From Elusimicrobiota bacterium (GTDB lineage: Bacteria > Elusimicrobiota > UBA8919), in the NCBI GenBank assembly GCA_003452965.1, contig DMMW01000010.1, positions 1 to 34,525 of the forward strand: a DNA stretch of 34,525 bases, written 5' to 3'. Shown here one piece after another: positions 1 to 34,525 of the stretch; positions within the stretch are counted from its first letter, which is position 1, and each line of letters begins with the position of its first letter. Made by a program: the position numbers and the translations under genes. The notes under the pieces were generated by a model. It did no database searches. It was not told the DNA's origin and was given only the letters and a program-made list of their open reading frames with translations.

Positions 1-62
1 ACACAACACAACATACATATATTAACTAATTAAAAATAAATAATAATAATGGAAAAACGAAA

Positions 63-86
63 AAAAAGGGTCTCTGTCCCCTTTTT
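63..86 (-). terminator. Candidate intrinsic terminator downstream of the SDR gene: AAAAAGGG-tctctgtc-CCCTTTTT hairpin with A/T runs on both sides.
   Basis: Read directly: 8-bp stem with 3 GC pairs, 8-nt loop, T-run on the minus-strand transcript. Lies just past the stop of the 186..1358 minus-strand gene. The stem is weak. Confidence 0.3.
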
Positions 87-185
87 CTTGGTGTTGCATC
101 CGGCCCGCCACAGAACCGATGGCGAGGCCTATTATAATGCGAAAGTTAATATAGCAAACTATAATCTCTAAAATTCGGATTATTT

Positions 186-1358
186 TTATCTTGGTGTTGC
201 ATCCGGCAGACCGCCGTCAACGGGAATGGTTGCGCCTGTGGTTGGTGTTTGCCGTGTTACAAAGAAGAGAACTGCATTTGCGACATGTCTTGCCGTAATT
301 TTTGCCTTAAGTAAATTACGACTTTGATAATATTCTTGTAATTTATTTTCATCAGTTATTCCTCTGTGCTTCATCCTGTCGGGACCTATTTTTTCCCATA
401 ATCCTGATTTAGTATTTCCATCTGAAAATACCGCATCAGGAGCCACCATGTTGACTCGTATATCAAATTCTGCTAATTCCAGACTTGCAATGCGTCCCAA
501 TTGATGTGCAGCTGCTTTTGTTGCACTGTATGCACCGAAACGCGCACCGGGAGCAAATACGTTTTTAGTAGATACTATTACGATATCTCCGCCGGTTCCC
601 TGCATACGCAAATGACGGCCGGCTTCTGATAGGGTAAGTAAAGTGCCCTCAACATTTACTTTCTCAAGTTTTTGGAAATCTTCCAGTTGCATTTCATCAA
701 GCGATGCAATTAACGGTATTCCGGCATTTGCAATTATAATATCAACACCGCCCCAAACTTTACTTACTTCATCGAATCCGTTAGCTACTGAATCCGTATT
801 TGTAATATCCATTCCAATACCGAAGATGTGGTTTTCGGCTATTTTTTTAAGCTCTTCAACTAATTTATCAAGCCTTTCGCCAGGTAAGTCGGTTGCGGCA
901 ACAAAGCAGCCTTTTTCCAGCAGGCCTCTGCAAATTCCCGAGCCAATCGCACCTGCAGCACCGGTAACTATTGCAACTTCGTTTTGAAGAGGGAATCTTG
1001 AATCAGGTTCATTATCAATATAAATAATACCGATGTCTTTCAAAAATACTATTTTTGGTTTTGTGTTGTTTTTATCAATAAAACTACTCATCGCGATAGT
1101 TATTTGTTTTTTGATATTTTCAATAGGGGCATTAACATCAATAGAATCTAATTGAAGCGGTGGAATTTTTACATTTTTCAAAGGAATAGGACATAAATTT
1201 AGATTATTATTATTTTTTGAATTAACAAATTCTACTACCGATATACTTGAGCAAAATTTTAATATAACACGATTGTAACGAACATCTTCATTGCCAGAAG
1301 GTTCGGCTAAAAGCCCACGAATAATCGGTAATATTTTATATACAGTATTATTTTCCAT
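186..1358 (-). CDS. Short-chain dehydrogenase/reductase (SDR) with a ~135-aa N-terminal extension. Resembles the linker+SDR half of 'bifunctional class II aldolase/short-chain dehydrogenase' proteins.
   Basis: Rossmann motif VAIVTGAAGAIGSGICRGL, and downstream Y...K catalytic region (YSATKAA). Sits directly downstream of a class II aldolase gene on the same strand. Confidence 0.8.
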   Translation of the reverse strand: MENNTVYKILPIIRGLLAEPSGNEDVRYNRVILKFCSSISVVEFVNSKNNNNLNLCPIPLKNVKIPPLQLDSIDVNAPIENIKKQITIAMSSFIDKNNTKPKIVFLKDIGIIYIDNEPDSRFPLQNEVAIVTGAAGAIGSGICRGLLEKGCFVAATDLPGERLDKLVEELKKIAENHIFGIGMDITNTDSVANGFDEVSKVWGGVDIIIANAGIPLIASLDEMQLEDFQKLEKVNVEGTLLTLSEAGRHLRMQGTGGDIVIVSTKNVFAPGARFGAYSATKAAAHQLGRIASLELAEFDIRVNMVAPDAVFSDGNTKSGLWEKIGPDRMKHRGITDENKLQEYYQSRNLLKAKITARHVANAVLFFVTRQTPTTGATIPVDGGLPDATPR

Positions 1359-1432
1359 AATTGTGTTATAGGGTTACTTGGGTTACTAGAGTTATAGGGT
1401 TGAACTCTAAAAACTCTATAACTCAACAAACT

Positions 1433-2089
1433 CTATGAACTCTTGATGAGTTTTCGACGGTATACTTCTGCTTCTAAAGTATCCATTTGCATGTAGATTT
1501 TTTCACTGAAAAAATTCATTTTGCCTAAAATTTTTGATGCTACAACGGTTTTACAGGCACTTTCAACATACAGTGTTCTGTAATACGCTTCCTTCAAATT
1601 TGAGCCAACTGTTAAAAGTCCATGATTAGCCATTAAAATTGCATTATGGTTTTTTATTACTTCGCTTACTTTGTTTGCAATATTTTTACTACTCGGAACT
1701 GCAAATTTAATAGTAGGTACATTTGAACTGATTATACCTACAAAATCCGGTGTAAATGCTTTTAATGTTTTACCTTGCATTGCATATGCGATAGAATACG
1801 GTGGATGTGTGTGTATTACAGCGGAAATATCTTTTCTTGTATAATAACAGGCGAGATGCATTTGTATTTCGCAGGTCGGTTTTCTATTGTCGTTAATATT
1901 TTTCCCGGTTTTCAGGTTAACTGCGATATAATCAGATTCCTTAGTATCTTCAAAACATGCACCAGATACTTTCATATAAACGGTATTATCTACTCGTACA
2001 CTGGTATTACCGCCGGGTCCGACGACAAAACCTTTATCGGCTAATTCTTTTCCTATTCTAACCAGTTCTTTTTTTATATTCATAATCAA
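1433..2089 (-). CDS. Class II aldolase/adducin-family protein (fuculose/ribulose-5-phosphate aldolase-like).
   Basis: 218 aa, matching the family length. Has the metal-binding His motifs of the family (VIHTHPPYSIAYAM, ...MANHG). Same strand and operon as the SDR. Confidence 0.8.
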   Translation of the reverse strand: MIMNIKKELVRIGKELADKGFVVGPGGNTSVRVDNTVYMKVSGACFEDTKESDYIAVNLKTGKNINDNRKPTCEIQMHLACYYTRKDISAVIHTHPPYSIAYAMQGKTLKAFTPDFVGIISSNVPTIKFAVPSSKNIANKVSEVIKNHNAILMANHGLLTVGSNLKEAYYRTLYVESACKTVVASKILGKMNFFSEKIYMQMDTLEAEVYRRKLIKSS

Positions 2090-2246
2090 AATTCAGGATA
2101 CAGGATACAGGATACAGAATACAGAATACAGAATACAGGATACAGGATACAGAATACAGGATACAGGATACAGAATACAGAATACAAGATACAGGATACA
2201 GAATACAAGATACAGGATACAGGATACAGGATACAGGATACAGTGC
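2090..2246. repeat. 8-bp microsatellite (ATACAGGA / ATACAGAA / ATACAAGA), about 19 tandem units. Lies immediately upstream of the class II aldolase start codon, inside the minus-strand operon.
   Basis: Read directly: the cluster caggatacaggatacagaatacag... runs uninterrupted for ~157 bp. Followed at 2262-2292 by a short polypyrimidine repeat (ctacctttctacctctttaccttt). Confidence 0.9.
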
Positions 2247-2287
2247 TCAGTAAACAGATTAAGTGATCTCTTTACCCTTCTACCTTT

Positions 2288-3175
2288 CTACCTCTTTACC
2301 TTTGTCGCTAATGTTTTATATAATTCTAACGCTTCTTGTGGTTTCATGTTTTTATGCACAACATTATTTACTGCTTTTATCATTGCAATAGGATTTTCGC
2401 TTTGGAATATGTTTCTGCCCATATCCACACCCGACGCACCCTGCTGTACGGCACTATATGCCATTGTAAGTGCATCCAACACTGGCAGTTTTTTACCGCC
2501 TGCCATAACAATGGGAACAGGACATGATGCCGTTATAGTTTCAAAATCTTCTGGAACATAATATGTTTTTACTACATGTGCACCCAATTCTGCACATATA
2601 CGGCATGCAAGCCGAAAATATTTAGCATCCCTTACCATATCCTTGCCTACTGCGGTTACTGCTAAAACAGGTATTCCATAACGCATTCCCATATCAACCA
2701 ACTTGGTCATATTATGTATTGACCGTGTCTCAAATTCACCTCCGATAAATACCTGTATTGCCATAGCTGATACATTCATTCTGATAGCATCTTCAATATC
2801 AACAGCTATTTCTTCATTTGAAAGTTCTTTTAAGATGCTTGGTCCACCGCTTGTTCTCATAACTATAGGTGTTGTAAACGACGGAGGTATAGTAGTTCTC
2901 AAGATTCCGCGGGTCAACATAATTGCATCTGCATATTTTACAAGCGGAACAATATTTAAATCAATCCGTTCCAATCCGGTTGTAGGTCCCTGAAAATAGC
3001 CATGATCTATTGCCAGCATGACCGTGCGTCCAGTATCGCTGTTGAATATTCTTGACAGGCGGTTTTTCATACCCCAATCTAAAGAATTAGACCCTTTAAG
3101 AAAAAAACATTCCGATTTCATTGGAATATCTTCATAATATTTTTTTTCTTCTTTATTTGCGTCTGTTTCCGGCAT
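2288..3175 (-). CDS. DhnA-type class I aldolase (archaeal-type fructose-bisphosphate aldolase / ADH-synthase / LsrF family, DeoC-LacD superfamily).
   Basis: [17 protein letters not shown]... family signature. Start trimmed from the six-frame ORF (which begins at 3382) to ATG 3175, which has the SD GGAGGAG 4-5 nt upstream. The longer ORF would overlap the divergent cupin gene and its promoter. Confidence 0.75.
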
Positions 3176-3259
3176 AACTCCTCCCTGGAAATTTATTAAT
3201 TTTAATAACCTCATTATATATAAAAAATATTTTATTTTCAATAAAAATTTAAAAACCTC

Positions 3260-3287
3260 TTGCAAATTATCAATGTTTAGATACAAT
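3260..3287 (+). promoter_or_regulatory. Sigma70-like promoter TTGCAA-16 nt-TACAAT for the cupin-esterase transcription unit. Contains the 15-mer TGTTTAGATACAATA, which recurs at 4776-4790.
   Basis: Read directly: -35 at 3260-3265, -10 at 3282-3287, about 27 nt before the cupin ATG. Confidence 0.45.
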
Positions 3288-3313
3288 AATAGAAAATAAT
3301 ATTGGGAGATTTT

Positions 3314-3628
3314 ATGCCTATAATCTCGGGAAAGAATGCTGTGCAAAATACCGGTGAGTTCCCGGCATGGGGATTGGTTCACTTCAAAGCAGGACAGAAA
3401 AACATAACAGAATTACATTATCACGATAGTGACGAATTTTTCTTTATGATTGAAGGAAGATGTGTGATGAAATCGGAAGGGAAAATATATACTCTTGAAA
3501 AAGGCGATGTTTTTGTTACTCGCATGGGTGACGAACACGAACTTTTTGAGATATTGGAAGATACGACACTTTTTTGGCTATGCACAGAACTTCGCGGTCA
3601 AAAAAGGCAAGGACACCAGCACAGGTAA
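3314..3628 (+). CDS. Cupin-domain protein (cupin_2 fold).
   Basis: Two-His/Glu cupin motifs ([14 protein letters not shown] ... [13 protein letters not shown]). Start moved from 3302 to ATG 3314, which has GGGAGA upstream. Confidence 0.7.
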
Positions 3629-3654
3629 AAATGGATAAAGATTGGAGGAATGAT

Positions 3655-4617
3655 ATGTCATTAATATTTGGGATGTCTTTGAGAAAACTAAAAGAATATA
3701 AGGGCAGAAATCCGCGTCCTAAAGATTTCGATAAGTTTTGGGAAAGAGGTCTTTCTGAAATGAATTCAATAGCTCCAAAAATAAAAATAGTTCCTGCAAA
3801 GTTTCAGGTACCTTTTTGCAAGTGTTTGCATCTGTACTTTACTGGTGTAGGCGGAGCGCGTGTTCACGCAAAAGTTTTGCGTCCCAAAAAACCGGCTAAA
3901 AAACATCCTGCAATATTGATGTTTCACGGATATTCCTGCAGCAGCGGAGATTGGTACAACAAGCTTGCCTACGCAGCTTTGGGCTATACCGTTGCTTATT
4001 TAGATTGCCGCGGACAGGGTGGTTTATCCGAAGATAAAGGTGGGGTTACCGGCTGGACACTACACGGGCATATTGTTCGCGGATTAAGCGATTCGCCGGA
4101 AAAACTGTTATTCAGGAATATATTTCTTGATGTGGCCCAGATTGCCAAAATAGTAATGGAAATGTCCGACGTGGATGAAAACCGCGTTGGCGCCATAGGC
4201 GGCAGCATGGGCGGGGCACTTTCGTTAGTTTGCGCCGCATTGGAGCCGAGAATCAGAAGAGTTGCGCCTAATTATCCGTTTCTTTGCGATTATAAAGGTG
4301 TATGTGAAATGGATGTGACTAAAACAGCTTATGCGGAATTTCACGATTATTTCAGGAAATTTGATCCGTTACATGAAAGGGAAGAAGAGTTTTTTAACAA
4401 ACTTGGCTATATAGATGTTCAGCATTTTTGCAGCAGGATAAAAGCGGAGGTATTGATGGGTACCGGCTTGATGGATACCGATTGTCCGCCGTTCAGTCAG
4501 TTTGCCGCATACAATAAAATTAAGTCAAAAAAAACATTAGAAATATATCCGGATTTTGCGCATGAGGATTTTCCATATCATAACGATAAAATCTTCCAGT
4601 TTATGAGCAATCTATGA
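3655..4617 (+). CDS. CE7 acetyl-xylan esterase / cephalosporin-C deacetylase family (AXE1).
   Basis: Aligns along its whole length with B. subtilis Cah: N-term ...PKDFDKFW..., HGY, GGSMGG nucleophile (GxSxG), and C-terminal H of the triad (FAHED). Start set at ATG 3655 with SD GGAGG 6 nt upstream. An in-frame ATG at 3631 is a possible alternative. Confidence 0.85.
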   Translation: MSLIFGMSLRKLKEYKGRNPRPKDFDKFWERGLSEMNSIAPKIKIVPAKFQVPFCKCLHLYFTGVGGARVHAKVLRPKKPAKKHPAILMFHGYSCSSGDWYNKLAYAALGYTVAYLDCRGQGGLSEDKGGVTGWTLHGHIVRGLSDSPEKLLFRNIFLDVAQIAKIVMEMSDVDENRVGAIGGSMGGALSLVCAALEPRIRRVAPNYPFLCDYKGVCEMDVTKTAYAEFHDYFRKFDPLHEREEEFFNKLGYIDVQHFCSRIKAEVLMGTGLMDTDCPPFSQFAAYNKIKSKKTLEIYPDFAHEDFPYHNDKIFQFMSNL

Positions 4618-4639
4618 TTAGGACAATGTAAAGGAAGTT

Positions 4640-4740
4640 ATGAAAATAGGCTTCATTGGATTAGATAAAATATATAGATGAAAAAATGGTTGCATTGGAA
4701 AATAAATGCAATCCCAAAAAGGTTACTCCATATTTTGTTT
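4640..4740 (+). pseudogene. Degraded duplicate of the first ~110 bp of the YchF-like gene at 5614. It keeps its own RBS and ATG, and an in-frame stop follows after 13 codons.
   Basis: Read directly: atgaaaataggcttcattgga...gcattggaaaataaatgcaatcccaaaaaggttactccatattttgt aligns with 5614-5725, with a 15-bp deletion and a few substitutions. Confidence 0.6.
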
Positions 4741-4843
4741 AATAAAATCTCTTTAAAAAAATTAGTGTTTAGATACAATATTTATGAGGATTCTTGTAAT
4801 AAAAACTTTGTATGCTTGAAAAGGTGATATTTTTGTTGCCCGT

Positions 4844-5617
4844 TTGGAGGATAACATAAATAAATATGAATTTGGGTTTTTAGGTGCAAAATTCCGGGTT
4901 CACAAAGACTGGAAACATTTTTTTGAAAATATATGCCTGGAATGTATAGAGAAGAATATTAGAAGAGATAAAATTACACCTTCTAAAGAAAATATTTTCA
5001 AAGTTTTTGAGAAACTCGGTCCTAAAGATATTAAAGTAGTAATAATCGGGCAGGACCCATATCCGCAACCAAATATTGCAACAGGCCGCGCATTTGAAGT
5101 TAAAGAATTGAATTCATGGCTTATTCCATTCAGGCAAGCAACATTAAGAAACATTTTGAAAATGTTGTATAACTGGCATGACAGTAAGAAGAATAAAAAA
5201 GCTTCAAGATTAGAAAAAATTGAAATTATAAAAAACGCAATAGAAAAGAAAGATTATAATATATTGCCGCCGGATAAGGTATTTGATTATTGGGAAAAAC
5301 AAAAAATATTTTTATTGAATTTTGCATTGACATACAGGATGGGTAATTGTGATAGTGGGGATTCTCATTTAATGTATTGGAAAGATTTTAATTATAAATT
5401 GGTAAGATGTTTATCAAAAATAAATAAAAATATAGTATGGTTGTTATTCGGAAAAGTTAACGAAGAAAATAACTGGATTATTAAACAAAATGCTTTTTAT
5501 ATTGCCCATCCGTCTGACAGGAGGGGAATAAACCCTAAGGATTTAGAAAAAATACGTCAATTTTTCGATATTTCGGTTAAGAAACATAAAATAGATTGGC
5601 TCGGAGGAAATTTATGA
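4844..5617 (+). CDS. ung: Divergent family-1-like uracil-DNA glycosylase (UNG-type).
   Basis: VVIIGQDPYPQ (GQDPY catalytic Asp motif), LLNFALTYR, LLFGK, and HPSDRRG matching the HPSPLS His motif. There is no in-frame ATG near the 5' end. The only start is TTG 4844, and the first ~6 codons derive from a cupin-gene fragment. Confidence 0.6.
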   Translation: MEDNINKYEFGFLGAKFRVHKDWKHFFENICLECIEKNIRRDKITPSKENIFKVFEKLGPKDIKVVIIGQDPYPQPNIATGRAFEVKELNSWLIPFRQATLRNILKMLYNWHDSKKNKKASRLEKIEIIKNAIEKKDYNILPPDKVFDYWEKQKIFLLNFALTYRMGNCDSGDSHLMYWKDFNYKLVRCLSKINKNIVWLLFGKVNEENNWIIKQNAFYIAHPSDRRGINPKDLEKIRQFFDISVKKHKIDWLGGNL

Positions 5618-6303
5618 AGATAGGTTTTATCGGGATAGAAATACCTGAGGGTAAGATAAAATACAAAGATGAAAAATTTGTCGCATTGGAAAATAAATGC
5701 GAACCTAAAAAAATAACTCCATATTTTGTAGAATTCATTATTAATGAATTCGTTCAGGTAAACGCTATTGTTATTTCAAAAGATAAAATACTTGATTTGC
5801 TTATTCCCGATATTGAAAAACTTGAAGCACGTGTGCAGAATACAAATGATAATTTTGAAAAAGAATTAATAAAAAAATGTATATCTTGTCTTGAAAATGA
5901 AATGCCTTTATGTGACATCGTTTTTAACGAACAGGAACAGAAACTTCTTCAGATGCTGTCACCGAATAGCATGAAACCGATTGTAATTATTGATGACAAA
6001 GTTGAAACAAACGAAATAATTGAAAAAGTATTAAAAAAATCACAAACTATATTTTTTTATACAGCGGGAAAAGATGAGGTTCATGCCTGGCCTGTAAAAG
6101 CAGGTTCCGATATTGTGACCTGTGCGGGCAGGATACATTCCGATTTAGCACGCGGATTTATAAAAGCGGATATTGTAAGTTTTGACAATTTTATGAAATG
6201 CCATAATTTTAATGATGCCAAGACAAAAGGATTGGTAAAGCTAGTAGATAGGGAATATATTATCCAAGAATCAGATATTATAGAGATACGCTTCAATGTA
6301 TAA
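5614..6303 (+). CDS. YchF/Obg-family-like protein that keeps the C-terminal TGS/DUF933 domain but lacks a functional GTPase G domain: its P-loop is degenerate (GIEIPEGKIK instead of GxPNVGKST) and about 130 aa of G domain are missing.
   Basis: C-terminal 90 aa align closely with E. coli YchF (FYTAGKDEVHAWPVKAGSDIVTCAGRIHSDLARGFIKADIVSFDNF...IIQESDIIEIRFNV). Start set at ATG 5614, with SD GGAGGA 5 nt upstream. Overlaps the ung stop. Confidence 0.65.
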   Translation: MKIGFIGIEIPEGKIKYKDEKFVALENKCEPKKITPYFVEFIINEFVQVNAIVISKDKILDLLIPDIEKLEARVQNTNDNFEKELIKKCISCLENEMPLCDIVFNEQEQKLLQMLSPNSMKPIVIIDDKVETNEIIEKVLKKSQTIFFYTAGKDEVHAWPVKAGSDIVTCAGRIHSDLARGFIKADIVSFDNFMKCHNFNDAKTKGLVKLVDREYIIQESDIIEIRFNV

Positions 6304-6390
6304 ACAAAAAGCATAGAATTGAGAGATATTAAAATAAGAATCTTGGAATAGATTATTTCATCAAAATAAATAAAATGGTGTAATTTAAAA

Positions 6391-6630
6391 ATGAAGATTT
6401 TGTATCGTGATGTTAAAAAATATTGTGTGTTGACGAATAGAGAAGTGGAAGTCTTGCAGAAACTTATTCATAATACATTACCCAACGGGAATGAAGAAAT
6501 AATTCCTGTTCAGAAAATAAAATGTCCATATGCTATCAAGTGTTTCTATGAAGCGAGAGATTGCATTTACACTGAAAGCAATATCAATTCTAAAAATGAT
6601 CCCTTAATATTCAAAAATGAAGAGAAGTAA
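6391..6630 (+). CDS. Small hypothetical Cys-containing protein (79 aa).
   Basis: ORF only. No strong RBS. Overlaps the next gene by 14 nt, which suggests coupling. No family recognised. Confidence 0.3.
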   Translation: MKILYRDVKKYCVLTNREVEVLQKLIHNTLPNGNEEIIPVQKIKCPYAIKCFYEARDCIYTESNINSKNDPLIFKNEEK

Positions 6631-7714
6631 ATTGGAACTTAAATATAAACCGGATTTTGATTATGCAAAAGAAATGTGGAATCATTATTGGGCAAAAGAA
6701 GTATTGAAACGTCCGCTTGTGGTTGCCAATGTAGTTAAACAAGAAGGAAAAACTGTTGATAAAGATAAGTATAAGTATTATAATGCATGTACGAAGAATT
6801 ATAGAGAACAACTGACGATAATTGATGAATGGTTGGATAATACGTTATTTCTTGCTGAATCAATTCCGTGTTTTTCTCCAAGTCACGGTCCTGACCAGTT
6901 TGCTGCAATGCTCGGTGCTGATTTAAAATTTTCAGAAAGTAGCAAAACTACGAATTGGGTAGAACCTATAGTAGAAAATTGGGAAGAATTTATCCCGAAG
7001 ATTAAATTAAATGAAAATAATTCCGTCTGGCAAAGTCTTCTGGAATATTCAAAGATTCTTAAAGAACATTCAAAGGGGAAATATCTCGTTGGGATTTGCG
7101 ATTTTTATTCAAATGCCGATATGTTAAGTGCGATTCGGTCTCCGGCTAAATTGTGTATGGATTTTTATGATTATCCCGAATCAATAGCAAAGGCAATGTT
7201 ATCAGTCAGAAAATTATATAAAACGGTATATAATTCTTTATATGAAGCAGGCGGAATGAACAACGAAACCGGTACTATAGGGTGGATTCCTTTTTGGTGT
7301 AAAGATAAATATGCAACGATTCAATGTGATTTTATATGTATGGTATCACCGAAAATTGCAAATGAATATATAATTCCGGCATTAGAGGAAGAGGCGAATT
7401 TTCTTGACCATTGCATCTATCATCTTGACGGTCCCGGAGCATTACCACATCTTGATAATATTCTTGCAATAAAAAAAATTGATGCAATTCAGTGGATACC
7501 CGGTGATGGGCAGCCGCCGCAGTATGAATGGATTGATGTTCTGAAAAAATGCCAGAAAGCTGGTAAGGGACTTCAGATTTTGGATGTCACAAGCATAGAT
7601 ATTATAAAAAAATTCAGCAAAGAACTCAGTCCGGAAGGACTGGTATACTGCATAGACGTAAAGACTGAAAGAGAAGTTGATGAAATAACGACATGGCTTG
7701 AAAAAAACACTTGA
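6617..7714 (+). CDS. Putative URO-D-like (uroporphyrinogen decarboxylase / MtaA-CmuA-like methyltransferase fold) protein.
   Basis: 365 aa. His/Cys cluster DHCIYHLDGPG...IQWIPGDG, and overall length and pattern reminiscent of the URO-D-like superfamily. The assignment comes from recollection of motifs, not an alignment. Confidence 0.4.
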   Translation: MKRSKLELKYKPDFDYAKEMWNHYWAKEVLKRPLVVANVVKQEGKTVDKDKYKYYNACTKNYREQLTIIDEWLDNTLFLAESIPCFSPSHGPDQFAAMLGADLKFSESSKTTNWVEPIVENWEEFIPKIKLNENNSVWQSLLEYSKILKEHSKGKYLVGICDFYSNADMLSAIRSPAKLCMDFYDYPESIAKAMLSVRKLYKTVYNSLYEAGGMNNETGTIGWIPFWCKDKYATIQCDFICMVSPKIANEYIIPALEEEANFLDHCIYHLDGPGALPHLDNILAIKKIDAIQWIPGDGQPPQYEWIDVLKKCQKAGKGLQILDVTSIDIIKKFSKELSPEGLVYCIDVKTEREVDEITTWLEKNT

Positions 7715-7927
7715 AGCTCCATCCCGATAACAATCGGGATTATAACATTTACCATAAGATTTTAAGGAGCGGAATCCGGCCCGTCAAGGCTTCGGCCTTG
7801 GCTGGCTGCAGGATGAAGCTCCATCCCGATAACAATCGGGATTATAACATTTACCATAAGATTTTAAGGAGCGGAATCCGGCCCGTCAAGGCTTCGGCCT
7901 TGGCTGGCTGCAGGATGAAGCTCCATT
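7714..7927. repeat. 102-bp tandem direct repeat (2 full copies + 10 bp), GC-rich. Each unit carries two perfect hairpins: ATCCCGAT-aaca-ATCGGGAT, and CAAGGC-TTCG-GCCTTG with a UUCG-type tetraloop.
   Basis: Read directly: 7714-7815 = 7816-7917, identical. The six-frame 'ORF' 7711..7968 is just this repeat translated. Diverged partial copies of the unit occur at 16358-16415, and a shared ATCCGGCCCG core occurs at 95-104. Confidence 0.9.
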
Positions 7928-8000
7928 CTGTGTGGCGAGACAAGTTGCATTGGGAATGGGTAAGATGAAGTTTTACAATCATAAAAAAGGAATGAAAATT

Positions 8001-8954
8001 ATGGATTTTCAAAAACCAAAGGTTGCAATAATCGGTGCAGGAAGTGTCGGTAGTACATTTGCTTTCAGTTTGATGAATAGCGGCCTGTCAAGAGAAATTG
8101 TTCTAATTGATAGGAATGCATTACGTGCAAAAGGTGAATGCATGGATTTGAATCATGGGATAAGTTTCACTCAACCTGCAAAAATTTATTCAGCGGGATA
8201 TGAAGGTTGTGAAAATGCAGATGTTATAGTTATAACGGCAGGAGCTAAACAAATTCCGGGTCAGTCAAGAATAGATTTGGTGCAACAAAATACCGAAATA
8301 TTCAAGGATATAATTCCTAAAATAATAAAATATGCCAAAGATGCGGTAATTTTAGTTGTTTCAAATCCGGTAGATATATTAACATATGTAACTTTGAAAA
8401 TTTCCGGATTTCCTTCAAATAGAGTAATAGGCTCCGGGACTGTCTTGGATACAGCAAGATTCAAATATTTAATTAGTGAACATTGCGGGATAGATTCAAG
8501 AAATATTCATGCTTATGTTATTGGTGAACATGGAGACACAGAACTTCCCGTGTTAAGCAATGCAAACATTGGCGGAATGGTATTGTCAAAATATTGTGCA
8601 ATATGTTCCAGACATTGCGACAATAGTAGGAGCGAATTGGAAAAGATATTCAGTGAGGTTAAAAATGCTGCTTACAAAATAATTGAAGCAAAAGGTGCGA
8701 CCTATTACGCTGTTGCCTTGGCATTAGTCAAGATAACGGGCTCAATATTAAGAAATGAGAATTCTATTTTACCGGTTTCAACTCTAATTAATGATTATTA
8801 CAACATCTCTAATATATGTCTCAGTATTCCGGCTATAGTTAATAAAAACGGTGTTGAAAAATTTTTAAGAATAGAATTATCAGAACAGGAACAAACACAG
8901 CTTAAAAGTTCTGCAGATTCATTAAAAGAAATATTAGAAAAAATTAAGTTCTAA
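8001..8954 (+). CDS. ldh: L-lactate dehydrogenase.
   Basis: KVAIIGAGSVGST NAD motif. AGAKQIPGQSRIDL has the LDH-specific Gln, not the MDH Arg. IGEHGDT catalytic His. Start trimmed to ATG 8001 (7992 is also possible) because the upstream part of the long ORF is the tandem repeat. Confidence 0.85.
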   Translation: MDFQKPKVAIIGAGSVGSTFAFSLMNSGLSREIVLIDRNALRAKGECMDLNHGISFTQPAKIYSAGYEGCENADVIVITAGAKQIPGQSRIDLVQQNTEIFKDIIPKIIKYAKDAVILVVSNPVDILTYVTLKISGFPSNRVIGSGTVLDTARFKYLISEHCGIDSRNIHAYVIGEHGDTELPVLSNANIGGMVLSKYCAICSRHCDNSRSELEKIFSEVKNAAYKIIEAKGATYYAVALALVKITGSILRNENSILPVSTLINDYYNISNICLSIPAIVNKNGVEKFLRIELSEQEQTQLKSSADSLKEILEKIKF

Positions 8955-8964
8955 TTTGTTGTTC

Positions 8965-8993
8965 TTGACATACTTTACGAGACGGTATATAAT
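8965..8993 (+). promoter_or_regulatory. Perfect-consensus sigma70 promoter TTGACA-17 nt-TATAAT, about 60 nt upstream of otsA.
   Basis: Read directly: TTGACA 8965-8970, TATAAT 8988-8993. Confidence 0.6.
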
Positions 8994-9052
8994 TAAAGGT
9001 GTTCCAACCTCTATACTCTATATGCTAATCTCTGTTGTTATTAGGAGGCAAA

Positions 9053-10516
9053 ATGTGGGATAAGAATGTTCTGCAAGATTTAATGAAGGAAAAATTGGCA
9101 AAATATAAATTTATTATAGTTTCCAATAGACAGCCTTATGTTTTTGATTATGTTGGAAGAAAAGTTAAATGTACAAAAACTATAGGTGGTTTGGTAACAG
9201 CAATGGATCCCGTAATGCAGGCCTCAGAAGGTGTATGGGTAGCTGCTTCTTCAGGTGATGCCGATAACAGTGTTATTGACAAAAATAATATTGTAAAAGT
9301 TCCTCCTGAAAAATCTGCATATTCAATGAAATTGATAAATCTAACAAAAAATGAAGAACAAGGTTATTATTACGGTTATTCAAATCAGGCATTATGGCCG
9401 TTAAGTCATATTGCGTATCGTCAGCCCAATTTTATGCATTCCGATTGGGAGACTTATAAAAATGTAAATAAAAGATTTGCAGAAAGTGTTCTGGAATTGT
9501 TTGATGATAAGCAGCCTTTTATTTGGTTACAGGATTATCATTTAACTCTTTGTGCAAAATACATAAAAGAAAAAAAACCGGAAGCGGTGAGTTCCCTTTT
9601 TTGGCATATACCATGGCCAAATCCGGAAGTTTTCAGAGTATGTCCTCAGAAAACTGAAATTTTAGAGGGATTGTTAGCGAATGATTTATTGGGTTTTCAT
9701 ATCAAATATCATTGTCATAATTTTCTTGAAACATGTGAAATTGAATTAGAATCAAAAGTTGACTGGGAAGAATCAGCAGTAACGTATAAGGGACATAAGA
9801 CTTTAATTAAAGATTTTCCTATAAGTGTGGATTTTGAATCATTGTCTGAAATGGCTGGTAGTGCAGATGTTACTAAAAAGGTCGAGGATTTGTCTTTTGA
9901 AATAGACCCTCCGTATGAAATTCTTGCACTGAGTATTGACAGAGTTGATTATACAAAAGGTATAATTGAAAAAATTCGGGCTGTAGATAAATTTTTAGAA
10001 AAATATCCTGAATACCATAAAAAATTCGTTTTTTTTCAAAAGGGTGCGCTTAGCAGATTACATATTAAGGCATATAAGGAATTAATAGATGAAATTCAAG
10101 CGTTGACTGAGGAAATAAACTGGAAATATCGTTCCGGCAATTGGTATCCGATTGTGCTTTTAAACAAGAAAATTGATTATACAACGCATATCGCTTTATA
10201 TCGGGCATGCGATTTGTGTTTGGTAGGTTCTCTTCATGATGGAATGAATTTGGTTGCAAAAGAATTTATCTCTGCTAATGTTGATATAAAAGGCATTCTA
10301 ATGTTATCAAAATTCACAGGTGCCGCTAGGGAACTGAAAGATGCTGTTCTGGTAAATCCGTACGATACCGAAGGTTTTGCTGATGCTATAAAAATGGCGA
10401 TTGAAATTCCGCCCAATGAAAAAAAGGAACAGATAAAAAGGATGCGCGAACATATTCAAGAAAACAATATTTATAAGTGGGCTGGCAAGTTTATAAGCAC
10501 ATTAATAAAAATATAA
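9053..10516 (+). CDS. otsA: Trehalose-6-phosphate synthase (GT20, OtsA family).
   Basis: GT20 motifs: SNRQPY, GGLVTA, LWPLSHIAYRQ, WLQDYHLTL, FWHIPWP, GFHIKYHCHNF. Start at ATG 9053 with SD AGGAGG 4 nt upstream. Confidence 0.9.
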   Translation: MWDKNVLQDLMKEKLAKYKFIIVSNRQPYVFDYVGRKVKCTKTIGGLVTAMDPVMQASEGVWVAASSGDADNSVIDKNNIVKVPPEKSAYSMKLINLTKNEEQGYYYGYSNQALWPLSHIAYRQPNFMHSDWETYKNVNKRFAESVLELFDDKQPFIWLQDYHLTLCAKYIKEKKPEAVSSLFWHIPWPNPEVFRVCPQKTEILEGLLANDLLGFHIKYHCHNFLETCEIELESKVDWEESAVTYKGHKTLIKDFPISVDFESLSEMAGSADVTKKVEDLSFEIDPPYEILALSIDRVDYTKGIIEKIRAVDKFLEKYPEYHKKFVFFQKGALSRLHIKAYKELIDEIQALTEEINWKYRSGNWYPIVLLNKKIDYTTHIALYRACDLCLVGSLHDGMNLVAKEFISANVDIKGILMLSKFTGAARELKDAVLVNPYDTEGFADAIKMAIEIPPNEKKEQIKRMREHIQENNIYKWAGKFISTLIKI

Positions 10517-10536
10517 AAGCGGGCTATAGCACATAT

Positions 10537-12009
10537 ATGATTAAATTAATAAAAAAAATGTCTTTTAAATTAAAATTGATTATAATTATTTCTTTTATAA
10601 ATATTTTGGTTATATCTATTATTTCATATATAAGCATGCTCCACATGGAAAGAAGTTTAAAAGAGAGAATGGAATTAAGAACCAAGGTGATTGTTGATGT
10701 AATAGTACATAGCATTGATGACGAGACAAAATTAAAACGAGAGGTAATAGAAGAATATTCTAACTTTATTATCAATGAACGGGAGATACAATATATAGCA
10801 TTTTTTGATAAAAGAAATAATTTAATAAGTATAGCCGGTGAACGTGGAAAAACTGAAATTAAATTTGTTACAGAAAATATATTTGATATGCAAGATAATA
10901 TATACGATGTTTACGGGGAGATAATAGGAAAAAATAAAATAAAAATAGGTTCTATAATAGTAGGATTCCCGATTACAAAGCTGAAGCAGGCAATTAATAA
11001 AGGAGTAGTAACAAGTATAATATTATGGTTAATAGCTATCGTCGTGATAATGATTTTTAATTATTCAAGTTTAACATATTTTTTACGACCTATCAGAGAT
11101 TTATTTCGTGCAGCTGAATGTGTTTCCAAAAGGGACTTTAATTGCAAGATACCTGTTTATAATGCTGATGAAATCGGAAAAATATCAGAACAATTTAATC
11201 TTATGATAGTTGAATTAGAATCTTTTTATAATTCACTTGAGGAAAAAGTTAAAATAGCAACTAATGGATTAGAAGCATCAAATGAAAAATTAAAAGAGAA
11301 AACAAAAGAGTTGGAAGAAATGGATAAAAGGAAAACAGAGTTTGTTTCCATTGTCGCCCATGATTTAAGGTCGCCTCTTACTTCAATGATGGGTTTTGCG
11401 GATACATTAAACAATGAAAATTTAAATTTAAGCGAACAAGACAAAAAAAGATATATAAATATAATACGCACTGAAACGCGGCGACTATCAAAGCTAATTT
11501 CAAATTTCCTTGATATATCTTTAATTGAAGAAAACAAAATTGTTATGGATGCTGAAAAAACAGATTTAGAAGAATTAATTAATGATGTGCTTAATTCTAT
11601 GAGCGAAAACATAATAAAAGGGATAAGAATATCGCTTGAAGTTGGAGAAGATATTCCTCAAATTTATATGGACAGAGATAGAATAATTCAAGTTTTACAG
11701 AATCTCATTATCAATGCATTAAAATATTCACCTGAGATGTCTGAGATTAAAATTATAGCCAAAAGGTTTCCCGATGAAGTAAGGATAAGTGTAATAGACC
11801 AAGGTCCTGGAATACCGGACAGGCAAAAAGAAAAAATATTTAATAAATTTAGCAAATTGAGTGAACAAAAAGCAAAAAAGGAGTCTGGAATAGGTTTAGG
11901 ATTGTTCATAGCAAAATCTATTGTTAATCTGCATGGTGGCAAAATATGGGTTGAAGATGCTGAAAATAAAGGCAGTAATTTTTCATTTACATTGCCAATA
12001 AAGGAATAA
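10537..12009 (+). CDS. Membrane sensor histidine kinase (2 TM, HAMP, HisKA, HATPase_c). No response regulator adjacent.
   Basis: H-box VAHDLRSPLTSM, N-box NLIINALKYS, G1 DQGPGIP, G2 GIGLGLFIAKSIVNLHGG. Start chosen at ATG 10537 so it does not overlap otsA. 10558 is an alternative. Confidence 0.8.
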   Translation: MIKLIKKMSFKLKLIIIISFINILVISIISYISMLHMERSLKERMELRTKVIVDVIVHSIDDETKLKREVIEEYSNFIINEREIQYIAFFDKRNNLISIAGERGKTEIKFVTENIFDMQDNIYDVYGEIIGKNKIKIGSIIVGFPITKLKQAINKGVVTSIILWLIAIVVIMIFNYSSLTYFLRPIRDLFRAAECVSKRDFNCKIPVYNADEIGKISEQFNLMIVELESFYNSLEEKVKIATNGLEASNEKLKEKTKELEEMDKRKTEFVSIVAHDLRSPLTSMMGFADTLNNENLNLSEQDKKRYINIIRTETRRLSKLISNFLDISLIEENKIVMDAEKTDLEELINDVLNSMSENIIKGIRISLEVGEDIPQIYMDRDRIIQVLQNLIINALKYSPEMSEIKIIAKRFPDEVRISVIDQGPGIPDRQKEKIFNKFSKLSEQKAKKESGIGLGLFIAKSIVNLHGGKIWVEDAENKGSNFSFTLPIKE

Positions 12010-12013
12010 AGTA

Positions 12014-13417
12014 GTGTTTAGAAAATATTTTCCGAAAGAAATAAAAATAAAACAAAGAGTTTTTGAACAGAGTATTCTAATAGCAAGTATCGTAAAATGG
12101 ACTTTATTGGCGATAATAATAGGAACTGTTGTAGGATTTTCTACCGGACTATTTTTATTTTCTTTGGATATTACAATTAGTTTTTTTAATAGATTTAATT
12201 ATTATTTTTTTATTTTACCAATAATTATTTTACTTATTGCCATAACAATAAGGAATATTTCTCCTGAATCGGAGGGACATGGCACAGAAAAAGTTATAGA
12301 ATCTATTCATAAAACACACGGACAAATTTCTTGGAAGGTTATACCCATCAAAGCCATAACTTCGATTCTTACTATTACTTTCGGAGGTTCGGTAGGTAAG
12401 GAAGGCCCTTGCGCACAGATAGGGGGTGGAATAGCTTCTTTATTCTCAAACATTTTAAAATTTCATCCAATTGACCGTAAAAAACTTGTAATTTGTGGAA
12501 TAAGTGCCGGTTTTGCTGCCGTTTTTGGAACTCCTATTGCTGGTGCGCTTTTCGGTGTTGAGGTTTTGTTCATAGGACAGATTTTTTATGAAGTATTATA
12601 TCCGTCTTTCATTGCTGGAATTGTGGGTTTTCAAACCTGCAGATTATTCGGTATAACATATTTCACACATCCGATAAATCTTGTCCCTAAATTTACTGAT
12701 TTATTTTTATTAAAAGTAGTTGCTTTTTCAATTCTTATTGGTTTGGTTGCATATTTATTCATTGAGACATTAAATTTCACCCATAAAAAGTTCAAAAAGA
12801 TTCCTTATAAAAAGAGAGCTATATTAGGTGGTTTATTAGTTGTATTTATTGTACAGGTTACTTCTCGGAGATATCTTGGACTTGGATTGGATACTATAGC
12901 GCAAGCTATCAATGGTGAACATATACCTAAACTTGCTTTTTTGTGGAAGACAATAGTAACATCTATTACATTGTCATGTGGCGGTAGTGGTGGGATTGTG
13001 ACTCCTATTTTTTACGTAGGTGCTGCAAGCGGGAACTTGTTTGCAAGGATATTTAATTTTGATTTAGGTACATTTTCAGCAATTGGTATGACATCTCTTC
13101 TTGCTGCCTGCACAAATACACCAATTGCCTCATCAGTTATGGCGATAGAGTTATTTGGACCCAAAGTGGGTATTTATTCTGCGATTTGTTCAATTATTAG
13201 TTTTACTATAGTTGGCTACAGGTCTGTATATCCAAGCCAAATATTAGGTGTTCTAAAAAGCCAGAGTTTCAAGGTGGAATTAAATAAAGAAATTAAGGAT
13301 GTAGAAAGCACGGAACAATTCAAGATGTTTTCACAACGAAATACATTAACACATATTATAATATCAATATATTTAAAGATAAAAAAATGTAGATTATTCA
13401 TGAAAAAAAAGAAATGA
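12014..13417 (+). CDS. ClC-family voltage-gated chloride channel / H+-Cl- antiporter.
   Basis: GSVGKEGP and GFAAVFGTPIAGALFGVE selectivity-filter motifs. Many TM segments. GTG start with AAGGA upstream. Its stop overlaps the ATG of the otsB 5' duplicate (ATGA). Confidence 0.8.
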   Translation: MFRKYFPKEIKIKQRVFEQSILIASIVKWTLLAIIIGTVVGFSTGLFLFSLDITISFFNRFNYYFFILPIIILLIAITIRNISPESEGHGTEKVIESIHKTHGQISWKVIPIKAITSILTITFGGSVGKEGPCAQIGGGIASLFSNILKFHPIDRKKLVICGISAGFAAVFGTPIAGALFGVEVLFIGQIFYEVLYPSFIAGIVGFQTCRLFGITYFTHPINLVPKFTDLFLLKVVAFSILIGLVAYLFIETLNFTHKKFKKIPYKKRAILGGLLVVFIVQVTSRRYLGLGLDTIAQAINGEHIPKLAFLWKTIVTSITLSCGGSGGIVTPIFYVGAASGNLFARIFNFDLGTFSAIGMTSLLAACTNTPIASSVMAIELFGPKVGIYSAICSIISFTIVGYRSVYPSQILGVLKSQSFKVELNKEIKDVESTEQFKMFSQRNTLTHIIISIYLKIKKCRLFMKKKK

Positions 13418-13479
13418 AATATTTTTTTAAAGAATTAGGAAAAATAAAAGGGTACAAAATATTAAGAAAATTATGAAAA
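13414..13479 (+). pseudogene. Duplicated 5' end of otsB (first ~14 codons, then diverged and closed by a stop).
   Basis: 13414-13451 is identical to 13703-13740 (ATGAAATATTTTTTTAAAGAATTAGGAAAAATAAA). Similarity continues with a 12-nt deletion. Confidence 0.6.
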
Positions 13480-13507
13480 ATCATGGTTTTTCACTAGACG
13501 CGATATT

Positions 13508-13531
13508 TTCATCAAGGCATGCCTTGATGAA
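13508..13531. promoter_or_regulatory. 24-bp perfect palindrome TTCATCAAGGCA|TGCCTTGATGAA inside the ~225-bp insert between the otsB 5' duplicate and otsB. Candidate dimeric-regulator operator or hairpin.
   Basis: Read directly and checked base by base. Confidence 0.5.
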
Positions 13532-13702
13532 CGGCTCAAAAAACACTAAAATTTCAAAACTCACTTGCTATGCTCGTTCAGACAGTTGAAATTTTTTAAC
13601 GGTTTTTTATCGCCTAAATATCGCTATATCGTTCAAAACCAGATTTTTCGATAATGTAATTATTCTTGAAAGATGTGAATTATTTTTTAAAAAAAATAAA
13701 AA

Positions 13703-14473
13703 ATGAAATATTTTTTTAAAGAATTAGGAAAAATAAAGAAAAAAATAAAAGGATATAAAATATTACTCTGCCTGGATTATGATGGTACTCTAACCCCCAT
13801 AGTTAAAAAGCCAGAATATGCCAAACTCGGGCAAAACATTAAGCATGCTTTAGAAAACATTAAAAGTAATAAAAATATTATATTGGCTATAATATCAGGC
13901 AGGACTTTATCAGGAATAAAAAAATTAGTCAATCTTAGAAATGTTATTTATGCAGGCAATCACGGTTTTGAAATAGAGATAGGCAGGGATGTTTTTATCC
14001 ATCGGGGACTCAAGGAAGCTATTCCGATAATCAGCAAAATAAAAAAAGCGATAAGTAAAAAAATAAAAGGAATACGGGGTGCATTTATTGAGGATAAAGA
14101 ATTTACATTAAGCATTCATTGGCGGTTGGTCAAAAAAAAATATTTAAATAAGTTGTTTCTAATAATTAAAAATATTATACATAATAATAGTAAAATAAGA
14201 TTAACCATAGGTAAAAAGGTATGGGAAATCAGGCCTAATATTGCTTGGGATAAGGGTAAAGCCGTTGAATTAATATATTCAAAAGTAAATAAAAATAATA
14301 ATTTAAAAATCATATATATAGGTGATGATACAACTGATGAAGATGCTTTCTCGGTATTGAAAAAAGAAATAACAATAAAAATCGGTAAATCAAATAAGTC
14401 AAAAGCAAAATATTATTTAAAAAAACAATCAGAAATAAAAAATATTCTCAATTTATTGAGTAATATAGGCTGA
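13703..14473 (+). CDS. otsB: Trehalose-6-phosphate phosphatase (HAD superfamily, OtsB).
   Basis: HAD motif I LDYDGTL. Motifs III/IV KG...IYIGDDTTDEDAF. 256 aa. Confidence 0.85.
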   Translation: MKYFFKELGKIKKKIKGYKILLCLDYDGTLTPIVKKPEYAKLGQNIKHALENIKSNKNIILAIISGRTLSGIKKLVNLRNVIYAGNHGFEIEIGRDVFIHRGLKEAIPIISKIKKAISKKIKGIRGAFIEDKEFTLSIHWRLVKKKYLNKLFLIIKNIIHNNSKIRLTIGKKVWEIRPNIAWDKGKAVELIYSKVNKNNNLKIIYIGDDTTDEDAFSVLKKEITIKIGKSNKSKAKYYLKKQSEIKNILNLLSNIG

Positions 14474-14484
14474 TAATATATTTT

Positions 14485-15132
14485 ATGAATAATCCGTTTA
14501 TTTTCTTTACACGTTTCAATCTCACCGAGCTTTTAGGGATAAAGGCAAAGAACATAATAGAACTTCTTGAAGGCATTAAATCTGTTCCGGGTTCATCCAT
14601 TTATTTTCATACGCACAGATATATTCAGCAGCACCATTTTTTATCTCCCGAGCCACCGAATGATTTTGCCTATTGGGTTACAAATATTTTACAGGAAGAT
14701 AAACTTGGCGAGCGGTTGGCATCAATTGATATAATACAATTCAAAAAAATTTCAGATATTAGAGAAATATTTATTACAATAATAGAACAATACATAAACA
14801 GAAATCCGTCAAGCAGACAAGCATATGAAGGGGAACAGTTCCACTTTATGAAATCAATCTCATTTATAATGAAAACCCAATATTCTGCAAAGGATTTGAA
14901 GGAATTTCTCGAAATTGTAAAAAAAGTATCTATACACTCCATATATTTCCATATGTTTGAAGCGCGGCTTCGTCTTGAAAAAGTGGAAAATGATTTTTCG
15001 TACTGGATGACAACTGAGTTAAGAGAGGGGGATTTAGCGGATAAGATATCAAAACTGGACCCATATACTCAAACATTGGAATCATTAAGAAATGAAATAA
15101 TATTTTTGATTGAAAAGAGAATAAATGGCTAA
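14485..15132 (+). CDS. Hypothetical protein made of two ~90-aa internal repeats. Its end overlaps the treT start by 8 nt.
   Basis: Repeat 1 SSIYFHTHRY...NDFAYWVTNILQEDKLGERLASIDIIQFKK. Repeat 2 HSIYFHMFEARL...NDFSYWMTTELREGDLADKISKLD. No family recognised. Confidence 0.55.
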   Translation: MNNPFIFFTRFNLTELLGIKAKNIIELLEGIKSVPGSSIYFHTHRYIQQHHFLSPEPPNDFAYWVTNILQEDKLGERLASIDIIQFKKISDIREIFITIIEQYINRNPSSRQAYEGEQFHFMKSISFIMKTQYSAKDLKEFLEIVKKVSIHSIYFHMFEARLRLEKVENDFSYWMTTELREGDLADKISKLDPYTQTLESLRNEIIFLIEKRING

Positions 15133-16357
15133 AATAAATGATTATATTAAAATAGTAGGTGAGGATATAATAGAAGAGTTAAAAATCCTTAGTGAAAGAT
15201 TAAAAGGTAAAGTTATCCAAAATATCAATTCTACCTCTGTAGGTGGAGGTGTTGCAGAGATATTGAACAGAATAGTTCCGCTAATGAATGAACTTGGAGT
15301 GGATACCCGTTGGGATTTGATAAAAGGCGGCGAAAGATTTTTCAATATAACAAAGAGATTTCACAATACGCTGCATGGCATACCAGCCGAAATAAGCGAC
15401 GAAGAATTTGATTATTTTTTACAAGTGGAAAACGAGAACGCACAAGCGATAAATTTTTATGGCGATGTGATATTGATTCATGACCCGCAACCAATCGGGC
15501 TTATCAACAGAAAAAAAGATTTCGGTAATAATAAGAAGTGGATATGGAGATGCCATATTGACATTTCCCATCCCGAAATTAAGGTATGGGATTTTTTAAA
15601 GCAGTTTATTAATTCATACGATGCATCAATATTTTCTGCTCCGGTGTTTTCAAAGGAACTTCCCATAAAACAATTCTTAATCTCACCATCTATAGATCCG
15701 CTTTCCGATAAAAACAAAGAACTTGATGCATCTACTATTGATTCTGTTTTATATAAATATAAAATTACCAAAGATAAACCGATTATAACACAGATTTCAC
15801 GCTATGATATATTGAAAGACCCGCTTGGAGTAATAGATGCGTTCAAATTAGTACGGAAACATATTGATTGTCAATTAATACTTGCTGGAAATACAGCTAC
15901 TGATGATCCGGAACATGACAAGGTTTTAAATATGGTAAAAGAGAAAGCTGGAAATGATTCGGATATTCATATACTTGTAATAGAACCTGCAAATAATGAT
16001 ATTGAAATAAACGCTTTACAGCGTGCATCGGATATAGTTTTACAAAAATCACTTAAGGAAGGCTTCGGACTTACAGTTTCTGAAGCACTTTGGAAGAAAA
16101 AACCTGTAATTGCAGGGGCTGTTGGTGGAATTCCGCTACAAATTACGCATAAACATTCTGGAATTCTTACCCATACTGTGGAAGGAACGGCTTATTGGAT
16201 AAAACAACTCATTAATTCGCCTGAATATGCCAAAAAACTCGGTCTAAACGGGCATGAACACATAAAGAACAATTTTCTTCTAACTCGCCATATTCTCGAA
16301 TACTTTCTTTTATTCACTTCACTTTATCACAGCGGTGACATCATCCACCTTAATTAG
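15125..16357 (+). CDS. treT: Trehalose glycosyltransferring synthase (TreT, GT4; NDP-glucose + glucose -> trehalose).
   Basis: Collinear identity blocks with Pyrococcus/Thermococcus TreT: INSTSVGGGVAEIL, FFNITKRFHNTLHG, WRCHIDIS, PSIDPLSDKN, KPIITQISRYD, QRASDIVLQKSLKEGFGLTVSEALWKKKPVIAGAVGGIPLQI. Confidence 0.85.
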   Translation: MAKINDYIKIVGEDIIEELKILSERLKGKVIQNINSTSVGGGVAEILNRIVPLMNELGVDTRWDLIKGGERFFNITKRFHNTLHGIPAEISDEEFDYFLQVENENAQAINFYGDVILIHDPQPIGLINRKKDFGNNKKWIWRCHIDISHPEIKVWDFLKQFINSYDASIFSAPVFSKELPIKQFLISPSIDPLSDKNKELDASTIDSVLYKYKITKDKPIITQISRYDILKDPLGVIDAFKLVRKHIDCQLILAGNTATDDPEHDKVLNMVKEKAGNDSDIHILVIEPANNDIEINALQRASDIVLQKSLKEGFGLTVSEALWKKKPVIAGAVGGIPLQITHKHSGILTHTVEGTAYWIKQLINSPEYAKKLGLNGHEHIKNNFLLTRHILEYFLLFTSLYHSGDIIHLN

Positions 16358-16431
16358 GGTCTGCTGAAAAACTCCATGCCTACACTAAAGCTTCGGCAGG
16401 CAGGCAGCATCCCCCTGATGAATATTCCTAT

Positions 16432-17127
16432 CTAATCTGTATTTTTAATACTCAGGATTTCTTTCAAAGGAACTATTTCATATCCTTTCTTCTTAATTCC
16501 GGTTATTATCTCGGGCAACGCTTCCGCAGTCAGTTTCTTTTCATGCATTAATATTATAGCACCAGGTTTAATTTTATTTAGATATTTTTCTACAAGTTGG
16601 TCCTTTGACATTTTTTTCCAATCGAACCCAAAAGACCAATTAACAATAATATATTTTCTTTCTTTTGCCACCTCTTCAACAACAGGGGAATTAAAACCGT
16701 TCGGCATTCTTAAAAACAGCGGTTTAACATCTGTTATATCCTTTATCATCTCCTCTGTCCTATCAATCTCATCGATTAATATTTTTTTAAATTCGTTTTT
16801 TGTTTTCTTTTTTCTTAAGTTATAAAAACTTAAATGTGAATAGGTATGATTTCCAATTTCCTGCCCGTATTGTATATATTTATTCGCTGAGTTCGGAAAT
16901 CGTGCCATATTAGAACCAAGAATAAAAAAGGTTGCTTTGATTTTCTCCTTTTTTAAAATTTCAAATATTTTATCATGTACAAACGGATTAGGTCCGTCAT
17001 CAAAAGTTAATGTAACCCATTTTTTTGTCGGCAATCCATCGGAATAAAATTTACCGTATTTTAGTTCTTCTGCTTGTAAATTTATACTTAAAAGTAAAAT
17101 ATAAAATATTAATACTATTTTTTTCAT
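16432..17127 (-). CDS. Secreted polysaccharide deacetylase (CE4 / NodB homology domain).
   Basis: Signal peptide MKKIVLIFYILLLSINLQA. TFDDGP and HTYSHLS motifs. Start trimmed to ATG 17127 so it does not overlap the upstream gene. Confidence 0.8.
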   Translation of the reverse strand: MKKIVLIFYILLLSINLQAEELKYGKFYSDGLPTKKWVTLTFDDGPNPFVHDKIFEILKKEKIKATFFILGSNMARFPNSANKYIQYGQEIGNHTYSHLSFYNLRKKKTKNEFKKILIDEIDRTEEMIKDITDVKPLFLRMPNGFNSPVVEEVAKERKYIIVNWSFGFDWKKMSKDQLVEKYLNKIKPGAIILMHEKKLTAEALPEIITGIKKKGYEIVPLKEILSIKNTD

Positions 17128-17134
17128 TTTTTGA

Positions 17135-17497
17135 TTAAACAAGGTAATTCCGTAATTCATCCTCAGAAAAACCAAAGTAATGACCAATTTCATGAATCAC
17201 CGTTTTTATTATCTGGGTTTCCATTTCTTCTTGTTCTGTGAAAGCCATTACAAAACTTTCTTTATATAATTCAATTCTCGTCGGTTCACTCTGTATATTG
17301 AAAATGGAACGTTTATTGTGCGGAACACCTATGAATACACCAAATACAATACTGTTCTTAAATTTATCCTTAACAGCAGCCGGCACACTTTCTCTTGGAA
17401 GTAACCTAATATTCTCTTTTTCTAATATTTTTTTAAATTTCCTGGGAATTCTATTAAAGGCTTCTTCAATAATTTTTTCAAATTGATTCATATCCAT
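17135..17497 (-). CDS. Small zincin-like metallopeptidase (Zincin_1 / former DUF1025 family).
   Basis: 120 aa with a C-terminal HEIGHYFG HExxH motif, as in the ~120-aa 'possible zinc metallopeptidase' family. Confidence 0.6.
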   Translation of the reverse strand: MDMNQFEKIIEEAFNRIPRKFKKILEKENIRLLPRESVPAAVKDKFKNSIVFGVFIGVPHNKRSIFNIQSEPTRIELYKESFVMAFTEQEEMETQIIKTVIHEIGHYFGFSEDELRNYLV

Positions 17498-17549
17498 ATT
17501 TAATCAGAAATATTTAATTAAGGACAGCTATCCCTAATTATCCCTCTAA

Positions 17550-20500
17550 TCATTCATGTTCGTGTTTTTTTTCAAGTTCCGACATAGCTTCTTTAACATC
17601 TTTTAAATGTTTGCGGCTTTCAAATACCGACATAAGGCTGTATACACAAGGCACTACAAACAGGGTAAGCAGTGTTGAAAGGAACACACCACCTATGATA
17701 ACCACAGCCATAGGTACTCTTGTTTCTGCACCCGGTCCTAATGCAAGTGCGGGCGGGATTGCGGCGGCAATAGTTGAAAAGGATGTCATTATAATAGGTC
17801 TTAATCTTACAGGACAAGCTTCCATAAGCGCTTCCCTAACATCTTTCCCGCTTTCTCTCTTTTGGTTTGTAAAATCTACAAGTAAAATAGAATTTTTTTT
17901 CACAATACCCATTAATAAAATTATACCTATAGCGCTATACATATTCAACGATTTTCCGGTAATGAGCATAGCGAATATAGCACCTGAAATACTAAAGGGA
18001 AGAGCAATAAGTACCGTGAAAGGATGAATAAAACTATTAAACTGCGTTCCTAAAACCATATATGCTACAAATATACCGAGAATCAATGCTATATATAAAC
18101 TATTAAACGAGTCTTTAAATGTCTGAGCGCTTCCAGAAAAAACCAGCTTATATTCTTCTGGCAGAATTCTTTTACCCAAAGCTTGTACAATTTTAAGCGC
18201 TTCACCCTGAGATTTACCCAACGGAATGTTTGCATACATCCTTATTGCACGTTCTCGGTTTTTACGCGTTATTGAAAGCAAAGTTGGCTTTTCTACTATA
18301 CTTACAACTTCAGAAAGCCGTATAAGTTCACCCCGATTGTTTCGTATCCATATTTTACTTATATCGGAAACATTGCGTCTGTCTTTTTCGACAAGCTGGA
18401 CTCTTACATCATATCGCCTACCACCTTTTGAATATTTGCCGGAACGTACTCCGCCGATTAACGCATTAATAGTATTACCTATCGCGGAAATACTTACACC
18501 ATGGTTTGCAGCTTTTTGTCTATCGGGGACTACATTTACTTCAGGCATTCCAAGAACATAATCAGAATTTACGTCGGTTAAAAATTCTGTTTTTTCCATT
18601 TCTTCTTCCATTATTCTGCTGAAATTTGCAAGCTTATCCCAATCGGGACCATTAATAGTAAACTCAACAGGGAATCCACGCCTTCCCCCCAGACTCATAA
18701 GCGAAGGATCCTGAATAACTACTTTTTCAACACCTGCAATAGTCCTTAAACTTTTGCGTAAAATAGGTATTAATTCTTGTTGTGTCAATGGTTGTTTTTT
18801 ACTTTTATCTATAGGGCGCTGATTGTATGGTTTTAAGGTAAGCATTATTTGACCGGTATTTACCATATCACCGCCAATATTTGTAAAATATGCTTCTATT
18901 TCCTTAATATTTATTAGTTGCTCTTCAATATTTTTAAAAATATCATCAGTATACTCTAATGATGAACCTACTTTTGTTTCCATCCTAACCATTAATCTAC
19001 TTATATCCTGTGCTGGTGTAAACTCGGTTTTAACTAATTTTACGAGCAGCAATGAACCAACAAAGAAAATTATGGAGGTAAGCACAACTTTCAAACGATT
19101 ATCTAAACACCAATTTAATAGTTTTGAATAAATTCTTTTAAAAGATAACATAAAACTATCTATTATTTTCCCAAGTTGCGTAACATGCCCAACTTGTAAG
19201 AACTGAGCGCAAAACATCGGGGTAAGTGTCAAAGCTCCTAATAATGAAATTGCAACTGCAACAGAGATAGTAACTCCAAACTGGAGAAAATAGCGACCAA
19301 TTACTCCTTCCATAAAAATAACAGGTACAAATATCGCAAGTATTGCAGCTGTTGCAGCAATTGCGGCAAATGTAATTTCACGTGCACCCCATATAGCCGC
19401 TTTTACCTTAGTTTCGCCTGCTTCTCTGTGTCTCGCAATATTTTCAAGCATCATAATAGCGTCATCAACCACTATACCTATCACTAACGAAAGTCCTAAA
19501 AGTGTAAACATATTAAGCGTAAACCCGAGAATATACATTACAAAAAGTGTTCCGCATAATGACATAGGTATAGTTAAAAATACATTTAATGCTGAACTGA
19601 ACGAGCCTAAAAACAACCAGCTTACCATGCCTGTGAGTAAAATAGATAATATCATCACAAAATACATTTCATGAATAGATTCCTCAATAACGTTAGTTGT
19701 ATCAAAGCGTATTGCCAAAACCAGACCTTCAGGCAGATATTTGTTCATATTATCAAGTTTCTTTTTAACTTCTTTAGCTACCTTGACTGCATTTGTACCG
19801 CGTTGTTTTCGTATACCCATGCCTACAGTTGTGACTCCCATAGCGCGTGAAATCCTGCGGATATTTTCAGTGCCTTCTTCAACTTCTGCAACATCTCCAA
19901 TAGTGAATTTTTTCCAGATAGGTGAACCTCTACGTGCGGGAATTATCAATGACGCAAACTCCTCAACAGAGCCAGCTTCACCCACTACCCGTATATTCAT
20001 TTCCTTCTTACCGGTATCTATATAACCTGCAGGTACTTCTGCATGTTCGGATTGAATTGCTGAAGTAATATCATCTATTGTCATTTCGTTGTTTCGCATT
20101 TTTTCGGCATTCAACCATACTCTAAGATTGGGTTCGGCAAAACCTCCCATAAAAACCTCACCTACACCGGGAGTAGTTGCCAGTTGGTCAACTATTTGAT
20201 TCTTTGTATATTCCATAAGATATTTCAACGGTTTGTTTCCAGACAAAGAAATCCATAATATCGGCTGGTCTTCAGTATTGCTTTTTGAGATAATAGGCGG
20301 TTCTGCATCGCGAGGCAGGTTCCTCTGACTGCGTGCTACTGAGCTCTGAACATCCTGCAGAGCAACATCTATATTTTTATTAATATCAAAATAAACAGTA
20401 ACTCTTGAACGACCTCTTTGTGAACTAGATAAAACTTCCTGAACACCTTCAATACCCATAACCGCATCTTCCAAAGAATTAGTAACTTCCGTCTCCATAA

Positions 20501-20672
20501 CTTCAGGAGATGCGCCTTCCCATGAACAGGATACTGAAAGCACCGGTTGATCTACATCGGGAAGCTGACTTATGCCAAGTTGAAAAAAAGAAATTATTCC
20601 AAAGATGATAATACCAAACATCACCATCCATGCAAATACAGGATTTTTAATTGAAAAATCCGATAAAGTCAT
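17550..20672 (-). CDS. RND-family efflux transporter (AcrB/HAE1-like inner-membrane pump).
   Basis: 1040 aa, 12-TM pattern, canonical AcrB N-terminus (FSIKNPVFAWMVMFGIIIFGIISFFQLGISQLPDVD). SD AAGGAG 8 nt upstream. Confidence 0.9.
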   Translation of the reverse strand: MTLSDFSIKNPVFAWMVMFGIIIFGIISFFQLGISQLPDVDQPVLSVSCSWEGASPEVMETEVTNSLEDAVMGIEGVQEVLSSSQRGRSRVTVYFDINKNIDVALQDVQSSVARSQRNLPRDAEPPIISKSNTEDQPILWISLSGNKPLKYLMEYTKNQIVDQLATTPGVGEVFMGGFAEPNLRVWLNAEKMRNNEMTIDDITSAIQSEHAEVPAGYIDTGKKEMNIRVVGEAGSVEEFASLIIPARRGSPIWKKFTIGDVAEVEEGTENIRRISRAMGVTTVGMGIRKQRGTNAVKVAKEVKKKLDNMNKYLPEGLVLAIRFDTTNVIEESIHEMYFVMILSILLTGMVSWLFLGSFSSALNVFLTIPMSLCGTLFVMYILGFTLNMFTLLGLSLVIGIVVDDAIMMLENIARHREAGETKVKAAIWGAREITFAAIAATAAILAIFVPVIFMEGVIGRYFLQFGVTISVAVAISLLGALTLTPMFCAQFLQVGHVTQLGKIIDSFMLSFKRIYSKLLNWCLDNRLKVVLTSIIFFVGSLLLVKLVKTEFTPAQDISRLMVRMETKVGSSLEYTDDIFKNIEEQLINIKEIEAYFTNIGGDMVNTGQIMLTLKPYNQRPIDKSKKQPLTQQELIPILRKSLRTIAGVEKVVIQDPSLMSLGGRRGFPVEFTINGPDWDKLANFSRIMEEEMEKTEFLTDVNSDYVLGMPEVNVVPDRQKAANHGVSISAIGNTINALIGGVRSGKYSKGGRRYDVRVQLVEKDRRNVSDISKIWIRNNRGELIRLSEVVSIVEKPTLLSITRKNRERAIRMYANIPLGKSQGEALKIVQALGKRILPEEYKLVFSGSAQTFKDSFNSLYIALILGIFVAYMVLGTQFNSFIHPFTVLIALPFSISGAIFAMLITGKSLNMYSAIGIILLMGIVKKNSILLVDFTNQKRESGKDVREALMEACPVRLRPIIMTSFSTIAAAIPPALALGPGAETRVPMAVVIIGGVFLSTLLTLFVVPCVYSLMSVFESRKHLKDVKEAMSELEKKHEHE

Positions 20673-20692
20673 ATAAAAATCTCCTTAAAAAT

Positions 20693-21934
20693 CTATTGAT
20701 TTGCTGCAGCATTCAGTAATGCTTTATCTATTTTCGCTTCAACAAGTGCCCTGTCTAAATTACGTTTTGCATCAGACATTGTAGTCATAGCTGCTAATAC
20801 ATCAAGATTATTAACTAATCCGAGTTTATAGTCGCGTAATTGTAGCTGGTAACTTTTTTCGGCTTTTTCGTATGATTCCCTATACGCCTTGACTTGATTA
20901 AGTGAAGATATAAGAGCCTGATAATACTTTTTAACCTCGCTAACAGCGTCTTGCTCAATTAAATCTAATTTGCTTTCCATTTCCTGGAGCCTAAAAGATA
21001 CTTCTTTTATTCTACTACGAATAATTCCACCTTGAAACAAAGTCGCATCCAAATAAATATAAGCGTCCCATTCACTATCAACATTTCCGTTGTTTCGGTT
21101 AATATATTTAGAACCTTCAAGATTAAGTGTGGGTAAAAGAGAACCTTTAGCTATACGCAATTCATAAGATTGTATTTCTTTATCTTGTCGTGCGGATTCA
21201 ATATCAGCTCTGTCTTTAACAGAATCAACATAATATTCCAATATACCCGCATCAGTTATATCCTGGGTATCATCATCAACTTTAAGTGAAGCCGAATCCA
21301 TATAAACTAAACGACTAAGGATTTCTACAGCATTTGCACGTTCACCTGCGGTTTTTTCAAGCTGAGCCTTAAAAGTAGCAATCTGAGATTCAACGGCAAG
21401 CACTTCGCTTTCCCGCGATTTTCCTAAGCGGAACCTTTCATTAAGTTCTTTTACTCTGTCCTGCATAAGTTTAAGTATATATTTCAAGTTTACAATATCT
21501 ACATCGGCTTGAACAACAGAAAAAAAAGCTTGTGATACATCCGCTTTTAGTAAACGCAAGGTATTGTTAAATAATGCCTGTTCTTTTTTAATTTCTGCTT
21601 TTGATTGGGATATCGCTTTAGTTTTTCTAAAACCATAAAACAAAGGTTGGCTCAAAGTGAATTTGGAATCACCGCCACCTGATGCATATTCACCGCCTGC
21701 GGTATCTCTCTGAAATCTTGAATATCTGAATCTAATATCCGGAAGCATTTCACCTCTTCTTTGGTTTAGTAACTGTTCTGCTTCGAGATGTTTTTGTTTT
21801 TGTATATTTAATTCAAGACTATGCGACTGTGCCATATCAAGGCATTGTTTCAGCGTCCAGCCGTCAGCACCGTTTTCAGCATACATACAGGACACACAAA
21901 TTGGAATAAGTAATAGAAATGACAAAATATTCAT
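20693..21934 (-). CDS. Outer-membrane efflux protein (TolC/OEP family).
   Basis: Signal peptide. Two OEP coiled-coil repeats. 20 bp upstream of the RND gene on the same strand. Confidence 0.8.
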   Translation of the reverse strand: MNILSFLLLIPICVSCMYAENGADGWTLKQCLDMAQSHSLELNIQKQKHLEAEQLLNQRRGEMLPDIRFRYSRFQRDTAGGEYASGGGDSKFTLSQPLFYGFRKTKAISQSKAEIKKEQALFNNTLRLLKADVSQAFFSVVQADVDIVNLKYILKLMQDRVKELNERFRLGKSRESEVLAVESQIATFKAQLEKTAGERANAVEILSRLVYMDSASLKVDDDTQDITDAGILEYYVDSVKDRADIESARQDKEIQSYELRIAKGSLLPTLNLEGSKYINRNNGNVDSEWDAYIYLDATLFQGGIIRSRIKEVSFRLQEMESKLDLIEQDAVSEVKKYYQALISSLNQVKAYRESYEKAEKSYQLQLRDYKLGLVNNLDVLAAMTTMSDAKRNLDRALVEAKIDKALLNAAANQ

Positions 21935-21993
21935 AATTAAAATACTTTTAAAAAAAGGGATATTACATTAGATGTTTAAATCAGTAAAAAGGT

Positions 21994-22080
21994 TTACTCC
22001 ATTAGAGATTAGTTATTGTGGAATATAAATTACCACGGAATCATATTAAAGCGTTTTCTATCTCTAATGGGGCTTACTCC
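21994..22080. repeat. 11-bp perfect inverted repeat CCATTAGAGAT ... ATCTCTAATGG (21999-22009 and 22060-22070), flanked by direct TTACTCC copies. Lies in the 540-bp non-coding region between the efflux operon and the SPFH gene.
   Basis: Read directly. Confidence 0.5.
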
Positions 22081-22477
22081 TTACGAAAATATTGATAAGG
22101 ATATTTCTCAACAAGCACATTATATATTTTTCAACTAACTTTGCAACCTTAAAATAAAAAAACCTTAAAAAATAATATTATACAATTTAAAAAAACACTG
22201 TCGGGATAAACTCCATTGGCAGTCGCAATCTTGCCTGCCTAAGATTTCTTGTCCTTCGTAGCTTTATCGGTTGAAATTGAAAATTGACCCACCATAGAAG
22301 AAGTTAATCAAAGAATTCCTCCTTGTTTTTTCATAAAAATTGGATATAATCAGTTAAGTAAGTTAATATGATGTGTATGAGATATGTAGTATGTCCCCAG
22401 CATCCCAGAAATCGTAGGAAAAGCAGGATAATATAAATGGAGTGTCTTTGACATTACCATATTCTTTAGGAGGTCAT

Positions 22478-23338
22478 ATGATAGACGAAAAAGATGTTTA
22501 TGAGGCTAAGAAGAAAGTGCAGTCTGCAATGAAGGATGCGACTGTAAGGATGGCGGTGATTGTTGGGGCGATTCTGTTGGGCATTCTGTTCTTTAGACCA
22601 TGGATCCAGATTGGTCCTGGCGAAAGAGGTGTTGTCTTAAATTTTGGTGCTGTTCAGAAAAACGTGCTTGGAGAAGGATTGCATTTTAGGATACCTATAG
22701 TGCAGACGATTGCCATAATGGATGTAAAGGTGCAGAAGGCAGAGACAGGTGCTGCATCCGCCTCGTCCGATCTTCAGGATGTGACATCATCGGTTGCGCT
22801 TAACTATCATATAGTCCCGGATAAGGCAAATGTTGTCTATCAAACCATCGGGGTATACTTTAAGGAGCGTATTATAGACCCTGCAATACAAGAGGTAATG
22901 AAAGCTGTGTCAGCCAAGTATACAGCAGAAGAACTTATAACAAAGAGGGCAGCAGTAAGCGAGGCTATAAGAGAAACACTTGCTGAAAGACTTTTAGCAT
23001 ATAATATAGCAGTTGATGCATTTTCCATTATCTCATTCAGTTTCTCTAAGGTATTTACAGAAGCCATTGAGTCAAAACAGACAGCAGAACAGCTTGCACT
23101 AAAAGCAAAGAGAGACCTGGATAGGATAAAGATAGAGGCGGAGCAGACAATTACGGCAGCAAAAGCAGAGGCGGAGTCCCTGAGGCTGCAAAGAGCGAAT
23201 ATTTCTACGGACCTTATAGAATTGAGAAAAATAGAGGCAAACCTTAAGGCAATAGATAAGTGGAATGGAATCCTTCCGCAGGTTACAGGTAGCGGAGCAA
23301 TACCATTTATTGGAGTAGGGGATATACAGAAAAAATAA
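22478..23338 (+). CDS. SPFH/band-7 (prohibitin/HflC-like) membrane protein.
   Basis: N-terminal TM. PHB-domain pattern (GERGVVLNFGAVQKNVLGEGLHFRIP..., coiled-coil C-terminus). Start at ATG 22478 with SD AGGAGG 5 nt upstream. Confidence 0.8.
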   Translation: MIDEKDVYEAKKKVQSAMKDATVRMAVIVGAILLGILFFRPWIQIGPGERGVVLNFGAVQKNVLGEGLHFRIPIVQTIAIMDVKVQKAETGAASASSDLQDVTSSVALNYHIVPDKANVVYQTIGVYFKERIIDPAIQEVMKAVSAKYTAEELITKRAAVSEAIRETLAERLLAYNIAVDAFSIISFSFSKVFTEAIESKQTAEQLALKAKRDLDRIKIEAEQTITAAKAEAESLRLQRANISTDLIELRKIEANLKAIDKWNGILPQVTGSGAIPFIGVGDIQKK

Positions 23339-23341
23339 ATT

Positions 23342-23614
23342 ATGAGTAGATATTTTCTTTTTCTTATTATTGCGGGGATAGTAGGCGGTATTATAGCCAG
23401 AAGAAACGGGCGCAACTTTACAATCTGGTTTATGCTATGTGTCCTTTTCCCTTTTCTTATCATTGTTATTGCGTTACTTCCACCTTTGCTATCTGAAGGA
23501 TATACAAAAAAGTGTCCTTACTGTGCAGAAATTATTAAAGAAACCGCAAAATTTTGTAAACACTGTGGTAAGGAGCAACCTATAGATATGGTCAGGGTGT
23601 CTTCTAATAAATAA
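23342..23614 (+). CDS. Small membrane protein: two TM helices plus a C-terminal CxxC...CxxC zinc ribbon. Probable partner of the SPFH protein.
   Basis: CPYC...CKHC. Start lies 4 nt after the SPFH stop. Confidence 0.55.
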   Translation: MSRYFLFLIIAGIVGGIIARRNGRNFTIWFMLCVLFPFLIIVIALLPPLLSEGYTKKCPYCAEIIKETAKFCKHCGKEQPIDMVRVSSNK

Positions 23615-23700
23615 CTATGCATCTCAACGACATGTCTAAATGTCCGGTTTGTAGAAACTTTATTTCTTTTTGTAATGAATGTTGTAGGTAAATATTTAAC

Positions 23701-25428
23701 ATGGAATCATGGGGGTATTTAGAAATGATAGAAACATTTTCTAATAAAGAAATAAAAAAGGATAGTAAGATAGCCTATTTCTCAATGGAGATAGGCATTG
23801 ATTCAAGAATTCCAACATACAGTGGTGGACTCGGAGTTTTAGCCGGGGATACACTTAAATCCTGTGCAGACCTGAAAGTACCGGTGGTTGGGATAACGCT
23901 GTTATATAAAAAAGGATATTACTATCAGAAATTGGATGAACGGGGAAATCAAATAGAATTACCTGTACAATGGACACCGTCTGATTTTTTAGAACTGTTG
24001 CCAGAAAAAATAAATGTAAAAATAGAAAACAGAGATGTAATTGTTCAAGCATGGCAATACAACTTGGAATCGGTAGACGGGCGTAATACGACGGTCCCTA
24101 TACTCTTCCTTGATACGGATATTTCTGAAAATAGTAACTACGATAGGTCGCTTACGGATAAACTCTATGGCGGAGATGAGAAATATCGGCTTGCACAGGA
24201 GATTATTTTAGGAATTGGCGGTGTGCATATCCTCCGTAAACTTGGATATAATAGTATAAAAAAATACCATATGAATGAAGGGCATGCAAGTTTGTTGGTT
24301 TTGGAATTGCTCCGAGAACTCAAAAAACAAGAAGACTCTTCATTGGATTTTGATGCGGTGCGAGATATGTGTGTTTTCACAACGCATACGCCTGTTCCTG
24401 CAGGACATGACAAATTTTCTTACGACTTAGTAAAAAATGTTCTGGGTGAATTTCTTCCGATTGATGTGCTCAAAATGCTTGCCGGAGAAAAGAATTTCAA
24501 CATGACATTACTTGCGTTAAACTCATCCAAATATATAAACGGCGTAGCAAAAAAACATGGAGAAGTTTCCCGCGAAATGTTTCCCAATTATTCTATTGAC
24601 TCAATAACAAACGGAATTCATTCATACTCTTGGGCATCGGGAAGTTTCAGGAAATTATATGATAAATATATTCCCGGTTGGACAAAAGACCCTTTTACAT
24701 TAAGGTACACTATCAGTATTCCAAAAACTGAAATATGGAATGTACATCTGGAAGCAAAAAAAAACCTTATTGATTATGTCAATAAAGAAACGAATGCCGG
24801 AATGGATTATGAAACATTCACAATAGGGTTCGCAAGAAGGGCATCTACATACAAACGTGCAGACCTTTTATTTTTTGATAATCATCGGCTTGTTAATATA
24901 TCTAAAATCGGAAAAATACAAATCATATTTGCCGGAAAGGCACACCCGAAAGATATACCGGGAAAGGAGATAATTAAAAAAATTTTCAGTCATATACACA
25001 ATTTAAAAACCGATATAAAAATTGCTTACCTTGAAGATTACAATATAGAACTTGGAAAAATGATTACATCCGGGGTTGATTTATGGTTAAATACGCCGTT
25101 AAAGCCTAGAGAGGCATCAGGCACTTCCGGTATGAAAGCATCGCTTAACGGAGTGCCGAATTTTAGTGTTTTAGACGGTTGGTGGATAGAGGGCTGTATT
25201 GAAGGTATTACCGGCTGGTCAATAGGGACAAAGTTAGCCGAAGAAAACTCCGATAAGAAAGATGCCGAAGATTTATACGCAAAGTTAGAAAATATAATTA
25301 TTCCGATGTTCTACAAGTATAGAGAGCAGTGGCTGAATATTATGCAATACAGTATTGCATTTAATGCCTCTTTTTTTAACACGCACAGAATGGTTCACCA
25401 GTATGTGCTAAATGCGTATCTGGATTAA
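23701..25428 (+). CDS. glgP: Alpha-glucan (glycogen/maltodextrin) phosphorylase, short archaeal/thermophile-type GT35.
   Basis: N-terminal IAYFSMEIG...GGLGVLAGD. PLP-Lys signature EASGTSGMKASLNG. The start may instead be ATG 23725, which has a better SD (GGGGG). Confidence 0.8.
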   Translation: MESWGYLEMIETFSNKEIKKDSKIAYFSMEIGIDSRIPTYSGGLGVLAGDTLKSCADLKVPVVGITLLYKKGYYYQKLDERGNQIELPVQWTPSDFLELLPEKINVKIENRDVIVQAWQYNLESVDGRNTTVPILFLDTDISENSNYDRSLTDKLYGGDEKYRLAQEIILGIGGVHILRKLGYNSIKKYHMNEGHASLLVLELLRELKKQEDSSLDFDAVRDMCVFTTHTPVPAGHDKFSYDLVKNVLGEFLPIDVLKMLAGEKNFNMTLLALNSSKYINGVAKKHGEVSREMFPNYSIDSITNGIHSYSWASGSFRKLYDKYIPGWTKDPFTLRYTISIPKTEIWNVHLEAKKNLIDYVNKETNAGMDYETFTIGFARRASTYKRADLLFFDNHRLVNISKIGKIQIIFAGKAHPKDIPGKEIIKKIFSHIHNLKTDIKIAYLEDYNIELGKMITSGVDLWLNTPLKPREASGTSGMKASLNGVPNFSVLDGWWIEGCIEGITGWSIGTKLAEENSDKKDAEDLYAKLENIIIPMFYKYREQWLNIMQYSIAFNASFFNTHRMVHQYVLNAYLD

Positions 25429-25431
25429 ATT

Positions 25432-26847
25432 ATGCGTAAAACAAAAATTATCTGTACTATGGGTCCGGCTTCAGAAAAACCCGTAACGATTGAAAAAATG
25501 ATAAAATCGGGAATGGATATTGCGCGTCTGAATTTTTCACATGGCAACCATGAAGAACATAGAGAACGTATCAACATTATACAAAAAGTATCAAATAAAT
25601 TGAGTAAAAACATAGGGATTATGCAGGATTTACAGGGTCCAAAGATTCGTATTGGCAAATTTAAACCGGGAATACAAAATATAATCCTACAACCTGGTGA
25701 GAAATATATTTTAACTACCGAAAATTGCCCAGAGGGAGATAAAAATAAAGTAAATGTAGATTATAAAGAACTACACAGATATCTTACTAAAAACGATAGA
25801 ATTTTTCTTGATGACGGCAAAATAGAACTATTAGTAAAGAAGGTTATAAATAGAAATATTGAGTGTGAAGTAGTTGTCGGTGGCGAATTATCAGAACGCA
25901 AAGGACTCTCTTTACCGGATAAGCATCTACCACAACCTGTGATTACTCAACAAGATATAAATGATTTGTATTTTGGCATGAAAATCGGAGTAAATTATGT
26001 TGCAGTATCTTTCACAAGAAAAAAAGAAAATATACTGAAAATAAGAAAGCTGCTTAGAAACAATAATAAGATATCGCTAATTGCTAAAATTGAGGATGCT
26101 GAAGGATTAAGTAATATTAACAGTATAATTGATGTATCTGACGGTATAATGATTGCACGTGGTGACTTAGGTGTATGCTTACCAAGAGCAGAAGTACCTC
26201 TAATACAAAAAGAAATAATTAGAAAATGCCGTAAATCAGGTAAACCGGTAATAGTTGCAACACAGATGCTTGATTCAATGACAACAAATCTTCATCCTAC
26301 TCGTGCAGAAGTGAATGATGTTGCTAATGGTGTGTTAGATGGGGCAGATTGTTTAATGCTTTCTGGGGAAACTTCTATAGGCAAATATCCTATAGAAACA
26401 GTCAGGGAAATGGGCGAAATCATTAACACAATAGAAAAATCCGCTGATTATCTGAAAACCCTAACTTCAGAAAATTTTTATCCACAAGAACGCGGATTAA
26501 TTCAAGGATTAAGTATAGCAATTGATAAACTTTCACAAGTTGACAATGCAAAAGCAATTATCTGTTTAACCAAAACCGGTAATACAGCTAAAATAATTTC
26601 ACAATATCGCCCGCAATTACCGATAATTGCTGTTACGGTAGATAAAACGATTGCAATGAAATTACTTGTCTATTGGGGGATAAAAGTTTTAATCGGTAAA
26701 AAAGTAAAAGATGTAGAACGGAATTATAACACTTTTGTCAGGCAAGTAAAAAGAGAAGGACTGGTTAATGAAAGTGGTATAGTAATTATTACAAGTGGAA
26801 TAAAAGAAAAACCATTTCTAGCAAATATTTCTGTAGTTGAAGTATAA
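25432..26847 (+). CDS. pyk: Pyruvate kinase.
   Basis: KIICTMGPAS, NFSHG, GPKIRIG, MIARGDLG, MLSGETS signatures. Confidence 0.9.
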   Translation: MRKTKIICTMGPASEKPVTIEKMIKSGMDIARLNFSHGNHEEHRERINIIQKVSNKLSKNIGIMQDLQGPKIRIGKFKPGIQNIILQPGEKYILTTENCPEGDKNKVNVDYKELHRYLTKNDRIFLDDGKIELLVKKVINRNIECEVVVGGELSERKGLSLPDKHLPQPVITQQDINDLYFGMKIGVNYVAVSFTRKKENILKIRKLLRNNNKISLIAKIEDAEGLSNINSIIDVSDGIMIARGDLGVCLPRAEVPLIQKEIIRKCRKSGKPVIVATQMLDSMTTNLHPTRAEVNDVANGVLDGADCLMLSGETSIGKYPIETVREMGEIINTIEKSADYLKTLTSENFYPQERGLIQGLSIAIDKLSQVDNAKAIICLTKTGNTAKIISQYRPQLPIIAVTVDKTIAMKLLVYWGIKVLIGKKVKDVERNYNTFVRQVKREGLVNESGIVIITSGIKEKPFLANISVVEV

Positions 26848-27238
26848 GGGGGCTGGGACTATGCTCTTGACTTTTTATTGTAGTATGTCCCCCAAGGTCC
26901 ATAGTAAACAACGAATGGTATTTTGGGGAATACAATACCTAAATAACGTCAAAAAAAATGAAAAATCAATGAAAACACAACTAATTGCTGAAGCAAACGT
27001 ATGGTGGAAATTTGGTAAAAACTTTTCTTACATATCAAAAGAATTACAAAGGAATTGACCCTACCCCATTAAATTTTACTAATACTAAATCCTATCTAAA
27101 AATTACTTGACAATTTATGAATATTATTATAAGACATATATGTAATATAAATGATAGTATACACGGTAAATGCGAGCAAATAATAGCATACTCATAAGTA
27201 TCCTACTCGTGAGTATTCTAACTAAAAGGGTGCGGTTT

Positions 27239-27574
27239 ATGGAGCATAAATTCATAAATAGAAAATCTGAAATTGATTCATTAGAAAAAAAGTGGGAAGA
27301 GAAAAAAAGCCACTTGATTATTGTTTACGGCAAAAGGCGTGTAGGTAAAACGGAAATCATAAAACAGTTTATTAAAAATAAACCCTCTGTATATTTCTTG
27401 GCTGACAAACGGACTATAAACGAACAACTCAAAGAATTAGGCAGGTTATTCGGCGCTCATTTCAAAGATGCCCTACTTGAAAAGAACGGATTTACCGACG
27501 ATATGCTGAAACTGGCGAAACAAGAACGTGTTTACTTAGTCAACAAGAACGAATTGATTGAGATGCAAGAGTAA
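27239..27574 (+). pseudogene. N-terminal Walker-A fragment of an archaeal-type ATPase (PF01637 ATPase_2 / DUF234-associated), ending prematurely.
   Basis: FINRKSEIDSLEKKW...LIIVYGKRRVGKTEIIKQF is the canonical N-terminus of ~450-aa ATPases. Here the ORF stops at 111 aa. Confidence 0.5.
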
Positions 27575-27666
27575 TAAGACAGTATAGGTCGCGACAGAGC
27601 AACAGTTTATAAGTTAAAGATTGATTCGTTGCATTAGTATTTAAAGAAATTGGACGAGCTGACGAG

Positions 27667-27891
27667 ATGGGGTCGGGTGTCAGGAAACTCTATAAATATT
27701 GTAAAATCAACTCGGGATTAAATCCCCAGTTGATAGAAGAGGATATATTTAAAATTATTATTCCATTAGATGAGCAAGTTGGTGAGCAAGTCCTAAAGAT
27801 ACTTAAATACTGTAAAATCTCAAGAAAGAAGCAAGAAATATCCGATATGTTATATCCCGACGAAGGAACGGAAATCTTTCACTTTATATGA
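27667..27891 (+). pseudogene. Short ORF (74 aa), possibly a remnant of the C-terminal region of the same truncated ATPase gene.
   Basis: Its position right after the ATPase fragment is the only support. No motif recognised. Confidence 0.2.
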
Positions 27892-27960
27892 TAAAAGATG
27901 AAAAACCAAAAAGACCCCGTTCCTTGATTTTTCACTGTAAAAGAGTATAATCAAATCATT

Positions 27961-29436
27961 ATGAAAAAGTATAAAATATTCGTGAGTGGTGTGCAGAAAG
28001 AACTCAAAGCAGAACGCCGGGCAGTGAAAGATTCGATTCTCGGTGATGTCTTGCTCTCCGAGTATTTTGACGTTTTCTTGTTTGAAGATTCACCGGCTAA
28101 AAGCCATTCAGCAGAAAAGGCATATCTTGAAGAAGTCCGTAAAGGCAATATCTATATCAGCATTCTTGGCGATAAATACGGCAGCACGGGCAAGAATAAA
28201 ATTTCTCCTACCGAAGCAGAATTTCGGGAAGCAAAAACCAAGCATAAAGACATTTTAATTTATATAAAAGGTGAAAACTCCGTTGATAAAAACCGTGAAG
28301 CAGGCGTACAGAAACTTATTAAGGAGATTAAAGATTCCAAGGTGGGTTATTGTTATCGCAGATTTAATTCCATCAGCGAATTAACCAACCTTGTTTATGA
28401 AAGTTTGATTGTCTTTTTAAAAGAGAAAGGAGAAGTCGGCAGAGCCGTATTTGACCAGCGGATATGCGACAGTGCGACTTTCTCCGATATTGACGATGAA
28501 AAAGTTAAGTGGTTTTTAAAAACAGCACGAGCCAAACGGAATTTTCCACTTGCTCTTGATTCTTCAACACAAGATGTTTTTACTCATCTAAAACTTTTGA
28601 AAGACGGCAAATTGACCAACGCCGCAGTTTTATTATTCGGCAAAGAACCGAGAAAGTTTTTTGACCAGGCAAAAATCAAATGTATTCATCTGCCAAGTAC
28701 CGAAGTAGAGAAACCGTTCACATCATATCAAATTTACGAAGGGAATTTATTTGAGCAGGTGGACAAGGCAGTTAGTTTTGTATTTGATATACTCAAATTC
28801 CCTGTTATTCAGCAGGAACATACTGTCCAGGTATCTCGGCCCCGTGAAATTCCAGTATTCGTGGTTCAGGAAGCCATCGTCAACGCAGTTGCTCACCGCG
28901 ACTATAACACGACGTCCTCTGTTCAGGTAATGGTATTTCTTGACCGAGTGGAAATATGGAATTCTGGGACTTTACCAGCCCACTTAAAAATAGAAGACCT
29001 CAAAAAACCACACGCATCTCACCCGACAAATACTTTATTAGCCACAGTAATGTTTTTTGCCGATTACATTCAACAAGCAGGTTCGGGAACATTGGAGATG
29101 CTCAAACAGTGTAAGGCAAAGGGACTTCCCGAGCCGGACTTCGTATCAGTGCGGAATCTTGAATTCAAAACAATATTAGCCAGAGATATTTTTACGGAAG
29201 AGGTCTTAAATAAACTGGGATTGAATGAACGCCAGTTAAAAGCAGTAAAATATGTAAAAGAAAAAGGCAGAATAACGAATAAAGAATATCAGTTAAATTT
29301 TGGTGTTAAGAAAAGACAAGCAACAGATGATTTAAAAGATTTAGAAAATAAAGAGGTCTTAATTAAGATTGGATCTACTGGAAGGGGAACATATTACAAG
29401 GTTAATGGGGCGATAATGGGGCGAAAGGGGCAATAA
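27961..29436 (+). CDS. DUF4062 - AlbA_2/Schlafen-like - HATPase_c_4-like (RecG-C-terminal-like) three-domain protein. Candidate defence or regulatory protein.
   Basis: N-terminus KIFVSGVQKELKAERRAV...YLEEVRKGNIYISILGDKYGS fits the DUF4062 pattern (xFxSS..L..ER......P..FE......YG). Middle region KVKWFLKTARAKRNFPLALD...AAVLLFGKEP is Schlafen/AlbA_2-like. C-terminal region AIVNAVAHRDY...IWNSGTLP...QAGSGTLEM matches the HATPase_c_4 family. Domain assignments come from memory of the family consensus. Confidence 0.65.
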   Translation: MKKYKIFVSGVQKELKAERRAVKDSILGDVLLSEYFDVFLFEDSPAKSHSAEKAYLEEVRKGNIYISILGDKYGSTGKNKISPTEAEFREAKTKHKDILIYIKGENSVDKNREAGVQKLIKEIKDSKVGYCYRRFNSISELTNLVYESLIVFLKEKGEVGRAVFDQRICDSATFSDIDDEKVKWFLKTARAKRNFPLALDSSTQDVFTHLKLLKDGKLTNAAVLLFGKEPRKFFDQAKIKCIHLPSTEVEKPFTSYQIYEGNLFEQVDKAVSFVFDILKFPVIQQEHTVQVSRPREIPVFVVQEAIVNAVAHRDYNTTSSVQVMVFLDRVEIWNSGTLPAHLKIEDLKKPHASHPTNTLLATVMFFADYIQQAGSGTLEMLKQCKAKGLPEPDFVSVRNLEFKTILARDIFTEEVLNKLGLNERQLKAVKYVKEKGRITNKEYQLNFGVKKRQATDDLKDLENKEVLIKIGSTGRGTYYKVNGAIMGRKGQ

Positions 29437-29455
29437 AGGGGCGATAATGGGGCAG
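29404..29455 (+). repeat. Five evenly spaced GGGG tracts (loops 7, 5, 7, 7 nt) inside a degenerate ~11-bp tandem repeat (TAATGGGGCGA)x5. Canonical G-quadruplex-forming motif on the coding strand, spanning the last 11 codons and stop of the DUF4062 gene.
   Basis: Read directly: GGGG at 29407, 29418, 29427, 29438 and 29449. Confidence 0.7.
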
Positions 29456-29697
29456 AGCATTTAAAAAGACAGTATGTTTTTCCGATATAAAAACAGGAAA
29501 GCGCATTGGTCTCGATAAAGGCGGCCACTGGATTATCCTTCGTAGCAATAATAAAGTGGGAAAAGTTGTAGAGAAATAAAAAGAAAAATGTAAAGCGTCC
29601 ACATTTTCCTAATACACAATATGACACACAGATAAAGAACCTAAAATTAGGATTATCATTTCAAAACATAGGTCCCAAAATGACATTTATACAAGAG

Positions 29698-29866
29698 TGA
29701 CCCCACCCCCGAAAACTGTACCAGTTGAAATTAGAGTTTAGAAATGGTAAACTAAACTCATGGGGGTATGGTTATGAAACAGGGCAGGTACAAGGAAGAG
29801 CAGATTATCGGGATATTGAAGGAAGCAGAAGCCGGCATAAAGATAGATAAATTATGCCGTAAATAA
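29698..29866 (+). mobile_element. Remnant of an IS3-family (IS407-group-like) insertion sequence: a putative left inverted repeat (TGACCCCACCCCCGAAAACTG...) plus the first 30 codons of orfA (HTH transposase_8), truncated.
   Basis: 29774-29866 translates to MKQGRYKEEQIIGILKEAEAGIKIDKLCRK*, which matches the N-terminus of IS407-like OrfA (MKKRFT-EEQIIGFLKEAEAG-P-KELCRKHG...). It has an SD-like GGGGGT and an upstream TGA...CCCC terminus typical of IS3 IRs. Confidence 0.55.
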
Positions 29867-29881
29867 GGATTAAATGAGATT

Positions 29882-32800
29882 ATGAGCAATCAATTTATAA
29901 CTAATCAGGAAAAACTACTGTCGGAAGTAATAAATAATATTCTCCCATCCACACAAAAGTTAAATATCTTGGTTGGATATTTTTATTTTTCCGGATTCCA
30001 GGAAATTTATAAAAATATAGCAGATAAAGAAGTTAAAATCCTCATTGGTTTAGATATTGAAAAAGATATTTTAAACAAAGTCAAAGAATTTGAACTAATT
30101 CAATCTATAAATCTTTCCCGAAGTCAAGTAAGAGATAATTTCAATAAATCGTTTATCCAATTATTTAACGATTCAGATTATTTTGATATTGAAGAAAAAC
30201 AAGAGGCATTCCGAATATTTCTTGAAAAAATTATAAACAAAACACTTGAAATTAGAAAAACCGTCCAACAAAACCATGCAAAATTATATGTTTTTGAAAA
30301 CAAGCCGGAACATAATCAGAACGGTGAATTCTTAGGAACAATAATTACCGGTTCAAGCAACTTAACCCGTTCAGGATTAAAAGGACAGCGTGAAATAAAT
30401 GTTATATTTCGTGACAATGGCAATTACGAGGAAGCACTCAAAATATTCAACGAACTTTGGAAGGATGAAAACTCGGTAGAAATAGTCGGTAAAACTACAA
30501 CGGACAGTTTTCTTATCGAAATAATAGAAAAAATCTGGATTGATAAACTTTACGATCCATATTTATTATATATTCGTGTCTTGGAAGAATATTTTTCATT
30601 TACTAAGAAAGAAGGTATCATTCTTCCTTCCGAAATTACAAAAAATAAATTCATGAATCTTAAATATCAGAATGACGCTATTTCGCAATCAATAGAAATT
30701 CTTAACCGGCACAACGGCGTTATCATTGCGGATGTTGTTGGATTGGGAAAAAGTATTATTGCTTCTGCAGTAGCCCATAACATGGGATTACGAACAATAA
30801 TTATCTCACCACCGCATCTAATAGGGCAATGGGATGATTATCATATTGATTTTGGATTTAACGCTAAAATATTCAGCAGCGGTAAAATACAGGAAGCATT
30901 AGAATATGATTTTGCATATAATGAGCCAAAATTAATTATTATAGATGAATCGCATAAATATCGCAACGAACTAAACATTGACTACGGATATTTACATCAA
31001 CTATGCCAGGGAAACAAAGTAATTTTATTAACCGCTACGCCATTTAACAACCAACCGCAGGACATATTTTCAATGATAAGATTATTTCAAATACCTGCTA
31101 GGTCCACAATACAAACAGTAGATAATTTATCATACAGATTTAAAGAACTTATCAAGGAATATAAAGAAATAAAAAAATCACAAATACAAAAAAAGTCGGA
31201 TATGAAAGATGAAATTAAAATATTGGCACAAAAAATCCGTGATATACTTGCTCCATTGGTTATTCGTCGGTCAAGATTGGACTTGGAAAAAATTAATGAA
31301 TACCGAGAAGACCTTAAAAAACAAGGGATATCATTTCCTGAAGTTAAAGATCCTACAATTTTAGACTATCCGCTTGGAAAACTTAGTATACTTTACGAAA
31401 AAACTCTTGAAAAAATTGTATCCACGGAAGACGAATCACAGGGCTTCATGGGAACAAGATATAAACCGACAAATTATCTTAAAGAAGAACACAAAAAACA
31501 AGTTGCTGATGAATTAGGTGTAAAAGAAGATTTACTTGTACAGGTACAAATAAACCTGTCAAAATTTATGCGTCGCCTATTAGTCAGGCGTTTTGAAAGC
31601 TCGGTAAAAGCATTTCACGATTCCTTGAACTCACTAATAAAATCATCCGAATACATGCGTGATTGGTATAATAAATTTGAGAGTGTTCCAATATACAAAA
31701 AAGGTGATTTGCCGGACATAGAAATCCTTGAACAATCCACCAGTGAAGATTTAGATGAAGAACTCCAGCAGATTACATTTGACGAGCAACTAAAAAAATA
31801 TTATGACAAAGGACTTAAAATAATAAAAAAAGAATGGCTAAAAGACACTTTCATTAAAGACATTGAAAAAGACATAAAACTACTAAAAGAAATACGTGCA
31901 GAATGGTTTAAAGACGGCATCAAACACGACCCGAAATTAGAATGTTTTGAAAAAGAAATAAAGCAACAACTAAAAAAAGAACCCAACAGAAAAATAGTTG
32001 TATTTACCGAATTTTCAGATACAGCAAACTATCTATACGAAAAACTCAAAAACAAATTGAAAATATTTAAATATACCTCCGCGGACTCAAGTGAAACCAA
32101 CAAAAAAATAATCAAAGAAAACTTTGATGCCGGTAATCCTATACAAAAAGACGACTACGACATTCTTATTGCTACCGATGCAATTTCAGAAGGCTTTAAC
32201 CTTCACAAAGCAGGTATTATATTCAACTATGACATCCCATACAACCCGACAAGAGTAATACAACGGGTAGGACGTATAAACCGCATAAACAAAAAAGTAT
32301 TTAATGAACTTTACATCTATAATTTCTTTCCAACGGCTACCGGTGAAGCAGAAACACGGATAAAAAAGATATCTACATTAAAAATTTCATTATTTAATGC
32401 TTTACTTGGTACCGACATAAAAGTATTAACCTCGGATGAAGAATTGGAATCCTATTACAAAAATGAATTTATAAAATCAATGGCAAATCAAGAAGAACTA
32501 TCATGGGATGTAAAATATCGCAATGAACTTGGAATATTGAAAAATAAACATCCAGATATATTACAAAAGGCAATGGCAGTTCCCCATCGTGCCCGCATTA
32601 GAAGAACAGAAAAGAAAGATACAGCTGGAGTCATTGTATTTGCGCGAAAAGGGAAAGAATACACGTTCAAACTTGGCATTTCAAAGGAAGATTATACAAC
32701 ATTAGGTCCTGAAACTGCACTAAAACTATTTGAATCAGAAATAACCGAAAAATCGGAAAAAATAAGTAAAAACTTTGAACCGATATACCAGCATGTAAAA

Positions 32801-33121
32801 AACAACCTATTCAACAAAAAAACCCAGGTATCTTTTGATAAAGGAAAAACCGAATCAATAAACAAATTAGAAGTATTACAAGAAAAGATTCCAGATAAAA
32901 AGGACTATTTCAACGATTTAAAATATATAATAAAAGAACTGGATGCATTACCTGAAAGATATGCTAAACAAATCCGTCAAATATCAGAAAAATCCCTTAA
33001 AAAAGATGTTGAAGAACTGCAAAAAGATGTATCGCAGAAATACTTAATAGAAATCATAGAAAAAGCACGAAGAATAGAAGATGAAGCAGAAAGCTTAATA
33101 CTCACAGAAGAACTGATATAA
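29882..33121 (+). CDS. Fusion protein: N-terminal PLD-family (HKD) nuclease domain + SNF2/Rad54-like SF2 helicase/translocase.
   Basis: HKD motif NHAKLYVFEN...GSSNLTRSG. SNF2 motifs: I DVVGLGKS, II IIIDESHKYRN, III LLTATPFNNQPQDIFSMIRLF, V LIATDAISEGFNLH, VI QRVGRINRINKK. Confidence 0.8.
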   Translation: MSNQFITNQEKLLSEVINNILPSTQKLNILVGYFYFSGFQEIYKNIADKEVKILIGLDIEKDILNKVKEFELIQSINLSRSQVRDNFNKSFIQLFNDSDYFDIEEKQEAFRIFLEKIINKTLEIRKTVQQNHAKLYVFENKPEHNQNGEFLGTIITGSSNLTRSGLKGQREINVIFRDNGNYEEALKIFNELWKDENSVEIVGKTTTDSFLIEIIEKIWIDKLYDPYLLYIRVLEEYFSFTKKEGIILPSEITKNKFMNLKYQNDAISQSIEILNRHNGVIIADVVGLGKSIIASAVAHNMGLRTIIISPPHLIGQWDDYHIDFGFNAKIFSSGKIQEALEYDFAYNEPKLIIIDESHKYRNELNIDYGYLHQLCQGNKVILLTATPFNNQPQDIFSMIRLFQIPARSTIQTVDNLSYRFKELIKEYKEIKKSQIQKKSDMKDEIKILAQKIRDILAPLVIRRSRLDLEKINEYREDLKKQGISFPEVKDPTILDYPLGKLSILYEKTLEKIVSTEDESQGFMGTRYKPTNYLKEEHKKQVADELGVKEDLLVQVQINLSKFMRRLLVRRFESSVKAFHDSLNSLIKSSEYMRDWYNKFESVPIYKKGDLPDIEILEQSTSEDLDEELQQITFDEQLKKYYDKGLKIIKKEWLKDTFIKDIEKDIKLLKEIRAEWFKDGIKHDPKLECFEKEIKQQLKKEPNRKIVVFTEFSDTANYLYEKLKNKLKIFKYTSADSSETNKKIIKENFDAGNPIQKDDYDILIATDAISEGFNLHKAGIIFNYDIPYNPTRVIQRVGRINRINKKVFNELYIYNFFPTATGEAETRIKKISTLKISLFNALLGTDIKVLTSDEELESYYKNEFIKSMANQEELSWDVKYRNELGILKNKHPDILQKAMAVPHRARIRRTEKKDTAGVIVFARKGKEYTFKLGISKEDYTTLGPETALKLFESEITEKSEKISKNFEPIYQHVKNNLFNKKTQVSFDKGKTESINKLEVLQEKIPDKKDYFNDLKYIIKELDALPERYAKQIRQISEKSLKKDVEELQKDVSQKYLIEIIEKARRIEDEAESLILTEELI

Positions 33122-33134
33122 TGAAGTATAATTT

Positions 33135-34169
33135 ATGAGTGAAAATCGTATCGTTTTAGACAAAACTTATTTGAATTTCTTAAACGAAATCAAACACAAA
33201 ATTGCTTCTGCAAGAATACAAGCAAGTCGGCATTTAAATAAGGAATTGATAGAACTTTACTGGGATATCGGAAAAACAATTATTGAGAAACAAAAGCAAT
33301 ATGGATGGGGACAAAGTATCGTTGAAAAATTAGCCAATGATTTGCAAAATGGATTTCCTAATTTGCGGGGATACTCAAGTCGTAATCTATGGGATATGAG
33401 AAGATTTTATGATACATATAAAGATTCATCAATTCTGCGACAGCTTGTCGCAGAAATACCATGGGGACACAACCTAATGATTATAAACAAAATATCCAAC
33501 ATGAAAGAACGAGAATATTATATTAAATCATCGCGTGATATGGGTTGGTCCAGGAACGTACTTCTGAATCAAATTAAAGCCGGAGCATATCAATTAAGTT
33601 TAAGAAAAAAACAACACAACTTTGAAAAAGCTTTACCTGTACATCTTTCAGAACAAGCGGATGAATCACTTAAAAGTGTTTATAGCCTGGATTTTCTCGG
33701 AATAACAAGACCAGTATTAGAAAGAGAGCTTGAAAAACGGCTTATTGAAAAAATTAAACATTTTCTGCTTGAACTTGGTTCGGGGTTTTCATTCATCGGC
33801 AATCAGTATCGGCTTGAATTAGACGGCACTGAATATTTTGTTGATTTGTTATTTTTTAACCGTAAAATTAAATGTCTCGTTGCCGTTGAACTTAAAACAG
33901 GTAAATTTCAGCCCGAATATGCCGGAAAAATGGATTTTTATCTACATCTACTAAACGAACAGACCCGCCTGAAAGATGAAAACCCGCCGATAGGAATTAT
34001 TCTTTGTGCCGATAAAAGTAATATAACCGTTGAATACGCTTTAAGAAGCGTTAAAAATCCTATGGGTGTATCACAATACAATTTAACAACAAAACTTCCC
34101 GCTGAACTTAAAAAAGTTTTACCGTCGGAAAAGGAAATGAAGAATCAACTTTTAGAAGAAATTAAGTGA
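33135..34169 (+). CDS. DUF1016 / YhcG-family PD-(D/E)xK nuclease-fold protein.
   Basis: N-terminal DUF1016_N-like region (LYWDIGKTIIEKQKQYGWGQSIVEKLANDL...). C-terminal PD-(D/E)xK core: D (YFVDLLFF), ELK (AVELKTGKF). Lies 13 nt after the PLD-SNF2 gene. Confidence 0.7.
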   Translation: MSENRIVLDKTYLNFLNEIKHKIASARIQASRHLNKELIELYWDIGKTIIEKQKQYGWGQSIVEKLANDLQNGFPNLRGYSSRNLWDMRRFYDTYKDSSILRQLVAEIPWGHNLMIINKISNMKEREYYIKSSRDMGWSRNVLLNQIKAGAYQLSLRKKQHNFEKALPVHLSEQADESLKSVYSLDFLGITRPVLERELEKRLIEKIKHFLLELGSGFSFIGNQYRLELDGTEYFVDLLFFNRKIKCLVAVELKTGKFQPEYAGKMDFYLHLLNEQTRLKDENPPIGIILCADKSNITVEYALRSVKNPMGVSQYNLTTKLPAELKKVLPSEKEMKNQLLEEIK

Positions 34170-34299
34170 CAAAATACCGGAAATGATTGGTAATGCTCAC
34201 TATATAGATGTCTGTCCCTATTAAATAACATACCATCAACTGATACAGTCGCAAGAGGACAATATAGTGAAGTAAAAAAAACGACAAATTGTCCGCCAT

Positions 34300-34525
34300 T
34301 CGATGAATGGTGGAACAAAAGTGATTGGCTGTGTTGGTTGTAGGGATTTGCGATGTCTTGTAGTGGCAGGGTTTCCCTGCCTCCGCCAGTTGGCAGATGT
34401 AGCCGCAGAGCGAAGCTCTGCCTATATTGTCATTCCTGAATGTCTCTATCAGGAATCCAAAAATGGGTACAACAAATGTCGTATTGAAAGCCTATTCGCC
34501 GAAACTCTCGTAGTGTAGGCGGGAC
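34300..34525. other. GC-rich (about 50% against a ~30% background) non-coding segment carrying several perfect hairpins. Possible structured RNA or recombination site. It continues past the window edge.
   Basis: Hairpins read directly: GGCAGGG-ttt-CCCTGCC (34365-34381), GCAGAGC-gaa-GCTCTGC (34405-34421, the GCGAAGC mini-hairpin motif), ATTCCTGA-9 nt-TCAGGAAT (34432-34456). The overlapping 71-aa ORF is probably spurious. Confidence 0.35.

Follow-up and report, generated by a model that had tools for sequence, protein, structure and literature searches.

Introduction

Families of heptameric intergenic SSRs have been described in Xanthomonas (unit GGGAATC) and Nostoc (unit GGGGA(T/C)T) (Rehm et al. 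2015, PMC4692102). Their 7-nt tandem units are dispersed between genes on both strands, sometimes as inverted pairs, and their length and sequence vary widely among closely related genomes. Long arrays are not bound to the same genes in sister species, and in Nostoc an array of 26 units lies between the operon genes pecE and pecF (PMC4692102). The over-representation of heptamer SSRs and the idea that polymerase slippage produces them are cited in the same paper from Mrazek (2007), as are three heptanucleotide families of Calothrix PCC7601.

Two further systems share parts of this layout. TAACTGA direct repeats, found in marine Beggiatoaceae, Cyanobacteria and some Bacteroidetes, are heptamers of low Shine-Dalgarno (SD) character that lie mainly between genes, often forward-oriented and a few nucleotides from a start codon lacking an SD, with up to dozens of copies per array in some genomes; a translational role has been proposed for them and is unproven (MacGregor 2015, PMC4679880). 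In Haemophilus influenzae, the (ATCTTTC)n repeats in the 5'-UTRs of hmw1A and hmw2A are pyrimidine-rich on the sense strand, are transcribed upstream of the start beside a purine-rich tract and vary in number. Together with a G-rich arm they form a long hairpin, which RNase III cuts, and more repeats lead to lower expression (PMC12721329, PMC8262952).

Here we describe a heptamer array in an operon spacer of a groundwater member of the phylum Elusimicrobia. The window, meaning the whole stretch of DNA that was analysed, comprises 34,525 nucleotides of contig DMMW01000010.1.

Results

A heptamer array fills most of an intercistronic spacer

Analysis with TRF revealed a tandem repeat at positions 2094-2243 with a period of 7, 21.4 copies and 91% matches, without indels (score 237). 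Autocorrelation of the region was 0.88 at lag 7 compared with 0.15 at lag 8. The original prediction had placed a strong tandem repeat with A/G unit variants at this site, filling most of the spacer, and all of this was confirmed; its unit of 8 bp in 19 copies was not, as an 8-bp period was ruled out by both TRF and autocorrelation. The array and its surroundings contained the following features.

3213..3241, minus strand: best sigma-70-like match of the region, TTGAAA-17-TATAAT (11/12), a pattern match only, from a consensus scan
2288..3175, minus strand: upstream cistron, DeoC/DhnA-family aldolase of 295 aa (Pfam PF01791), with AGGAGG preceding its ATG at 3175
2269..2303, minus strand: purine-rich 8-mer mini-array (GGTAAAGA GGTAGAAA GGTAGAAG GGTAAAGA); called by TRF at 2273-2303 with period 8 and 3.9 copies
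2244..2257, minus strand: two degenerate units, CTGTTTA CTGAGCA, that lead into the array in register at its 5' end, from a (CTGNNNN)n regex scan
2094..2243, minus strand: heptamer array, sense order AAAACBACBBAABAABBBAAA, where A is TGTATCC, B is TGTATTC and C is TGTATCT
2084..2095, minus strand: 12-nt junction TGAATTTTGATT from the last unit to the ATG, without an SD; CTGAATT within it is a degenerate last unit
1433..2083, minus strand: downstream cistron, class II aldolase/adducin family, 216 aa (Pfam PF00596, E = 4.7e-46)
1359..1432, minus strand: second spacer, from aldolase II to SDR, 74 nt, with 9-mer mini-arrays (AGAGTTNNN, GTAACCCNA) and without an SD
186..1358, minus strand: third cistron, SDR, 390 aa (Pfam adh_short)

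The array sits outside both neighbouring coding sequences, covers 150 of the 204 nt of the spacer (73%) and ends 12 nt before the class II aldolase ATG at 2083. Its 21 full 7-bp units span 2096-2242 and read GGATACA (12 units), GAATACA (7) or AGATACA (2) on the plus strand; the minus-strand form of the unit is CTGTATC. Both flanking genes are transcribed from the minus strand, which the original prediction had not specified, and in their mRNA the unit therefore reads UGUAUCC, UGUAUUC or UGUAUCU. Nine of the 21 units are variants, every one of them a C-to-T change at unit position 6 or 7, and these interrupt the array so that its longest pure run is four units. The composition of the array is T 72, C 33, G 21 and A 21. 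A search with a two-unit 14-mer gave 20 matches at up to 2 mismatches, compared with 0.21 expected from shuffles, and within the window these were confined to the array. The sole peptide-coding candidate in the array was a mechanical 40-aa ORF (2208..2086) that starts with TTG and has neither an ATG nor an SD.

The surrounding genes form a co-oriented cluster with the array between two cistrons, as predicted, and the prediction of a DhnA aldolase and a class II aldolase as neighbours was broadly right. The upstream aldolase matched the LsrF-type thiolase model NF006081 with 508 bits against a cutoff of 297 (NCBIfam); gene calls for it gave either 295 or 308 aa. The sigma-70-like match upstream of this DeoC-family gene is the presumed operon promoter. 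The class II aldolase ATG at 2083 matches the start of an 87%-identical orthologue. The SDR aligned with positions 433-703 of the 703 positions of NCBIfam NF006194, below the cutoff; since it resembles the C-terminal half of the bifunctional aldolase/short-chain dehydrogenase PRK08324, aldolase II and the SDR together resemble such an enzyme divided between two genes. The second spacer was also called by TRF (1365-1443). A polypurine/polypyrimidine mini-repeat next to the array had been predicted as well; it is real, but it extends into the DeoC-family gene and includes that gene's four final codons (KVKR) together with the TAG stop at 2290-2288. The same purine-rich 8-mer unit was also found after the SecD stop in contig L002 (345-366).

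The spacer lacks recognizable signals and is unusually unstructured

Consensus scans of the 204-nt spacer detected no sense-strand sigma-70 match, and no terminator-like site was found within it. No Rfam family matched the array or spacer at the gathering score or even at E <= 10. No SD precedes the class II aldolase ATG, whereas the upstream gene has AGGAGG. About half of the genes in the window also lack an SD, and a missing SD was therefore ruled out as a hallmark of the array. Matches to the promoter consensus on the antisense strand were at background (14 compared with 10.6 expected).

The minimum free energy of the sense spacer RNA was -33.9 kcal/mol, compared with -43.5 +/- 4.3 kcal/mol for 200 dinucleotide shuffles (z = +2.23), and all 200 shuffles folded at least as well. 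This low degree of structure is expected, since the unit is not self-complementary. RNA of the plus strand likewise displayed no excess of structure over shuffles (z = +1.82). We also examined an hmw-like hairpin between the purine-rich 8-mers and the first heptamers (2185-2310, minus strand). Its folding energy was -21.9 kcal/mol compared with -25.1 +/- 3.5 kcal/mol for shuffles (z = +0.91), 160 of the 200 shuffles being at least equal, and this hairpin was ruled out.

The focal array is nearly invariant among assemblies and absent from a sister species

Elusimicrobia bacterium RIFOXYC2_FULL_34_12 has a protein with 100% identity to the class II aldolase of the window, and exact-protein look-ups identified the focal locus in 13 distinct assemblies. 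These are consensus sequences from short-read metagenomes, mostly of one aquifer series, some of which may share reads, and array lengths in such assemblies could carry assembly errors. The string of 21 units, including the order of its variants, was identical in 12 of the 13 assemblies and across at least two SNP haplotypes. The remaining assembly (ERZ909572, contig L158) has 22 units, with one extra B (AAB[B]AABBBAAA) and a spacer of 211 nt. Only three SNP positions (243, 267 and 1759) were found in approximately 7.7 kb around the array. The population is thus almost clonal at this locus, which gives the near-invariance of the array limited weight. One indel in 147 bp compared with three SNPs in 7.7 kb suggests a raised per-base mutability of the array.

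Two contigs of a single assembly with approximately 3.5x coverage (ERZ5996431) departed from this picture. Contig L002 contains AABBBAAA, in which the start of the array at the Mem_trans locus (described below) is joined to the final units of the focal array, and was rejected as a real 8-unit allele or rearrangement. Contig L159 departs from the focal locus within the 8-mer array. Both are probable misassemblies; recombination between arrays would be a less probable source.

A sister species, judged by its Mem_trans orthologue to be RIFOXYD2_FULL_34_15, carries the same three genes, with an aldolase II that is 87% identical and DNA that is 79-85% identical. Its junction between the two aldolases is only 20 nt long and consists of four AGTAATG/AGTAACG units that provide both the TAA stop and the ATG; there are no CTGTATN units at the focal site. 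The AGTAATG unit recurs past the aldolase II gene of the sister, and both sister arrays were invariant in 6 assemblies. Since the sister junction lacks a long array, the long focal array is specific to the window species. More distant homologues of aldolase II belong to a different operon and overlap their upstream gene, so they were uninformative on gain versus loss. With one sister species only, gain of the array in the window lineage would be a simpler reading than its loss in the sister.

CTGTATN arrays recur at other loci and differ in length between strains

A scan of 74.7 kb from both species detected 11 runs of three or more CTGNNNN units, all of them intergenic, compared with none in 200 shuffles. 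In 72 kb of the window species, we identified six CTGTATN/CAGGATR arrays in two regions, and every TRF array scoring above 100 has period 7. Beyond the focal array, at least five others in this genome are made of the CTGTATN unit. The foreign flank of contig L002 led to a second locus, the divergent intergenic region between a SurA-like gene and Mem_trans, which belongs to the MAG that contains the window. The arrays at this locus and at a third were as follows.

Second locus, array 1: long CTGTATC array directly upstream of a TTGACT-17-TAAAAT promoter-like site
Second locus, array 2: CTGTATA/CTGTATT mini-array within the SurA-like leader, directly before GGAGG
Second locus, array 3: opposite strand, four CTGTNTN units ending 8 nt short of the SD-less Mem_trans ATG
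Third locus, HD-to-SecD spacer: CAGGATR units surrounding a GC-rich hairpin, then CTGTATN units in sense orientation

The lengths of these arrays differed between strains. The long array of the second locus occurs with 24 units (AABBBAABBABAAABBAAAAAACx), 11 units (AAAAAACAACx) or none (haplotype L189), the mini-array of that locus comes in versions of 10 and 4 units, and two strains differ in the HD-to-SecD spacer, with 2+4 and 1+2 units, respectively. Haplotype L189 lacks two arrays entirely, which speaks for their dispensability, and has Ns in a mini-array. A 77-nt tandem duplication of the promoter region was also seen. Despite these array length alleles, the flanks of the second locus differ at only 2 SNP positions in approximately 4 kb. 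Unit number in this family therefore shifts by one or several units, much faster than SNPs accrue in the flanks. The original prediction had held that the repeat number is changeable and had proposed comparing it among strains; that comparison found more than one count, both at the focal locus (22 units in L158) and in the paralogous arrays (24/11/0 and 10/4 units). A 7-unit sub-pattern common to the two long arrays was estimated to be at about chance level, and no gene conversion was inferred from it.

At the orthologous second locus, the sister species has six degenerate CTGTRNN units and four units before Mem_trans, and the register of the CTG core in the Mem_trans leader is conserved between both species. 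Degenerate arrays at orthologous sites place the origin of the CTGTATN family before the species split.

Four arrays are no farther than 50 nt from a start codon, and in all of them CTGTATN is the mRNA-sense form (n = 4, P ~ 0.06). Three of the four abut an SD-less ATG at 8-12 nt through a similar CTGA(A)TTTT junction; the form CTGA(A)TTTT..ATG is found at the focal array and at the Mem_trans gene of both species. The sense bias and the shared junction of the start-proximal arrays are not expected from pure junk. The focal array is also much more stable than its paralogues (12/13 assemblies identical), and this stability could reflect selection on length, hinting at function.

The heptamer unit itself appears not to be special

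Three tandem copies of TGTATYC were found in more than 119 stretches in genomes of very different phyla, with a median of 5 copies and a maximum of 41. These cross-phylum stretches had no consistent orientation or gene context. Two permutations of the same composition formed three-copy arrays in 17 and 4 viral contigs, compared with 5 for TGTATCC. Since control heptamers form arrays about as often, the cross-phylum matches appear to reflect a general tendency of bacterial DNA towards heptamer SSRs rather than a transmitted family. The mixed contexts and the same-composition controls ruled out TGTATCC as a special cross-phylum family.

Comparison with described heptamer systems

The focal array shares all features that define heptameric intergenic SSR families as a generic class: a 7-nt unit, recurrence at several loci, a non-coding site, and differences in length and sequence between relatives. 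Its units are shared with none of the named families (Calothrix/Nostoc, Xanthomonas GGGAATC, Nostoc GGGGATT, TAACTGA), and it therefore stands outside all of them. The STRR heptanucleotides of Calothrix and Nostoc, which number hundreds of copies per genome, are likewise non-coding tandem heptamers dispersed in free-living bacteria with several unit variants per genome, but they have other units and belong to another phylum.

The closest resemblance is to the SSRs of Xanthomonas and Nostoc, with which the CTGTATN arrays share the dispersed intergenic sites on both strands and in occasional inverted pairs, the wide differences between close relatives, the lack of attachment of long arrays to the same genes in a sister species and, with the pecE-pecF array, the position inside an operon (PMC4692102). 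In contrast to those G-rich units, which can form G-quadruplexes (PMC4692102), CTGTATC has no G-runs and its RNA is unstructured, and the host belongs to the phylum Elusimicrobia.

The TAACTGA repeats have the same layout: heptamers of low SD character, mainly intergenic, often forward-oriented a few nucleotides from an SD-less start codon and present in up to dozens of copies (PMC4679880). The layout alone is common to both, as no rotation of CTGTATC or of its reverse complement GATACAG equals TAACTGA. TAACTGA sets in BOGUAY mostly have 2-6 copies and number 169 per genome (PMC4679880), compared with 6 arrays in 72 kb here. Our control scans suggest that the unit here is not special.

The hmw1A/hmw2A repeats are similar in being pyrimidine-rich sense-strand heptamers of variable number upstream of a start and beside a purine-rich tract (PMC12721329, PMC8262952). 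In contrast to hmw, the equivalent hairpin here is no better than shuffles, variation is rare (1/13 assemblies), the gene is metabolic and the bacterium is not host-adapted.

Discussion

We consider it fairly probable that the focal array is a tolerated slippage product of a dispersed CTGTATN SSR family, expanded in this lineage and acting, if at all, as a passive spacer. The array may have grown and shrunk by slipped-strand mispairing, occasionally with duplication or deletion of several units at once, and C-to-T transitions would later have degraded 9 of its 21 units. Growth of this kind would have turned a tightly coupled junction of 20 nt, as in the sister species, into a spacer of 204 nt, presumably transcribed as part of the operon. 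The array would then uncouple translation of the class II aldolase from that of the upstream aldolase, and the pyrimidine-rich, unstructured spacer RNA without an SD may offer ribosomes a single-stranded landing stretch before an SD-less ATG.

The original prediction had called the repeat a classic phase-variation or copy-number-tunable arrangement. At such a contingency locus or tuning knob, frequent gain and loss of units would alter the spacer length and thereby switch or grade expression of the class II aldolase and SDR; hmw1A provides a precedent of a pyrimidine-rich transcribed heptamer SSR that governs expression (PMC12721329, PMC8262952). A 22-unit variant does exist, same-unit arrays vary several-fold beside near-identical flanks, and one indel compared with three SNP positions in 7.7 kb is consistent with elevated per-base mutability. 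We nevertheless consider such a locus quite unlikely here, and the phase-variation label is not supported: the 21-unit pattern is the same in 12 of 13 assemblies, on at least two SNP haplotypes, the array is interrupted with no pure run beyond four units, a change in unit number would shift neither a reading frame nor the -35/-10 spacing, and the hmw-type purine-arm hairpin is unsupported (z = +0.91, 160/200 shuffles at least equal). The metabolic nature of the genes, the free-living groundwater host and the occurrence of the family in unrelated contexts also speak against it. Because the same heptamer is found in such contexts and in the sister species, it is a property of the genome rather than a locus-specific contingency switch. 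The focal array is probably a slowly changing variable-number repeat rather than a phase-variation switch; it is at most a putative slow quantitative tuning knob. Assembly artefact, in which short-read assemblers would have created the array or its length, is highly improbable. The approximately 3.5x assembly ERZ5996431 did place junctions within repeats twice, once in the heptamer array (L002) and once in the 8-mer array (L159), L189 has Ns within its mini-array and the 22-unit allele was seen once, but the same 21-unit pattern was recovered in 12 assemblies by megahit (k141/k127), SPAdes, JGI and an NCBI MAG, and the order of the variant units provides a unique path for long k-mers.

Among readings that give the spacer RNA a role, the main rival is a dedicated SD-independent translation element, with the CTGTATN array as a platform for S1, a cold-shock-type protein or another putative RNA-binding protein that would take the place of an SD at selected genes; it is unlikely. 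All 4 start-proximal arrays (<= 50 nt) are sense-oriented, 3 of them stop 8-12 nt short of an ATG without an SD (Mem_trans in both species among these cases), array RNA is single-stranded by folding, the two species keep the same CTG register, the focal array varies less than its paralogues, and TAACTGA repeats show the same layout near starts where an SD is rare (MacGregor 2015, PMC4679880). These likenesses come from a tiny sample (n = 4), in a window in which about half of the genes have no SD anyway; two arrays precede genes bearing GGAGG or GGAG, others precede a promoter or run in the opposite direction, and haplotype L189 and the sister species manage without long arrays. Transcriptional polarity or attenuation, with the spacer as a putative Rho loading or RNase E entry site that lowers expression of aldolase II and the SDR, is very unlikely. 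Rut sites are unstructured and contain more C than G, and the spacer is 204 nt of untranslated RNA that is less structured than every shuffle and has no intrinsic terminator; C exceeds G in the array (33 vs 21), but at only 22% C the array is U-rich, not C-rich, and the unit is also found upstream of promoters, where the logic of polarity fails. The repeat of CsrB is CAGGA(U/A/C)G, which the plus-strand units CAGGAUA and CAGGAUG resemble, and CAGGATG/CAGGATA units are in mRNA sense in the HD-to-SecD spacer. CsrA-like proteins are among the candidate TAACTGA binders (PMC4679880). An antisense transcript with 12 GGA motifs that acts as a CsrB/Rsm-like sponge for a CsrA-like protein is nonetheless a putative product that we judge just as improbable as an artefact, given that no Rfam family matched even at E <= 10, the GGA motifs are not displayed in hairpin loops (plus-strand RNA z = +1.82), antisense promoter matches are at background (14 vs 10.6 expected) and GGA is lost in 9 of the 21 units. 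A lineage-wide cis system, in which sense heptamer runs replace the SD and recruit the ribosome or a putative S1/Csp-like protein while their length sets expression, is rather unlikely. If true, it would be a second, independent case of the translational network hypothesised for TAACTGA repeats, one that would come with natural length alleles for testing.

Taken together, the CTGTATN arrays are probably tolerated by-products and not dedicated regulators. Heptameric SSR families have been known for decades; this locus adds the phylum Elusimicrobia and a unit that is not G-rich. Heptamer arrays and neighbouring 8-mer arrays probably cause misjoins in low-coverage assemblies, and annotating such arrays by default as phase-variation switches is best avoided. 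One and the same heptamer is placed in an operon spacer, a 5'-UTR and a position upstream of a promoter, with length alleles (21/22, 24/11/0 and 10/4 units) on almost SNP-free backgrounds and a sister species without the focal array. This constitutes a natural experiment in which mutation rates of the arrays, and any effect on expression, can be estimated from existing reads and metatranscriptomes.

Dispersed short repeats in the window species

Besides the CTGTATN heptamers, the purine-rich 8-mer array at the end of the DeoC-family aldolase gene is a second dispersed family of short repeats. Its unit recurs 3' of the SecD stop in the metagenome contig L002 (345-366), and the array may correspond, in diverged form, to the AGTAATG array of the sister species. 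Further short arrays lie elsewhere in the window, as follows.

2269-2303, minus strand: purine-rich 8-mer array (GGTAAAGA/GGTAGAAA), covering the final codons and stop of the DeoC-family gene
1365-1443, minus strand: 9-mer mini-arrays, AGAGTTNNN x4-5 and then GTAACCCNA x3, making up the spacer from the class II aldolase gene to the SDR gene
29403-29453: short array of TAATGGGGCGA x4.8, period 11
22561-22590: short array of TGTTGGGGCGATTC x2.3

The last two arrays have a GGGGCGA core in common, and the two 9-mer mini-arrays are partially complementary to each other. The genes that flank this 9-mer spacer, class II aldolase and SDR (186-2083, minus strand), correspond to the two halves of a 'bifunctional aldolase/short-chain dehydrogenase' (PRK08324/RhaD-like). 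[quoted passage not shown]

A GC-rich hairpin (CCGCCACTAA...GGCGG) is also dispersed in this otherwise AT-rich genome, usually with CAGGATA units, the heptamer on the opposite strand, on its flanks. It was located at the following contig positions.

L002, 1925-1947
L138, about 4405-4440
L130, 6695-6745
L149, about 2700-2760

Comparison of two strains revealed a compensatory change in the hairpin (CCCGCC/GGCGGG versus TCCGCC/GGCGGA). The hairpin resembles REP- or MITE-like elements and seems to be linked with the heptamers.

Two contigs from assembly ERZ5996431 (about 3.5x coverage), L002 and L159, switch locus inside short dispersed repeats, with the switch point in the heptamer array in L002 and within the purine-rich 8-mer array in L159. 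These switches are probably repeat-induced misassemblies; the alternative is genuine recombination between the arrays.

Apparent defence island

Window positions 27961-34169 form part of an apparent defence island that extends into L190/L192.

27961-34169: DUF4062 + HATPase_c_4 protein; 1079-aa PLDc_2/SNF2-helicase protein; DUF1016/YhcG nuclease-like protein
Past the window end (L190/L192): MmeI-type restriction-modification enzyme; Gp49/HTH toxin-antitoxin-like pair

Structural variation in intergenic DNA

A third haplotype of the divergent SurA-like/Mem_trans intergenic region was identified in L189 (9600-10010). It has neither the long heptamer array nor the array of the Mem_trans leader, and in their place carries ~160 nt of unrelated sequence with CACTATCCC-type repeats; the mini-array region of this contig includes Ns. 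At the same locus, the SurA-like promoter region, which lies between the long array and the mini-array, is tandemly duplicated in L143/L187 (about 77 nt); this duplication was seen in a single assembly series only. Directly upstream of the Ldh/Mdh-family gene, a 102-bp tandem duplication (window 7712-7926; 2.1 copies, 100% identical) was found in the window and L004/L154, while the unit is single-copy in L001, L003, L006, L007, L010, L153, L157 and L160. The population is thus polymorphic for the duplication. This duplication alters the called N-terminus of the Ldh/Mdh-family gene (317 or 340 aa). Taken together, the 77-nt and 102-bp duplications suggest that the rate of tandem duplication is generally high in the intergenic DNA of the window species.

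Follow-up and report, generated by a model that had tools for sequence, protein, structure and literature searches.

Decayed copies of nearby sequence between an esterase gene and a UDG gene: the possible scar of an old segmental duplication in an Elusimicrobia genome

In the groundwater Elusimicrobia bacterium RIFOXYC2_FULL_34_12, the 226-nt gap between an AXE1 esterase gene and a UDG gene holds three decayed copies of nearby sequence plus the UDG leader. Sequence comparison supports reading this spacer as a patchwork of such copies. We somewhat favour the view that an old segmental (tandem-type) duplication, a single event that took in the promoter-proximal part of the operon, left this spacer as its decayed scar; the duplication would be about as old as the split from the sister species. 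The features at issue lie in a window of 34,525 nt, the whole stretch of DNA analysed:

3241-3213, reverse strand: leftward DeoC promoter (TTGAAA-17-TATAAT), just outside the duplicated part
3252-3288, forward strand: P1, a rightward promoter-like core upstream of cupin (TTGCAA 3260-3265, 16-nt spacer, TACAAT 3282-3287)
3289-3313, forward strand: native leader and Shine-Dalgarno (SD) sequence, now before cupin; its orthologue in the sister leads into the UDG ATG
3314-3628, forward strand: Cupin_2 gene (Pfam), 104 aa, absent at the sister locus
3655-4617, forward strand: AXE1 acetyl-xylan-esterase family gene (Pfam)
4618-4639, forward strand: 22 nt 3' of the AXE1 stop with no source assigned; as read from the sequence, an SD-like AAAGGAAG stands before the ghost ATG
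4640-4743, forward strand: ychF-like pseudogene fragment (the ychF ghost), from ATG to codon ~40, matching 5614-5733
4740-4744, no strand: head-to-tail junction; ychF homology stops with ...CCATATTTTGTT and promoter homology begins with ATAAAATCTCTT...
4744-4780, forward strand: P2, a putative second promoter core (TTTAAA 4752-4757, 16-nt spacer, TACAAT 4774-4779)
4781-4802, forward strand: filler (TTTATGAGGATT...) with no significant match to the 5' part of cupin or elsewhere in the window
4803-4842, forward strand: cupin-like ghost, matching cupin 3482-3522 (residues ~57-70) with a 1-nt deletion
4843-4858, forward strand: UDG's own leader, TTTGGAGGATAAC then ATA, with GGAGG at 4846-4850, 5 nt before ATA 4856
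4844-5617, forward strand: UDG-superfamily gene, a divergent family-1 UNG, orthologue of the sister's 253-aa UDG
5614-6303, forward strand: ychF-like gene; its 229-aa DUF933 product corresponds to the C-terminal half of YchF and has no P-loop

Comparison of the window with itself revealed significant off-diagonal matches, and the ychF-like, promoter and cupin repeats were the spacer's top ones. Thus, the three repeated segments reported in the preliminary description are real, the first two beyond chance and the cupin segment at moderate significance. The region 4640-4740 had been described as a duplicate of the start of the gene at 5614, and this was confirmed: the ychF ghost reaches a Smith-Waterman score of 56, whereas the best of 300 dinucleotide shuffles scored 26 (whole window, both strands). 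Positions 4658-4743 align with 5649-5734 ungapped (83% over 86 nt, blastn E=1e-18) and 4640-4658 pair with 5614-5632. Between these two parts, after 4658, 17 nt are deleted; the reading frame shifts and runs into a TGA at 4679-4681. The first 120 nt of the ychF-like gene are the source or a paralogue of the ghost. Over the same 100 nt, the ghost lies 18% from the window ychF and 18% from the sister ychF, and those two differ by 15%. Changes private to the ghost number 11 per 100 nt, of which 7 would be non-synonymous in the former frame, and on these small counts this is compatible with neutral decay; selection on the ghost was rejected on that ground. Four well-polarised derived sites group the ghost with the window ychF against the sister and four outgroups. 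All four fall within 15 nt, and a single gene-conversion tract could account for them.

P2 repeats P1, its source or paralogue, over 37 nt (4744-4780 versus 3252-3288) with 81% identity and a score of 23 that 0/300 shuffles reached window-wide. The two share an exact 15-mer, TGTTTAGATACAATA, at 4766-4780 and 3274-3288. The earlier reading was right about the exact repeat and its cupin-side position, and wrong by 10 nt about the spacer copy, which it put at 4776-4790. In P2, the 15-mer comprises the -10 hexamer with 9 flanking bases (8 upstream, 1 downstream) and is 15/15 identical to P1, against 68% for the remaining 22 nt; this split suggests constraint on P2. The P2 hexamers (TTTAAA-16-TACAAT) match the consensus at 9/12 positions, the -35 lacking the G of TTG, and consensus promoter matches are no commoner in this AT-rich region than in shuffles. 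Across the core, P2 agrees with P1 against the sister at 5 sites and with the sister against P1 at 2. TGTTTAGATA is kept in P1, P2 and the sister promoter. It was rejected as a dispersed motif: the window has 5 matches at <=2 mismatches versus 2.55 expected, and only two exact copies.

How are the ychF piece and the promoter joined? ychF nt ~118 (codon ~40, 4739-4743) adjoins promoter homology from 4744 on the same strand, the join point in the promoter being 8 nt upstream of the -35; the string spanning the join is CCATATTTTGTTTAATAAAATCTCTTT. The left edge of P2 corresponds to a point between two divergent promoters, with the whole rightward promoter in and none of DeoC's. Microhomology at 4740-4744 is at most 1-2 nt (T/A), as seen after ~18% decay. 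The alignments support a non-native join, of a kind that only illegitimate recombination creates, and the illegitimate recombination proposed earlier is borne out by this fusion of ychF codon ~40 to a promoter.

The third repeat aligns 4803-4847 with 3482-3527 (74% over 46 nt, one 1-nt gap), with a core of 20/24 identities between 4819-4842 and 3499-3522. Its score was matched by 0/300 shuffles against the promoter and cupin as target and by 1-6/300 window-wide. It scores 20 with the window's own AT-rich cupin and 8-14 with cupins of other genomes. We take this match as real, moderately significant and the weakest of the three. The piece had been held to read in frame with the 3' part of cupin; the similarity stands and the frame does not, since a TGA lies at 4817-4819 and the UDG frame reads *KGDIFVARLEDN across the piece, not EKGD... 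It is also doubtful that a cupin fragment supplied the TTG start of UDG, because this TTG lies in UDG's own leader: the sister leader TTTGGGGATAATT-ATG is in the same register and likewise has this in-frame TTG, 12 nt ahead of the ATG. ATA 4856 is the counterpart of that ATG and TTG 4844 the sole canonical in-frame start, and the UDG start is possibly weakened in the window by the change from ATG to ATA.

The three pieces diverge by 17–24%, a roughly equal decay that is consistent with a single age. After the junction, P2 (4744-4780) followed by the cupin piece (4803-4842) repeats the order of P1 (3252-3288) followed by cupin (3482-3522). Thus, ychF 1-118, promoter and cupin are co-oriented and in the order of a tandem second copy. 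The region 4600-4900 is base-identical in 17 independently assembled contigs (ENA, JGI, NCBI, Logan), so the spacer is no assembly artefact. No sign of a riboswitch or structured leader was found: no Rfam family matched within 3000-6500 at E<=1, and the spacer folds unremarkably (MFE -45.2 kcal/mol versus -41.2+/-4.4 in shuffles, z = -0.91).

Several candidates were tried for the two sourceless stretches. For 4618-4639, typA, the gene after AXE1 in the sister, was considered as a source and rejected, since comparison by eye with the typA starts of relatives (ATGAAAAATACTAAG... and ATGAAAAATATTAAAAGC...) showed no convincing resemblance; a remnant of the UDG 3' end gave a local alignment score no better than shuffles. 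For 4781-4802, a remnant of the cupin start was scored equally well by 1848/2000 shuffles. No trace of a second AXE1 or a first UDG was detected, and a duplication would therefore need at least three clean deletions.

Which genes were resident? The closest relative, RIFOXYD2_FULL_34_15 (the sister), has the arrangement DeoC<-P->UDG-ychF without cupin, esterase or ghosts, and its DeoC–UDG intergenic region is identical to the window's DeoC–cupin intergenic region at 117/138 nt. Its leader matches the P1 leader from end to end and has no counterpart to the 62-nt filler of the P2 leader. Because the sister promoter drives UDG-ychF directly, this pair is common to both genomes. UDG is 76–77% identical between them in amino acids (dN/dS 0.145) and the ychF-like protein 84%; both species have the overlapping UDG–ychF stop/start, and GC contents of UDG/ychF are 0.30/0.31 here and 0.28/0.32 in the sister. 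As aligned, the difference between the two genomes is the cupin–esterase–ghost block (~1.5 kb). A link to acquisition of ung, with ung as an insertion at this site, is thus not upheld: UDG-ychF stands under a promoter shared with the sister. Polarity is drawn from this relative, the one close relative in the databases searched, and from site patterns. These are nearly star-like; whether the duplication came before or after the species split, and with it the polarity, is only loosely fixed. In outgroups, ychF stands alone and in different surroundings. DeoC synteny was uninformative about polarity beyond the specificity of the arrangement to the species pair; of the 80 DeoC loci returned, one is that of the sister, and the other 79, all from other phyla, have none of cupin, AXE1, UDG and ychF adjacent.

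The cupin ORF starts at the exact ATG position of the native leader; the leaders of cupin homologues in other genomes are unrelated and GC-rich. Its closest homologues (75–79%) lie in cupin-GFO_IDH_MocA-URO-D clusters of GC-rich genomes, and no cupin-AXE1 pair was found in the contexts of cupin homologues in other genomes. The sister's AXE1 orthologue (81% amino acid identity) is at another locus, flanked by a TPR gene and typA. At the DNA level, homology covers only the SD and ORF (3644-4607), at a dS of 1.48 that is ordinary orthologue-level divergence. GC content did not mark AXE1 as foreign, the sister AXE1 having the same value of 0.40. Contexts at 16 metagenome loci showed no shared neighbours and no upstream cupin. 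Neither the cupin start at the native ATG nor AXE1 homology confined to SD and ORF is predicted by simple duplication and deletion. The block was rejected as a transposon, IS or integron cassette, since cupin, AXE1 and the 226-nt spacer fill it and leave no room for a transposase or integrase. Its flanking repeats are 37–118-nt copies of local genes and not a short target-site duplication, and the one inverted pair near its ends (3303-3324/4577-4598, 77% over 22 nt) is 1 of 57 comparable AT-rich pairs.

What events could leave such a spacer? In the segmental duplication that we favour, the join would have brought ychF codon ~40 up against a site 8 nt 5' of the rightward -35, giving P1-genes-ychF'/P2-genes-ychF. 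Reciprocal loss would have followed: the upstream copy kept cupin, and then AXE1; the downstream copy kept UDG-ychF, with its cupin shrunk to a ~40-nt scrap. The gap would thus retain the frameshifted ychF 5' piece, the junction, P2, the cupin scrap and the UDG leader. The former full second copy, the order of events and the activity of P2 are what we infer. The original promoter is now separated from UDG-ychF by cupin and AXE1, and P2 would keep a promoter directly before this pair; no terminator is predicted between P1 and UDG, so read-through from P1 is also possible. Tandem duplication through microhomology-mediated illegitimate recombination has been shown experimentally, as has its use in placing promoters before newly arrived genes (PMC11111574).

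Alternatively, a patch could have been inserted by copying. With cupin-AXE1-UDG-ychF already contiguous, serial template switches (MMBIR/FoSTeS-like) would have copied three templates, ychF 1-118, the core of the promoter and cupin codons ~57-70, during one error-prone round of repair or replication, and a large second copy would never have existed. Such an origin accounts for the short pieces (40–118 nt), the position of every template within 1.5 kb of the spacer, the filler without source between the pieces and the missing second AXE1 and UDG. Against this, random jumps would yield the collinear order and orientation in about 1 in 8 to 48 cases by our own estimate, and the P2 boundary takes in the whole promoter. 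To our knowledge, multi-jump templated insertions of such size are poorly documented in bacteria. We regard this route as possible but unlikely.

Could the window arrangement be the ancestral one? P-cupin-AXE1-ychF would have come first, a promoter-bearing UDG segment would have entered the ychF 5' end with duplication of ~118 nt, and the sister would later have lost cupin-AXE1-ychF' by recombination between the direct repeats P1 and P2. Deletion between direct repeats is easy, the near star-like sites would let the duplication slightly predate the species split, and at 13403-13464 versus 13691-13765 a 5' ghost, an insert and an intact gene likewise follow one another. We nevertheless judge this order of events quite unlikely. 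The four polarised sites and the promoter-core counts put the ghost on the window's branch, and the sister leader matches the P1 leader over its whole length, without the P2-leader filler. UDG and ychF share a low GC and the overlapping stop/start in both species. Moreover, the sister AXE1 orthologue (dS 1.48) at its other locus needs a separate explanation, and P2 still must be copied from P1.

An improbable source is recombination between alleles or lineages, in which the ghost and P2 came from a third close lineage by an illegitimate exchange between cupin-AXE1-ychF and P-UDG-ychF, for example when DNA was taken up by natural transformation or a circular fragment integrated in Campbell fashion. 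With 18% divergence from each, the ghost is as far from the window ychF as from the sister ychF, and its codons 1-7 differ from all other sequences by three synonymous changes only, as such an origin would have it. However, these counts are small, no third lineage or cupin-AXE1-ychF allele was present in any searched collection, and the cupin scrap downstream of P2 is left unexplained. Finally, that there was no duplication, the 15-mer being a reused regulatory motif, the cupin stretch chance and the ychF piece alone a true ghost, or the whole an assembly chimera, is hardly credible: TGTTTAGATA is conserved in the three promoters as a binding site would be and the cupin match is of no more than moderate significance across the window (1-6/300 shuffles), but TGTTTAGATA is not enriched elsewhere in the window, the promoter similarity spans 37 nt and abuts the ghost end, the cupin piece lies downstream of P2 where a cupin copy is expected (0/300 against that target), the spacer is identical in 17 independent assemblies, and it has neither an Rfam family nor a remarkable RNA structure (z = -0.9).

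A second gene-start ghost, OtsB-like, occurs in the window just 3' of an upstream gene's stop (13403-13464 versus 13691-13765), with a 225-nt insert and then the intact gene behind it, and the same genome carries a perfect 102-nt tandem duplication. Thus, such events recur in this genome. We give little credence to the further idea that the two ghosts are footprints of a recurrent specific insertion mechanism, peculiar to this Elusimicrobia lineage, that duplicates 60–120 nt of gene 5' ends, such as short-homology Campbell-type capture of circular DNA. If true, the mechanism would slot new genes or promoters before existing genes without disruption. On that view, the ychF' ghost itself may have been kept because it is of use, for example as an upstream ORF of 13 codons or for the spacing of P2.

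How does this spacer compare with known systems? In insertion-duplication, a Campbell-type single crossover of circular DNA carrying a 5' gene fragment leaves a 5' copy, cargo and the intact gene. The layout ychF'-(P2...UDG)-ychF is alike, as is 13403-13765; here, however, no circular donor, vector or integrase is evident and the cargo begins with a copy of the local promoter. Insertions by serial template switching (MMBIR/FoSTeS) are known mainly from eukaryotes and are likewise patchworks of short nearby copies, whereas our pieces are co-oriented and collinear with a tandem copy, with any microhomology obscured by decay. Tandem-duplication join points formed by illegitimate or microhomology recombination are known from classical work in Salmonella, E. 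coli and Acinetobacter. The spacer shares with them a segment end joined head-to-tail to its start, direct copies, and a junction inside a gene near a promoter; such a duplication can also provide a promoter arrangement that makes room for newcomers. Laboratory duplications are young, identical and unstable; here the copy would be about as old as the species split (the ghost ~18% diverged), measures only ~230 nt, is fixed in the population and has shed its redundant genes. Experimental examples appear in two reports (PMC11111574, PMC9997567). The gene remnants and pseudogene fragments reported from intergenic spacers of bacteria such as Rickettsia (PMC2374718, PMC522871) are also short, frameshifted, non-coding relics that record past gene order. 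Those are mostly relics of lost genes, whereas here they are extra copies of intact genes 1–1.5 kb away, flanking a junction.

The spacer is thus an ordinary genomic fossil of a known kind, with no new element or mechanism. It revises the polarity of the locus: ung would be the resident, and cupin and the esterase the movers. Its join is still readable after about one synonymous substitution per site from the sister. The locus would provide a natural example of operon remodelling, in which cupin and the esterase came to lie behind an existing promoter and UDG-ychF kept a duplicate of it.

The DNA between the AXE1 esterase and the uracil-DNA-glycosylase-like gene (UDG) is assembled from copies of its surroundings, which are arranged as follows:

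2288-3175, minus strand: DeoC-type aldolase
between DeoC and cupin: divergent intergenic region, 138 nt
3241-3213: leftward DeoC promoter
3260-3287: P1, rightward promoter upstream of cupin, TTGCAA-16-TACAAT
3314-3628: Cupin_2 gene
3655-4617: AXE1 esterase
between AXE1 and UDG: spacer, 226 nt
4752-4779: P2, second promoter copy, TTTAAA-16-TACAAT
4844-5617: UDG-superfamily gene, starts TTG
5614-6303: DUF933/YchF-C-terminal gene (ychF), 229 aa

When the window was compared with itself, the best three off-diagonal matches of the spacer were adjacent to one another. As the preliminary description had proposed, the first (4640-4743) is a copy of the beginning of ychF, covering about 118 nt (83% identity across 86 ungapped nt, E=1e-18); a 17-nt deletion in this ghost causes a frameshift and a stop at 4679. 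The second (4744-4780) matches the promoter-like sequence 3252-3288 (81% over 37 nt) and includes the exact 15-mer noted earlier, whose true site is 4766-4780, 10 nt from the position first assigned. The third (4803-4847) resembles cupin positions 3482-3527 (74% over 46 nt, core 20/24); this similarity stands, but the proposed in-frame reading needs correcting for a TGA stop in the UDG frame at 4817-4819. The cupin-like scrap is closer to the window's own AT-rich cupin than to foreign homologues, and every piece diverges from its source by 17–24%. In dinucleotide-shuffle controls, the ychF piece scored 56 against a best shuffle of 26, the promoter score was reached by 0/300 shuffles window-wide, and the cupin score by 0/300 against the promoter+cupin target and by 1–6/300 window-wide. 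In 17 contigs, each assembled independently, the spacer has the same sequence throughout. The composite spacer is real.

Exact protein matches, together with the names attached to homologues, assign the window to Elusimicrobia bacterium RIFOXYC2_FULL_34_12 from Rifle groundwater. The closest relative in the databases, and the only close one available for comparison, is the sister genome RIFOXYD2_FULL_34_15, whose ychF-like protein is 84% identical to that of the window; dS between the two genomes is about 0.9–1.7. It carries the same SDR-aldolase-DeoC cluster, and its intergenic region beyond DeoC matches the DeoC-cupin region over its full length (117/138 identical), leader and Shine-Dalgarno sequence included. 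There it runs directly into UDG (253 aa) and then ychF, the two genes overlapping by GTGA (ATGA in the window). Cupin, esterase and ghosts are all absent from this orthologous locus, which points to a net difference of one ~1.5-kb block (cupin, AXE1, ychF ghost, P2 and filler) that separates the native leader from UDG. Both species thus have UDG-ychF under this DeoC-side promoter. A link between the recombination and ung acquisition is not supported, since what is new at this position is the cupin and the esterase. The sister AXE1 orthologue (81% aa identity, dN and dS similar to neighbouring genes) lies ~8 kb further along, between a TPR gene and typA, and its DNA homology to the window stops at the Shine-Dalgarno sequence plus ORF. 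Nothing in the sister loci corresponds to the cupin, whose nearest homologues (75–79%) occur in cupin-GFO_IDH_MocA-URO-D clusters of GC-rich organisms. More distant relatives (~70% identical) carry ychF without a UDG partner, alone beside other genes, and none of 79 further DeoC loci from other phyla has cupin, AXE1, UDG or ychF beside DeoC.

The two genomes are many small rearrangements apart. Between ychF and an orf79-like gene, the sister (L019 6991-13415, against window 6303-6391) holds a ~6-kb block missing from the window, with an ECF sigma factor, DUF3106 and an IS200-type Y1 transposase; the window's 365-aa ORF (6617-7714) is missing from the corresponding sister position. A (CAGGATA)x21 microsatellite (2094-2243) occupies the class II aldolase-DeoC gap, which is ~20 nt in the sister.

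What is the origin of the spacer? At 4740-4744, the end of ychF homology (...CCATATTTTGTT) abuts the start of promoter homology (ATAAAATCTCTT...), a head-to-tail join of downstream to upstream sequence that bears out the illegitimate recombination first suggested. P2 and the cupin-like scrap keep the order and orientation of P1 and cupin. On its left, P2 begins at the counterpart of 3252, between the two divergent promoters, so the copy holds one complete promoter. P2 and P1 agree at 15/15 positions across the -10 hexamer and 9 flanking bases, against 68% for the other 22 nt; 10 of these 15 bases (TGTTTAGATA) are also kept in the sister, and AXE1 and UDG have no terminator-like site between them. 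We infer that P2 probably still acts as a promoter.

This layout is that expected if a tandem-type segmental duplication had produced P1-...-ychF' / P2-cupin-...-ychF and the redundant genes of the duplicated unit had then been lost. We therefore take such a scar as the best explanation and, on balance, favour it. Its main weaknesses are three: neither a second AXE1 nor a first UDG has left a detected trace, the ORF-precise placement of cupin and AXE1 is unexplained, and the comparison relies on a single close relative. A one-step templated patch would account for the lack of other remnants but leaves the collinearity of the pieces unexplained, and we consider it unlikely.

Among 100 aligned positions of ghost, window ychF and sister ychF, 10–11 changes are specific to the ghost, 7 to window ychF, and 7 separate the sister from both others. 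Four derived sites, polarised by four outgroups, are common to ghost and window ychF; all fall inside a 15-nt stretch and might represent a single conversion tract. In the promoter core, 2 changes are P1-only, 5 P2-only and 5 sister-only-plus-stem. These counts suggest that the duplication dates to about the split of the two species; most simply, it would lie on the window's branch, the sister arrangement being ancestral. The reverse polarity, in which the window-like arrangement came first, a promoter-bearing UDG segment entered the ychF 5' end and the sister was simplified by P1xP2 recombination, is improbable: both the other locus of sister AXE1 and the full-length match of the sister leader to the P1 leader would need separate explanations. 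Recombination with a third lineage fits the ghost's equal distance from both ychF genes but lacks a supporting genome, and seems similarly doubtful. The shuffles, motif counts, 17 assemblies and RNA tests all but rule out chance, a reused motif or an artefact, and a transposon or integron footprint and a structured RNA were rejected.

The cupin fragment is not needed to supply the UDG start. The sister UDG begins ATG-GAA-TAT-TAT-AAA-TTT, and counting back from the conserved TTTTTAGGT aligns its ATG with window ATA 4856-4858. The preceding 13 nt (TTTGGAGGATAAC in the window, TTTGGGGATAATT in the sister) are in both cases the Shine-Dalgarno leader, in matching register, and share an in-frame TTG 12 nt upstream. 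TTG 4844 thus belongs to UDG's own leader; the cupin leader has the same TTG at 3302. GGAGG (4846-4850), overlapped by this TTG, precedes ATA by 5 nt, a normal spacing. TTG 4844 is the only canonical in-frame start and the one used by gene callers, and translation of the window UDG may be weak or may begin at a non-canonical codon. At 4866 an ATG in another frame starts an ORF of 5 codons. Since 4843-4855 matches cupin and sister leader about equally (~65%), it may be a deletion joint. Between the species, purifying selection acts on UDG, whose dN/dS of 0.145 is the highest among seven genes. The protein is a divergent family-1 UNG (best PDB match 3wdf, E=1e-15; Pfam match weak), with GQDPYP rather than GQDPYH, HPS kept, and an insertion of ~35 aa compared with solved UNGs. 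Its partner corresponds to the C-terminal half of YchF, with an N-terminus (MKIGFIG...) without P-loop; its homologues (>1000 across many phyla, 55–60% identical) are nearly all exactly 229 aa. Outgroup loci L025 and L134 share a ychF context of a divergent radical-SAM gene upstream and an NMO-family gene and DEAD-box helicase downstream.

Other duplications occur in the window. A second gene-start ghost (13403-13464, within 13393-13765) copies the opening of the HAD/OtsB-like gene that starts at 13703 (MKYFFKELGKIK...GYKIL; identity 96% over 47 nt and 92% over another 25 nt; one 12-nt deletion), overlaps the upstream CLC gene stop by ATGA, and is younger than the ychF ghost. The ~225 nt from it to the real start (13466-13690) have no second copy in the window and no Rfam match, and include a perfect palindrome (CATCAAGGCA/TGCCTTGATG, 13508-13531). 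Because of this younger ghost, an insertion process recurrent in the lineage and duplicating gene 5' ends is conceivable, though we give it little credence. A perfect tandem duplication of 102 nt (7712-7926, 2.1 copies, 100% identical), between the 365-aa ORF and a lactate dehydrogenase gene, shows that recent tandem duplication happens in this genome. An 11-nt repeat array (TAATGGGGCGA, ~4.8 copies) lies at 29403-29453, just past an ORF ending at 29436.

Tandem duplication by illegitimate recombination is experimentally well known in bacteria from classical work, with further examples in PMC11111574 and PMC9997567, and the spacer works in the same way as the join points of such duplications. 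It also resembles gene remnants described in spacers of other bacterial genomes (PMC2374718, PMC522871), and tandem duplications are described as able to switch on or make room for horizontally acquired genes (PMC11111574). Unlike the known cases, the scar here is old and fixed, and it has shrunk to ~230 nt while retaining a copy of the promoter. It is a rearrangement scar of an ordinary kind, unusually legible.

Follow-up and report, generated by a model that had tools for sequence, protein, structure and literature searches.

Few NTPases are conserved across every domain of life; YchF/OLA1 is one of them, and its role is still debated. Pseudo-GTPases, a eukaryotic concept, are G-domain proteins that have lost nucleotide binding and hydrolysis and are retained as scaffolds. 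YchF/OLA1 (TIGR00092; 1JAL, 2DBY, 2OHF, 5EE0 and 8KIE) is a P-loop ATPase of the Obg family. In E. coli, YchF binds the 50S subunit mainly through its helical domain, with acidic faces that complement the basic uL14 and bL19, and its Lys-rich tip contacts H62 of the rRNA; the ATPase-dead H114A variant still binds 50S (PMC11814078). A proposal based on cryo-EM of the E. coli system further suggests that ATP hydrolysis is needed mainly for the release of YchF from 50S. The YchF site has been compared with that of RsfS and eIF6, which have no NTPase domain, bind the uL14 region and block subunit joining, and the TGS domain of RelA/SpoT and DRG/Rbg1 contacts 30S h5 or tRNA (PMC11814078).

Here we describe a family of short YchF relatives, named mini-YchF, from which the nucleotide-binding elements have been deleted. 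The member under study is encoded at 5614..6303 (+ strand) of the window, by which we mean the whole 34,525-nucleotide stretch of Elusimicrobiota DNA that was analysed. Its ORF starts with ATG and runs uninterrupted for 229 aa plus stop, and a Shine-Dalgarno (SD) GGAGG is located at 5603..5607 (+), 6 nt 5' of the ATG and within the 3' end of the upstream ORF, in line with the intact ORF and strong SD reported in the preliminary description. The upstream ORF is a divergent UDG-like gene (4844..5617, +; Pfam UDG 31.2 bits; TIGR00628 97 bits vs a cut-off of 186), which is translationally coupled to mini-YchF via a 4-bp overlap (ATGA) between its TGA and the ATG of mini-YchF. The same pair with the identical overlap is found in RIFOXYD2_FULL_34_15, and the window protein is 100% identical to P0001 of Elusimicrobia bacterium RIFOXYC2_FULL_34_12. 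No Rfam RNA element was matched near the gene in the window, and promoter and terminator scans around it gave background levels. The mini-YchF protein has no match among the PADLOC defence models; the short form was found neither in the phage sequences of IMG/VR nor on the plasmids of PLSDB, where the matches are full-length ychF only.

Profile comparison enabled us to define what has been lost. Relative to a 363-aa YchF, around 134 aa are missing, close to the 130 aa estimated earlier; this loss is not one piece but is split over five separate blocks. The first block comprises the P-loop plus helix 1 (YchF positions ~8–38, hhalign, alignment A6), the second is switch II (G3), seen as a 19-column hhalign gap right after EF(I/V), and the third is the loop with the catalytic His114 of E. 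coli YchF. The fourth is the Lys-rich tip of the coiled coil, leaving the tip about 10–12 aa shorter, and the fifth is a 57-aa segment with G4 (NxxE; (N/T)(M/L/V)xE) and G5, which appears as a 57-column gap after the KP strand. The gap boundaries are identical in all short forms of alignment A6, and relatives' orthologues share the deletion, with the same five boundaries across the family. MMR_HSR1 does not match the window protein even at an E-value of 0.1. The absence of the P-loop is general: a Walker A motif ([GA]xxxxGK[ST]) occurs in the first 60 residues of 1 of the 214 collected short forms, by chance, and a DxxG motif in the switch II region of 6 of the 214. TIGR00092 scores 101.6 bits on the window protein, on the C-terminus only, against an equivalog cut-off of 279.2, with 355 bits for the full-length control P0202. 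Judged from its sequence, mini-YchF is predicted to bind and hydrolyse neither ATP nor GTP, and would not act as an NTPase.

Four regions of YchF remain. A remnant of the G-domain core (aa 1–55; 5614..5778, +; alignments A2 and A6, hhalign) contains strand 1 (MKIGFIG), a conserved PEGK, the YchF-specific strand-helix-strand insert (KYxDE..L..K..PKK..P...EF) and strand 4 (DAIVI); in the predicted model it folds into strands 2–6, 13–16, 33–35, 38–43 and 51–55 and a helix at 20–29. A conserved G-x5-GK string (G7...G13-K14) is kept in this region, followed by I/V, not S/T, and starts a beta strand of the model; it may derive from the Walker A GK or instead correspond to the Gly of strand 2. The alpha-helical (coiled-coil) domain (aa 56–118; 5779..5967, +; hhalign, alignments and model), with helices 56–76, 80–94 and 106–115 in the model, has a short tip without the Lys cluster and shares the motifs ELxxxDxExxExR and LExExPL with YchF (hhalign). 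Its net charge is -5 in the window protein (family mean -6.8), and the whole protein is acidic across the family, with a mean net charge of -9.4. It is followed by the 'KP' strand, which in YchF comes before G4, and by the last G-domain helix (aa 119–143; 5968..6042, +; hhalign, alignment A6; strand 123–126 and helix 132–142 in the model). The YchF C-terminal TGS-like domain (aa 144–229; 6043..6300, +; PF06071) completes the protein: Pfam YchF-GTPase_C (PF06071) matches aa 146–228 with an E-value of 2.3e-28 over model positions 2–84 of 84, and the domain aligns with residues 281–363 of H. influenzae YchF 1JAL. TGS (PF02824) gives 19.6 bits against a Pfam gathering threshold of 22.2. Loss of the nucleotide-binding machinery and retention of an intact YchF C-terminal/TGS domain, as first proposed, are supported.

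The AF2 model of mini-YchF has a pLDDT of 94.6 and a pTM of 0.87. In this model the remaining parts form a compact three-part fold of beta-sheet stump, helical domain and TGS domain in a YchF-like spatial arrangement. All 15 of the 15 best Foldseek matches are YchF/OLA1 structures (TMq 0.74–0.82), including 8KIE, a 50S-bound YchF, and the alignments extend over whole YchF chains; at lower rank, the matches include the TGS domains of RelA/SpoT and other proteins. Aligned with the full-length YchF profile by hhalign, the family profile gives an E-value of 7.5e-58, with colinear matching of short-form positions 10–229 to YchF positions 39–366 and discrete gaps. The ancestry is therefore clear, and the alternative raised at the outset, a conserved short family of other descent, does not apply; the identity and YchF ancestry of mini-YchF can be regarded as nearly certain. 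The family-invariant residues G13, K14, D19, L25, K28, P31, K33, E40, D66, R73, E94, E96, P98, L99, H175, R180, G181, F182 and I183 are found without exception in the window protein. In the main clade, the canonical R of PLR, R of RAW and A of AAG have given way to Cys100 (PLC), His157 (HAW) and Cys170 (CAG), respectively.

Compared with known systems, mini-YchF shares with YchF/OLA1 the PF06071 domain, the inserted helical domain, the strand-helix-strand insert (VPDxRL...PKK...EF), the domain order and the overall fold, and differs in lacking G1, G3, the catalytic-His loop, G4, G5 and the Lys-rich tip (229 vs ~363 aa). The full-length proteins nearest to it are reduced, P-loop-bearing YchF variants of 320–336 aa (P0155, P0182, P0294 and Fermentibacteria L073/L074), whose switch II, loops and tip are already shortened; unlike mini-YchF, they keep Walker A (GxxGSGK[ST]) and the 57-aa G4/G5 segment. 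Classical pseudo-GTPases retain the whole G fold with mutated motifs, whereas in mini-YchF the motif segments are deleted and a beta-sheet stump is left. RelA/SpoT and DRG/Rbg1 have a TGS beta-grasp domain like that of mini-YchF with different partner domains, a similarity of fold only. RsfS and eIF6 have unrelated folds, and their likeness to mini-YchF is functional and hypothetical only.

At least 66 further GTDB species representatives, spread over more than 20 phyla, have the same architecture, with 42–84% identity and mostly exactly 229 aa. Among the 67 GTDB representatives matched over the full length, 66 have complete ORFs of 228–250 aa and one is cut by a contig end; all short-form carriers among the representatives are MAGs or single-cell genomes. 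The 120 best clusters at 90% identity include one 146-aa fragment, and the other 119 are 55–100% identical over 98–100% of the query and nearly all 229 aa long. Around 40 representatives at 50% identity share this length class (~225–235 aa; exactly 229 aa in 163/214 collected members), and no true intermediates were found among them. Proteins of 240–287 aa were considered as transitional forms and rejected, being N-terminally truncated fragments of full-length YchF. Members are labelled only 'DUF933 domain-containing protein' by NCBI, and some are named 'ribosome-binding ATPase YchF' in IMG; a literature search on YchF, DUF933, pseudoGTPases and P-loop-less paralogs found no description of the family. 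Mini-YchF is thus an old, widespread family for which no published description was found, present in many uncultured phyla.

This distribution also decides the question of a recent in-frame deletion, or a decaying ychF pseudogene, in a single genome. A recent deletion had been offered as one of two explanations in the preliminary description, and only the superficial look of the sequence, together with a decayed 5' fragment nearby, speaks for either event. Against them, proteins with this length and these deletion boundaries come from more than 20 phyla and fill more than 100 clusters at 90% identity, the fold is predicted with confidence, the SD and ORF are intact, and dN/dS is 0.07 between the window gene and its closest relative, RIFOXYD2, and 0.13 between L007 and L008. 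Both versions were rejected, and their probability is vanishingly small. By part, dN/dS is 0.075 for the N-terminal remnant and 0.023 for the C-terminal domain; the N-terminal stump is under constraint as strong as that on the rest of the protein, and the gene is maintained by selection.

The decayed fragment is indeed a copy of the start of this gene, as had been noticed for its first 100 bp or so. It lies at ~4631..4751 (+) with its ATG at 4640, comprises the SD and the first ~125 bp, and is around 85% identical to 5604–5741, SD included (alignment A1); by blastn, 4663–4738 matches 5654–5729 at 85.5% and the L006 orthologue at 84.4%. The copy is frameshifted, and because of a 17-bp deletion it reads MKIGFIGLDKIYR-stop. 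No second YchF-like sequence besides the gene and this fragment was found across the 34.5-kb window. Together with a cupin gene (3314..3628, +) and an AXE1 esterase gene (3655..4617, +), both called in the window's own MAG, the fragment forms a block of ~1.55 kb that is missing at the same position in the closest relative. In L006, the regions matching window 2312–3310 and 4865–6389 adjoin (blastn), and AXE1 is found ~9 kb downstream. An AXE1 protein look-up for the origin of the fragment matched only the window's own MAG.

Gene order bears on whether the short form is a reduced orthologue or an extra copy. In seven loci labelled Omnitrophota or Planctomycetia, the short gene is followed by purH-folC, with mnmE as well in six, and folE is also downstream in both short-form purH-folC loci examined for it. 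The genes downstream of a 334-aa, P-loop-bearing YchF in two loci match those that follow the Omnitrophota short forms, and P0294 shares the purH-folC-mnmE neighbourhood with them; in metagenomes, P0294 as query returned five loci only. The Omnitrophota short form thus occupies the ychF position of a ychF-purH-folC-mnmE cluster and therefore looks like a reduced orthologue there, not an extra copy. An accessory paralogue that tunes or antagonises a co-resident full-length YchF, as a dominant-negative or decoy competing for partners without cycling, would instead retain the partner-binding domains, as mini-YchF does, and the near-universality of YchF makes a second, full-length copy elsewhere in the genome a reasonable prior (PMC12641178). 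The patchy distribution of the family and its cross-phylum near-identity (82–89% among MAGs labelled Thermodesulfovibrionia, Deltaproteobacteria and Ignavibacteria) would also fit an accessory gene spread by transfer. However, none of around 70 loci has both forms within 10 kb, sequences within phyla mostly cluster by lineage like a vertically inherited core gene, and replacement is the simpler explanation for the Omnitrophota locus, so we regard an accessory paralogue as improbable. With P0155, the full-length protein most similar to the short family, as query, no Elusimicrobia YchF was retrieved, and no contig was found that is common to the short-form and full-length match lists. We consider it less likely than not that this Elusimicrobia genome, Omnitrophota and other uncultured lineages have no YchF besides the P-loop-less form.

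How might such a protein work? We tentatively propose, with slightly less than even confidence, that mini-YchF is a ribosome-associated factor that works independently of nucleotide. The acidic helical domain would bind the basic uL14/bL19 face of 50S, the site of E. coli YchF, and the TGS domain would reach the small subunit or a partner; the protein would thereby influence how subunits join or split, with no cycle driven by ATP. Coupling to a separate translational NTPase (an EF-G paralogue, EttA or BipA) is probable in some lineages. A ribosome link is favoured by the motifs that the helical domain shares with YchF, by its acidic charge and by the translational NTPase genes next to the short gene in three clades, although these amount to about three independent associations; against it, gene neighbourhoods vary in most lineages, and the partner in the window is the UDG-like gene and no translation gene. 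Since work on E. coli suggests that hydrolysis mainly serves release from 50S, the loss of the rRNA-anchoring Lys tip may make an ATPase-free version workable. Mini-YchF can reproduce at most part of the E. coli binding mode, because it has neither the H62-contacting tip nor the contact that follows helix 7 of the ATPase domain (PMC11814078), and the E. coli contact residues E166 and N174 correspond to variable positions in the short family. In the earlier suggestion that the protein is kept for RNA or ribosome binding, the RNA component is weakened by the acidic character of the family and the deletion of the H62-contacting tip; binding to basic ribosomal proteins is plausible. Taken jointly, the identity and ancestry of mini-YchF and this ribosome-factor mechanism stand at an even chance.

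Two other roles were weighed against this ribosome-associated factor. Mini-YchF may be a cofactor or adaptor dedicated to a separate translational NTPase, with the energy step outsourced to its neighbour. In three separate clades, such an NTPase is encoded immediately 5' of the short gene and on its strand, namely EttA in six loci (L035, L037, L041, L043, L039 and L051; TIGR03719 above 950 bits in L035 and L043, the two scored), an EF-G paralogue in five (L066, L069, L071, L072 and L095) and BipA in one (L028), the two genes being separated by -3 to 206 bp. In the two full-length YchF loci of the Omnitrophota cluster, the upstream gene encodes phosphoglycerate mutase and not EF-G. But these are 12 of around 70 loci and about three independent events, adjacency by itself is no proof of interaction, and the window and its close relatives have no such NTPase neighbour. 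We therefore consider a dedicated cofactor rather unlikely. A non-ribosomal role, as a redox or metal sensor via clade-specific Cys/His residues or as a DNA glycosylase partner, is less likely still. It would account for the substituted Cys100, Cys170 and His157 next to the conserved Cys89 and His175 (a C-C-H-C-H pattern, C89, C100, H157, C170 and H175, present in the window protein and in 145/214 sequences), for the redox regulation of E. coli YchF implied by the NCBI name of TIGR00092, for the UDG-like gene overlapping the start here and in RIFOXYD2, and for an HhH-GPD glycosylase gene overlapping the start of a 333-aa degenerate YchF in L087. The same architecture occurs without the Cys/His set in divergent short forms, among them those at the Omnitrophota ychF locus; glycosylase neighbours occur in two lineages only, and PADLOC gave no match.

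Matches to PF06071, TIGR00092 or COG0012 in MAGs can be short forms and may therefore be miscounted as the universal ATPase, which may affect marker-gene and gene-content surveys, for example of Omnitrophota. As a small, well-folding protein, mini-YchF lends itself to structural study of the 50S interaction. With strong purifying selection on the helical and TGS domains and the nucleotide elements deleted, the family amounts to a natural separation-of-function experiment, which suggests that part of the function of YchF needs no ATP and indicates which parts of YchF serve it, consistent with the cryo-EM-based idea that hydrolysis is mainly for 50S release. If the short form were the sole YchF of its carriers, a scaffold that uses no nucleotide would have taken over from a 'universal' translation-associated ATPase. 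The helical and TGS domains would in that case carry the conserved core function of YchF, and energy would be either dispensable or provided by a neighbouring EF-G paralogue or EttA.

The mini-YchF gene is an intact forward-strand ORF at 5614-6303, encoding 229 aa with the N-terminus MKIGFIGIEIPEGK. A Shine-Dalgarno sequence (GGAGG) lies 6 nt upstream of its ATG, which shares 4 bp (ATGA) with the stop codon of the upstream UDG-like ORF, in agreement with the intact gene and ribosome-binding site of the preliminary description. The C-terminal region, reported there as well conserved, carries a complete YchF-GTPase_C domain (PF06071, aa 146-228, E 2.3e-28), and no match to MMR_HSR1 or any other Pfam G-domain model was found in the protein even at E 0.1; the HMM comparison proposed in that description returned the C-terminal domain and no G domain. 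Against TIGR00092, the NCBI equivalog model of YchF with a cut-off of 279.2 bits, the protein scored 101.6 bits with the C-terminus alone matched. The window protein lacks G1, G3, and G4 and scores under the cut-off, which places it outside the YchF ATPase family as TIGR00092 defines it; its membership of a P-loop-less mini-YchF family is clear. Across the 34.5-kb window, no further YchF-like sequence was found beyond this gene and a decayed upstream copy.

The hhalign comparison of a profile of 37 mini-YchF members with a profile of 20 full-length YchFs revealed that the two are colinear (E 7.5e-58, 220 columns, 30% identity), and a joint multiple alignment of short and full-length forms agrees with this picture. 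The short form keeps strand 1 (MKIGFxG), the YchF-specific strand-helix-strand insert (consensus PEGKxKYxDExLxALxxKxxPKKxxPFFxEF; YchF counterpart xNxGxVxVPDxRLxxLxxxxxPKKxxPAxxEF), strand 4 (DAIVV), the two long coiled-coil helices with motifs common to YchF (ELxxxDxExxExR and LExExPL), the KP strand, the last G-domain helix, and the entire TGS domain. Lost are the Walker A loop and helix 1 (26-34 aa), switch II (19 aa, immediately C-terminal to EF(I/V)), the loop equivalent to the carrier of the E. coli catalytic His114 (about 21 aa), the coiled-coil tip (10-12 aa), and the segment of G4 (NxxE) and G5 (57 aa). The earlier estimate of about 130 aa missing from the G domain holds at 134 residues, with the refinement that the loss is spread over five blocks.

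The AlphaFold2 model built with the family alignment reached a pLDDT of 94.6 and a pTM of 0.87. A Foldseek search of the PDB with this model placed YchF/OLA1 chains in all 15 top positions (E about 1e-19 to 1e-15, query-normalised TM 0.74-0.82), the 50S-bound E. coli YchF (8KIE) among them. The alignments, the model, and these matches bear out the original account, in which strand 1 is kept and the P-loop after it is lost. A Walker-A-like string occurs by chance in one of 214 family sequences. Gly13-Lys14 is invariant in the family, followed by I or V, and sits at the start of a beta strand in the model; HMM alignments place Gly13 on the strand-2 Gly of YchF, and a vestigial Walker GK is a possible alternative. 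In the main clade, to which the window protein belongs, canonical PLR reads PLC (Cys100), canonical RAW reads HAW (His157), and canonical AAG reads CAG (Cys170); these residues are accompanied by Cys89 (E. coli Cys168) and by His175, which is universally conserved. All five residues occur together in 145 of the 214 sequences and could form a metal or redox site; the divergent Omnitrophota short forms retain canonical-type residues at these positions.

The short architecture belongs to a whole family rather than to one aberrant gene. In the MAG Elusimicrobia bacterium RIFOXYC2_FULL_34_12, a hypothetical protein matches the window protein at 100% identity, and 119 of the best 120 90%-identity clusters share 55-100% identity over 98-100% of the query; apart from one 146-aa fragment, nearly all are exactly 229 aa. 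A scan of one genome per GTDB species identified at least 67 species representatives with a full-length match; the short architecture, whose sharing by orthologues had been proposed as a check, recurs in them. Among the 67 matches listed, 66 are complete ORFs of 228-250 aa and one ends at a contig edge; all carriers are MAGs or single-cell genomes, from Elusimicrobiota, Omnitrophota, Desulfobacterota, SAR324, Nitrospirota, Acidobacteriota, Planctomycetota (including a Scalindua), Fibrobacterota, Lentisphaerota, Calditrichia, Margulisiibacteriota, Hydrogenedentes, Latescibacteria, Marinimicrobia, Poribacteria, Kiritimatiellota, Ignavibacteria, and others. An exhaustive profile search of 1.84 billion representatives gave about 40 50%-identity clusters at 225-235 aa, with full-length YchFs (312-373 aa) ranking after them. 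Proteins of 240-287 aa, considered as intermediates, were rejected as N-terminally truncated fragments. Searching from a divergent Omnitrophota member added more than 100 clusters of 226-235 aa, the named ones almost all Omnitrophota. Comparison with the closest relative (dS 1.4) gave a dN/dS of 0.07, and an unsaturated pair (dS 0.37) gave 0.13; constraint on the N-terminal remnant (0.075) is as strong as on the remainder of the protein. The family was not found in IMG/VR viral contigs or PLSDB plasmids, and a literature search found no description of it. In databases it appears only as 'DUF933 domain-containing protein', the NCBI name of its clusters where named, or as 'ribosome-binding ATPase YchF', an IMG misnomer for some members.

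Gene order bears on whether the short form is a reduced orthologue or an extra copy. The gene order pgm-ychF-purH-folC-mnmE surrounds the 334-aa Omnitrophota YchF P0294, whose P-loop is present (GLHGSGKS...DLPG), as well as a relative with 75% identity to it (loci L086 and L088); in L086, folE is additionally downstream. At seven loci labelled Omnitrophota or Planctomycetia (L062, L066, L069, L071, L072, L095, and L096), a 229-234-aa short form takes the ychF slot; purH-folC follows in all seven and mnmE in six, the L062 contig ending before it, and folE is also downstream in both short-form loci examined for it (L095 and L096). Immediately upstream lies an EF-G paralogue in five short-form loci and phosphoglycerate mutase in the full-length loci. 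In this Omnitrophota-type cluster, the short form and ychF are equivalent in position, for which a reduced orthologue is a simpler explanation than an extra copy. The closest full-length relatives of the family (P0155, P0182, P0294, and Fermentibacteria forms; 320-336 aa) already have switch II, loops, and tip shortened yet keep the P-loop, which suggests a stepwise reduction. Short-family sequences group mostly by lineage with few near-identities across phyla, consistent with mainly vertical descent and some transfer. A class of 320-336-aa YchF-like proteins (P0155, P0182, P0283, and those at L073, L074, L076, L077, and L083) keeps Walker A with shortened loops and a switch II that is shortened or without DxxG; several have no Pfam MMR_HSR1 match and are also named 'DUF933 domain-containing protein', and the class may represent degenerate ATPases in its own right.

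The decayed upstream copy noticed earlier is real: the stretch at about 4631-4751 matches 5604-5741, Shine-Dalgarno included, with an identity of about 85%, and a 17-bp deletion cuts it to a 13-codon ORF. The closest relative, RIFOXYD2_FULL_34_15 (84% protein identity), has the order DeoC(-)/UDG-like/mini-YchF with the identical 4-bp overlap, while in the window an additional 1.55 kb separates DeoC from the UDG-like gene. The extra block at 3314-4751, comprising a cupin, an AXE1 esterase, and the decayed mini-YchF 5' fragment, is not at this position in the relative, where AXE1 lies about 9 kb downstream, and marks a local rearrangement. The fragment, about equidistant (84-85%) from the functional genes of both genomes, has no evident function and looks like what a translocation or recombination left behind when it moved the mini-YchF start together with AXE1. 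The UDG-like gene (4844-5617) is divergent, with a GQDPYP motif and 97 bits to TIGR00628 (cut-off 186). In an unrelated MAG, an HhH-GPD DNA glycosylase (L087, 4339-5004) likewise overlaps the start of the 333-aa degenerate YchF P0283; two different glycosylase families are thus coupled to reduced YchFs, which may be chance.

Other features were observed in the window. A perfect 102-bp tandem duplication (7712-7926; 2.1 copies, 100% identity), of higher G+C than its surroundings and with no Rfam match, lies between an LDH/MDH gene and a 365-aa ORF (6617-7714) with no match in Pfam, NCBIfam, or PADLOC. The heptamer CAGGATA is repeated 21.4 times (2094-2243, 91% matches) between the class II aldolase and DeoC-like aldolase genes. 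A trehalose-related cluster (9035-16357) encodes an OtsA-like GT20, a HAMP histidine kinase, a CLC channel, a trehalose phosphatase, a DUF5752 protein, and a TreT-type trehalose synthase. A 1079-aa SNF2-type helicase (29882-33121), followed by a 344-aa ORF, is weakly similar to DISARM DrmD and DpdE (131 bits, far under cut-offs).

The gene context of mini-YchF is heterogeneous overall. In three separate clades, a translational NTPase lies directly upstream on the same strand (gaps -3 to 206 bp): EttA at six loci (of which L035 and L043 were scored against TIGR03719, both exceeding 950 bits), an EF-G paralogue at five, and BipA at one. By cryo-EM, E. coli YchF matches acidic helix faces to basic uL14/bL19 and touches H62 with its Lys tip; it promotes splitting of the subunits and blocks their re-association (PMC11814078). 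Compared with E. coli YchF, the mini-YchF family keeps the conserved helical-domain motifs but lacks the Lys tip. The short family is strongly acidic in the helical domain (mean net charge -6.8; -9.4 for the whole protein), and the direct RNA binding suggested earlier fits poorly with this charge. Mini-YchF is best read as a nucleotide-free ribosome-associated factor, which would use uL14/bL19-type protein contacts and its TGS domain on the ribosome; loss of the rRNA anchor would leave an affinity low enough that ATP-driven release is needless, and some lineages may couple its function to that of a neighbouring NTPase. Its action would resemble, at most, the nucleotide-independent half of YchF.

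Follow-up and report, generated by a model that had tools for sequence, protein, structure and literature searches.

The 102-nt unit repeated at positions 7712-7926 of the window (the whole stretch of 34,525 nucleotides analysed) is shown to belong to a family of structured intergenic repeats which is small and lineage-specific and occurs in groundwater Elusimicrobia. The family comprises five full copies and one partial copy, found at five loci in two related Elusimicrobia species. We infer, with moderate confidence, that it is a low-copy structured intergenic repeat which behaves like the REP or BOX elements. The family is previously undescribed; the repeat itself seems unexceptional among the intergenic repeats of bacteria.

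Upstream of the repeat there is an open reading frame (6617-7714, + strand) for a conserved hypothetical protein of 365 aa, and its TGA stop codon (7712-7714) provides the first three bases of the element. The C-terminus of this protein (...WLEKNT*) coincides with the ends of its homologues, thus the stop codon is in its native position. The name 'URO-D-like', given to this gene by the sequence-only reading, receives no support from Pfam, in which no family was found for the protein. Tandem Repeats Finder described the repeat as 2.1 copies with a period of 102, 100% matches and no indels, which bears out the two identical 102-nt units reported to begin at the upstream stop codon; only the limits given earlier (7714-7927) were off by 1-2 nt. 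Copy 1 occupies 7712-7813 and copy 2 7814-7915, both on the + strand, and the family covariance model matched them with 102.9 bits and with 117 bits (over 7813-7916), respectively. They are followed by a partial third copy (7916-7926, + strand), TGAAGCTCCAT, which corresponds to the first 11 nt of the element. The junction between the two units reads GCAGGATGAAGCTCCATCCCGAT. The downstream gene had been correctly named as ldh: Pfam identifies an L-lactate dehydrogenase gene (8001-8954, + strand), which starts 74 nt past the end of the repeat and has an AAGGAA Shine-Dalgarno (SD) sequence of its own. Since a sigma-70-like promoter match (7950-7979, + strand; a consensus match only) lies between the element and ldh, the start signals of ldh are suggested to be independent of the element. 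The GC content is about 33% around the locus vs 47-50% within the element.

Both hairpins noticed previously, one with an 8-bp stem and an AACA loop and one with a 6-bp stem and a TTCG loop, are present in each unit. Hairpin 1, ATCCCGAT-AACA-ATCGGGAT, is predicted on the + strand at 7721-7740 in copy 1 and at 7823-7842 in copy 2. It is unchanged across all five full copies of the family and in three of them it starts 6 nt past the stop codon. The cUUCGg hairpin, CAAGGC-TTCG-GCCTTG (7783-7802, + strand; 7885-7904 in copy 2), has a stem of 6 perfect bp, or 8 when a G:C and a U.G pair are counted, and is the core of a long irregular 3' hairpin (7766-7822 in copy 1, equivalent to 7868-7924 in copy 2; + strand). 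The latter is built in the order GGAGC / AUCC / GGCC / GUCAAGGC-UUCG-GCCUUGGC / GGCU / GGAU / GCUCC, and in the case of copy 1 the closing GCUCC is borrowed from the following copy. The predicted fold of the unit was better than those of all 200 shuffled sequences (z = -3.55, or -5.26 with the trailing 11 nt). The conserved 3' end of the family, CTGGCTGCAGGAT, is located at 7802-7814 and again at 7904-7916 on the + strand, and shares its AT with the ATGAAG of the next unit. A scan of the + strand of the repeat for an intrinsic terminator (hairpin and U tract) gave no result; in place of U tracts, UUAUAAC and GCAGGAU come after the hairpins.

The window copy and the copies at locus L095 belong to RIFOXYC2_FULL_34_12, and those at L052 (two copies, L052a and L052b) and L075 to RIFOXYD2_FULL_34_15. 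The species were assigned from the proteins: those of L095, as in the window, are from RIFOXYC2_FULL_34_12, and the RIFOXYD2_FULL_34_15 proteins of L052 and L075 are without RIFOXYC2_FULL_34_12 cluster mates at an identity of at least 90%. L052a and L075 were found by a genome-wide pattern scan, L052b by nhmmer, L095a via a called ORF, and the partial, inverted L095b via the covariance model. Full copies scored 103-129 bits with this model and the length of the element varied between 104 and 131 nt. All of them have the same layout, in the order (A)TGAAGCTCC, the invariant 8-bp hairpin, an AT-rich spacer, GGAGCG, one or more variable GC-rich hairpins, GCCCG, a terminal hairpin and CTGGMTGCAGGAT. 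The stem of the terminal hairpin is swapped by compensatory changes (AU-to-CG double changes at two pairs, 88% of the cells paired). For covariation over the copies, which had been proposed as a check, the score was higher than in 492 of 500 shuffles, although with five sequences a single event may account for it.

The exact 20-base pattern of hairpin 1 occurs twice in the entire RIFOXYD2_FULL_34_15 assembly, in addition to one near-match. There was no second locus in the window or its extensions (about 55 kb not selected for the element). The region at 16358-16415, previously taken for a diverged copy, gave only an 8-mer with nhmmer and blastn-short and no match to the family covariance model with filters off, even at E<=10; its best local alignment (score 19) was equalled by 98 of 1506 random windows. 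The decamer ATCCGGCCCG, also cited as a relative, is situated at 98-107 instead of 95-104 and belongs to a set of about a dozen 10-mer matches that are due to chance. The idea of a structured intergenic family was right, with the true relatives at L095 in the same genome and at L052 and L075 in a sister species; the relatives proposed inside the window are chance matches. Neither the window nor L052, L075 or L095 matched any Rfam family at the gathering score, and the matches near the repeat at E<=10 were noise. Viral contigs, plasmids and phages were searched for the element and yielded nothing. A metagenome scan with the hairpin-2 core GTCAAGGCTTCGGCCTTGGC gave 13 matches, which all lay in GC-rich coding DNA without relation to the element and did not include the Rifle aquifer contigs bearing the window organism.

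All copies are intergenic and the five full ones are co-oriented with the downstream gene, which is ldh, a radical SAM enzyme gene, hsdM, or a dubious small ORF or hypC. In three of the five full copies (window, L052b and L095a) the TGA of the element is the stop codon of the upstream gene. L075 is preceded by a divergent gene and therefore cannot be part of a 3' UTR, and L052a begins 324 nt past the upstream stop codon. At L075 solo hairpins of the TCCC(GA)/(TC)GGGA type flank hypC. L095 holds an inverted pair, the full L095a, with no gene within 420 nt, and the partial L095b, with an IS6-type DDE gene nearby. At L052 a comparison with element-free relatives was available: in these the stop codon of a GT2 glycosyltransferase gene is separated by 15 nt from the ATG of a radical SAM gene, and in RIFOXYD2_FULL_34_15 the same two genes enclose element b, 4.6 kb of DNA (hsdM, RadC and others) and element a. 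The two copies, in direct orientation, bound an island of 4.9 kb. The closest homologues of the upstream protein of the window locus (P0001 and P0002, 66-68% identity) were not syntenic and so gave no empty site for this locus. Two features of an otherwise ordinary repeat are non-trivial, namely that three of five copies abut exactly on a stop codon and that a pair bounds an island with an hsdM methylase gene; both might indicate a targeting mechanism or a role in operon punctuation.

Since the element appears to sit in sense orientation inside transcription units, typically from the upstream stop codon onwards, and its predicted hairpins are stable, it would most likely act at the mRNA level as REP elements do. 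REP elements function as mRNA decay barriers or terminators, and cause stalling when they are within 15 nt of a stop codon (PMC5082802). By analogy, the hairpins described here may block 3'-5' decay or act as a partial terminator which uncouples the neighbouring genes, and hairpin 1 is presumably near enough to the stop codon to disturb terminating ribosomes. At the DNA level the element may be regarded as a dispersed repeat tied to local rearrangements, namely the tandem in the window, the island-bounding pair at L052 and the inverted pair at L095. Against this explanation stand the varying contexts (L075 after a divergent gene, L052a 324 nt from a stop codon), the low copy number and the lack of a U tract after either hairpin.

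The similarity to REP/BIME sequences, suggested in the sequence-only reading, holds as far as the element is extragenic, forms hairpins, is located right after stop codons and is single or clustered, as in Enterobacteria and Pseudomonas. REPs are units of 20-40 nt with hundreds of copies, a GTAG-type head and a cognate RAYT gene. In contrast, the present element is a composite of about 104 nt with two different hairpins in direct order, occurs in a handful of copies and has no GTAG-type head, so the likeness does not extend to these properties. No RAYT (Y1 transposase) gene was present among the called genes of the fetched loci. The BOX elements of Streptococcus pneumoniae are modular intergenic repeats of about 100-200 nt with conserved ends, a variable middle and no transposase; they consist of defined boxA, boxB and boxC modules, exceed 100 copies per genome, have predicted stable structures and influence the expression of neighbouring genes. 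Our element is likewise modular, with conserved end modules, a variable middle and a stable predicted structure. It differs from BOX in that there is no sequence similarity, and that the whole unit is duplicated here and not an internal module.

An unlikely alternative is a non-autonomous transposable element, related either to IS200/IS605 (PATE) or to the REP-RAYT system, in which a Y1 (HUH) transposase would move single-stranded DNA, recognising the subterminal hairpins and inserting 3' of a short target such as WTGAA. Such a target preference would place the element after TGA stop codons. Like PATEs, it has no terminal inverted repeats and no target duplication, carries a hairpin near each end, is strictly strand-specific (all five full copies) and has a constant short left junction, the left flank or start being always (A/T)TGAA. 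The TCCC(GA)/(TC)GGGA stems are common to both hairpins in L075 and L095a, and copies bound an island and occupy rearranged regions. The identity of the 5' module is 95% between species (L052a vs L095a) and only 86% between the two copies of the window genome, which fits recent movement or exchange. However, the two hairpins are unrelated in sequence in the other three full copies (window, L052a and L052b), no such transposase, including a cognate TnpA, was seen among the called genes of the examined loci, and the copy number is very low. In addition, TGAAG may be part of the element itself, and the sole comparison of a filled and an empty site covers the whole island.

The orientation of the copies would also suit a cis-acting 5'-UTR RNA which controls the translation of the downstream gene by sequestering an SD-like AGGA, although we consider this distinctly improbable. 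The upstream AUCC(UGC) would pair with the 3'-terminal (GCA)GGAU, and the opening would be coupled to a signal or, through hairpin 1, to the translation of the upstream ORF. All five full copies face the downstream gene, and in L052a, L052b and L075 an ATG lies 4-11 nt after the element. AUCCUGC and GCAGGAU form a perfect 7-nt complement in L095a and L075, reduced to AUCC/GGAU in the window copy, and the G.U pairs of the window copy and L075 fall on the + strand. Nevertheless, the downstream genes are unrelated and represent no single gene family or pathway, the radical SAM orthologues lack the element and GGAT is lost in L052b. The distance of ldh (74 nt, with its own SD and promoter-like site) and of the nearest gene to L095a (beyond 420 nt) and the absence of an Rfam match likewise argue against this explanation.

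We regard it as very improbable that the units constitute a family of independently transcribed small RNA genes, present as tandem paralogues at the window locus. Tandem small RNAs such as PrrF1/PrrF2 and LhrC1-4 are mutually diverged and each unit has its own promoter and U-tract terminator. The present units resemble them in being intergenic, about 100 nt long and arranged head to tail, and differ in being identical, polymorphic in number and without terminators. The strong predicted structure agrees with a small RNA, as do the tandem arrangement, the AT-rich stretch that separates the hairpins (conserved and single-stranded) and an extended -10-like sequence on the minus strand, TGTTATAAT (7739-7747 and again 7841-7849), which was read from the sequence, contains TATAAT and is identical in L052a and L095a; the promoter scan instead gave minus-strand TTGACG-17-TAAAAT sites. 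On the other hand, there is neither a U-tract terminator nor a convincing + strand promoter, three of five copies overlap with the upstream stop codon at their 5' end, Rfam gave no match, and the fold statistics are poorer for the strand which carries the promoter-like box (window copy and L052a).

A small protein (MKLHPDNNRDYNIY...), translationally coupled to the upstream gene via an ATGA/TTGA overlap, is scarcely credible: the start codon is at the same place in every copy, four of five copies have an open frame up to the 3' end and a gene caller predicted such an ORF (P0245), but the C-terminal halves show no relationship, in L052a the frame is lost and a stop comes early, conservation of the 3' nucleotides does not follow the frame, the invariant stretch forms a perfect inverted repeat without synonymous variation, and only one match was found among 5.8 billion proteins. 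Rickettsia palindromic elements and the GC-rich clusters of AT-rich organelle genomes are often inside coding sequences and translated. Our element shares with them the character of a GC-rich hairpin insert of about 100 nt in an AT-rich genome with one open frame; unlike them, the copies are outside genes and begin with a stop codon.

Several other candidates were rejected. SECIS, readthrough or translational bypass is incompatible with the TAA which closes the frame of the gene 16 sense codons further on, and with the native C-terminus kept by the upstream protein. By inspection, the RYYYAAC and GTTRRRY core sites of an integron attC site are absent from the ends, and the GG/GC spacing of a sigma-54 promoter in GGCTGGCTGC is wrong and not conserved in L052a. 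A classical MITE would have terminal inverted repeats, but CTGGCTGCAGGAT at the 3' end is no inverted copy of ATGAAGCTCC at the 5' end, and there is no target-site duplication.

The repeat number at the window locus is a population polymorphism in groundwater Elusimicrobia, and the extra unit is a recent variant. In 14 other assemblies, with flanks 99.9-100% identical to the window, 1.1 copies are present, i.e. the element and an 11-nt repeat of its own start, which is the usual state of this locus; copy 2 is the extra unit absent from them. The distance between the flanks is 113 nt in these 14 contigs vs 215 nt in the window. Contigs with flanks 100% identical to the window (100% on both sides for L007) hold one unit only, which agrees with the very recent duplication deduced earlier from the perfect identity of the units. 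The trailing TGAAGCTCCAT was seen at the window locus only and no other family copy carries one. Its interpretation as a target-site duplication was rejected because the same 11 nt heads every other copy and is missing from their 3' flanks; its conservation at the 5' ends of all other copies marks it as the element's own 5' end. The extra unit could have arisen from these 11-nt direct repeats, 102 nt apart, by slipped-strand mispairing or unequal recombination, which the hairpins between them may have helped. The perfect identity of the units and the contigs which break at the repeat (L004, L005, L009 and L018 end inside it) might raise the suspicion that the second copy is an assembly artefact, but this can hardly be the case: the 2.1-copy form recurs in two contigs besides the window, L008 and L017, such breaks would also be given by a mixture of 1.1-copy and 2.1-copy alleles, and the junction GCAGGA-TGAAGCTCCAT-CCCGAT should not be buildable from the k-mers of the 1.1-copy allele if k is far above 11. 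The window locus lets a polymorphism in repeat number be observed directly in an aquifer population that is natural and nearly clonal; the repeat can serve as a strain marker and is known to cause contig breaks. If the reading as a structured intergenic repeat holds, a new repeat family has been found in Elusimicrobia, a phylum known almost solely from metagenome bins; literature searches, on the hairpin sequence as well as on REP elements of Elusimicrobia, found no papers.

Hairpin 1 also occurs beyond Elusimicrobia. The pattern ATCCCGAT-N4-ATCGGGAT with CC...TA flanks (20 specified bases) has about 55 sites in Bacteroidota genomes vs about 1 expected by chance. A conserved machinery which recognises the hairpin, either a Y1/HUH transposase or an RNA-binding factor, might mobilise or use elements abutting stop codons in both Elusimicrobia and the FCB group, the composite of about 104 nt in Elusimicrobia being one form which would also seed duplications and island integration; we put this forward as a most doubtful speculation. 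Some of the Bacteroidota sites are in tandem arrays, at contig ends, beside tRNA or 5S genes, or 5-21 nt past the stop codons of ORFs.

The window is AT-rich (about 30-37% GC round the locus) and carries at 7712-7926 a perfect tandem repeat with a period of 102, 2.1 copies, 100% identity and no indels. Its layout is A-B-A-B-A, A standing for the 11-nt TGAAGCTCCAT (at 7712, 7814 and 7916) and B for a 91-nt segment; the 365-aa gene at 6617-7714 is terminated by the first TGA in the repeat, and ldh starts at 8001. The two hairpins which the sequence-only reading had described in each unit, ATCCCGAT-AACA-ATCGGGAT and CAAGGC-UUCG-GCCUUG, were borne out, the second capping a longer, irregular hairpin (GGAGC/AUCC/GGCC...GGCU/GGAU/GCUCC) that borrows GCUCC from the next A segment. 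The predicted folding was better than that of any shuffle (z = -3.6 in the unit alone, -5.3 when the trailing A is added and -6.7 in the whole spacer), and tRNA and Rfam matches were absent from the locus even at E<=10. What had been observed in the window was largely confirmed and its interpretation was partly supported; the descriptive part is firm: the repeat is intergenic, structured, low in copy number and lineage-specific, and it has freshly been duplicated in tandem.

Exact look-ups of both flanking proteins yielded many independent assemblies of the same organism, in 14 of which the inter-flank distance is 113 nt (A-B-A) as against 215 in the window. Assembly L008 carries the same 2.1 copies as the window, the L017 contig ends within the second copy of the unit, and the contigs of L004, L005, L009 and L018 start or end within the element. 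Since the flanking DNA of these assemblies is 99.9-100% identical to that of the window, and L007, which matches it at 100% over 7.6 kb and 1.7 kb, has a single unit, the second unit of the window copy was gained very recently in a nearly clonal population, as had been proposed from the perfect identity of the units. An assembly artefact is unlikely, because the junction of the units could not be built from the k-mers of the 1.1-copy allele. The tandem duplication is ordinary. The 1.1-copy allele already bears two 11-nt direct repeats 102 nt apart, the kind of sequence on which slipped-strand mispairing and unequal exchange classically act, and either process between these repeats would have produced the duplication. 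The trailing 11 nt of the window copy are absent from every other family member. A heptanucleotide microsatellite (CAGGATA/CAGAATA, 21 units) was also seen at 2094-2243 between two minus-strand genes; it has equal length in 10 other assemblies, and L017 has one additional unit (167 vs 160 nt) together with the two-copy allele of the 102-nt unit.

The proposed family of structured intergenic elements was substantiated by copies in three other loci (L052, L075 and L095), but not by the diverged copies cited within the window, which proved to be chance matches by blastn-short, nhmmer, covariance model and local alignment. With the unit, blastn-short and nhmmer detected just 8-11-mers elsewhere in the window, and the covariance model of the true family, with filters off, gave no further window copies at E<=10. 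Against 16340-16430 the highest-scoring local alignment reaches 19, a value equalled in 98 of 1506 control windows, and the decamer reported to recur near the window's start sits at 98-107 and is one among many chance 10-mers. When one genome from each species was scanned with CCATCCCGATNNNNATCGGGATTA, 57 loci came up, most of them Bacteroidota sites sharing the hairpin alone. Two loci of Elusimicrobia bacterium RIFOXYD2_FULL_34_15, L052 at 5276 (copy a) and L075 at 6817, align across the whole unit, and nhmmer with the 5' module detected a more diverged copy, L052b, at 522-634. Copy L095a (10001-10104) was found via the called ORF P0245, and the covariance model located L095b, a partial, inverted copy (3' half only) 785 nt from it. 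The window's flanking proteins have NCBI names from Elusimicrobia bacterium RIFOXYC2_FULL_34_12; since the L095 contigs carry proteins of this same bacterium, L095a is a further locus of the element in the organism of the window. HolB, SurE and Tmk of RIFOXYD2_FULL_34_15 have no RIFOXYC2_FULL_34_12 cluster mates at >=90% identity; the two are distinct species.

The 5' module consists of (A)TGAAGYTCC, the hairpin and TATAAYATYTACCWTMAGGATTC; the hairpin is invariant in all five full copies, and the module is 73-95% identical between copies. It is followed by GGAGCG, 0-2 extra GC-rich hairpins, GCCCG, a terminal hairpin and CTGGMTGCAGGAT. The terminal stem is YCAAGG/CCUUGR in the window copy, L052a and L052b, and UCCC(GA)/(UU)GGGA in L075 and L095a. 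In the pair counts 92% of cells are paired, with AU-to-CG double changes at two pairs, and the covariation score exceeds 492 of 500 shuffles; with five sequences, covariation of the paired structure is suggestive only. The window copy and L075 have G.U pairs on the plus strand where L052a and L052b have a C.A mismatch. Where units adjoin in the tandem, GCAGGAT at the 3' end and ATGAAG at the 5' start share AT, so that the 104-nt element gives a period of 102. Solo hairpins with the stem type of L075 and L095a flank hypC in L075, at 7243-7275 (TCCCGAC-N19-GTCGGGA) and 7549-7564 (TCCCGA-TGAG-TCGGGA), the latter followed by CAGGCTGGGTAAAA, similar to the element's 3' end; a GC-richer leader of about 200 nt (7110-7318) lies upstream of hypC.

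In the window copy, L052b and L095a the upstream gene stops at the element's own TGA, and three exact coincidences among five copies, in spacers of 100-300 nt, would be far beyond chance. The upstream protein of the window ends exactly at its homologues' end, WLEKNT. The 523 homologues of this protein (up to 68% identity) have a patchy distribution that includes Spirochaetota, Kiritimatiellae and Lentisphaerae; JGI calls a few of them methyltransferase, and all have WLEKNT-like C-termini; the former label 'URO-D-like' found no Pfam match in this protein. All five full copies are co-oriented with the downstream gene. The genes flanking the copies are functionally unrelated, and in other Elusimicrobia the orthologues of the radical SAM gene of L052 stand without the element.

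The behaviour of the element is most like that of REP/BIME or pneumococcal BOX elements, and a REP-like action on mRNA is the reading that we favour, by analogy. The element would be transcribed in sense, between cistrons or in a 3' UTR; its hairpins would hinder 3'-5' decay or partly terminate transcription, and hairpin 1, 6 nt past the stop codon, would lie in the space that a terminating ribosome covers. Stalling and trans-translation are caused in E. coli by REPs that stand within 15 nt of the stop codon (PMC5082802). Against such action, a U tract is absent and the contexts of L075 and L052a are inconsistent. The element differs from REPs in copy number and in the conserved head. It was recognized neither as a terminator, attC or SECIS element nor as an Rfam member, and we filed it among 'structured intergenic repeats', a known kind, outside any named family.

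Local structural change accompanies the family: the window tandem, the L052 island and the L095 inverted pair. The GT2 glycosyltransferase and radical SAM genes are 15 nt apart in relatives (L091-L093) and 4.87 kb apart in RIFOXYD2_FULL_34_15 (L052 522-5387). There the insert contains element b from the GT2 stop, then hsdM, RadC and others, then element a, which ends 5 nt ahead of the radical SAM start; it is an island bounded by two direct element copies, with hsdM lacking hsdS or hsdR, a protein without family, a PRiA4-like ORF and RadC. In L095 (10001-10975) the full and the inverted partial copy (about 90% identical over the 3' half) flank a stretch with a small gene whose signal sequence is of the lipoprotein type; immediately upstream there is a HigB/HigA-like pair, and about 500 nt beyond an IS6-type (DDE_Tnp_IS240) transposase gene (seen in L098). 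L095 10285-10410 is GC-richer and strongly self-complementary: AACTATTAGGTAA...TTACCTAATAGTT encloses GCTGTCAC...CCGTC-TTCG-GACGG...GTGGCAG, then comes TTTTTAT. The stretch resembles a terminator-bearing structured RNA; Rfam has no match for it.

Since the 5' modules of L052a and L095a are 95% identical across species, and those of the window genome's two copies only 86%, either the paralogues would be old and constrained, or the element would move between co-resident species. Mobility driven by an IS200/IS605-like or RAYT system with a WTGAA target is possible but doubtful. For an IS200/IS605-derived PATE the picture is mixed: the layout is compatible, (A/T)TGAA is constant at the left junction, and the two hairpins differ in sequence within three copies. 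Terminal inverted repeats and target duplications were found in none of the family copies, which distinguishes the element from MITEs. A translational 5'-UTR switch, with AUCCUGC pairing with GCAGGAU, is rather less probable. An ATG lies 4-11 nt past the element in L052a, L052b and L075; ldh is 74 nt off in the window, with its own SD and promoter-like site, and no gene lies within 420 nt of L095a. We consider a small RNA gene improbable, and a small protein encoded by the element can hardly be expected, the protein-collection search with its open frame having returned one called ORF, P0245.

Only three points are worth following: that copies abut stop codons, that two of them bound an island, and that the hairpin is shared with Bacteroidota. 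ATCCCGAT-NNNN-ATCGGGAT occurs at about 55 Bacteroidota genome sites (for example L034 71-94 and L038 6522-6545) against about 1 expected by chance, and is covered by no Rfam family. At most sites the loop is AGCT, so that the hairpin forms a perfect palindrome of 20 bp, and the contexts are unrelated to one another. The hairpin forms tandem arrays in L044 (9-317, three copies, period 143) and L051 (1303-1622, four copies, period 99, within repeated partial tRNA-Leu copies); it stands at both ends of a Daejeonella contig, adjoins tRNA or 5S genes elsewhere, and in Flavobacterium lies 5-21 nt past ORF stops.

Other repeats were noticed in the window. In 1-210, CTTGGTGTTGCATCCGGC occurs twice: the copy at 190-207 forms the 3' end of a minus-strand gene for a short-chain dehydrogenase (186-1358), and that at 88-105 is a partial duplicate of this end. 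Because the assemblies differ upstream of position 82 (L001-type vs L012/window-type), the region is a strain-variable junction. An 11-nt tandem repeat, TAATGGGGCGA x 4.8, lies at 29403-29453, at the end of ORF 27961-29436. An 86-nt direct repeat (4658-4743 and 5649-5734, 83% identical, 991 nt apart) is placed ahead of and within the genes 4844-5617 and 5596-6303.

What the first reader, a model, noticed from the sequence alone, without database searches (positions are those of the whole stretch)
13405..13770. otsB 5' end duplicated around a ~225-bp insert that carries a 24-bp perfect palindrome
The ClC stop overlaps an ATG (ATGA) followed by 38 nt identical to the true otsB start. That copy diverges and terminates, and the intact otsB lies 289 nt further on. 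The ancestral arrangement was evidently a ClC-otsB translationally coupled overlap, into which ~225 bp of non-coding DNA was inserted with a ~50-65-bp duplication of the target. The insert contains TTCATCAAGGCATGCCTTGATGAA, a 24-bp perfect palindrome, and an AT-rich stem followed by a T-run. It may have brought otsB a new promoter, operator or terminator, so that otsB is now regulated independently. It could also be a small non-autonomous mobile or recombination element.
Basis: seen in the sequence. Interest (0 to 1): 0.6.

Follow-up and report, generated by a model that had tools for sequence, protein, structure and literature searches.

The report
Foldback repeat inserted at ClC–otsB junction
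A roughly 220-base non-coding DNA repeat that folds back on itself landed where two overlapping genes met in a groundwater Elusimicrobia genome, and a 72-84-base duplication of that junction kept both genes intact; a second copy elsewhere in the same genome shows it is a dispersed, probably mobile element rather than a regulator's binding site.

Summary
The ClC stop overlaps an ATG (13414). The 72 nt at 13393-13464 are repeated at 13682-13765 (84 nt, including a 12-nt indel). About 217 bp lie between the copies and hold a perfect 24-nt palindrome (13508-13531).

Five related Elusimicrobia contigs have ClC and otsB overlapping by 1-4 nt with no spacer. The spacer is therefore a derived insertion. 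It is identical in at least 9 independent assemblies.

New here: the insert is a repeat. A second copy lies in the same MAG (GCA_001800565.1, contig MGVQ01000041) in the 5' UTR of a Gfo/Idh/MocA gene. It is about 91% identical over a 186-nt core bounded by terminal inverted repeats.

Of the 16 substitutions between the two cores, 10 form 5 compensated base pairs (0 of 200,000 random placements reach 5). Three of those pairs are in the palindrome, which is perfect in both copies but differs in sequence. Structure is conserved and sequence is not, which argues against an operator.

There is no Rfam hit, no consensus terminator, no promoter shared by both copies, and no transposase in the sequence available.

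Best reading: a new MITE-like foldback repeat, inserted in one step with an unusually long target duplication that rescued both genes. The mobility mechanism and any regulatory effect are untested. Interest is moderate.

The parts
12014..13417 (+). ClC chloride-channel gene. Its native 3' end is intact, and its stop TGA overlaps the relic otsB ATG.
   Evidence: ORF list; Pfam Voltage_CLC E = 2.4e-75; 69-70% aa identity to ClC of L002, L003, L066 and L068, through to the C-terminus
13393..13464 (+). Left copy of the duplicated junction (72 nt): the last 21 nt before the ATG, plus the first 51 nt of otsB. It carries a 12-nt deletion relative to the right copy.
   Evidence: the repeat finder D1/D2; gapped alignments, 0 of 1000 shuffles reach the score
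13414..13476 (+). Relic otsB start: a 20-codon ORF that ends inside the left inverted repeat of the insert and lacks the DYDGT catalytic motif.
13465..13681 (+). Inserted non-coding repeat element (~217 bp). Homology to the second copy runs 13458-13681, so 13458-13464 (AATATTA) is shared between the element's end and the target.
   Evidence: Local alignment with L070 5013-5226; BLAST 84.7% over 216 nt; absent from all relatives' junctions
13470..13655 (+). Foldback core of the element (186 nt). Its ends pair (13470-13494 with 13631-13655, terminal inverted repeats). Inside it is Y-shaped.
   Evidence: MFE -56.5 kcal/mol, z = -5.3 (+ strand RNA); -60.2, z = -5.8 (- strand); DNA parameters z = -5.8. 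Consensus fold with copy 2: 59 pairs, 100% paired, 5 compensated
13500..13508 (+). Stem P2, 5' arm GCGATATTT. It pairs with AAATATCGC at 13616-13624.
13508..13531 (+). Perfect 24-nt palindrome, the side hairpin P3 (loop CATG). In copy 2 it reads TTCATCCCGACATGTCGGGATGAA: three base pairs are changed and all three are compensated.
   Evidence: (I8)
13548..13595 (+). AT-rich hairpin P5 (13548-13557 with 13586-13595, 28-nt loop), flanked by an A-run and T-runs. Between the copies it has one compensated pair and a 9-nt loop indel.
   Evidence: does not meet the terminator consensus
13682..13765 (+). Right copy of the duplicated junction (84 nt): 21 nt of A/T-enriched former ClC 3' end, now the otsB leader, plus the first 63 nt of the functional otsB.
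   Evidence: Its length matches relatives: L001 N-terminus MKYLFDKWNSISKKIKGLKILLCFDYDGTL
13703..14473 (+). Intact otsB (trehalose-6-phosphate phosphatase), followed by DUF5752 (14485-15132) and a TreT-like glycosyltransferase (15125-16357).

Best explanation
A ~217-224-bp non-coding foldback repeat was inserted into what had been an overlapping ClC/otsB gene junction (ATGA type). The element has a 186-nt core closed by terminal inverted repeats of about 25 bp. Inside, the core is Y-shaped, with a 24-nt perfect-palindrome side hairpin and a long AT-rich hairpin. It is a dispersed, MITE-like, non-autonomous element of this Elusimicrobia genome.

The insertion came with a direct duplication of 72-84 bp of the junction. 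The left copy keeps the ClC stop codon and leaves a dead 20-codon otsB stub. The right copy supplies a complete otsB start. Both genes therefore survived an insertion that would otherwise have destroyed one of them.

Shown: the duplication; the derived nature of the insert; a second copy in the same MAG; the conserved foldback, with nearly all substitutions compensated.

Inferred:
(i) The event was a single step. The two junction copies abut the element ends exactly, and short similarities occur at both joints (AATATTA on the left, GTGAATT/GTAGATT on the right). The most likely mechanism is microhomology-guided template switching or illegitimate recombination, not a canonical staggered-cut transposition.
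(ii) The consequence is loss of ClC-otsB translational coupling, with a very stable structure (about -56 kcal/mol as RNA) now sitting between the cistrons. If co-transcribed, it would behave like an intercistronic REP- or Correia-type stem-loop, affecting mRNA processing or stability. It is less likely to act as a terminator or an operator.
For: Derived insertion: relatives L002, L003, L066, L068 and L069 have ClC-otsB with a 1-4 nt overlap, and L001 and L004 have otsA-otsB with ATGA. No OtsB lies between 62% and 100% identity in 5.8 billion proteins, so no closer relative is available.

Duplication: (0 of 1000 shuffles).

Real, and found in every assembly examined: 9 identical contigs.

Repeat family: phmmer of the 38-aa ORF inside the insert hit P0121 (E = 5.7e-6). 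Its contigs come from the same samples. The DNA aligns over window 13458-13681 with L070 5013-5226. The same locus is on MGVQ01000041 of GCA_001800565.1, the MAG that holds the window (L089 6981-7195).

Structure: z-scores of -5.3 to -5.8. 59 of 59 consensus pairs are kept in both copies, and 5 are compensated. 10 of the 16 substitutions fall in those pairs, and 0 of 200,000 random placements give 5 or more.

Not coding: the reading frame shared by the two copies breaks after about 28 codons, because of a 1-nt indel.

Not a terminator.

Tolerated inside a transcript: copy 2 lies between an 11/12 sigma-70-type promoter match (L070 4957-4985) and the GAGG-ATG of the downstream gene.

Border instability: a strain variant has a perfect 34-bp tandem duplication across the left end of copy 2 (L091). 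A different foldback insert in L086 is also flanked by two copies of a ~23-bp gene junction.
Against: Only two copies are known. The rest of the genome could not be scanned: the window's species gave no near-identical hit in genome contigs, and its locus was not returned by the metagenome-contig scan.

No transposase or integrase lies in the window, none appears among the Pfam families listed for the called genes on the contigs carrying copy 2, and no parent IS with matching ends was found.

A 72-84-bp target duplication is not what any known transposase makes. Copy 2 has no significant flanking repeat (228 of 1000 shuffles reach the score); at most it has a trivial TA.

The compensated changes could partly come from hairpin-templated mutation (quasi-palindrome correction) rather than from selection.

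The microhomologies at the joints are short, lie in A/T-rich DNA, and were defined from only one other copy.

No expression data exist, so the effect on otsB is conjecture.
Confidence: 0.7

Rival explanations
1. The element is a functional structured RNA: either a cis-acting leader that controls the downstream gene, or a small RNA gene present in two paralogous copies. On this reading its structure is kept by selection on the RNA, and it was recruited upstream of otsB.
For: Nearly all substitutions between the copies are compensatory. Both copies have the same orientation as the flanking genes and end 19-21 nt before a start codon (window 13681 to 13703; L070 5226 to 5246). Both downstream operons concern sugar metabolism. 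The one uncompensated paired change (G to A at 13502) would be a G.U pair on the minus strand.
Against: No Rfam family reaches threshold. The best permissive hit is E = 1.9 at 13 bits against a gathering score of 100. The element is absent upstream of otsB in seven relatives, unlike riboswitches and leaders. No promoter or terminator is conserved in both copies. With n = 2, orientation and spacing carry little weight.
Confidence: 0.12
2. Two separate events. First, a ~85-95-bp tandem duplication of the ClC-otsB junction, which is neutral because both genes stay intact. Later, an ordinary transposition of a MITE, with a short TSD, into the new spacer.
For: Tandem duplications at the borders of this element do occur (34 bp in L091). 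TA dinucleotides flank the inverted repeats in both copies. A possible 8-nt TTAAGAAA / TTGAAAGA pair lies near the ends.
Against: The element sits exactly between the end of the left copy (13464) and the start of the right copy (13682). A later insertion has no reason to hit the duplication joint exactly. The putative TSDs are imperfect and are not adjacent to the inverted repeats.
Confidence: 0.12
3. The insert is a regulatory DNA module. The palindrome would be an operator for a dimeric regulator, with a new promoter and/or terminator, so that otsB-DUF5752-treT is controlled separately from ClC.
For: A promoter-like match at 13524-13552 has its -35 hexamer in the right palindrome arm. A lineage-specific histidine kinase was inserted in the same operon.
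Against: The palindrome differs at 6 of 24 positions in copy 2 while staying perfect. The -35 is therefore not conserved. The half-site is not enriched in the window (5 matches against 3.8 expected). No terminator consensus is found. Copy 2 lies downstream of an existing strong promoter match.
Confidence: 0.04
4. Relic of a site-specifically integrated element whose attachment region carried a replacement otsB 5' end (as prophage e14 does for icd). The body of the element would since have been deleted, leaving attL and attR (CIME-like).
For: Long imperfect direct repeats flank the insert and reconstitute the target gene's start.
Against: No integrase lies in the window. The second copy sits in an unrelated context without otsB or ClC sequence and without significant flanking repeats. 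The whole insert is accounted for by a 217-bp repeat unit.
Confidence: 0.02

Closest known systems
Bacterial MITEs and foldback intergenic repeats (Correia/CREE of Neisseria, ERIC/IRU of enterobacteria, RUP of Streptococcus pneumoniae, Nezha of cyanobacteria). This comparison rests on my own knowledge of these families.
   Same: Small (~190-220 bp) and non-coding. Has terminal inverted repeats, and the whole unit folds into a stable hairpin-like structure. More than one copy per genome. Sits between genes and inside transcription units, which is where Correia and ERIC elements are co-transcribed and can alter mRNA processing and stability.
   Different: No sequence similarity to any of them: there is no Rfam, plasmid or phage hit. 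Only two copies have been seen. No cognate IS is known. No fixed short TSD; instead there is a 72-84-bp duplication at one site and none at the other. The shape is a Y with a perfect-palindrome side hairpin, rather than a single long hairpin.
REP/BIME intercistronic palindromes of enterobacteria (for example malE-malF). From my own knowledge.
   Same: A stable palindromic structure placed between two cistrons of an operon. The expected effect is differential mRNA stability or decoupling, not termination.
   Different: REPs are 20-40-bp units with a conserved GT[AG]G head, are present in hundreds of copies, and are linked to RAYT transposases. None of this was seen here.
Integrative elements that carry a replacement end of their target gene (prophage e14 or phage 21 in icd; tRNA-targeting islands; CIMEs). 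From my own knowledge.
   Same: The insert is flanked by imperfect direct repeats tens of bp long. The target gene stays functional, while a dead fragment is left at the other end.
   Different: No integrase. The element is only ~217 bp. Its second copy is elsewhere and has no att-like repeat.
Microhomology-mediated template switching (copy-choice illegitimate recombination; FoSTeS/MMBIR-type events) and quasi-palindrome template-switch mutation. From my own knowledge.
   Same: The topology fits: an ectopic segment is copied in and the target is re-copied from a point upstream of the departure point. There are short similarities at both joints, perfect palindromes, and a tandem duplication at the element border in a strain variant.
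   Different: These are mutational mechanisms, not element families. The donor site and the intermediates cannot be shown from sequence alone.

Membership tests
MITE (miniature inverted-repeat transposable element) | Small (under ~500 bp) and without coding capacity | tested here: met
   ~217 bp. Only ORFs of 38 codons or fewer, and the frame is not conserved between copies.
MITE (miniature inverted-repeat transposable element) | Terminal inverted repeats | tested here: met
   13470-13494 pairs with 13631-13655: 21 pairs, kept in both copies, with one bulge-shift compensation.
MITE (miniature inverted-repeat transposable element) | Short target-site duplication of fixed length at every copy | tested here: not met
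   Window copy: a 72/84-bp duplication. L070 copy: no significant flanking repeat (228 of 1000 shuffles). A TA on both sides is possible but trivial in A/T-rich DNA.
MITE (miniature inverted-repeat transposable element) | Multiple dispersed copies in the genome | tested here: inconclusive
   Two copies in one MAG. The whole genome could not be scanned.
MITE (miniature inverted-repeat transposable element) | Cognate autonomous IS with the same ends | not testable with these tools
   No transposase domain in the window's ORFs of 110 aa or more, and none among the Pfam families listed for called genes on the loci carrying copy 2. The rest of the genome is unavailable.
Intrinsic (Rho-independent) terminator | G+C-rich stem of 5 or more pairs, loop of 3-8 nt, followed by a T-run | tested here: not met
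   0 sites in window 13200-13900 and in L070 4880-5300. The palindrome is not followed by a T-run on either strand. The P5 stem is A/T-rich with a 19-28-nt loop.
Palindromic operator of a dimeric transcription factor | Half-site sequence conserved between sites | tested here: not met
   TTCATCAAGGCA in the window against TTCATCCCGACA in copy 2 (3 of 12 differ per half-site), with symmetry kept. No enrichment of the half-site in the window.
Known RNA families (Rfam 15: riboswitches, leaders, sRNAs, ribozymes) | Covariance-model score at or above the family's gathering threshold | tested here: not met
   0 matches at gathering thresholds over the whole window. Best permissive match is 13 bits against a gathering score of 100.
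Cis-regulatory leader or riboswitch of otsB | Conserved upstream of orthologous genes in relatives | tested here: not met
   None of L001-L004 and L066-L069 has any spacer or similar sequence before otsB.
Integrated element with att duplication (e14/CIME type) | Tyrosine or serine recombinase, and the same att repeat at each copy | tested here: not met
   No recombinase in the window. Copy 2 lacks otsB/ClC sequence and flanking repeats.

The most novel reading that the evidence does not exclude
The element is not a transposase-driven MITE. It would be a structure-selected nucleic-acid module that spreads by a copy-choice (template-switch) route at replication forks. That route would produce target duplications of variable length: 72-84 bp here, ~23 bp for a second foldback insert in L086, and a 34-bp border duplication in L091. 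This would let it colonise even overlapping gene junctions without killing either gene. It might also act as a portable 5'-leader placed about 20 nt before start codons.
Probability: 0.1. Interest if true: 0.7.

Novelty: new member of a known kind. Interest (0 to 1): 0.35.

Why it matters
The locus shows how an insertion into two overlapping, translationally coupled genes can be tolerated. A duplication of the junction regenerates the stop of one gene and the start of the other, and leaves a dated 'fossil' of the old overlap.

It adds an undescribed foldback repeat family to Elusimicrobia, a phylum for which one literature search here found no relevant paper on such elements. With only two copies, it gives an unusually clean signal that the fold, not the sequence, is what is kept.

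It also splits an osmoprotection operon (otsA-HK-ClC | otsB-DUF5752-treT) with a very stable structure. That is a testable case of operon remodelling by a small repeat.

None of this overturns current understanding. The element most likely belongs to the broad class of bacterial MITE- or REP-like repeats.

Tried and rejected
(1) Other copies in the window: blastn with word size 7 found none. The half-site search gave chance level.

(2) Rfam at gathering and permissive thresholds: nothing.

(3) Plasmid and phage collections, blastn 'distant' mode: no match.

(4) Viral contigs, four patterns (18-mer palindrome, inverted-repeat pattern, two conserved 24-25-mers): no hits or only chance hits.

(5) Metagenome contigs with ATCAAGGCATGCCTTGAT: 30 hits, all unrelated. 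Most are centres of other perfect hairpins, which is expected because a palindromic 18-mer has only 9 free positions. The window's own locus was not returned, so this scan says nothing about the copy number in this genome.

The window's species gave no near-identical hit there.

(7) Protein route: the search for homologous proteins with P0121 found only its own cluster. Cluster members P0248 and P0249 are strain variants of the same locus.

(8) Empty site for copy 2: P0207's contig has a scaffold gap there. The 99%-identical variant L081 also carries the element.

(9) Covariance model R1 over 577 kb of session sequence: only the two loci.

(10) Tandem duplication of a 289-bp unit, with the insert being decayed otsB: rejected, because the insert has no similarity to otsB 13766-13990.

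(11) Long flanking repeat at copy 2: not significant.

(12) A coding small protein: rejected, because a 1-nt indel breaks the frame between the copies.

(13) Assembly artefact: rejected.
Full report
CONTEXT
The window is a contig of an uncultured Elusimicrobia bacterium from Rifle aquifer groundwater. The OtsB protein is encoded identically on MGVQ01000085 of GCA_001800565.1 and on about 20 other contigs from ENA and JGI samples.

Pfam assigns the genes as follows:
- otsA, 9035-10516
- a HAMP/HisKA/HATPase histidine kinase, 10477-12009
- a ClC channel, 12014-13417
- otsB, 13703-14473
- DUF5752, 14485-15132
- a TreT-like glycosyltransferase, 15125-16357

No transposase or integrase domain is present in the ORFs of 110 aa or more across the 34.5 kb.

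The ClC stop (TGA, 13415-13417) overlaps an ATG at 13414.

The repeat finder gives 13393-13448 against 13682-13737 (56 nt, 89%) and 13440-13464 against 13741-13765 (25 nt, 92%). The two blocks are offset by 12 nt. A gapped alignment joins them into one duplication of 72 nt (left) and 84 nt (right). It scores 49.5, against 23.4 +/- 3.0 in shuffles, and 0 of 1000 shuffles reach it.

The duplication covers 21 nt upstream of the ATG and the first 51/63 nt of otsB. Weaker similarity further upstream, into the ClC 3' end, is only marginal (16 of 500 shuffles).

The left copy is a 20-codon stub (13414-13476) that ends before the DYDGT motif. The right copy has the ancestral length: L001 reads ...SKKIKGLKILLCFDYDGTL and the window reads ...KKKIKGYKILLCLDYDGTL. 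The 12-nt gap is therefore a later deletion in the dead copy.

The 24-nt palindrome at 13508-13531 is perfect and is the longest in the window. Only 2 of 200 Markov-simulated windows reach 24 nt.

Region 13300-13800 is base-for-base identical in nine contigs from different samples and assemblers. It is therefore neither a misassembly nor a rare allele.

2. THE SPACER IS A DERIVED INSERTION
Related Elusimicrobia contigs were reached through OtsB (57-62% aa identity). They show the order otsA-ClC-otsB-DUF5752-treT.

ClC and otsB overlap by 1 nt (TAATG) or 4 nt (ATGA) in L002, L003, L066, L068 and L069. In L001 and L004, otsA and otsB overlap by ATGA. None of them has a spacer or any sequence like the insert.

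No OtsB between 62% and 100% identity exists among 5.8 billion clustered proteins. The insertion cannot be dated more finely.

3. THE INSERT IS A REPEAT ELEMENT
DNA searches for further copies failed or were uninformative.
- Plasmids, phages and viral contigs gave nothing.

The route that worked went through protein. A phmmer search of the spurious 38-codon ORF inside the insert, against 1.84 billion representatives, hit a 47-aa 'protein', P0121 (79% identity over 28 residues, E = 5.7e-6). Its contigs come from the same Rifle samples as the window.

The DNA aligns with the window over 13458-13681 against L070 5013-5226 (BLAST 84.7% over 216 nt). The same locus is on MGVQ01000041 of GCA_001800565.1 (L089 6981-7195). 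That is the MAG that contains the window.

There the element lies between a metallophosphoesterase gene and a Gfo/Idh/MocA oxidoreductase gene. It is downstream of an 11/12 match to the sigma-70 promoter consensus (L070 4957-4985) and ends 19 nt before the GAGG-led ATG. In the window it ends 21 nt before the otsB ATG.

Homology between the copies stops at the borders of the otsB duplication (13464/13465 and 13681/13682). The unit that was inserted is therefore exactly the stretch between the two junction copies.

4. ANATOMY AND CONSTRAINT
The 186-nt core (13470-13655) has paired ends: 13470-13494 with 13631-13655. It then has:
- stem P2, GCGATATTT/AAATATCGC (13500-13508 with 13616-13624)
- a three-way junction carrying the palindrome hairpin P3
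- a long A/T-rich arm (GGC/GCC, A6C/GT6, then P5 at 13548-13557 with 13586-13595)

It folds far better than shuffles on either strand and with either parameter set (z = -5.3, -5.8, -5.8).

Between the two cores there are 16 substitutions in 180 aligned positions, plus a 1-nt and a 9-nt indel. The 9-nt indel is in the P5 loop. All 59 consensus pairs are standard pairs in both copies.

Ten of the substitutions form five doubly changed, still-paired positions: three in P3, one at the tip of P5 (A-U to G-C), and one in the A6C stem (C-G to U-A). Random placement of 16 substitutions never gave 5 or more compensated pairs in 200,000 trials.

A sixth change is compensated by a bulge shift: G/T at 13475 with CG/CA at 13649-13650. 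The only uncompensated paired change (G to A at 13502) gives A.C on the plus strand but G.U on the minus strand.

The palindrome is therefore kept as a hairpin, not as a sequence: TTCATCAAGGCATGCCTTGATGAA in the window and TTCATCCCGACATGTCGGGATGAA in copy 2.

One caveat applies. Hairpin-templated repair (quasi-palindrome correction) can produce such symmetry without selection. That is plausible for the short-loop P3. It is less plausible for pairs that lie 29-175 nt apart.

5. WHAT IT IS NOT
- It matches no Rfam family.
- It has no consensus terminator in either copy.
- It has no conserved promoter. The one promoter-like match (13524-13552) has its -35 hexamer in the palindrome arm that differs in copy 2.
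- The palindrome is not a shared operator.
- It is not coding, because a 1-nt indel shifts the frame between copies.
- It is not a decayed tandem copy of otsB.
- It is not a prophage or island scar with an integrase.

6. HOW IT MOST LIKELY AROSE AND WHAT IT DOES
Any simple insertion into an ATGA overlap, or into codon 21 of otsB, would destroy a gene. Here the element is bracketed precisely by two copies of the junction. A single event that both inserted the element and re-copied 72-84 bp of target is the most economical reading.

The joints show short similarities. AATATTA is shared by otsB (...AAAATATTA|CTC) and the element's left end (AATGTTA in copy 2). GTGAATT at the right end resembles both the copy-2 end (GTGATTT) and the ClC 3' end (GTAGATT). 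This is the signature expected if a nascent strand left the target, copied the element elsewhere, and returned upstream of where it had left. This step is inferred, not shown.

Copy 2 has no comparable flanking repeat. The long duplication is therefore not a fixed property of the element. It may simply be the rare outcome that selection allowed at this site.

Two side observations fit a tendency toward border duplications:
- a 34-bp perfect tandem duplication across the left end of copy 2 in one strain (L091)
- a different foldback insert at a patatin/metallophosphoesterase junction in strain L086, also flanked by two diverged copies of the ~23-bp junction

Functionally, translational coupling of otsB to ClC is lost. 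The otsB leader has become even more A/T-rich and has no Shine-Dalgarno sequence.

If transcription reads through, about -56 kcal/mol of structure now separates the cistrons. Read-through is suggested by the position of copy 2 inside a 5' UTR and by the lack of a terminator. By analogy with REP/BIME and Correia elements (my own knowledge), the expected effect is on mRNA processing or stability and on the relative expression of the two operon halves. No data here test this.

7. COMPARISON, NOVELTY AND VERDICT
The element behaves like a bacterial MITE or foldback repeat. It meets the criteria for size, inverted repeats and non-coding nature. The fixed short TSD is not met. Copy number (two seen) is inconclusive, and a parent IS could not be tested.

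It is best filed as a new, so far two-member, family of that broad kind, with an atypical insertion footprint. A single literature search found no relevant paper on MITEs in Elusimicrobia.

The reconstruction of the ancestral overlap and of an insertion with duplication is supported. The 'mobile element' alternative is favoured over the 'operator/promoter/terminator' alternative.

Interest is moderate (0.35). This is a neat, well-documented case of operon remodelling with clean covariation, but it is not outside known biology.

Noticed in passing
window 10477-12009 (compare L002 1152-4001, L066 150-3001, L068 152-3004): The histidine kinase between otsA and ClC is absent in relatives, where otsA abuts ClC directly. 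It is a second lineage-specific insertion into the same trehalose/ClC operon. No response regulator was seen in the window.
   Followed up: partly
L086 3555-3696 (empty site at L082 ~8790-8800): A strain variant carries a different, GC-richer foldback insert of ~142-175 bp (ends GTCATTCTGAGC ... GTTCAGCATGAC) at the patatin|metallophosphoesterase junction. It is flanked by two diverged copies of the ~23-bp junction, which preserve the upstream stop and the downstream start. This is the same kind of footprint as at ClC-otsB.
   Followed up: partly
L091 ~231-298 (same locus as L070 5001-5034): A perfect 34-bp tandem duplication, ATGATTTTAGGTAATGTTAAAAATATTATTAAAA, spans the flank and the left end of element copy 2 in one JGI sample. 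It is a population polymorphism at the element border.
   Followed up: yes
L082/L085 ~12800-19500 versus L083/L084: An island of about 6.5 kb is present in some strains and absent in others, downstream of the aminotransferase gene. It carries an AlwI-type restriction enzyme, two D12-class methyltransferases and a LexA/S24-like protein.
   Followed up: no
L070 5246-6517 and 6610-8001: The operon downstream of element copy 2 encodes a very conserved Gfo/Idh/MocA oxidoreductase (71-76% identity across phyla; some sources call it D-galacturonate reductase) and a class-III aminotransferase.
   Followed up: no
L031 3004-3021, L042 609-626, L051 735-752, L025 319-336: Unrelated metagenome contigs share not only ATCAAGGCATGCCTTGAT but also the flanks (G)TAGG...CCTA(C), inside longer perfect hairpins with otherwise different stems. 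This is more than expected for chance hits.
   Followed up: no
L080 ~220-305: The RIFOXYD2_FULL_34_15 scaffold has a run of N inside the 5' part of the orthologous Gfo/Idh/MocA gene, with unrelated high-GC sequence upstream. The region orthologous to copy 2 is therefore unassembled there.
   Followed up: partly
window 27170-34169: A cluster of defence-like genes: a short ATPase_2/AAA fragment, a DUF4062 + HATPase_c_4 protein, a PLD-nuclease/SNF2-helicase fusion of 1079 aa, and a YhcG PDDEXK nuclease.
   Followed up: no

Follow-up and report, generated by a model that had tools for sequence, protein, structure and literature searches.

Background

Domains of the DUF4062 family, also named NIR, have been established by experiment as TIR-like NADase effectors in Swarozyc, Evangelion, Avs2, Vulcan, and Vesta (bioRxiv 10.64898/2026.05.01.722283, 10.64898/2026.06.25.731849, 10.64898/2026.09.04.749371). 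In the parts of these sources that were available, NAD(P)+ is depleted or hydrolysed through the same glutamate by KpSwz, PsAvs2, Vulcan, VstA, Eva01, and human TEP1, and NAD(P)+ activity or depletion of NAD+ in cells is given for every DUF4062 domain with a reported outcome; human NWD1, NWD2, and NPHP3 are among the domains also assayed. The catalytic glutamate is E97 in KpSwz, E87 (followed by Y88) in Eva01, and E108 in PsAvs2. The texts of the three preprints make no mention of a DUF4062–GHKL–wHTH architecture, and one supplement of the Swarozyc preprint has no entry for HATPase, PF13749, AlbA, or GHKL.

The second group of relevance are the proteins called Schlatpase or pSlfn–HisKinase–HTH, which combine an SLFN_AlbA_2 domain with a PF13749 GHKL domain, with or without an HTH (COG2865; solved example DIP2311, PDB 3lmm). 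Prokaryotic SLFN proteins with a GHKL domain are very numerous (60,692). [quoted passage not shown] Two Schlafen–HisKinase constructs moved to E. coli did not protect it from the phage panel used (PMC13056530).

Gene and domain organisation

The window, i.e. the whole stretch of 34,525 nucleotides that we analysed, is a contig of an Elusimicrobiota bacterium, and its features are listed in Table 1. The open reading frame under study is genuine and uninterrupted, and has a GC content of 0.39, against 0.333 in the flanks. Its product matches at 100% a protein of Elusimicrobia bacterium RIFOXYC2_FULL_34_12. A homology search retrieved more than 4,400 homologues in total; among the 120 matches listed, identity ranges from 66 to 100% and the hosts are Elusimicrobiota, Omnitrophota, and Poribacteria.

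The protein consists of a DUF4062 domain, a GHKL ATPase module, and a winged helix-turn-helix (wHTH). A preliminary description had proposed three domains, namely DUF4062, a Schlafen/AlbA_2 nucleic-acid-binding region, and HATPase_c_4. The first and the last stand, with Pfam matches to PF13271 at residues 5-91 (65.3 bits for a cutoff of 24.7, E 5.8e-18) and to PF13749 at residues 319-402 (E 1.2e-17), the latter profile spanning merely the C-terminal third of the GHKL module. The AlbA_2 region has to be abandoned, having no Pfam match and DUF4062 in its place, and both the C-terminal wHTH and a repeat array at the stop codon had been overlooked. The NCBIfam profiles gave no match to the protein, and neither Pfam, PADLOC, nor NCBIfam revealed a STAND or repeat domain in it. 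An Rfam scan of the window found nothing, and a sigma-70-like site at 27924-27951 is at chance level (10 such sites found for 10.7 expected).

Table 1. Features of the locus and of its flanks, in coordinates of the window
Feature	Coordinates	Strand	Extent	Source
Truncated N-terminal ATPase_2 / PDC-S27-type ATPase fragment	27170..27574	+	134 aa	Pfam, PADLOC
Remnant of another GHKL (PF13749-type) domain	27631..27762	+	last ~45 residues	hmmsearch
Complete gene, DUF4062–GHKL–wHTH protein	27961..29436	+	491 aa	ORF list
DUF4062/NIR TIR-like domain, predicted NADase effector	27961..28425	+	aa 1-155	Pfam
GHKL (Bergerat-fold) ATPase module	28438..29190	+	aa ~160-410	
C-terminal winged helix-turn-helix	29218..29406	+	aa ~420-482	
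wHTH recognition helix VKKRQATDDLKDL	29305-29343	+	aa 449-461	
Five direct repeats, units TAATGGGGCGA / GAAAGGGGCAA / TAAAGGGGCGA; candidate wHTH sites ('iterons')	29403..29453	+		TRF
IS3-family OrfA (HTH_Tnp_1) remnant	29774..29866	+		Pfam E 1.9e-5
PLD-SNF2 gene	29882-33121			Pfam
DUF1016/YhcG nuclease gene	33135-34169			Pfam

The DUF4062 head

The TIR/DUF4062 domain of KpSwz is a PDB sequence match over residues 2-179 of the query (E 1e-3). The residue equivalent to the catalytic glutamate is E87 (codon 28219-28221), in the motif S82-P-T84-E85-A-E87-F88, since it is aligned to position E97A in the chain of KpSwz, for which the residue offset was verified using R18 and D71 of the paper. Across 25 homologues with identities down to 30%, the residues F7, S9, E14, E18, R19, Y65, Y73, S82, E87, and R112 are invariant, and F7 may correspond to the conserved N-terminal aromatic F11 of Eva01. 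No evident Q/W/E motif like that of Swarozyc and Evangelion is seen in the query subfamily: the segment opposite to 'EQWE' of KpSwz is 'KSHS', and the subfamily keeps F41-E42-x-x-P45 in this region.

The preliminary description had presented DUF4062 as a Rossmannoid domain resembling TIR and nucleoside deoxyribosyltransferases (NDT) and found at the N-termini of STAND proteins, which is correct. A comparison of folds matched the head to both TIR and NDT, and also to BcmB. This leaves room for a head that does not hydrolyse NAD+ and is instead another N-glycosidase (a nucleotide or CMP hydrolase, or an enzyme like the 2'-deoxyribosyltransferases), or a TIR-like domain making a signal from another substrate or for a separate effector. 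Nucleoside 2-deoxyribosyltransferase, YtoQ, and the CMP N-glycosidase BcmB fit the fold as well as TIRs do, the DUF4062 domain of Avs2 was first annotated as a CMP hydrolase, and the query shows no evident Q/W/E motif like that of the characterised NADase members. However, in the available parts of the sources the assayed domains named above, from KpSwz to TEP1, all act on NAD(P)+ through the same glutamate, and a signal-maker would lack a conserved partner gene to read its signal. We regard this alternative as unlikely; by homology with the assayed domains, the head of this protein is probably a NADase effector.

The GHKL module and the exchange of heads

The GHKL module has a Bergerat fold with its N-box and glycine-rich G-boxes / ATP lid. 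The N-box (ExxxN) is formed by E304 and N308 (codons 28870-28872 and 28882-28884) and is followed by D328-R-x-E-x-x-N334-x-G336 and G374-S-G376. The Mg-ATP residues E304 and N308 are invariant among homologues and, judging from the motif, would be the equivalents of E314 and N318 of RzAgo. A PADLOC pAgo model matches residues 163-409, i.e. the GHKL domain, and SIR2-headed PADLOC models match the query as well; the model-name term 'PNTD1' gave no lead in the literature.

AlbA_2 (PF04326) could not be found by Pfam, not even when the middle segment was searched by itself with a threshold of E<=10, and hhalign against an AlbA_2 alignment gave probabilities of 0.4% (residues 156-300) and 0.1%. In canonical relatives AlbA_2 lies at residues ~9-125, N-terminal to the part that matches residues 132-479 of the query, so DUF4062 occupies the slot of AlbA_2. 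Over these residues the query is 49% identical to residues 103-443 of an AlbA_2–GHKL–HTH protein, and we therefore conclude that DUF4062 replaced a Schlafen head on a shared chassis. Among 150 cluster representatives, ~93 have DUF4062+GHKL and ~26 have AlbA_2+GHKL, the two types of heads are intermixed across the GHKL tree, and one variant of the chassis has a TIR_2 head. The protein is thus the NADase counterpart, with a swapped effector, of the Schlafen–GHKL–HTH proteins, which are very common. Since a DUF4062 domain takes the place of the Schlafen tRNase, the predicted toxicity is NAD+ depletion and not tRNA cleavage. The swap presents the GHKL–wHTH chassis as an effector-agnostic platform for Schlafen tRNases, DUF4062 NADases, TIR_2, and SIR2. 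It also favours an immune role for the very abundant 'COG2865 transcriptional regulators', and joins two research lines of 2026, that on NIR/DUF4062 NADases and that on bacterial Schlafens.

A direct-repeat array across the stop codon

The stop codon of the gene (TAA, 29434-29436) lies inside an array of five direct repeats (TRF: period 11, 4.8 copies, score 74). Their GGGGC cores begin at 29407, 29418, 29427, 29438, and 29449, giving spacings of 11-9-11-11 nt. The motif WAAWGGGGCR is confined to the array within the window (4 copies for 0.72 expected), and the array is unchanged in 5 strain variants. We found no mention of it in the cited DUF4062 and Schlafen literature.

Of 22 homologous gene ends, 18 have an equivalent array, compared with 19 such arrays in 361 kb elsewhere. 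A spacing-constrained chain statistic, which replaced a most-frequent-7-mer detector that was swamped by A-rich words, found chains of at least 4 units at 30 of 44 gene ends and in 6 of 300 control windows. They also occur at the ends of the genes of AlbA_2-headed relatives. The spacing 11-9-11-11 was seen again at 12 or more loci whose units are unrelated in sequence. Hence, at least three direct repeats, at the spacing of a helical turn and beside the gene of the putative binder, form an architecture kept across homologues. Arrays are absent from relatives whose C-terminus is of the Fic-like_C type, among them those on Legionella plasmids, so the DUF4062–GHKL core can do without one.

From locus to locus the units have unrelated sequences, which follow the recognition helix of the wHTH. 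The co-variation of helix and repeat core (Mantel r 0.31, 0 of 5000 permutations) is confounded by physical linkage and may reflect it entirely, because the two are ~60-150 nt apart. The gene of the window is 93-96% identical to those of loci L021 and L022 up to residue 410, whereas beyond it the helices and arrays differ, the arrays being GCCTCATAA in L021 and GTAATGAAA in L022; these chimeras are natural material for swaps of specificity. From these patterns we infer that the wHTH would bind its own 3' array, although the array may be bound as RNA rather than DNA, or by another factor. The array is a handle on the control or sensing of these proteins, and may account for the absence of defence by the Schlafen–HisKinase constructs in E. 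coli.

Other explanations of the repeats were discarded. They do not encode a Lys/Gly tail, as their period is not a multiple of 3 and the array is wholly past the stop in L009, L019, L029, L051, and L032. Nor are they an intrinsic terminator, having neither inverted repeat nor T-tract. A search for phage-borne decoy arrays with the two-unit pattern AAAGGGGCRNNAAAGGGGCR was dropped, the pattern being too short to inform. It occurs in at least 120 viral contigs; nearly all of the 80 loci listed are two-copy sites after terminators, the GHKL profile had no match in their upstream ORFs, and the wHTH profile had a weak one at 1 of the 80.

A matched pair of wHTH and repeats also brings to mind an ordinary HTH transcriptional regulator, in which the GHKL and DUF4062 domains would sense a ligand and the array would be the operator; the JGI and NCBI source annotations indeed read 'predicted HTH transcriptional regulator', and the wHTH is predicted to be sequence-specific, with matched direct repeats. 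Yet the sites are at the 3' end of the gene rather than at a promoter, and have no further copies in the window, while the catalytic glutamate and the ATPase residues are invariant, the head is interchangeable with toxic effectors (Schlafen tRNase, TIR_2, SIR2), and no regulon or downstream gene is conserved among loci. An ordinary transcriptional regulator seems very improbable to us.

Genomic context

The preliminary description had placed the gene amid truncated ATPase fragments, an IS remnant, and a PLD-SNF2 gene, and Pfam and PADLOC find it in this setting. The ATPase fragment covers positions 1-68 of the 225 of Pfam ATPase_2 and 1-78 of the 474 of PDC-S27 in PADLOC, and is a decayed neighbour outside the system. 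The GHKL remnant, in a 74-aa ORF (27667-27891), matches positions 202-246 of the family GHKL profile (hmmsearch, E 4e-5) and residues 373-433 of the query (BLASTP, E 0.01). The IS3 OrfA remnant marks the junction of a variable downstream cassette: in a strain variant with an identical gene (L015), an intact IS3 and a HinP1I restriction-modification (R-M) system stand in place of the PLD-SNF2 cassette, and identity between the variants stops at 29818. The suggestion that PLD-SNF2 is a functional partner fails for this reason, and we rejected it as an obligate one.

Homologues mainly adjoin type I, III, and IIG R-M systems, RadC, integrases, and other defence genes, and no partner, regulon, or downstream gene was found to be fixed across their loci. 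In L002 the gene is flanked by mod and res of a type III R-M system, and the AlbA_2 version in L020 has N6_N4_Mtase genes on one side and a short ResIII fragment on the other. RadC and type I R-M adjoin the gene in L011, L019, and 4 of 14 GTDB loci. It accompanies an integrase, SIR2, and PLD-SNF2 in L009, and is on a resolvase island in L005; one homologue (L001) is amid housekeeping genes. The contexts are overwhelmingly of R-M, integrases, or defence and not of repair operons. Together with the NADase effectors that DUF4062 provides to anti-phage systems, they support the defence or sensor role proposed earlier. Legionella plasmid homologues directly adjoin ParB genes.

Plasmid centromeres typically consist of tandem direct repeats of 11-12 bp, to which a small DNA-binding protein from an adjacent gene binds cooperatively, as in ParR–parC or with the wHTH protein TubR on tubC. 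The protein could therefore be a maintenance or addiction module of mobile elements, where wHTH and iterons form a centromere- or incompatibility-like pair and the DNA of the array is the 'antitoxin': loss of the element, or degradation of its DNA, would free the NADase and lead to post-segregational killing, not to phage sensing. The direct repeats with an adjacent binder resemble these centromeres, the specificities of wHTH and array diversify together like incompatibility determinants, and genes are found on integrase or resolvase islands and, in Legionella plasmids, directly beside ParB genes. Nevertheless, the Legionella copies belong to the class without arrays, the loci with arrays have no linked partition NTPase, many loci are chromosomal and adjoin R-M systems, and anti-phage roles have been demonstrated for DUF4062 and Schlafen effectors. 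We think it improbable that these proteins serve element maintenance.

Proposed function

Our reading, towards which we lean with moderate confidence, is that of a stand-alone anti-phage protein of the abortive-infection type, made of a DUF4062 effector, a GHKL switch, and a wHTH acting on its own 3' iterons. It starts from the domain identities, the conservation of catalytic and ATP sites, the effector swap, the defence-island context, and the co-varying arrays; the NADase chemistry and ATP-driven oligomerisation as activation step would follow from the literature on related systems. The TIR-like head would be the effector destroying NAD, and the GHKL module a nucleotide-dependent oligomerisation switch by which the heads join or leave an active assembly. 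The wHTH would recognise its cognate array of about five 11-nt iterons across the stop codon, so that new protein might be loaded in cis onto the chromosomal array and kept there latent, scaffolded, or autoregulated. Upon infection, the array-bound protein would be freed or rearranged, e.g. by damage to host DNA, DNA mimics, or anti-restriction factors. As five sites hold few protomers, a model of sequestration needs very low expression. The lack of defence by the Schlafen–HisKinase constructs in E. coli, a Q/W/E motif that is not evident, and the homologue amid housekeeping genes speak against our reading. That the gene is often placed inside R-M operons points to a PrrC-like role of 'R-M guard'.

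More tentatively, and rather doubtfully, the 3' array could be a general and previously unnoticed part of the wHTH-bearing branch of Schlafen/NIR–GHKL proteins, a cis-loaded DNA scaffold that keeps the toxic head latent or pre-assembled, with its infection-linked loss, damage, or competition for it as the trigger. If true, this would be an immune sensor of a 'DNA-as-antitoxin / DNA-scaffolded' kind, whose specificity stays orthogonal through the joint exchange of wHTH and array.

Comparison with known systems

The PrrC and RloC anticodon nucleases of type I R-M operons have in common with the query a predicted latent suicide effector in or beside R-M genes, a placement that suggests activation upon subversion of restriction. 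In contrast to them, the query has no relationship in sequence or fold, its link to R-M is one of gene neighbourhood, and the R-M-like cassette adjoining it in the window varies between strains. With R1 ParR–parC (11-bp) and TubR–tubC (12-bp) it shares short direct repeats of about one helical turn beside the gene of a putative binder, with which the array specificity diversifies. It differs from both by the lack of a partition NTPase, by an array overlapping the 3' end of the binder's ORF, and by the fusion of the putative binder to a toxic enzyme and an ATPase.

The GHKL domain is homologous to that of SLFN-pAgo (RzAgo), in which ATP binding leads to tetramerisation and assembles the active effector, and whose latent state is a nucleic-acid-bound filament. 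The query has another effector and no Argonaute core or guide, and its recognition of nucleic acid would be that of a wHTH on fixed dsDNA repeats.

Swarozyc, Evangelion, NIR-Avs2, Vulcan, and Vesta share with the query the N-terminal DUF4062, the catalytic glutamate in an E-[YF] motif, and probably the N-terminal phenylalanine. Like it, they are mostly single-gene systems (Vesta has two genes) in defence islands or mobile elements, with a C-terminal region presumed to be the sensor. Unlike Swarozyc, the query lacks a portal-binding AUX and a helical stalk, the similarity to KpSwz stopping at residue ~180. Unlike NIR-Avs/STAND proteins, it lacks the central STAND (NACHT/NB-ARC) NTPase and the C-terminal repeats. 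Where Vulcan has HEAT repeats, Avs2 a STAND-TPR, and Eva01 a short AUX, its C-terminus is a putative ATPase switch followed by a wHTH.

With Schlatpase it has in common the PF13749 GHKL with its Glu/Asn pair; the SLFN_AlbA_2 nuclease with the Ex4(E/D)xK motif is absent, and a TIR-like DUF4062 head is found instead. The protein is thus a variant of known defence modules, and its new features are the DUF4062 domain on a Schlatpase chassis and the 3' array.

Domain organization of the protein

The coordinates of the gene and its neighbors are given in the first table. The MAG 'Elusimicrobia bacterium RIFOXYC2_FULL_34_12' encodes an identical hypothetical protein, and the GC content of the window gene is 0.39 versus 0.333 in the flanks. 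The preliminary description had proposed a DUF4062–AlbA_2–HATPase_c_4 protein. Pfam matched DUF4062 at aa 5-91 (E 5.8e-18) and HATPase_c_4 at aa 319-402 (E 1.2e-17), whereas AlbA_2 was not found by Pfam in the protein, nor with the middle segment scanned alone at E<=10. The hhalign comparison with AlbA_2 revealed no relation (0.4% probability for the middle region, 0.1% for the N-domain). No NCBIfam model matched the protein, and in PADLOC aa ~161-409 matched solely the non-Argonaute parts of pAgo-associated models.

Features of the window in and around the DUF4062–GHKL–wHTH gene
Feature	Position	Strand	Remarks
ATPase_2/PDC-S27 ATPase fragment	27170-27574		First ~100 residues; truncated, upstream of the gene
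Remnant of another PF13749-type GHKL C-terminus	27631-27762		Last ~45 residues, inside ORF 27667-27891; E 4e-5
DUF4062–GHKL–wHTH gene	27961-29436	+	ORF, 491 aa
Five direct repeats across the stop codon	29403-29453		GGGGC core starts 29407, 29418, 29427, 29438, 29449
IS3 OrfA remnant	29774-29866		Downstream of the gene
PLD-SNF2	29882-33121		Downstream of the gene
DUF1016/YhcG nuclease	33135-34169		Downstream of PLD-SNF2

An exhaustive HMMER search with the protein as query identified 11,641 cluster representatives (E<=1e-3). Relatives aligning only from query aa ~130 on have a canonical SLFN_AlbA_2 (aa ~9-125), followed by HATPase_c_4 and HTH. In the homolog P0126, AlbA_2 stops at aa 113, and aa 103-443 match query aa 132-479 with 49% identity (BLASTP, E 1e-119). 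Since this stretch of the query matches the part of P0126 that follows AlbA_2, and hhalign was negative, DUF4062 occupies the slot normally held by AlbA_2. The middle region is the N-terminal half of an ATPase module common to all family members.

An alignment of 25 full-length homologs with identities as low as 30% showed F7, S9, E14, E18, R19, Y65, Y73, S82, E87, and R112 to be invariant in the head, and E304, N308, A309, H312, R313, R329, G336, G374, and G376 in the ATPase. Across 150 representatives spanning both head types, conservation of these ATPase residues is 90% or higher. HMMER aligns the KpSwz 'TIR/DUF4062' PDB entries 10wc, 11cq, and 11cv with query aa 2-179, and the alanine of the KpSwz E97A construct aligns with E87 (the numbering offset was checked on R18 and D71, residues named in the Swarozyc paper). 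The Q/W/E motif of Evangelion and Swarozyc is not evident in the query subfamily, where F41-E42-x-x-P45 is conserved at that place. A different N-glycosidase or signaling chemistry of the head is improbable in our view. The alignments show that the catalytic Glu of the TIR-like head and the ATP site of the GHKL module are both intact.

Exchange of N-terminal heads

Head typing with family-specific profiles of the best 150 of the 11,641 representatives gave ~93 DUF4062+GHKL and ~26 AlbA_2+GHKL proteins, and this set also includes tandem double proteins and a giant of 2,918 aa. One family member has a TIR_2 N-terminus, and SIR2-headed 'Aga' models of PADLOC match the ATPase region of the window protein. 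A neighbor-joining tree of the GHKL domain, only suggestive as it lacks support values, separates mostly-DUF4062 from mostly-AlbA_2 clades, though with intermixing, and it places the AlbA_2 proteins P0126 and P0121 as sister group of the query's clade. This pattern points to toxic heads being repeatedly exchanged on one chassis of GHKL ATPase and wHTH. Such repeated exchange is typical of immune systems.

Four proteins (P0121, P0143, P0169, and P0227) are natural tandem fusions: two are (DUF4062–GHKL)x2, one is TIR_2–GHKL–DUF4062–GHKL–HTH, and the 2,918-aa one joins two AlbA_2–GHKL–HTH units with additional copies of the HTH.

A repeat array at the stop codon

The motif of the five repeats occurs nowhere else in the window. 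Homologous loci carry the same kind of array in the same place with unrelated units, e.g. AAAGGGGCGCC, AAAGGGGACAT, TAAAGGGCTCA, and GCCTCATAA, and further GTAATGAAAAG, TTGCACGATT, AATGCGCACTA, and AACCCGACA. In 18 of 22 loci, TRF identified a period-11 array of at least 3 copies between -95 and +60 relative to the stop codon, compared with 19 such arrays in 361 kb elsewhere. With a spacing-constrained chain statistic, at least 4 units were found at 30 of 44 gene ends versus 6 of 300 control windows. The 11-9-11-11 spacing was found again in at least 12 loci where the unit sequences have completely turned over. Since the period is no multiple of three and several arrays are wholly downstream of the stop codon, the array acts at the nucleic-acid level.

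Arrays also accompany AlbA_2-headed relatives, including one from an archaeon and others from viral contigs (L020b, L031, L032, L053, L075, L082). They are missing from relatives with a Fic-like_C-type C-terminus, including the Legionella proteins, which have an in-frame (TGQV)n linker before it (copy number 9 vs 4). We found no mention of such 3' arrays in the Schlafen or DUF4062 literature.

The loci with ~11-nt repeats across or after the GHKL–wHTH stop codon are among L001-L063, L075, and L082. The pair AAAGGGGCA-N2-AAAGGGGCA was found on viral contigs of IMG/VR, at least 120 of them (L100-L179 among these), usually directly past a hairpin that resembles a terminator and lies close to the end of a contig or prophage. 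It is unrelated to GHKL–wHTH genes and may represent sites for a recombinase or repressor in a group of gut phages. Further tandem repeats of the window (2094-2243, 7712-7926, and 1365-1443) comprise a CAGGATA heptamer (x21), a perfect 102-nt unit (x2.1), and two adjacent 9-nt arrays.

The wHTH is of a sequence-specific type, and its recognition helix (query aa 449-461) pairs one-to-one with the repeat core.

Recognition helices and the repeat cores found with them
Helix	Core	Loci
KKRQ[AS]TDD	AA(A/T)GGGGCG	5
TKRTASRD	AAAGGGGAC	3
SKATATR[DE]	GG(G)CTCA / GGACTC	4 (DUF4062), plus the L020 AlbA_2 gene
SPRxAxxD	GCRCGAT	3
SNKTAY[FY]D	GTAATGAAA	2
KRRLASYE	AATGCGCAC	2
SNQTFVRDM	ATGTCAC	3

A Mantel test of the co-variation gave r = 0.31 (0 of 5000 permutations as high; mean core distance 0.33 for near-identical versus 2.09 for unrelated helices), but the co-variation is confounded, since helix and array are ~60-150 nt apart and co-inheritance alone would yield it. 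The persistence of the architecture and the homogeneity of units within arrays, among proteins only 25-35% identical, are the stronger arguments for a function of the array. The proteins of L021 and L022 share 96% and 93% identity with the window protein over aa 1-410 but just 48% and 36% over the wHTH, and the array of each locus differs from that of the window. Hence, wHTH and array are exchanged as one unit. That a protein with this head and ATPase is a plain transcription factor is very unlikely.

Genomic context

The neighbors named in the preliminary description (ATPase fragments, IS remnant, and PLD-SNF2) were all located, and housekeeping genes (glucan phosphorylase and pyruvate kinase) lie upstream. 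The GHKL remnant and the ATPase fragment are evidence of gene turnover and suggest that this site, which follows pyruvate kinase, has repeatedly had its defense genes replaced. The window's own population has the identical gene in two downstream settings, PLD-SNF2/DUF1016/MmeI-like versus intact IS3 and HinP1I R-M. In the variant (L015:11814-14227), intact IS3 and HinP1I R-M, then pyrimidine and purine biosynthesis genes, replace the PLD-SNF2 cassette, and identity with the window stops at 29818, a strain-variable junction inside the IS3 OrfA remnant. We therefore rejected PLD-SNF2 as a partner and regard it as a neighbor in a variable hotspot.

An MmeI-like type IIG/IIL methyltransferase-nuclease of ~1,120-1,180 aa comes after PLD-SNF2 (1079-1120 aa) in two distinct Elusimicrobia settings, beyond the window's right end (L014:16606-19974) and in the region L009:13643-17452; in the window's strain, the DUF1016/YhcG nuclease is inserted between the two genes. 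The pair may be a conserved candidate system.

No conserved partner gene of the DUF4062–GHKL family was found across the loci compared. The gene lies between mod and res of type III R-M on an integrase island (L002-4), with RadC, type I R-M, and a KAP NTPase (L011, L019), with integrase, SIR2_2, PLD-SNF2, and an MmeI-like enzyme (L009), or on an XRE/resolvase island (L005-8); the single housekeeping setting is L001. In 14 further GTDB loci, the commonest neighbors within 3 ORFs were HsdR/HsdS (4), RadC (3), ResIII, integrases (2), a second DUF4062 gene (2), and SoFic. The island of L020 has a DUF4062-headed (8001-9485) and an AlbA_2-headed (11573-12889) GHKL–wHTH gene together, differing in recognition helix and array (GGGGACA vs GGCTCA), the latter flanked by N6_N4_Mtase genes and a short ResIII fragment. 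The R-M, integrase, and SIR2 contexts, together with the anti-phage NADase role of DUF4062 in the literature, support the defense role that had been thought plausible. Family members are also carried by Legionella conjugative plasmids (40-43% identity) and some viral contigs; a module for addiction or maintenance in which DNA serves as the 'antitoxin' seems unlikely to us beside the defense interpretation.

The position of the AlbA_2 gene in L020 resembles the mod-res slot of the DUF4062 copy in L002. In three unrelated contexts (L005:7786-7995, L019:7763-7999, L020:7787-7999), a small XRE/HTH_3 gene (69-78 aa), absent from the window, stops 2-6 nt before the DUF4062–GHKL start codon; in some lineages it may control transcription. 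The homologs on plasmids of the cultured Legionella pneumophila (L072:5001-6572, L073:987-2498), annotated 'ATP-binding protein', immediately follow a ParB-family gene in the replication/partition region.

Proposed mechanism and relation to known systems

Following the literature, the DUF4062 head would deplete NAD+, and ATP binding to the GHKL module would set the oligomeric state that switches it on. We further propose that the wHTH binds the array. Since it is translated last and the array is next to its own stop codon, loading could occur in cis and give a helically phased complex of ~5 units, which might serve as a latent store, as a scaffold for pre-assembly, or for autoregulation. The array-bound state would change on infection; candidate triggers are host-DNA degradation, ATP/nucleotide changes, and DNA-mimic anti-restriction proteins, the latter considered because the gene is often embedded in R-M loci and by analogy with PrrC.

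DUF4062, renamed NIR, is a TIR-like NADase producing ADPR and nicotinamide in abortive infection (bioRxiv 10.64898/2026.05.01.722283, 10.64898/2026.06.25.731849, 10.64898/2026.09.04.749371). According to these preprints, it occurs in Swarozyc, where the phage portal is the activator, in Evangelion, Vulcan, and Vesta, and in Avs2, where phage terminase is the apparent trigger and co-expression is toxic; the domain of human TEP1 is likewise active. Mutation of the catalytic Glu abolished defense in PsAvs2, Vulcan, and VstA, the bacterial systems in which such a mutant was assayed for defense, and TEP1 E1008A was assayed for NADase activity only. The texts of these preprints do not mention GHKL, HATPase, or Schlafen-type fusions. 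Work on SLFN-pAgo established PF13749 as a true GHKL ATPase, in which E314 and N318 coordinate Mg and gamma-phosphate; ATP binding leads to tetramerization that assembles the active Schlafen nuclease, and protection is severely reduced in the E314A mutant. 'Schlatpase' is the name given to the combination of SLFN and GHKL (60,692 proteins, mostly small with a C-terminal HTH). Slfn–HisKinase (34%) and Slfn–HisKinase–HTH (19%) are the commonest bacterial Schlafen architectures, and both HisKinase constructs tried in E. coli gave no defense (Nature Microbiology, PMC13056530). Judged from its sequence, the window protein combines two recently characterized modules, DUF4062/NIR and GHKL, with an array that we did not find described, and this array opens the control of the wider Schlafen/NIR–GHKL–HTH family to direct testing.
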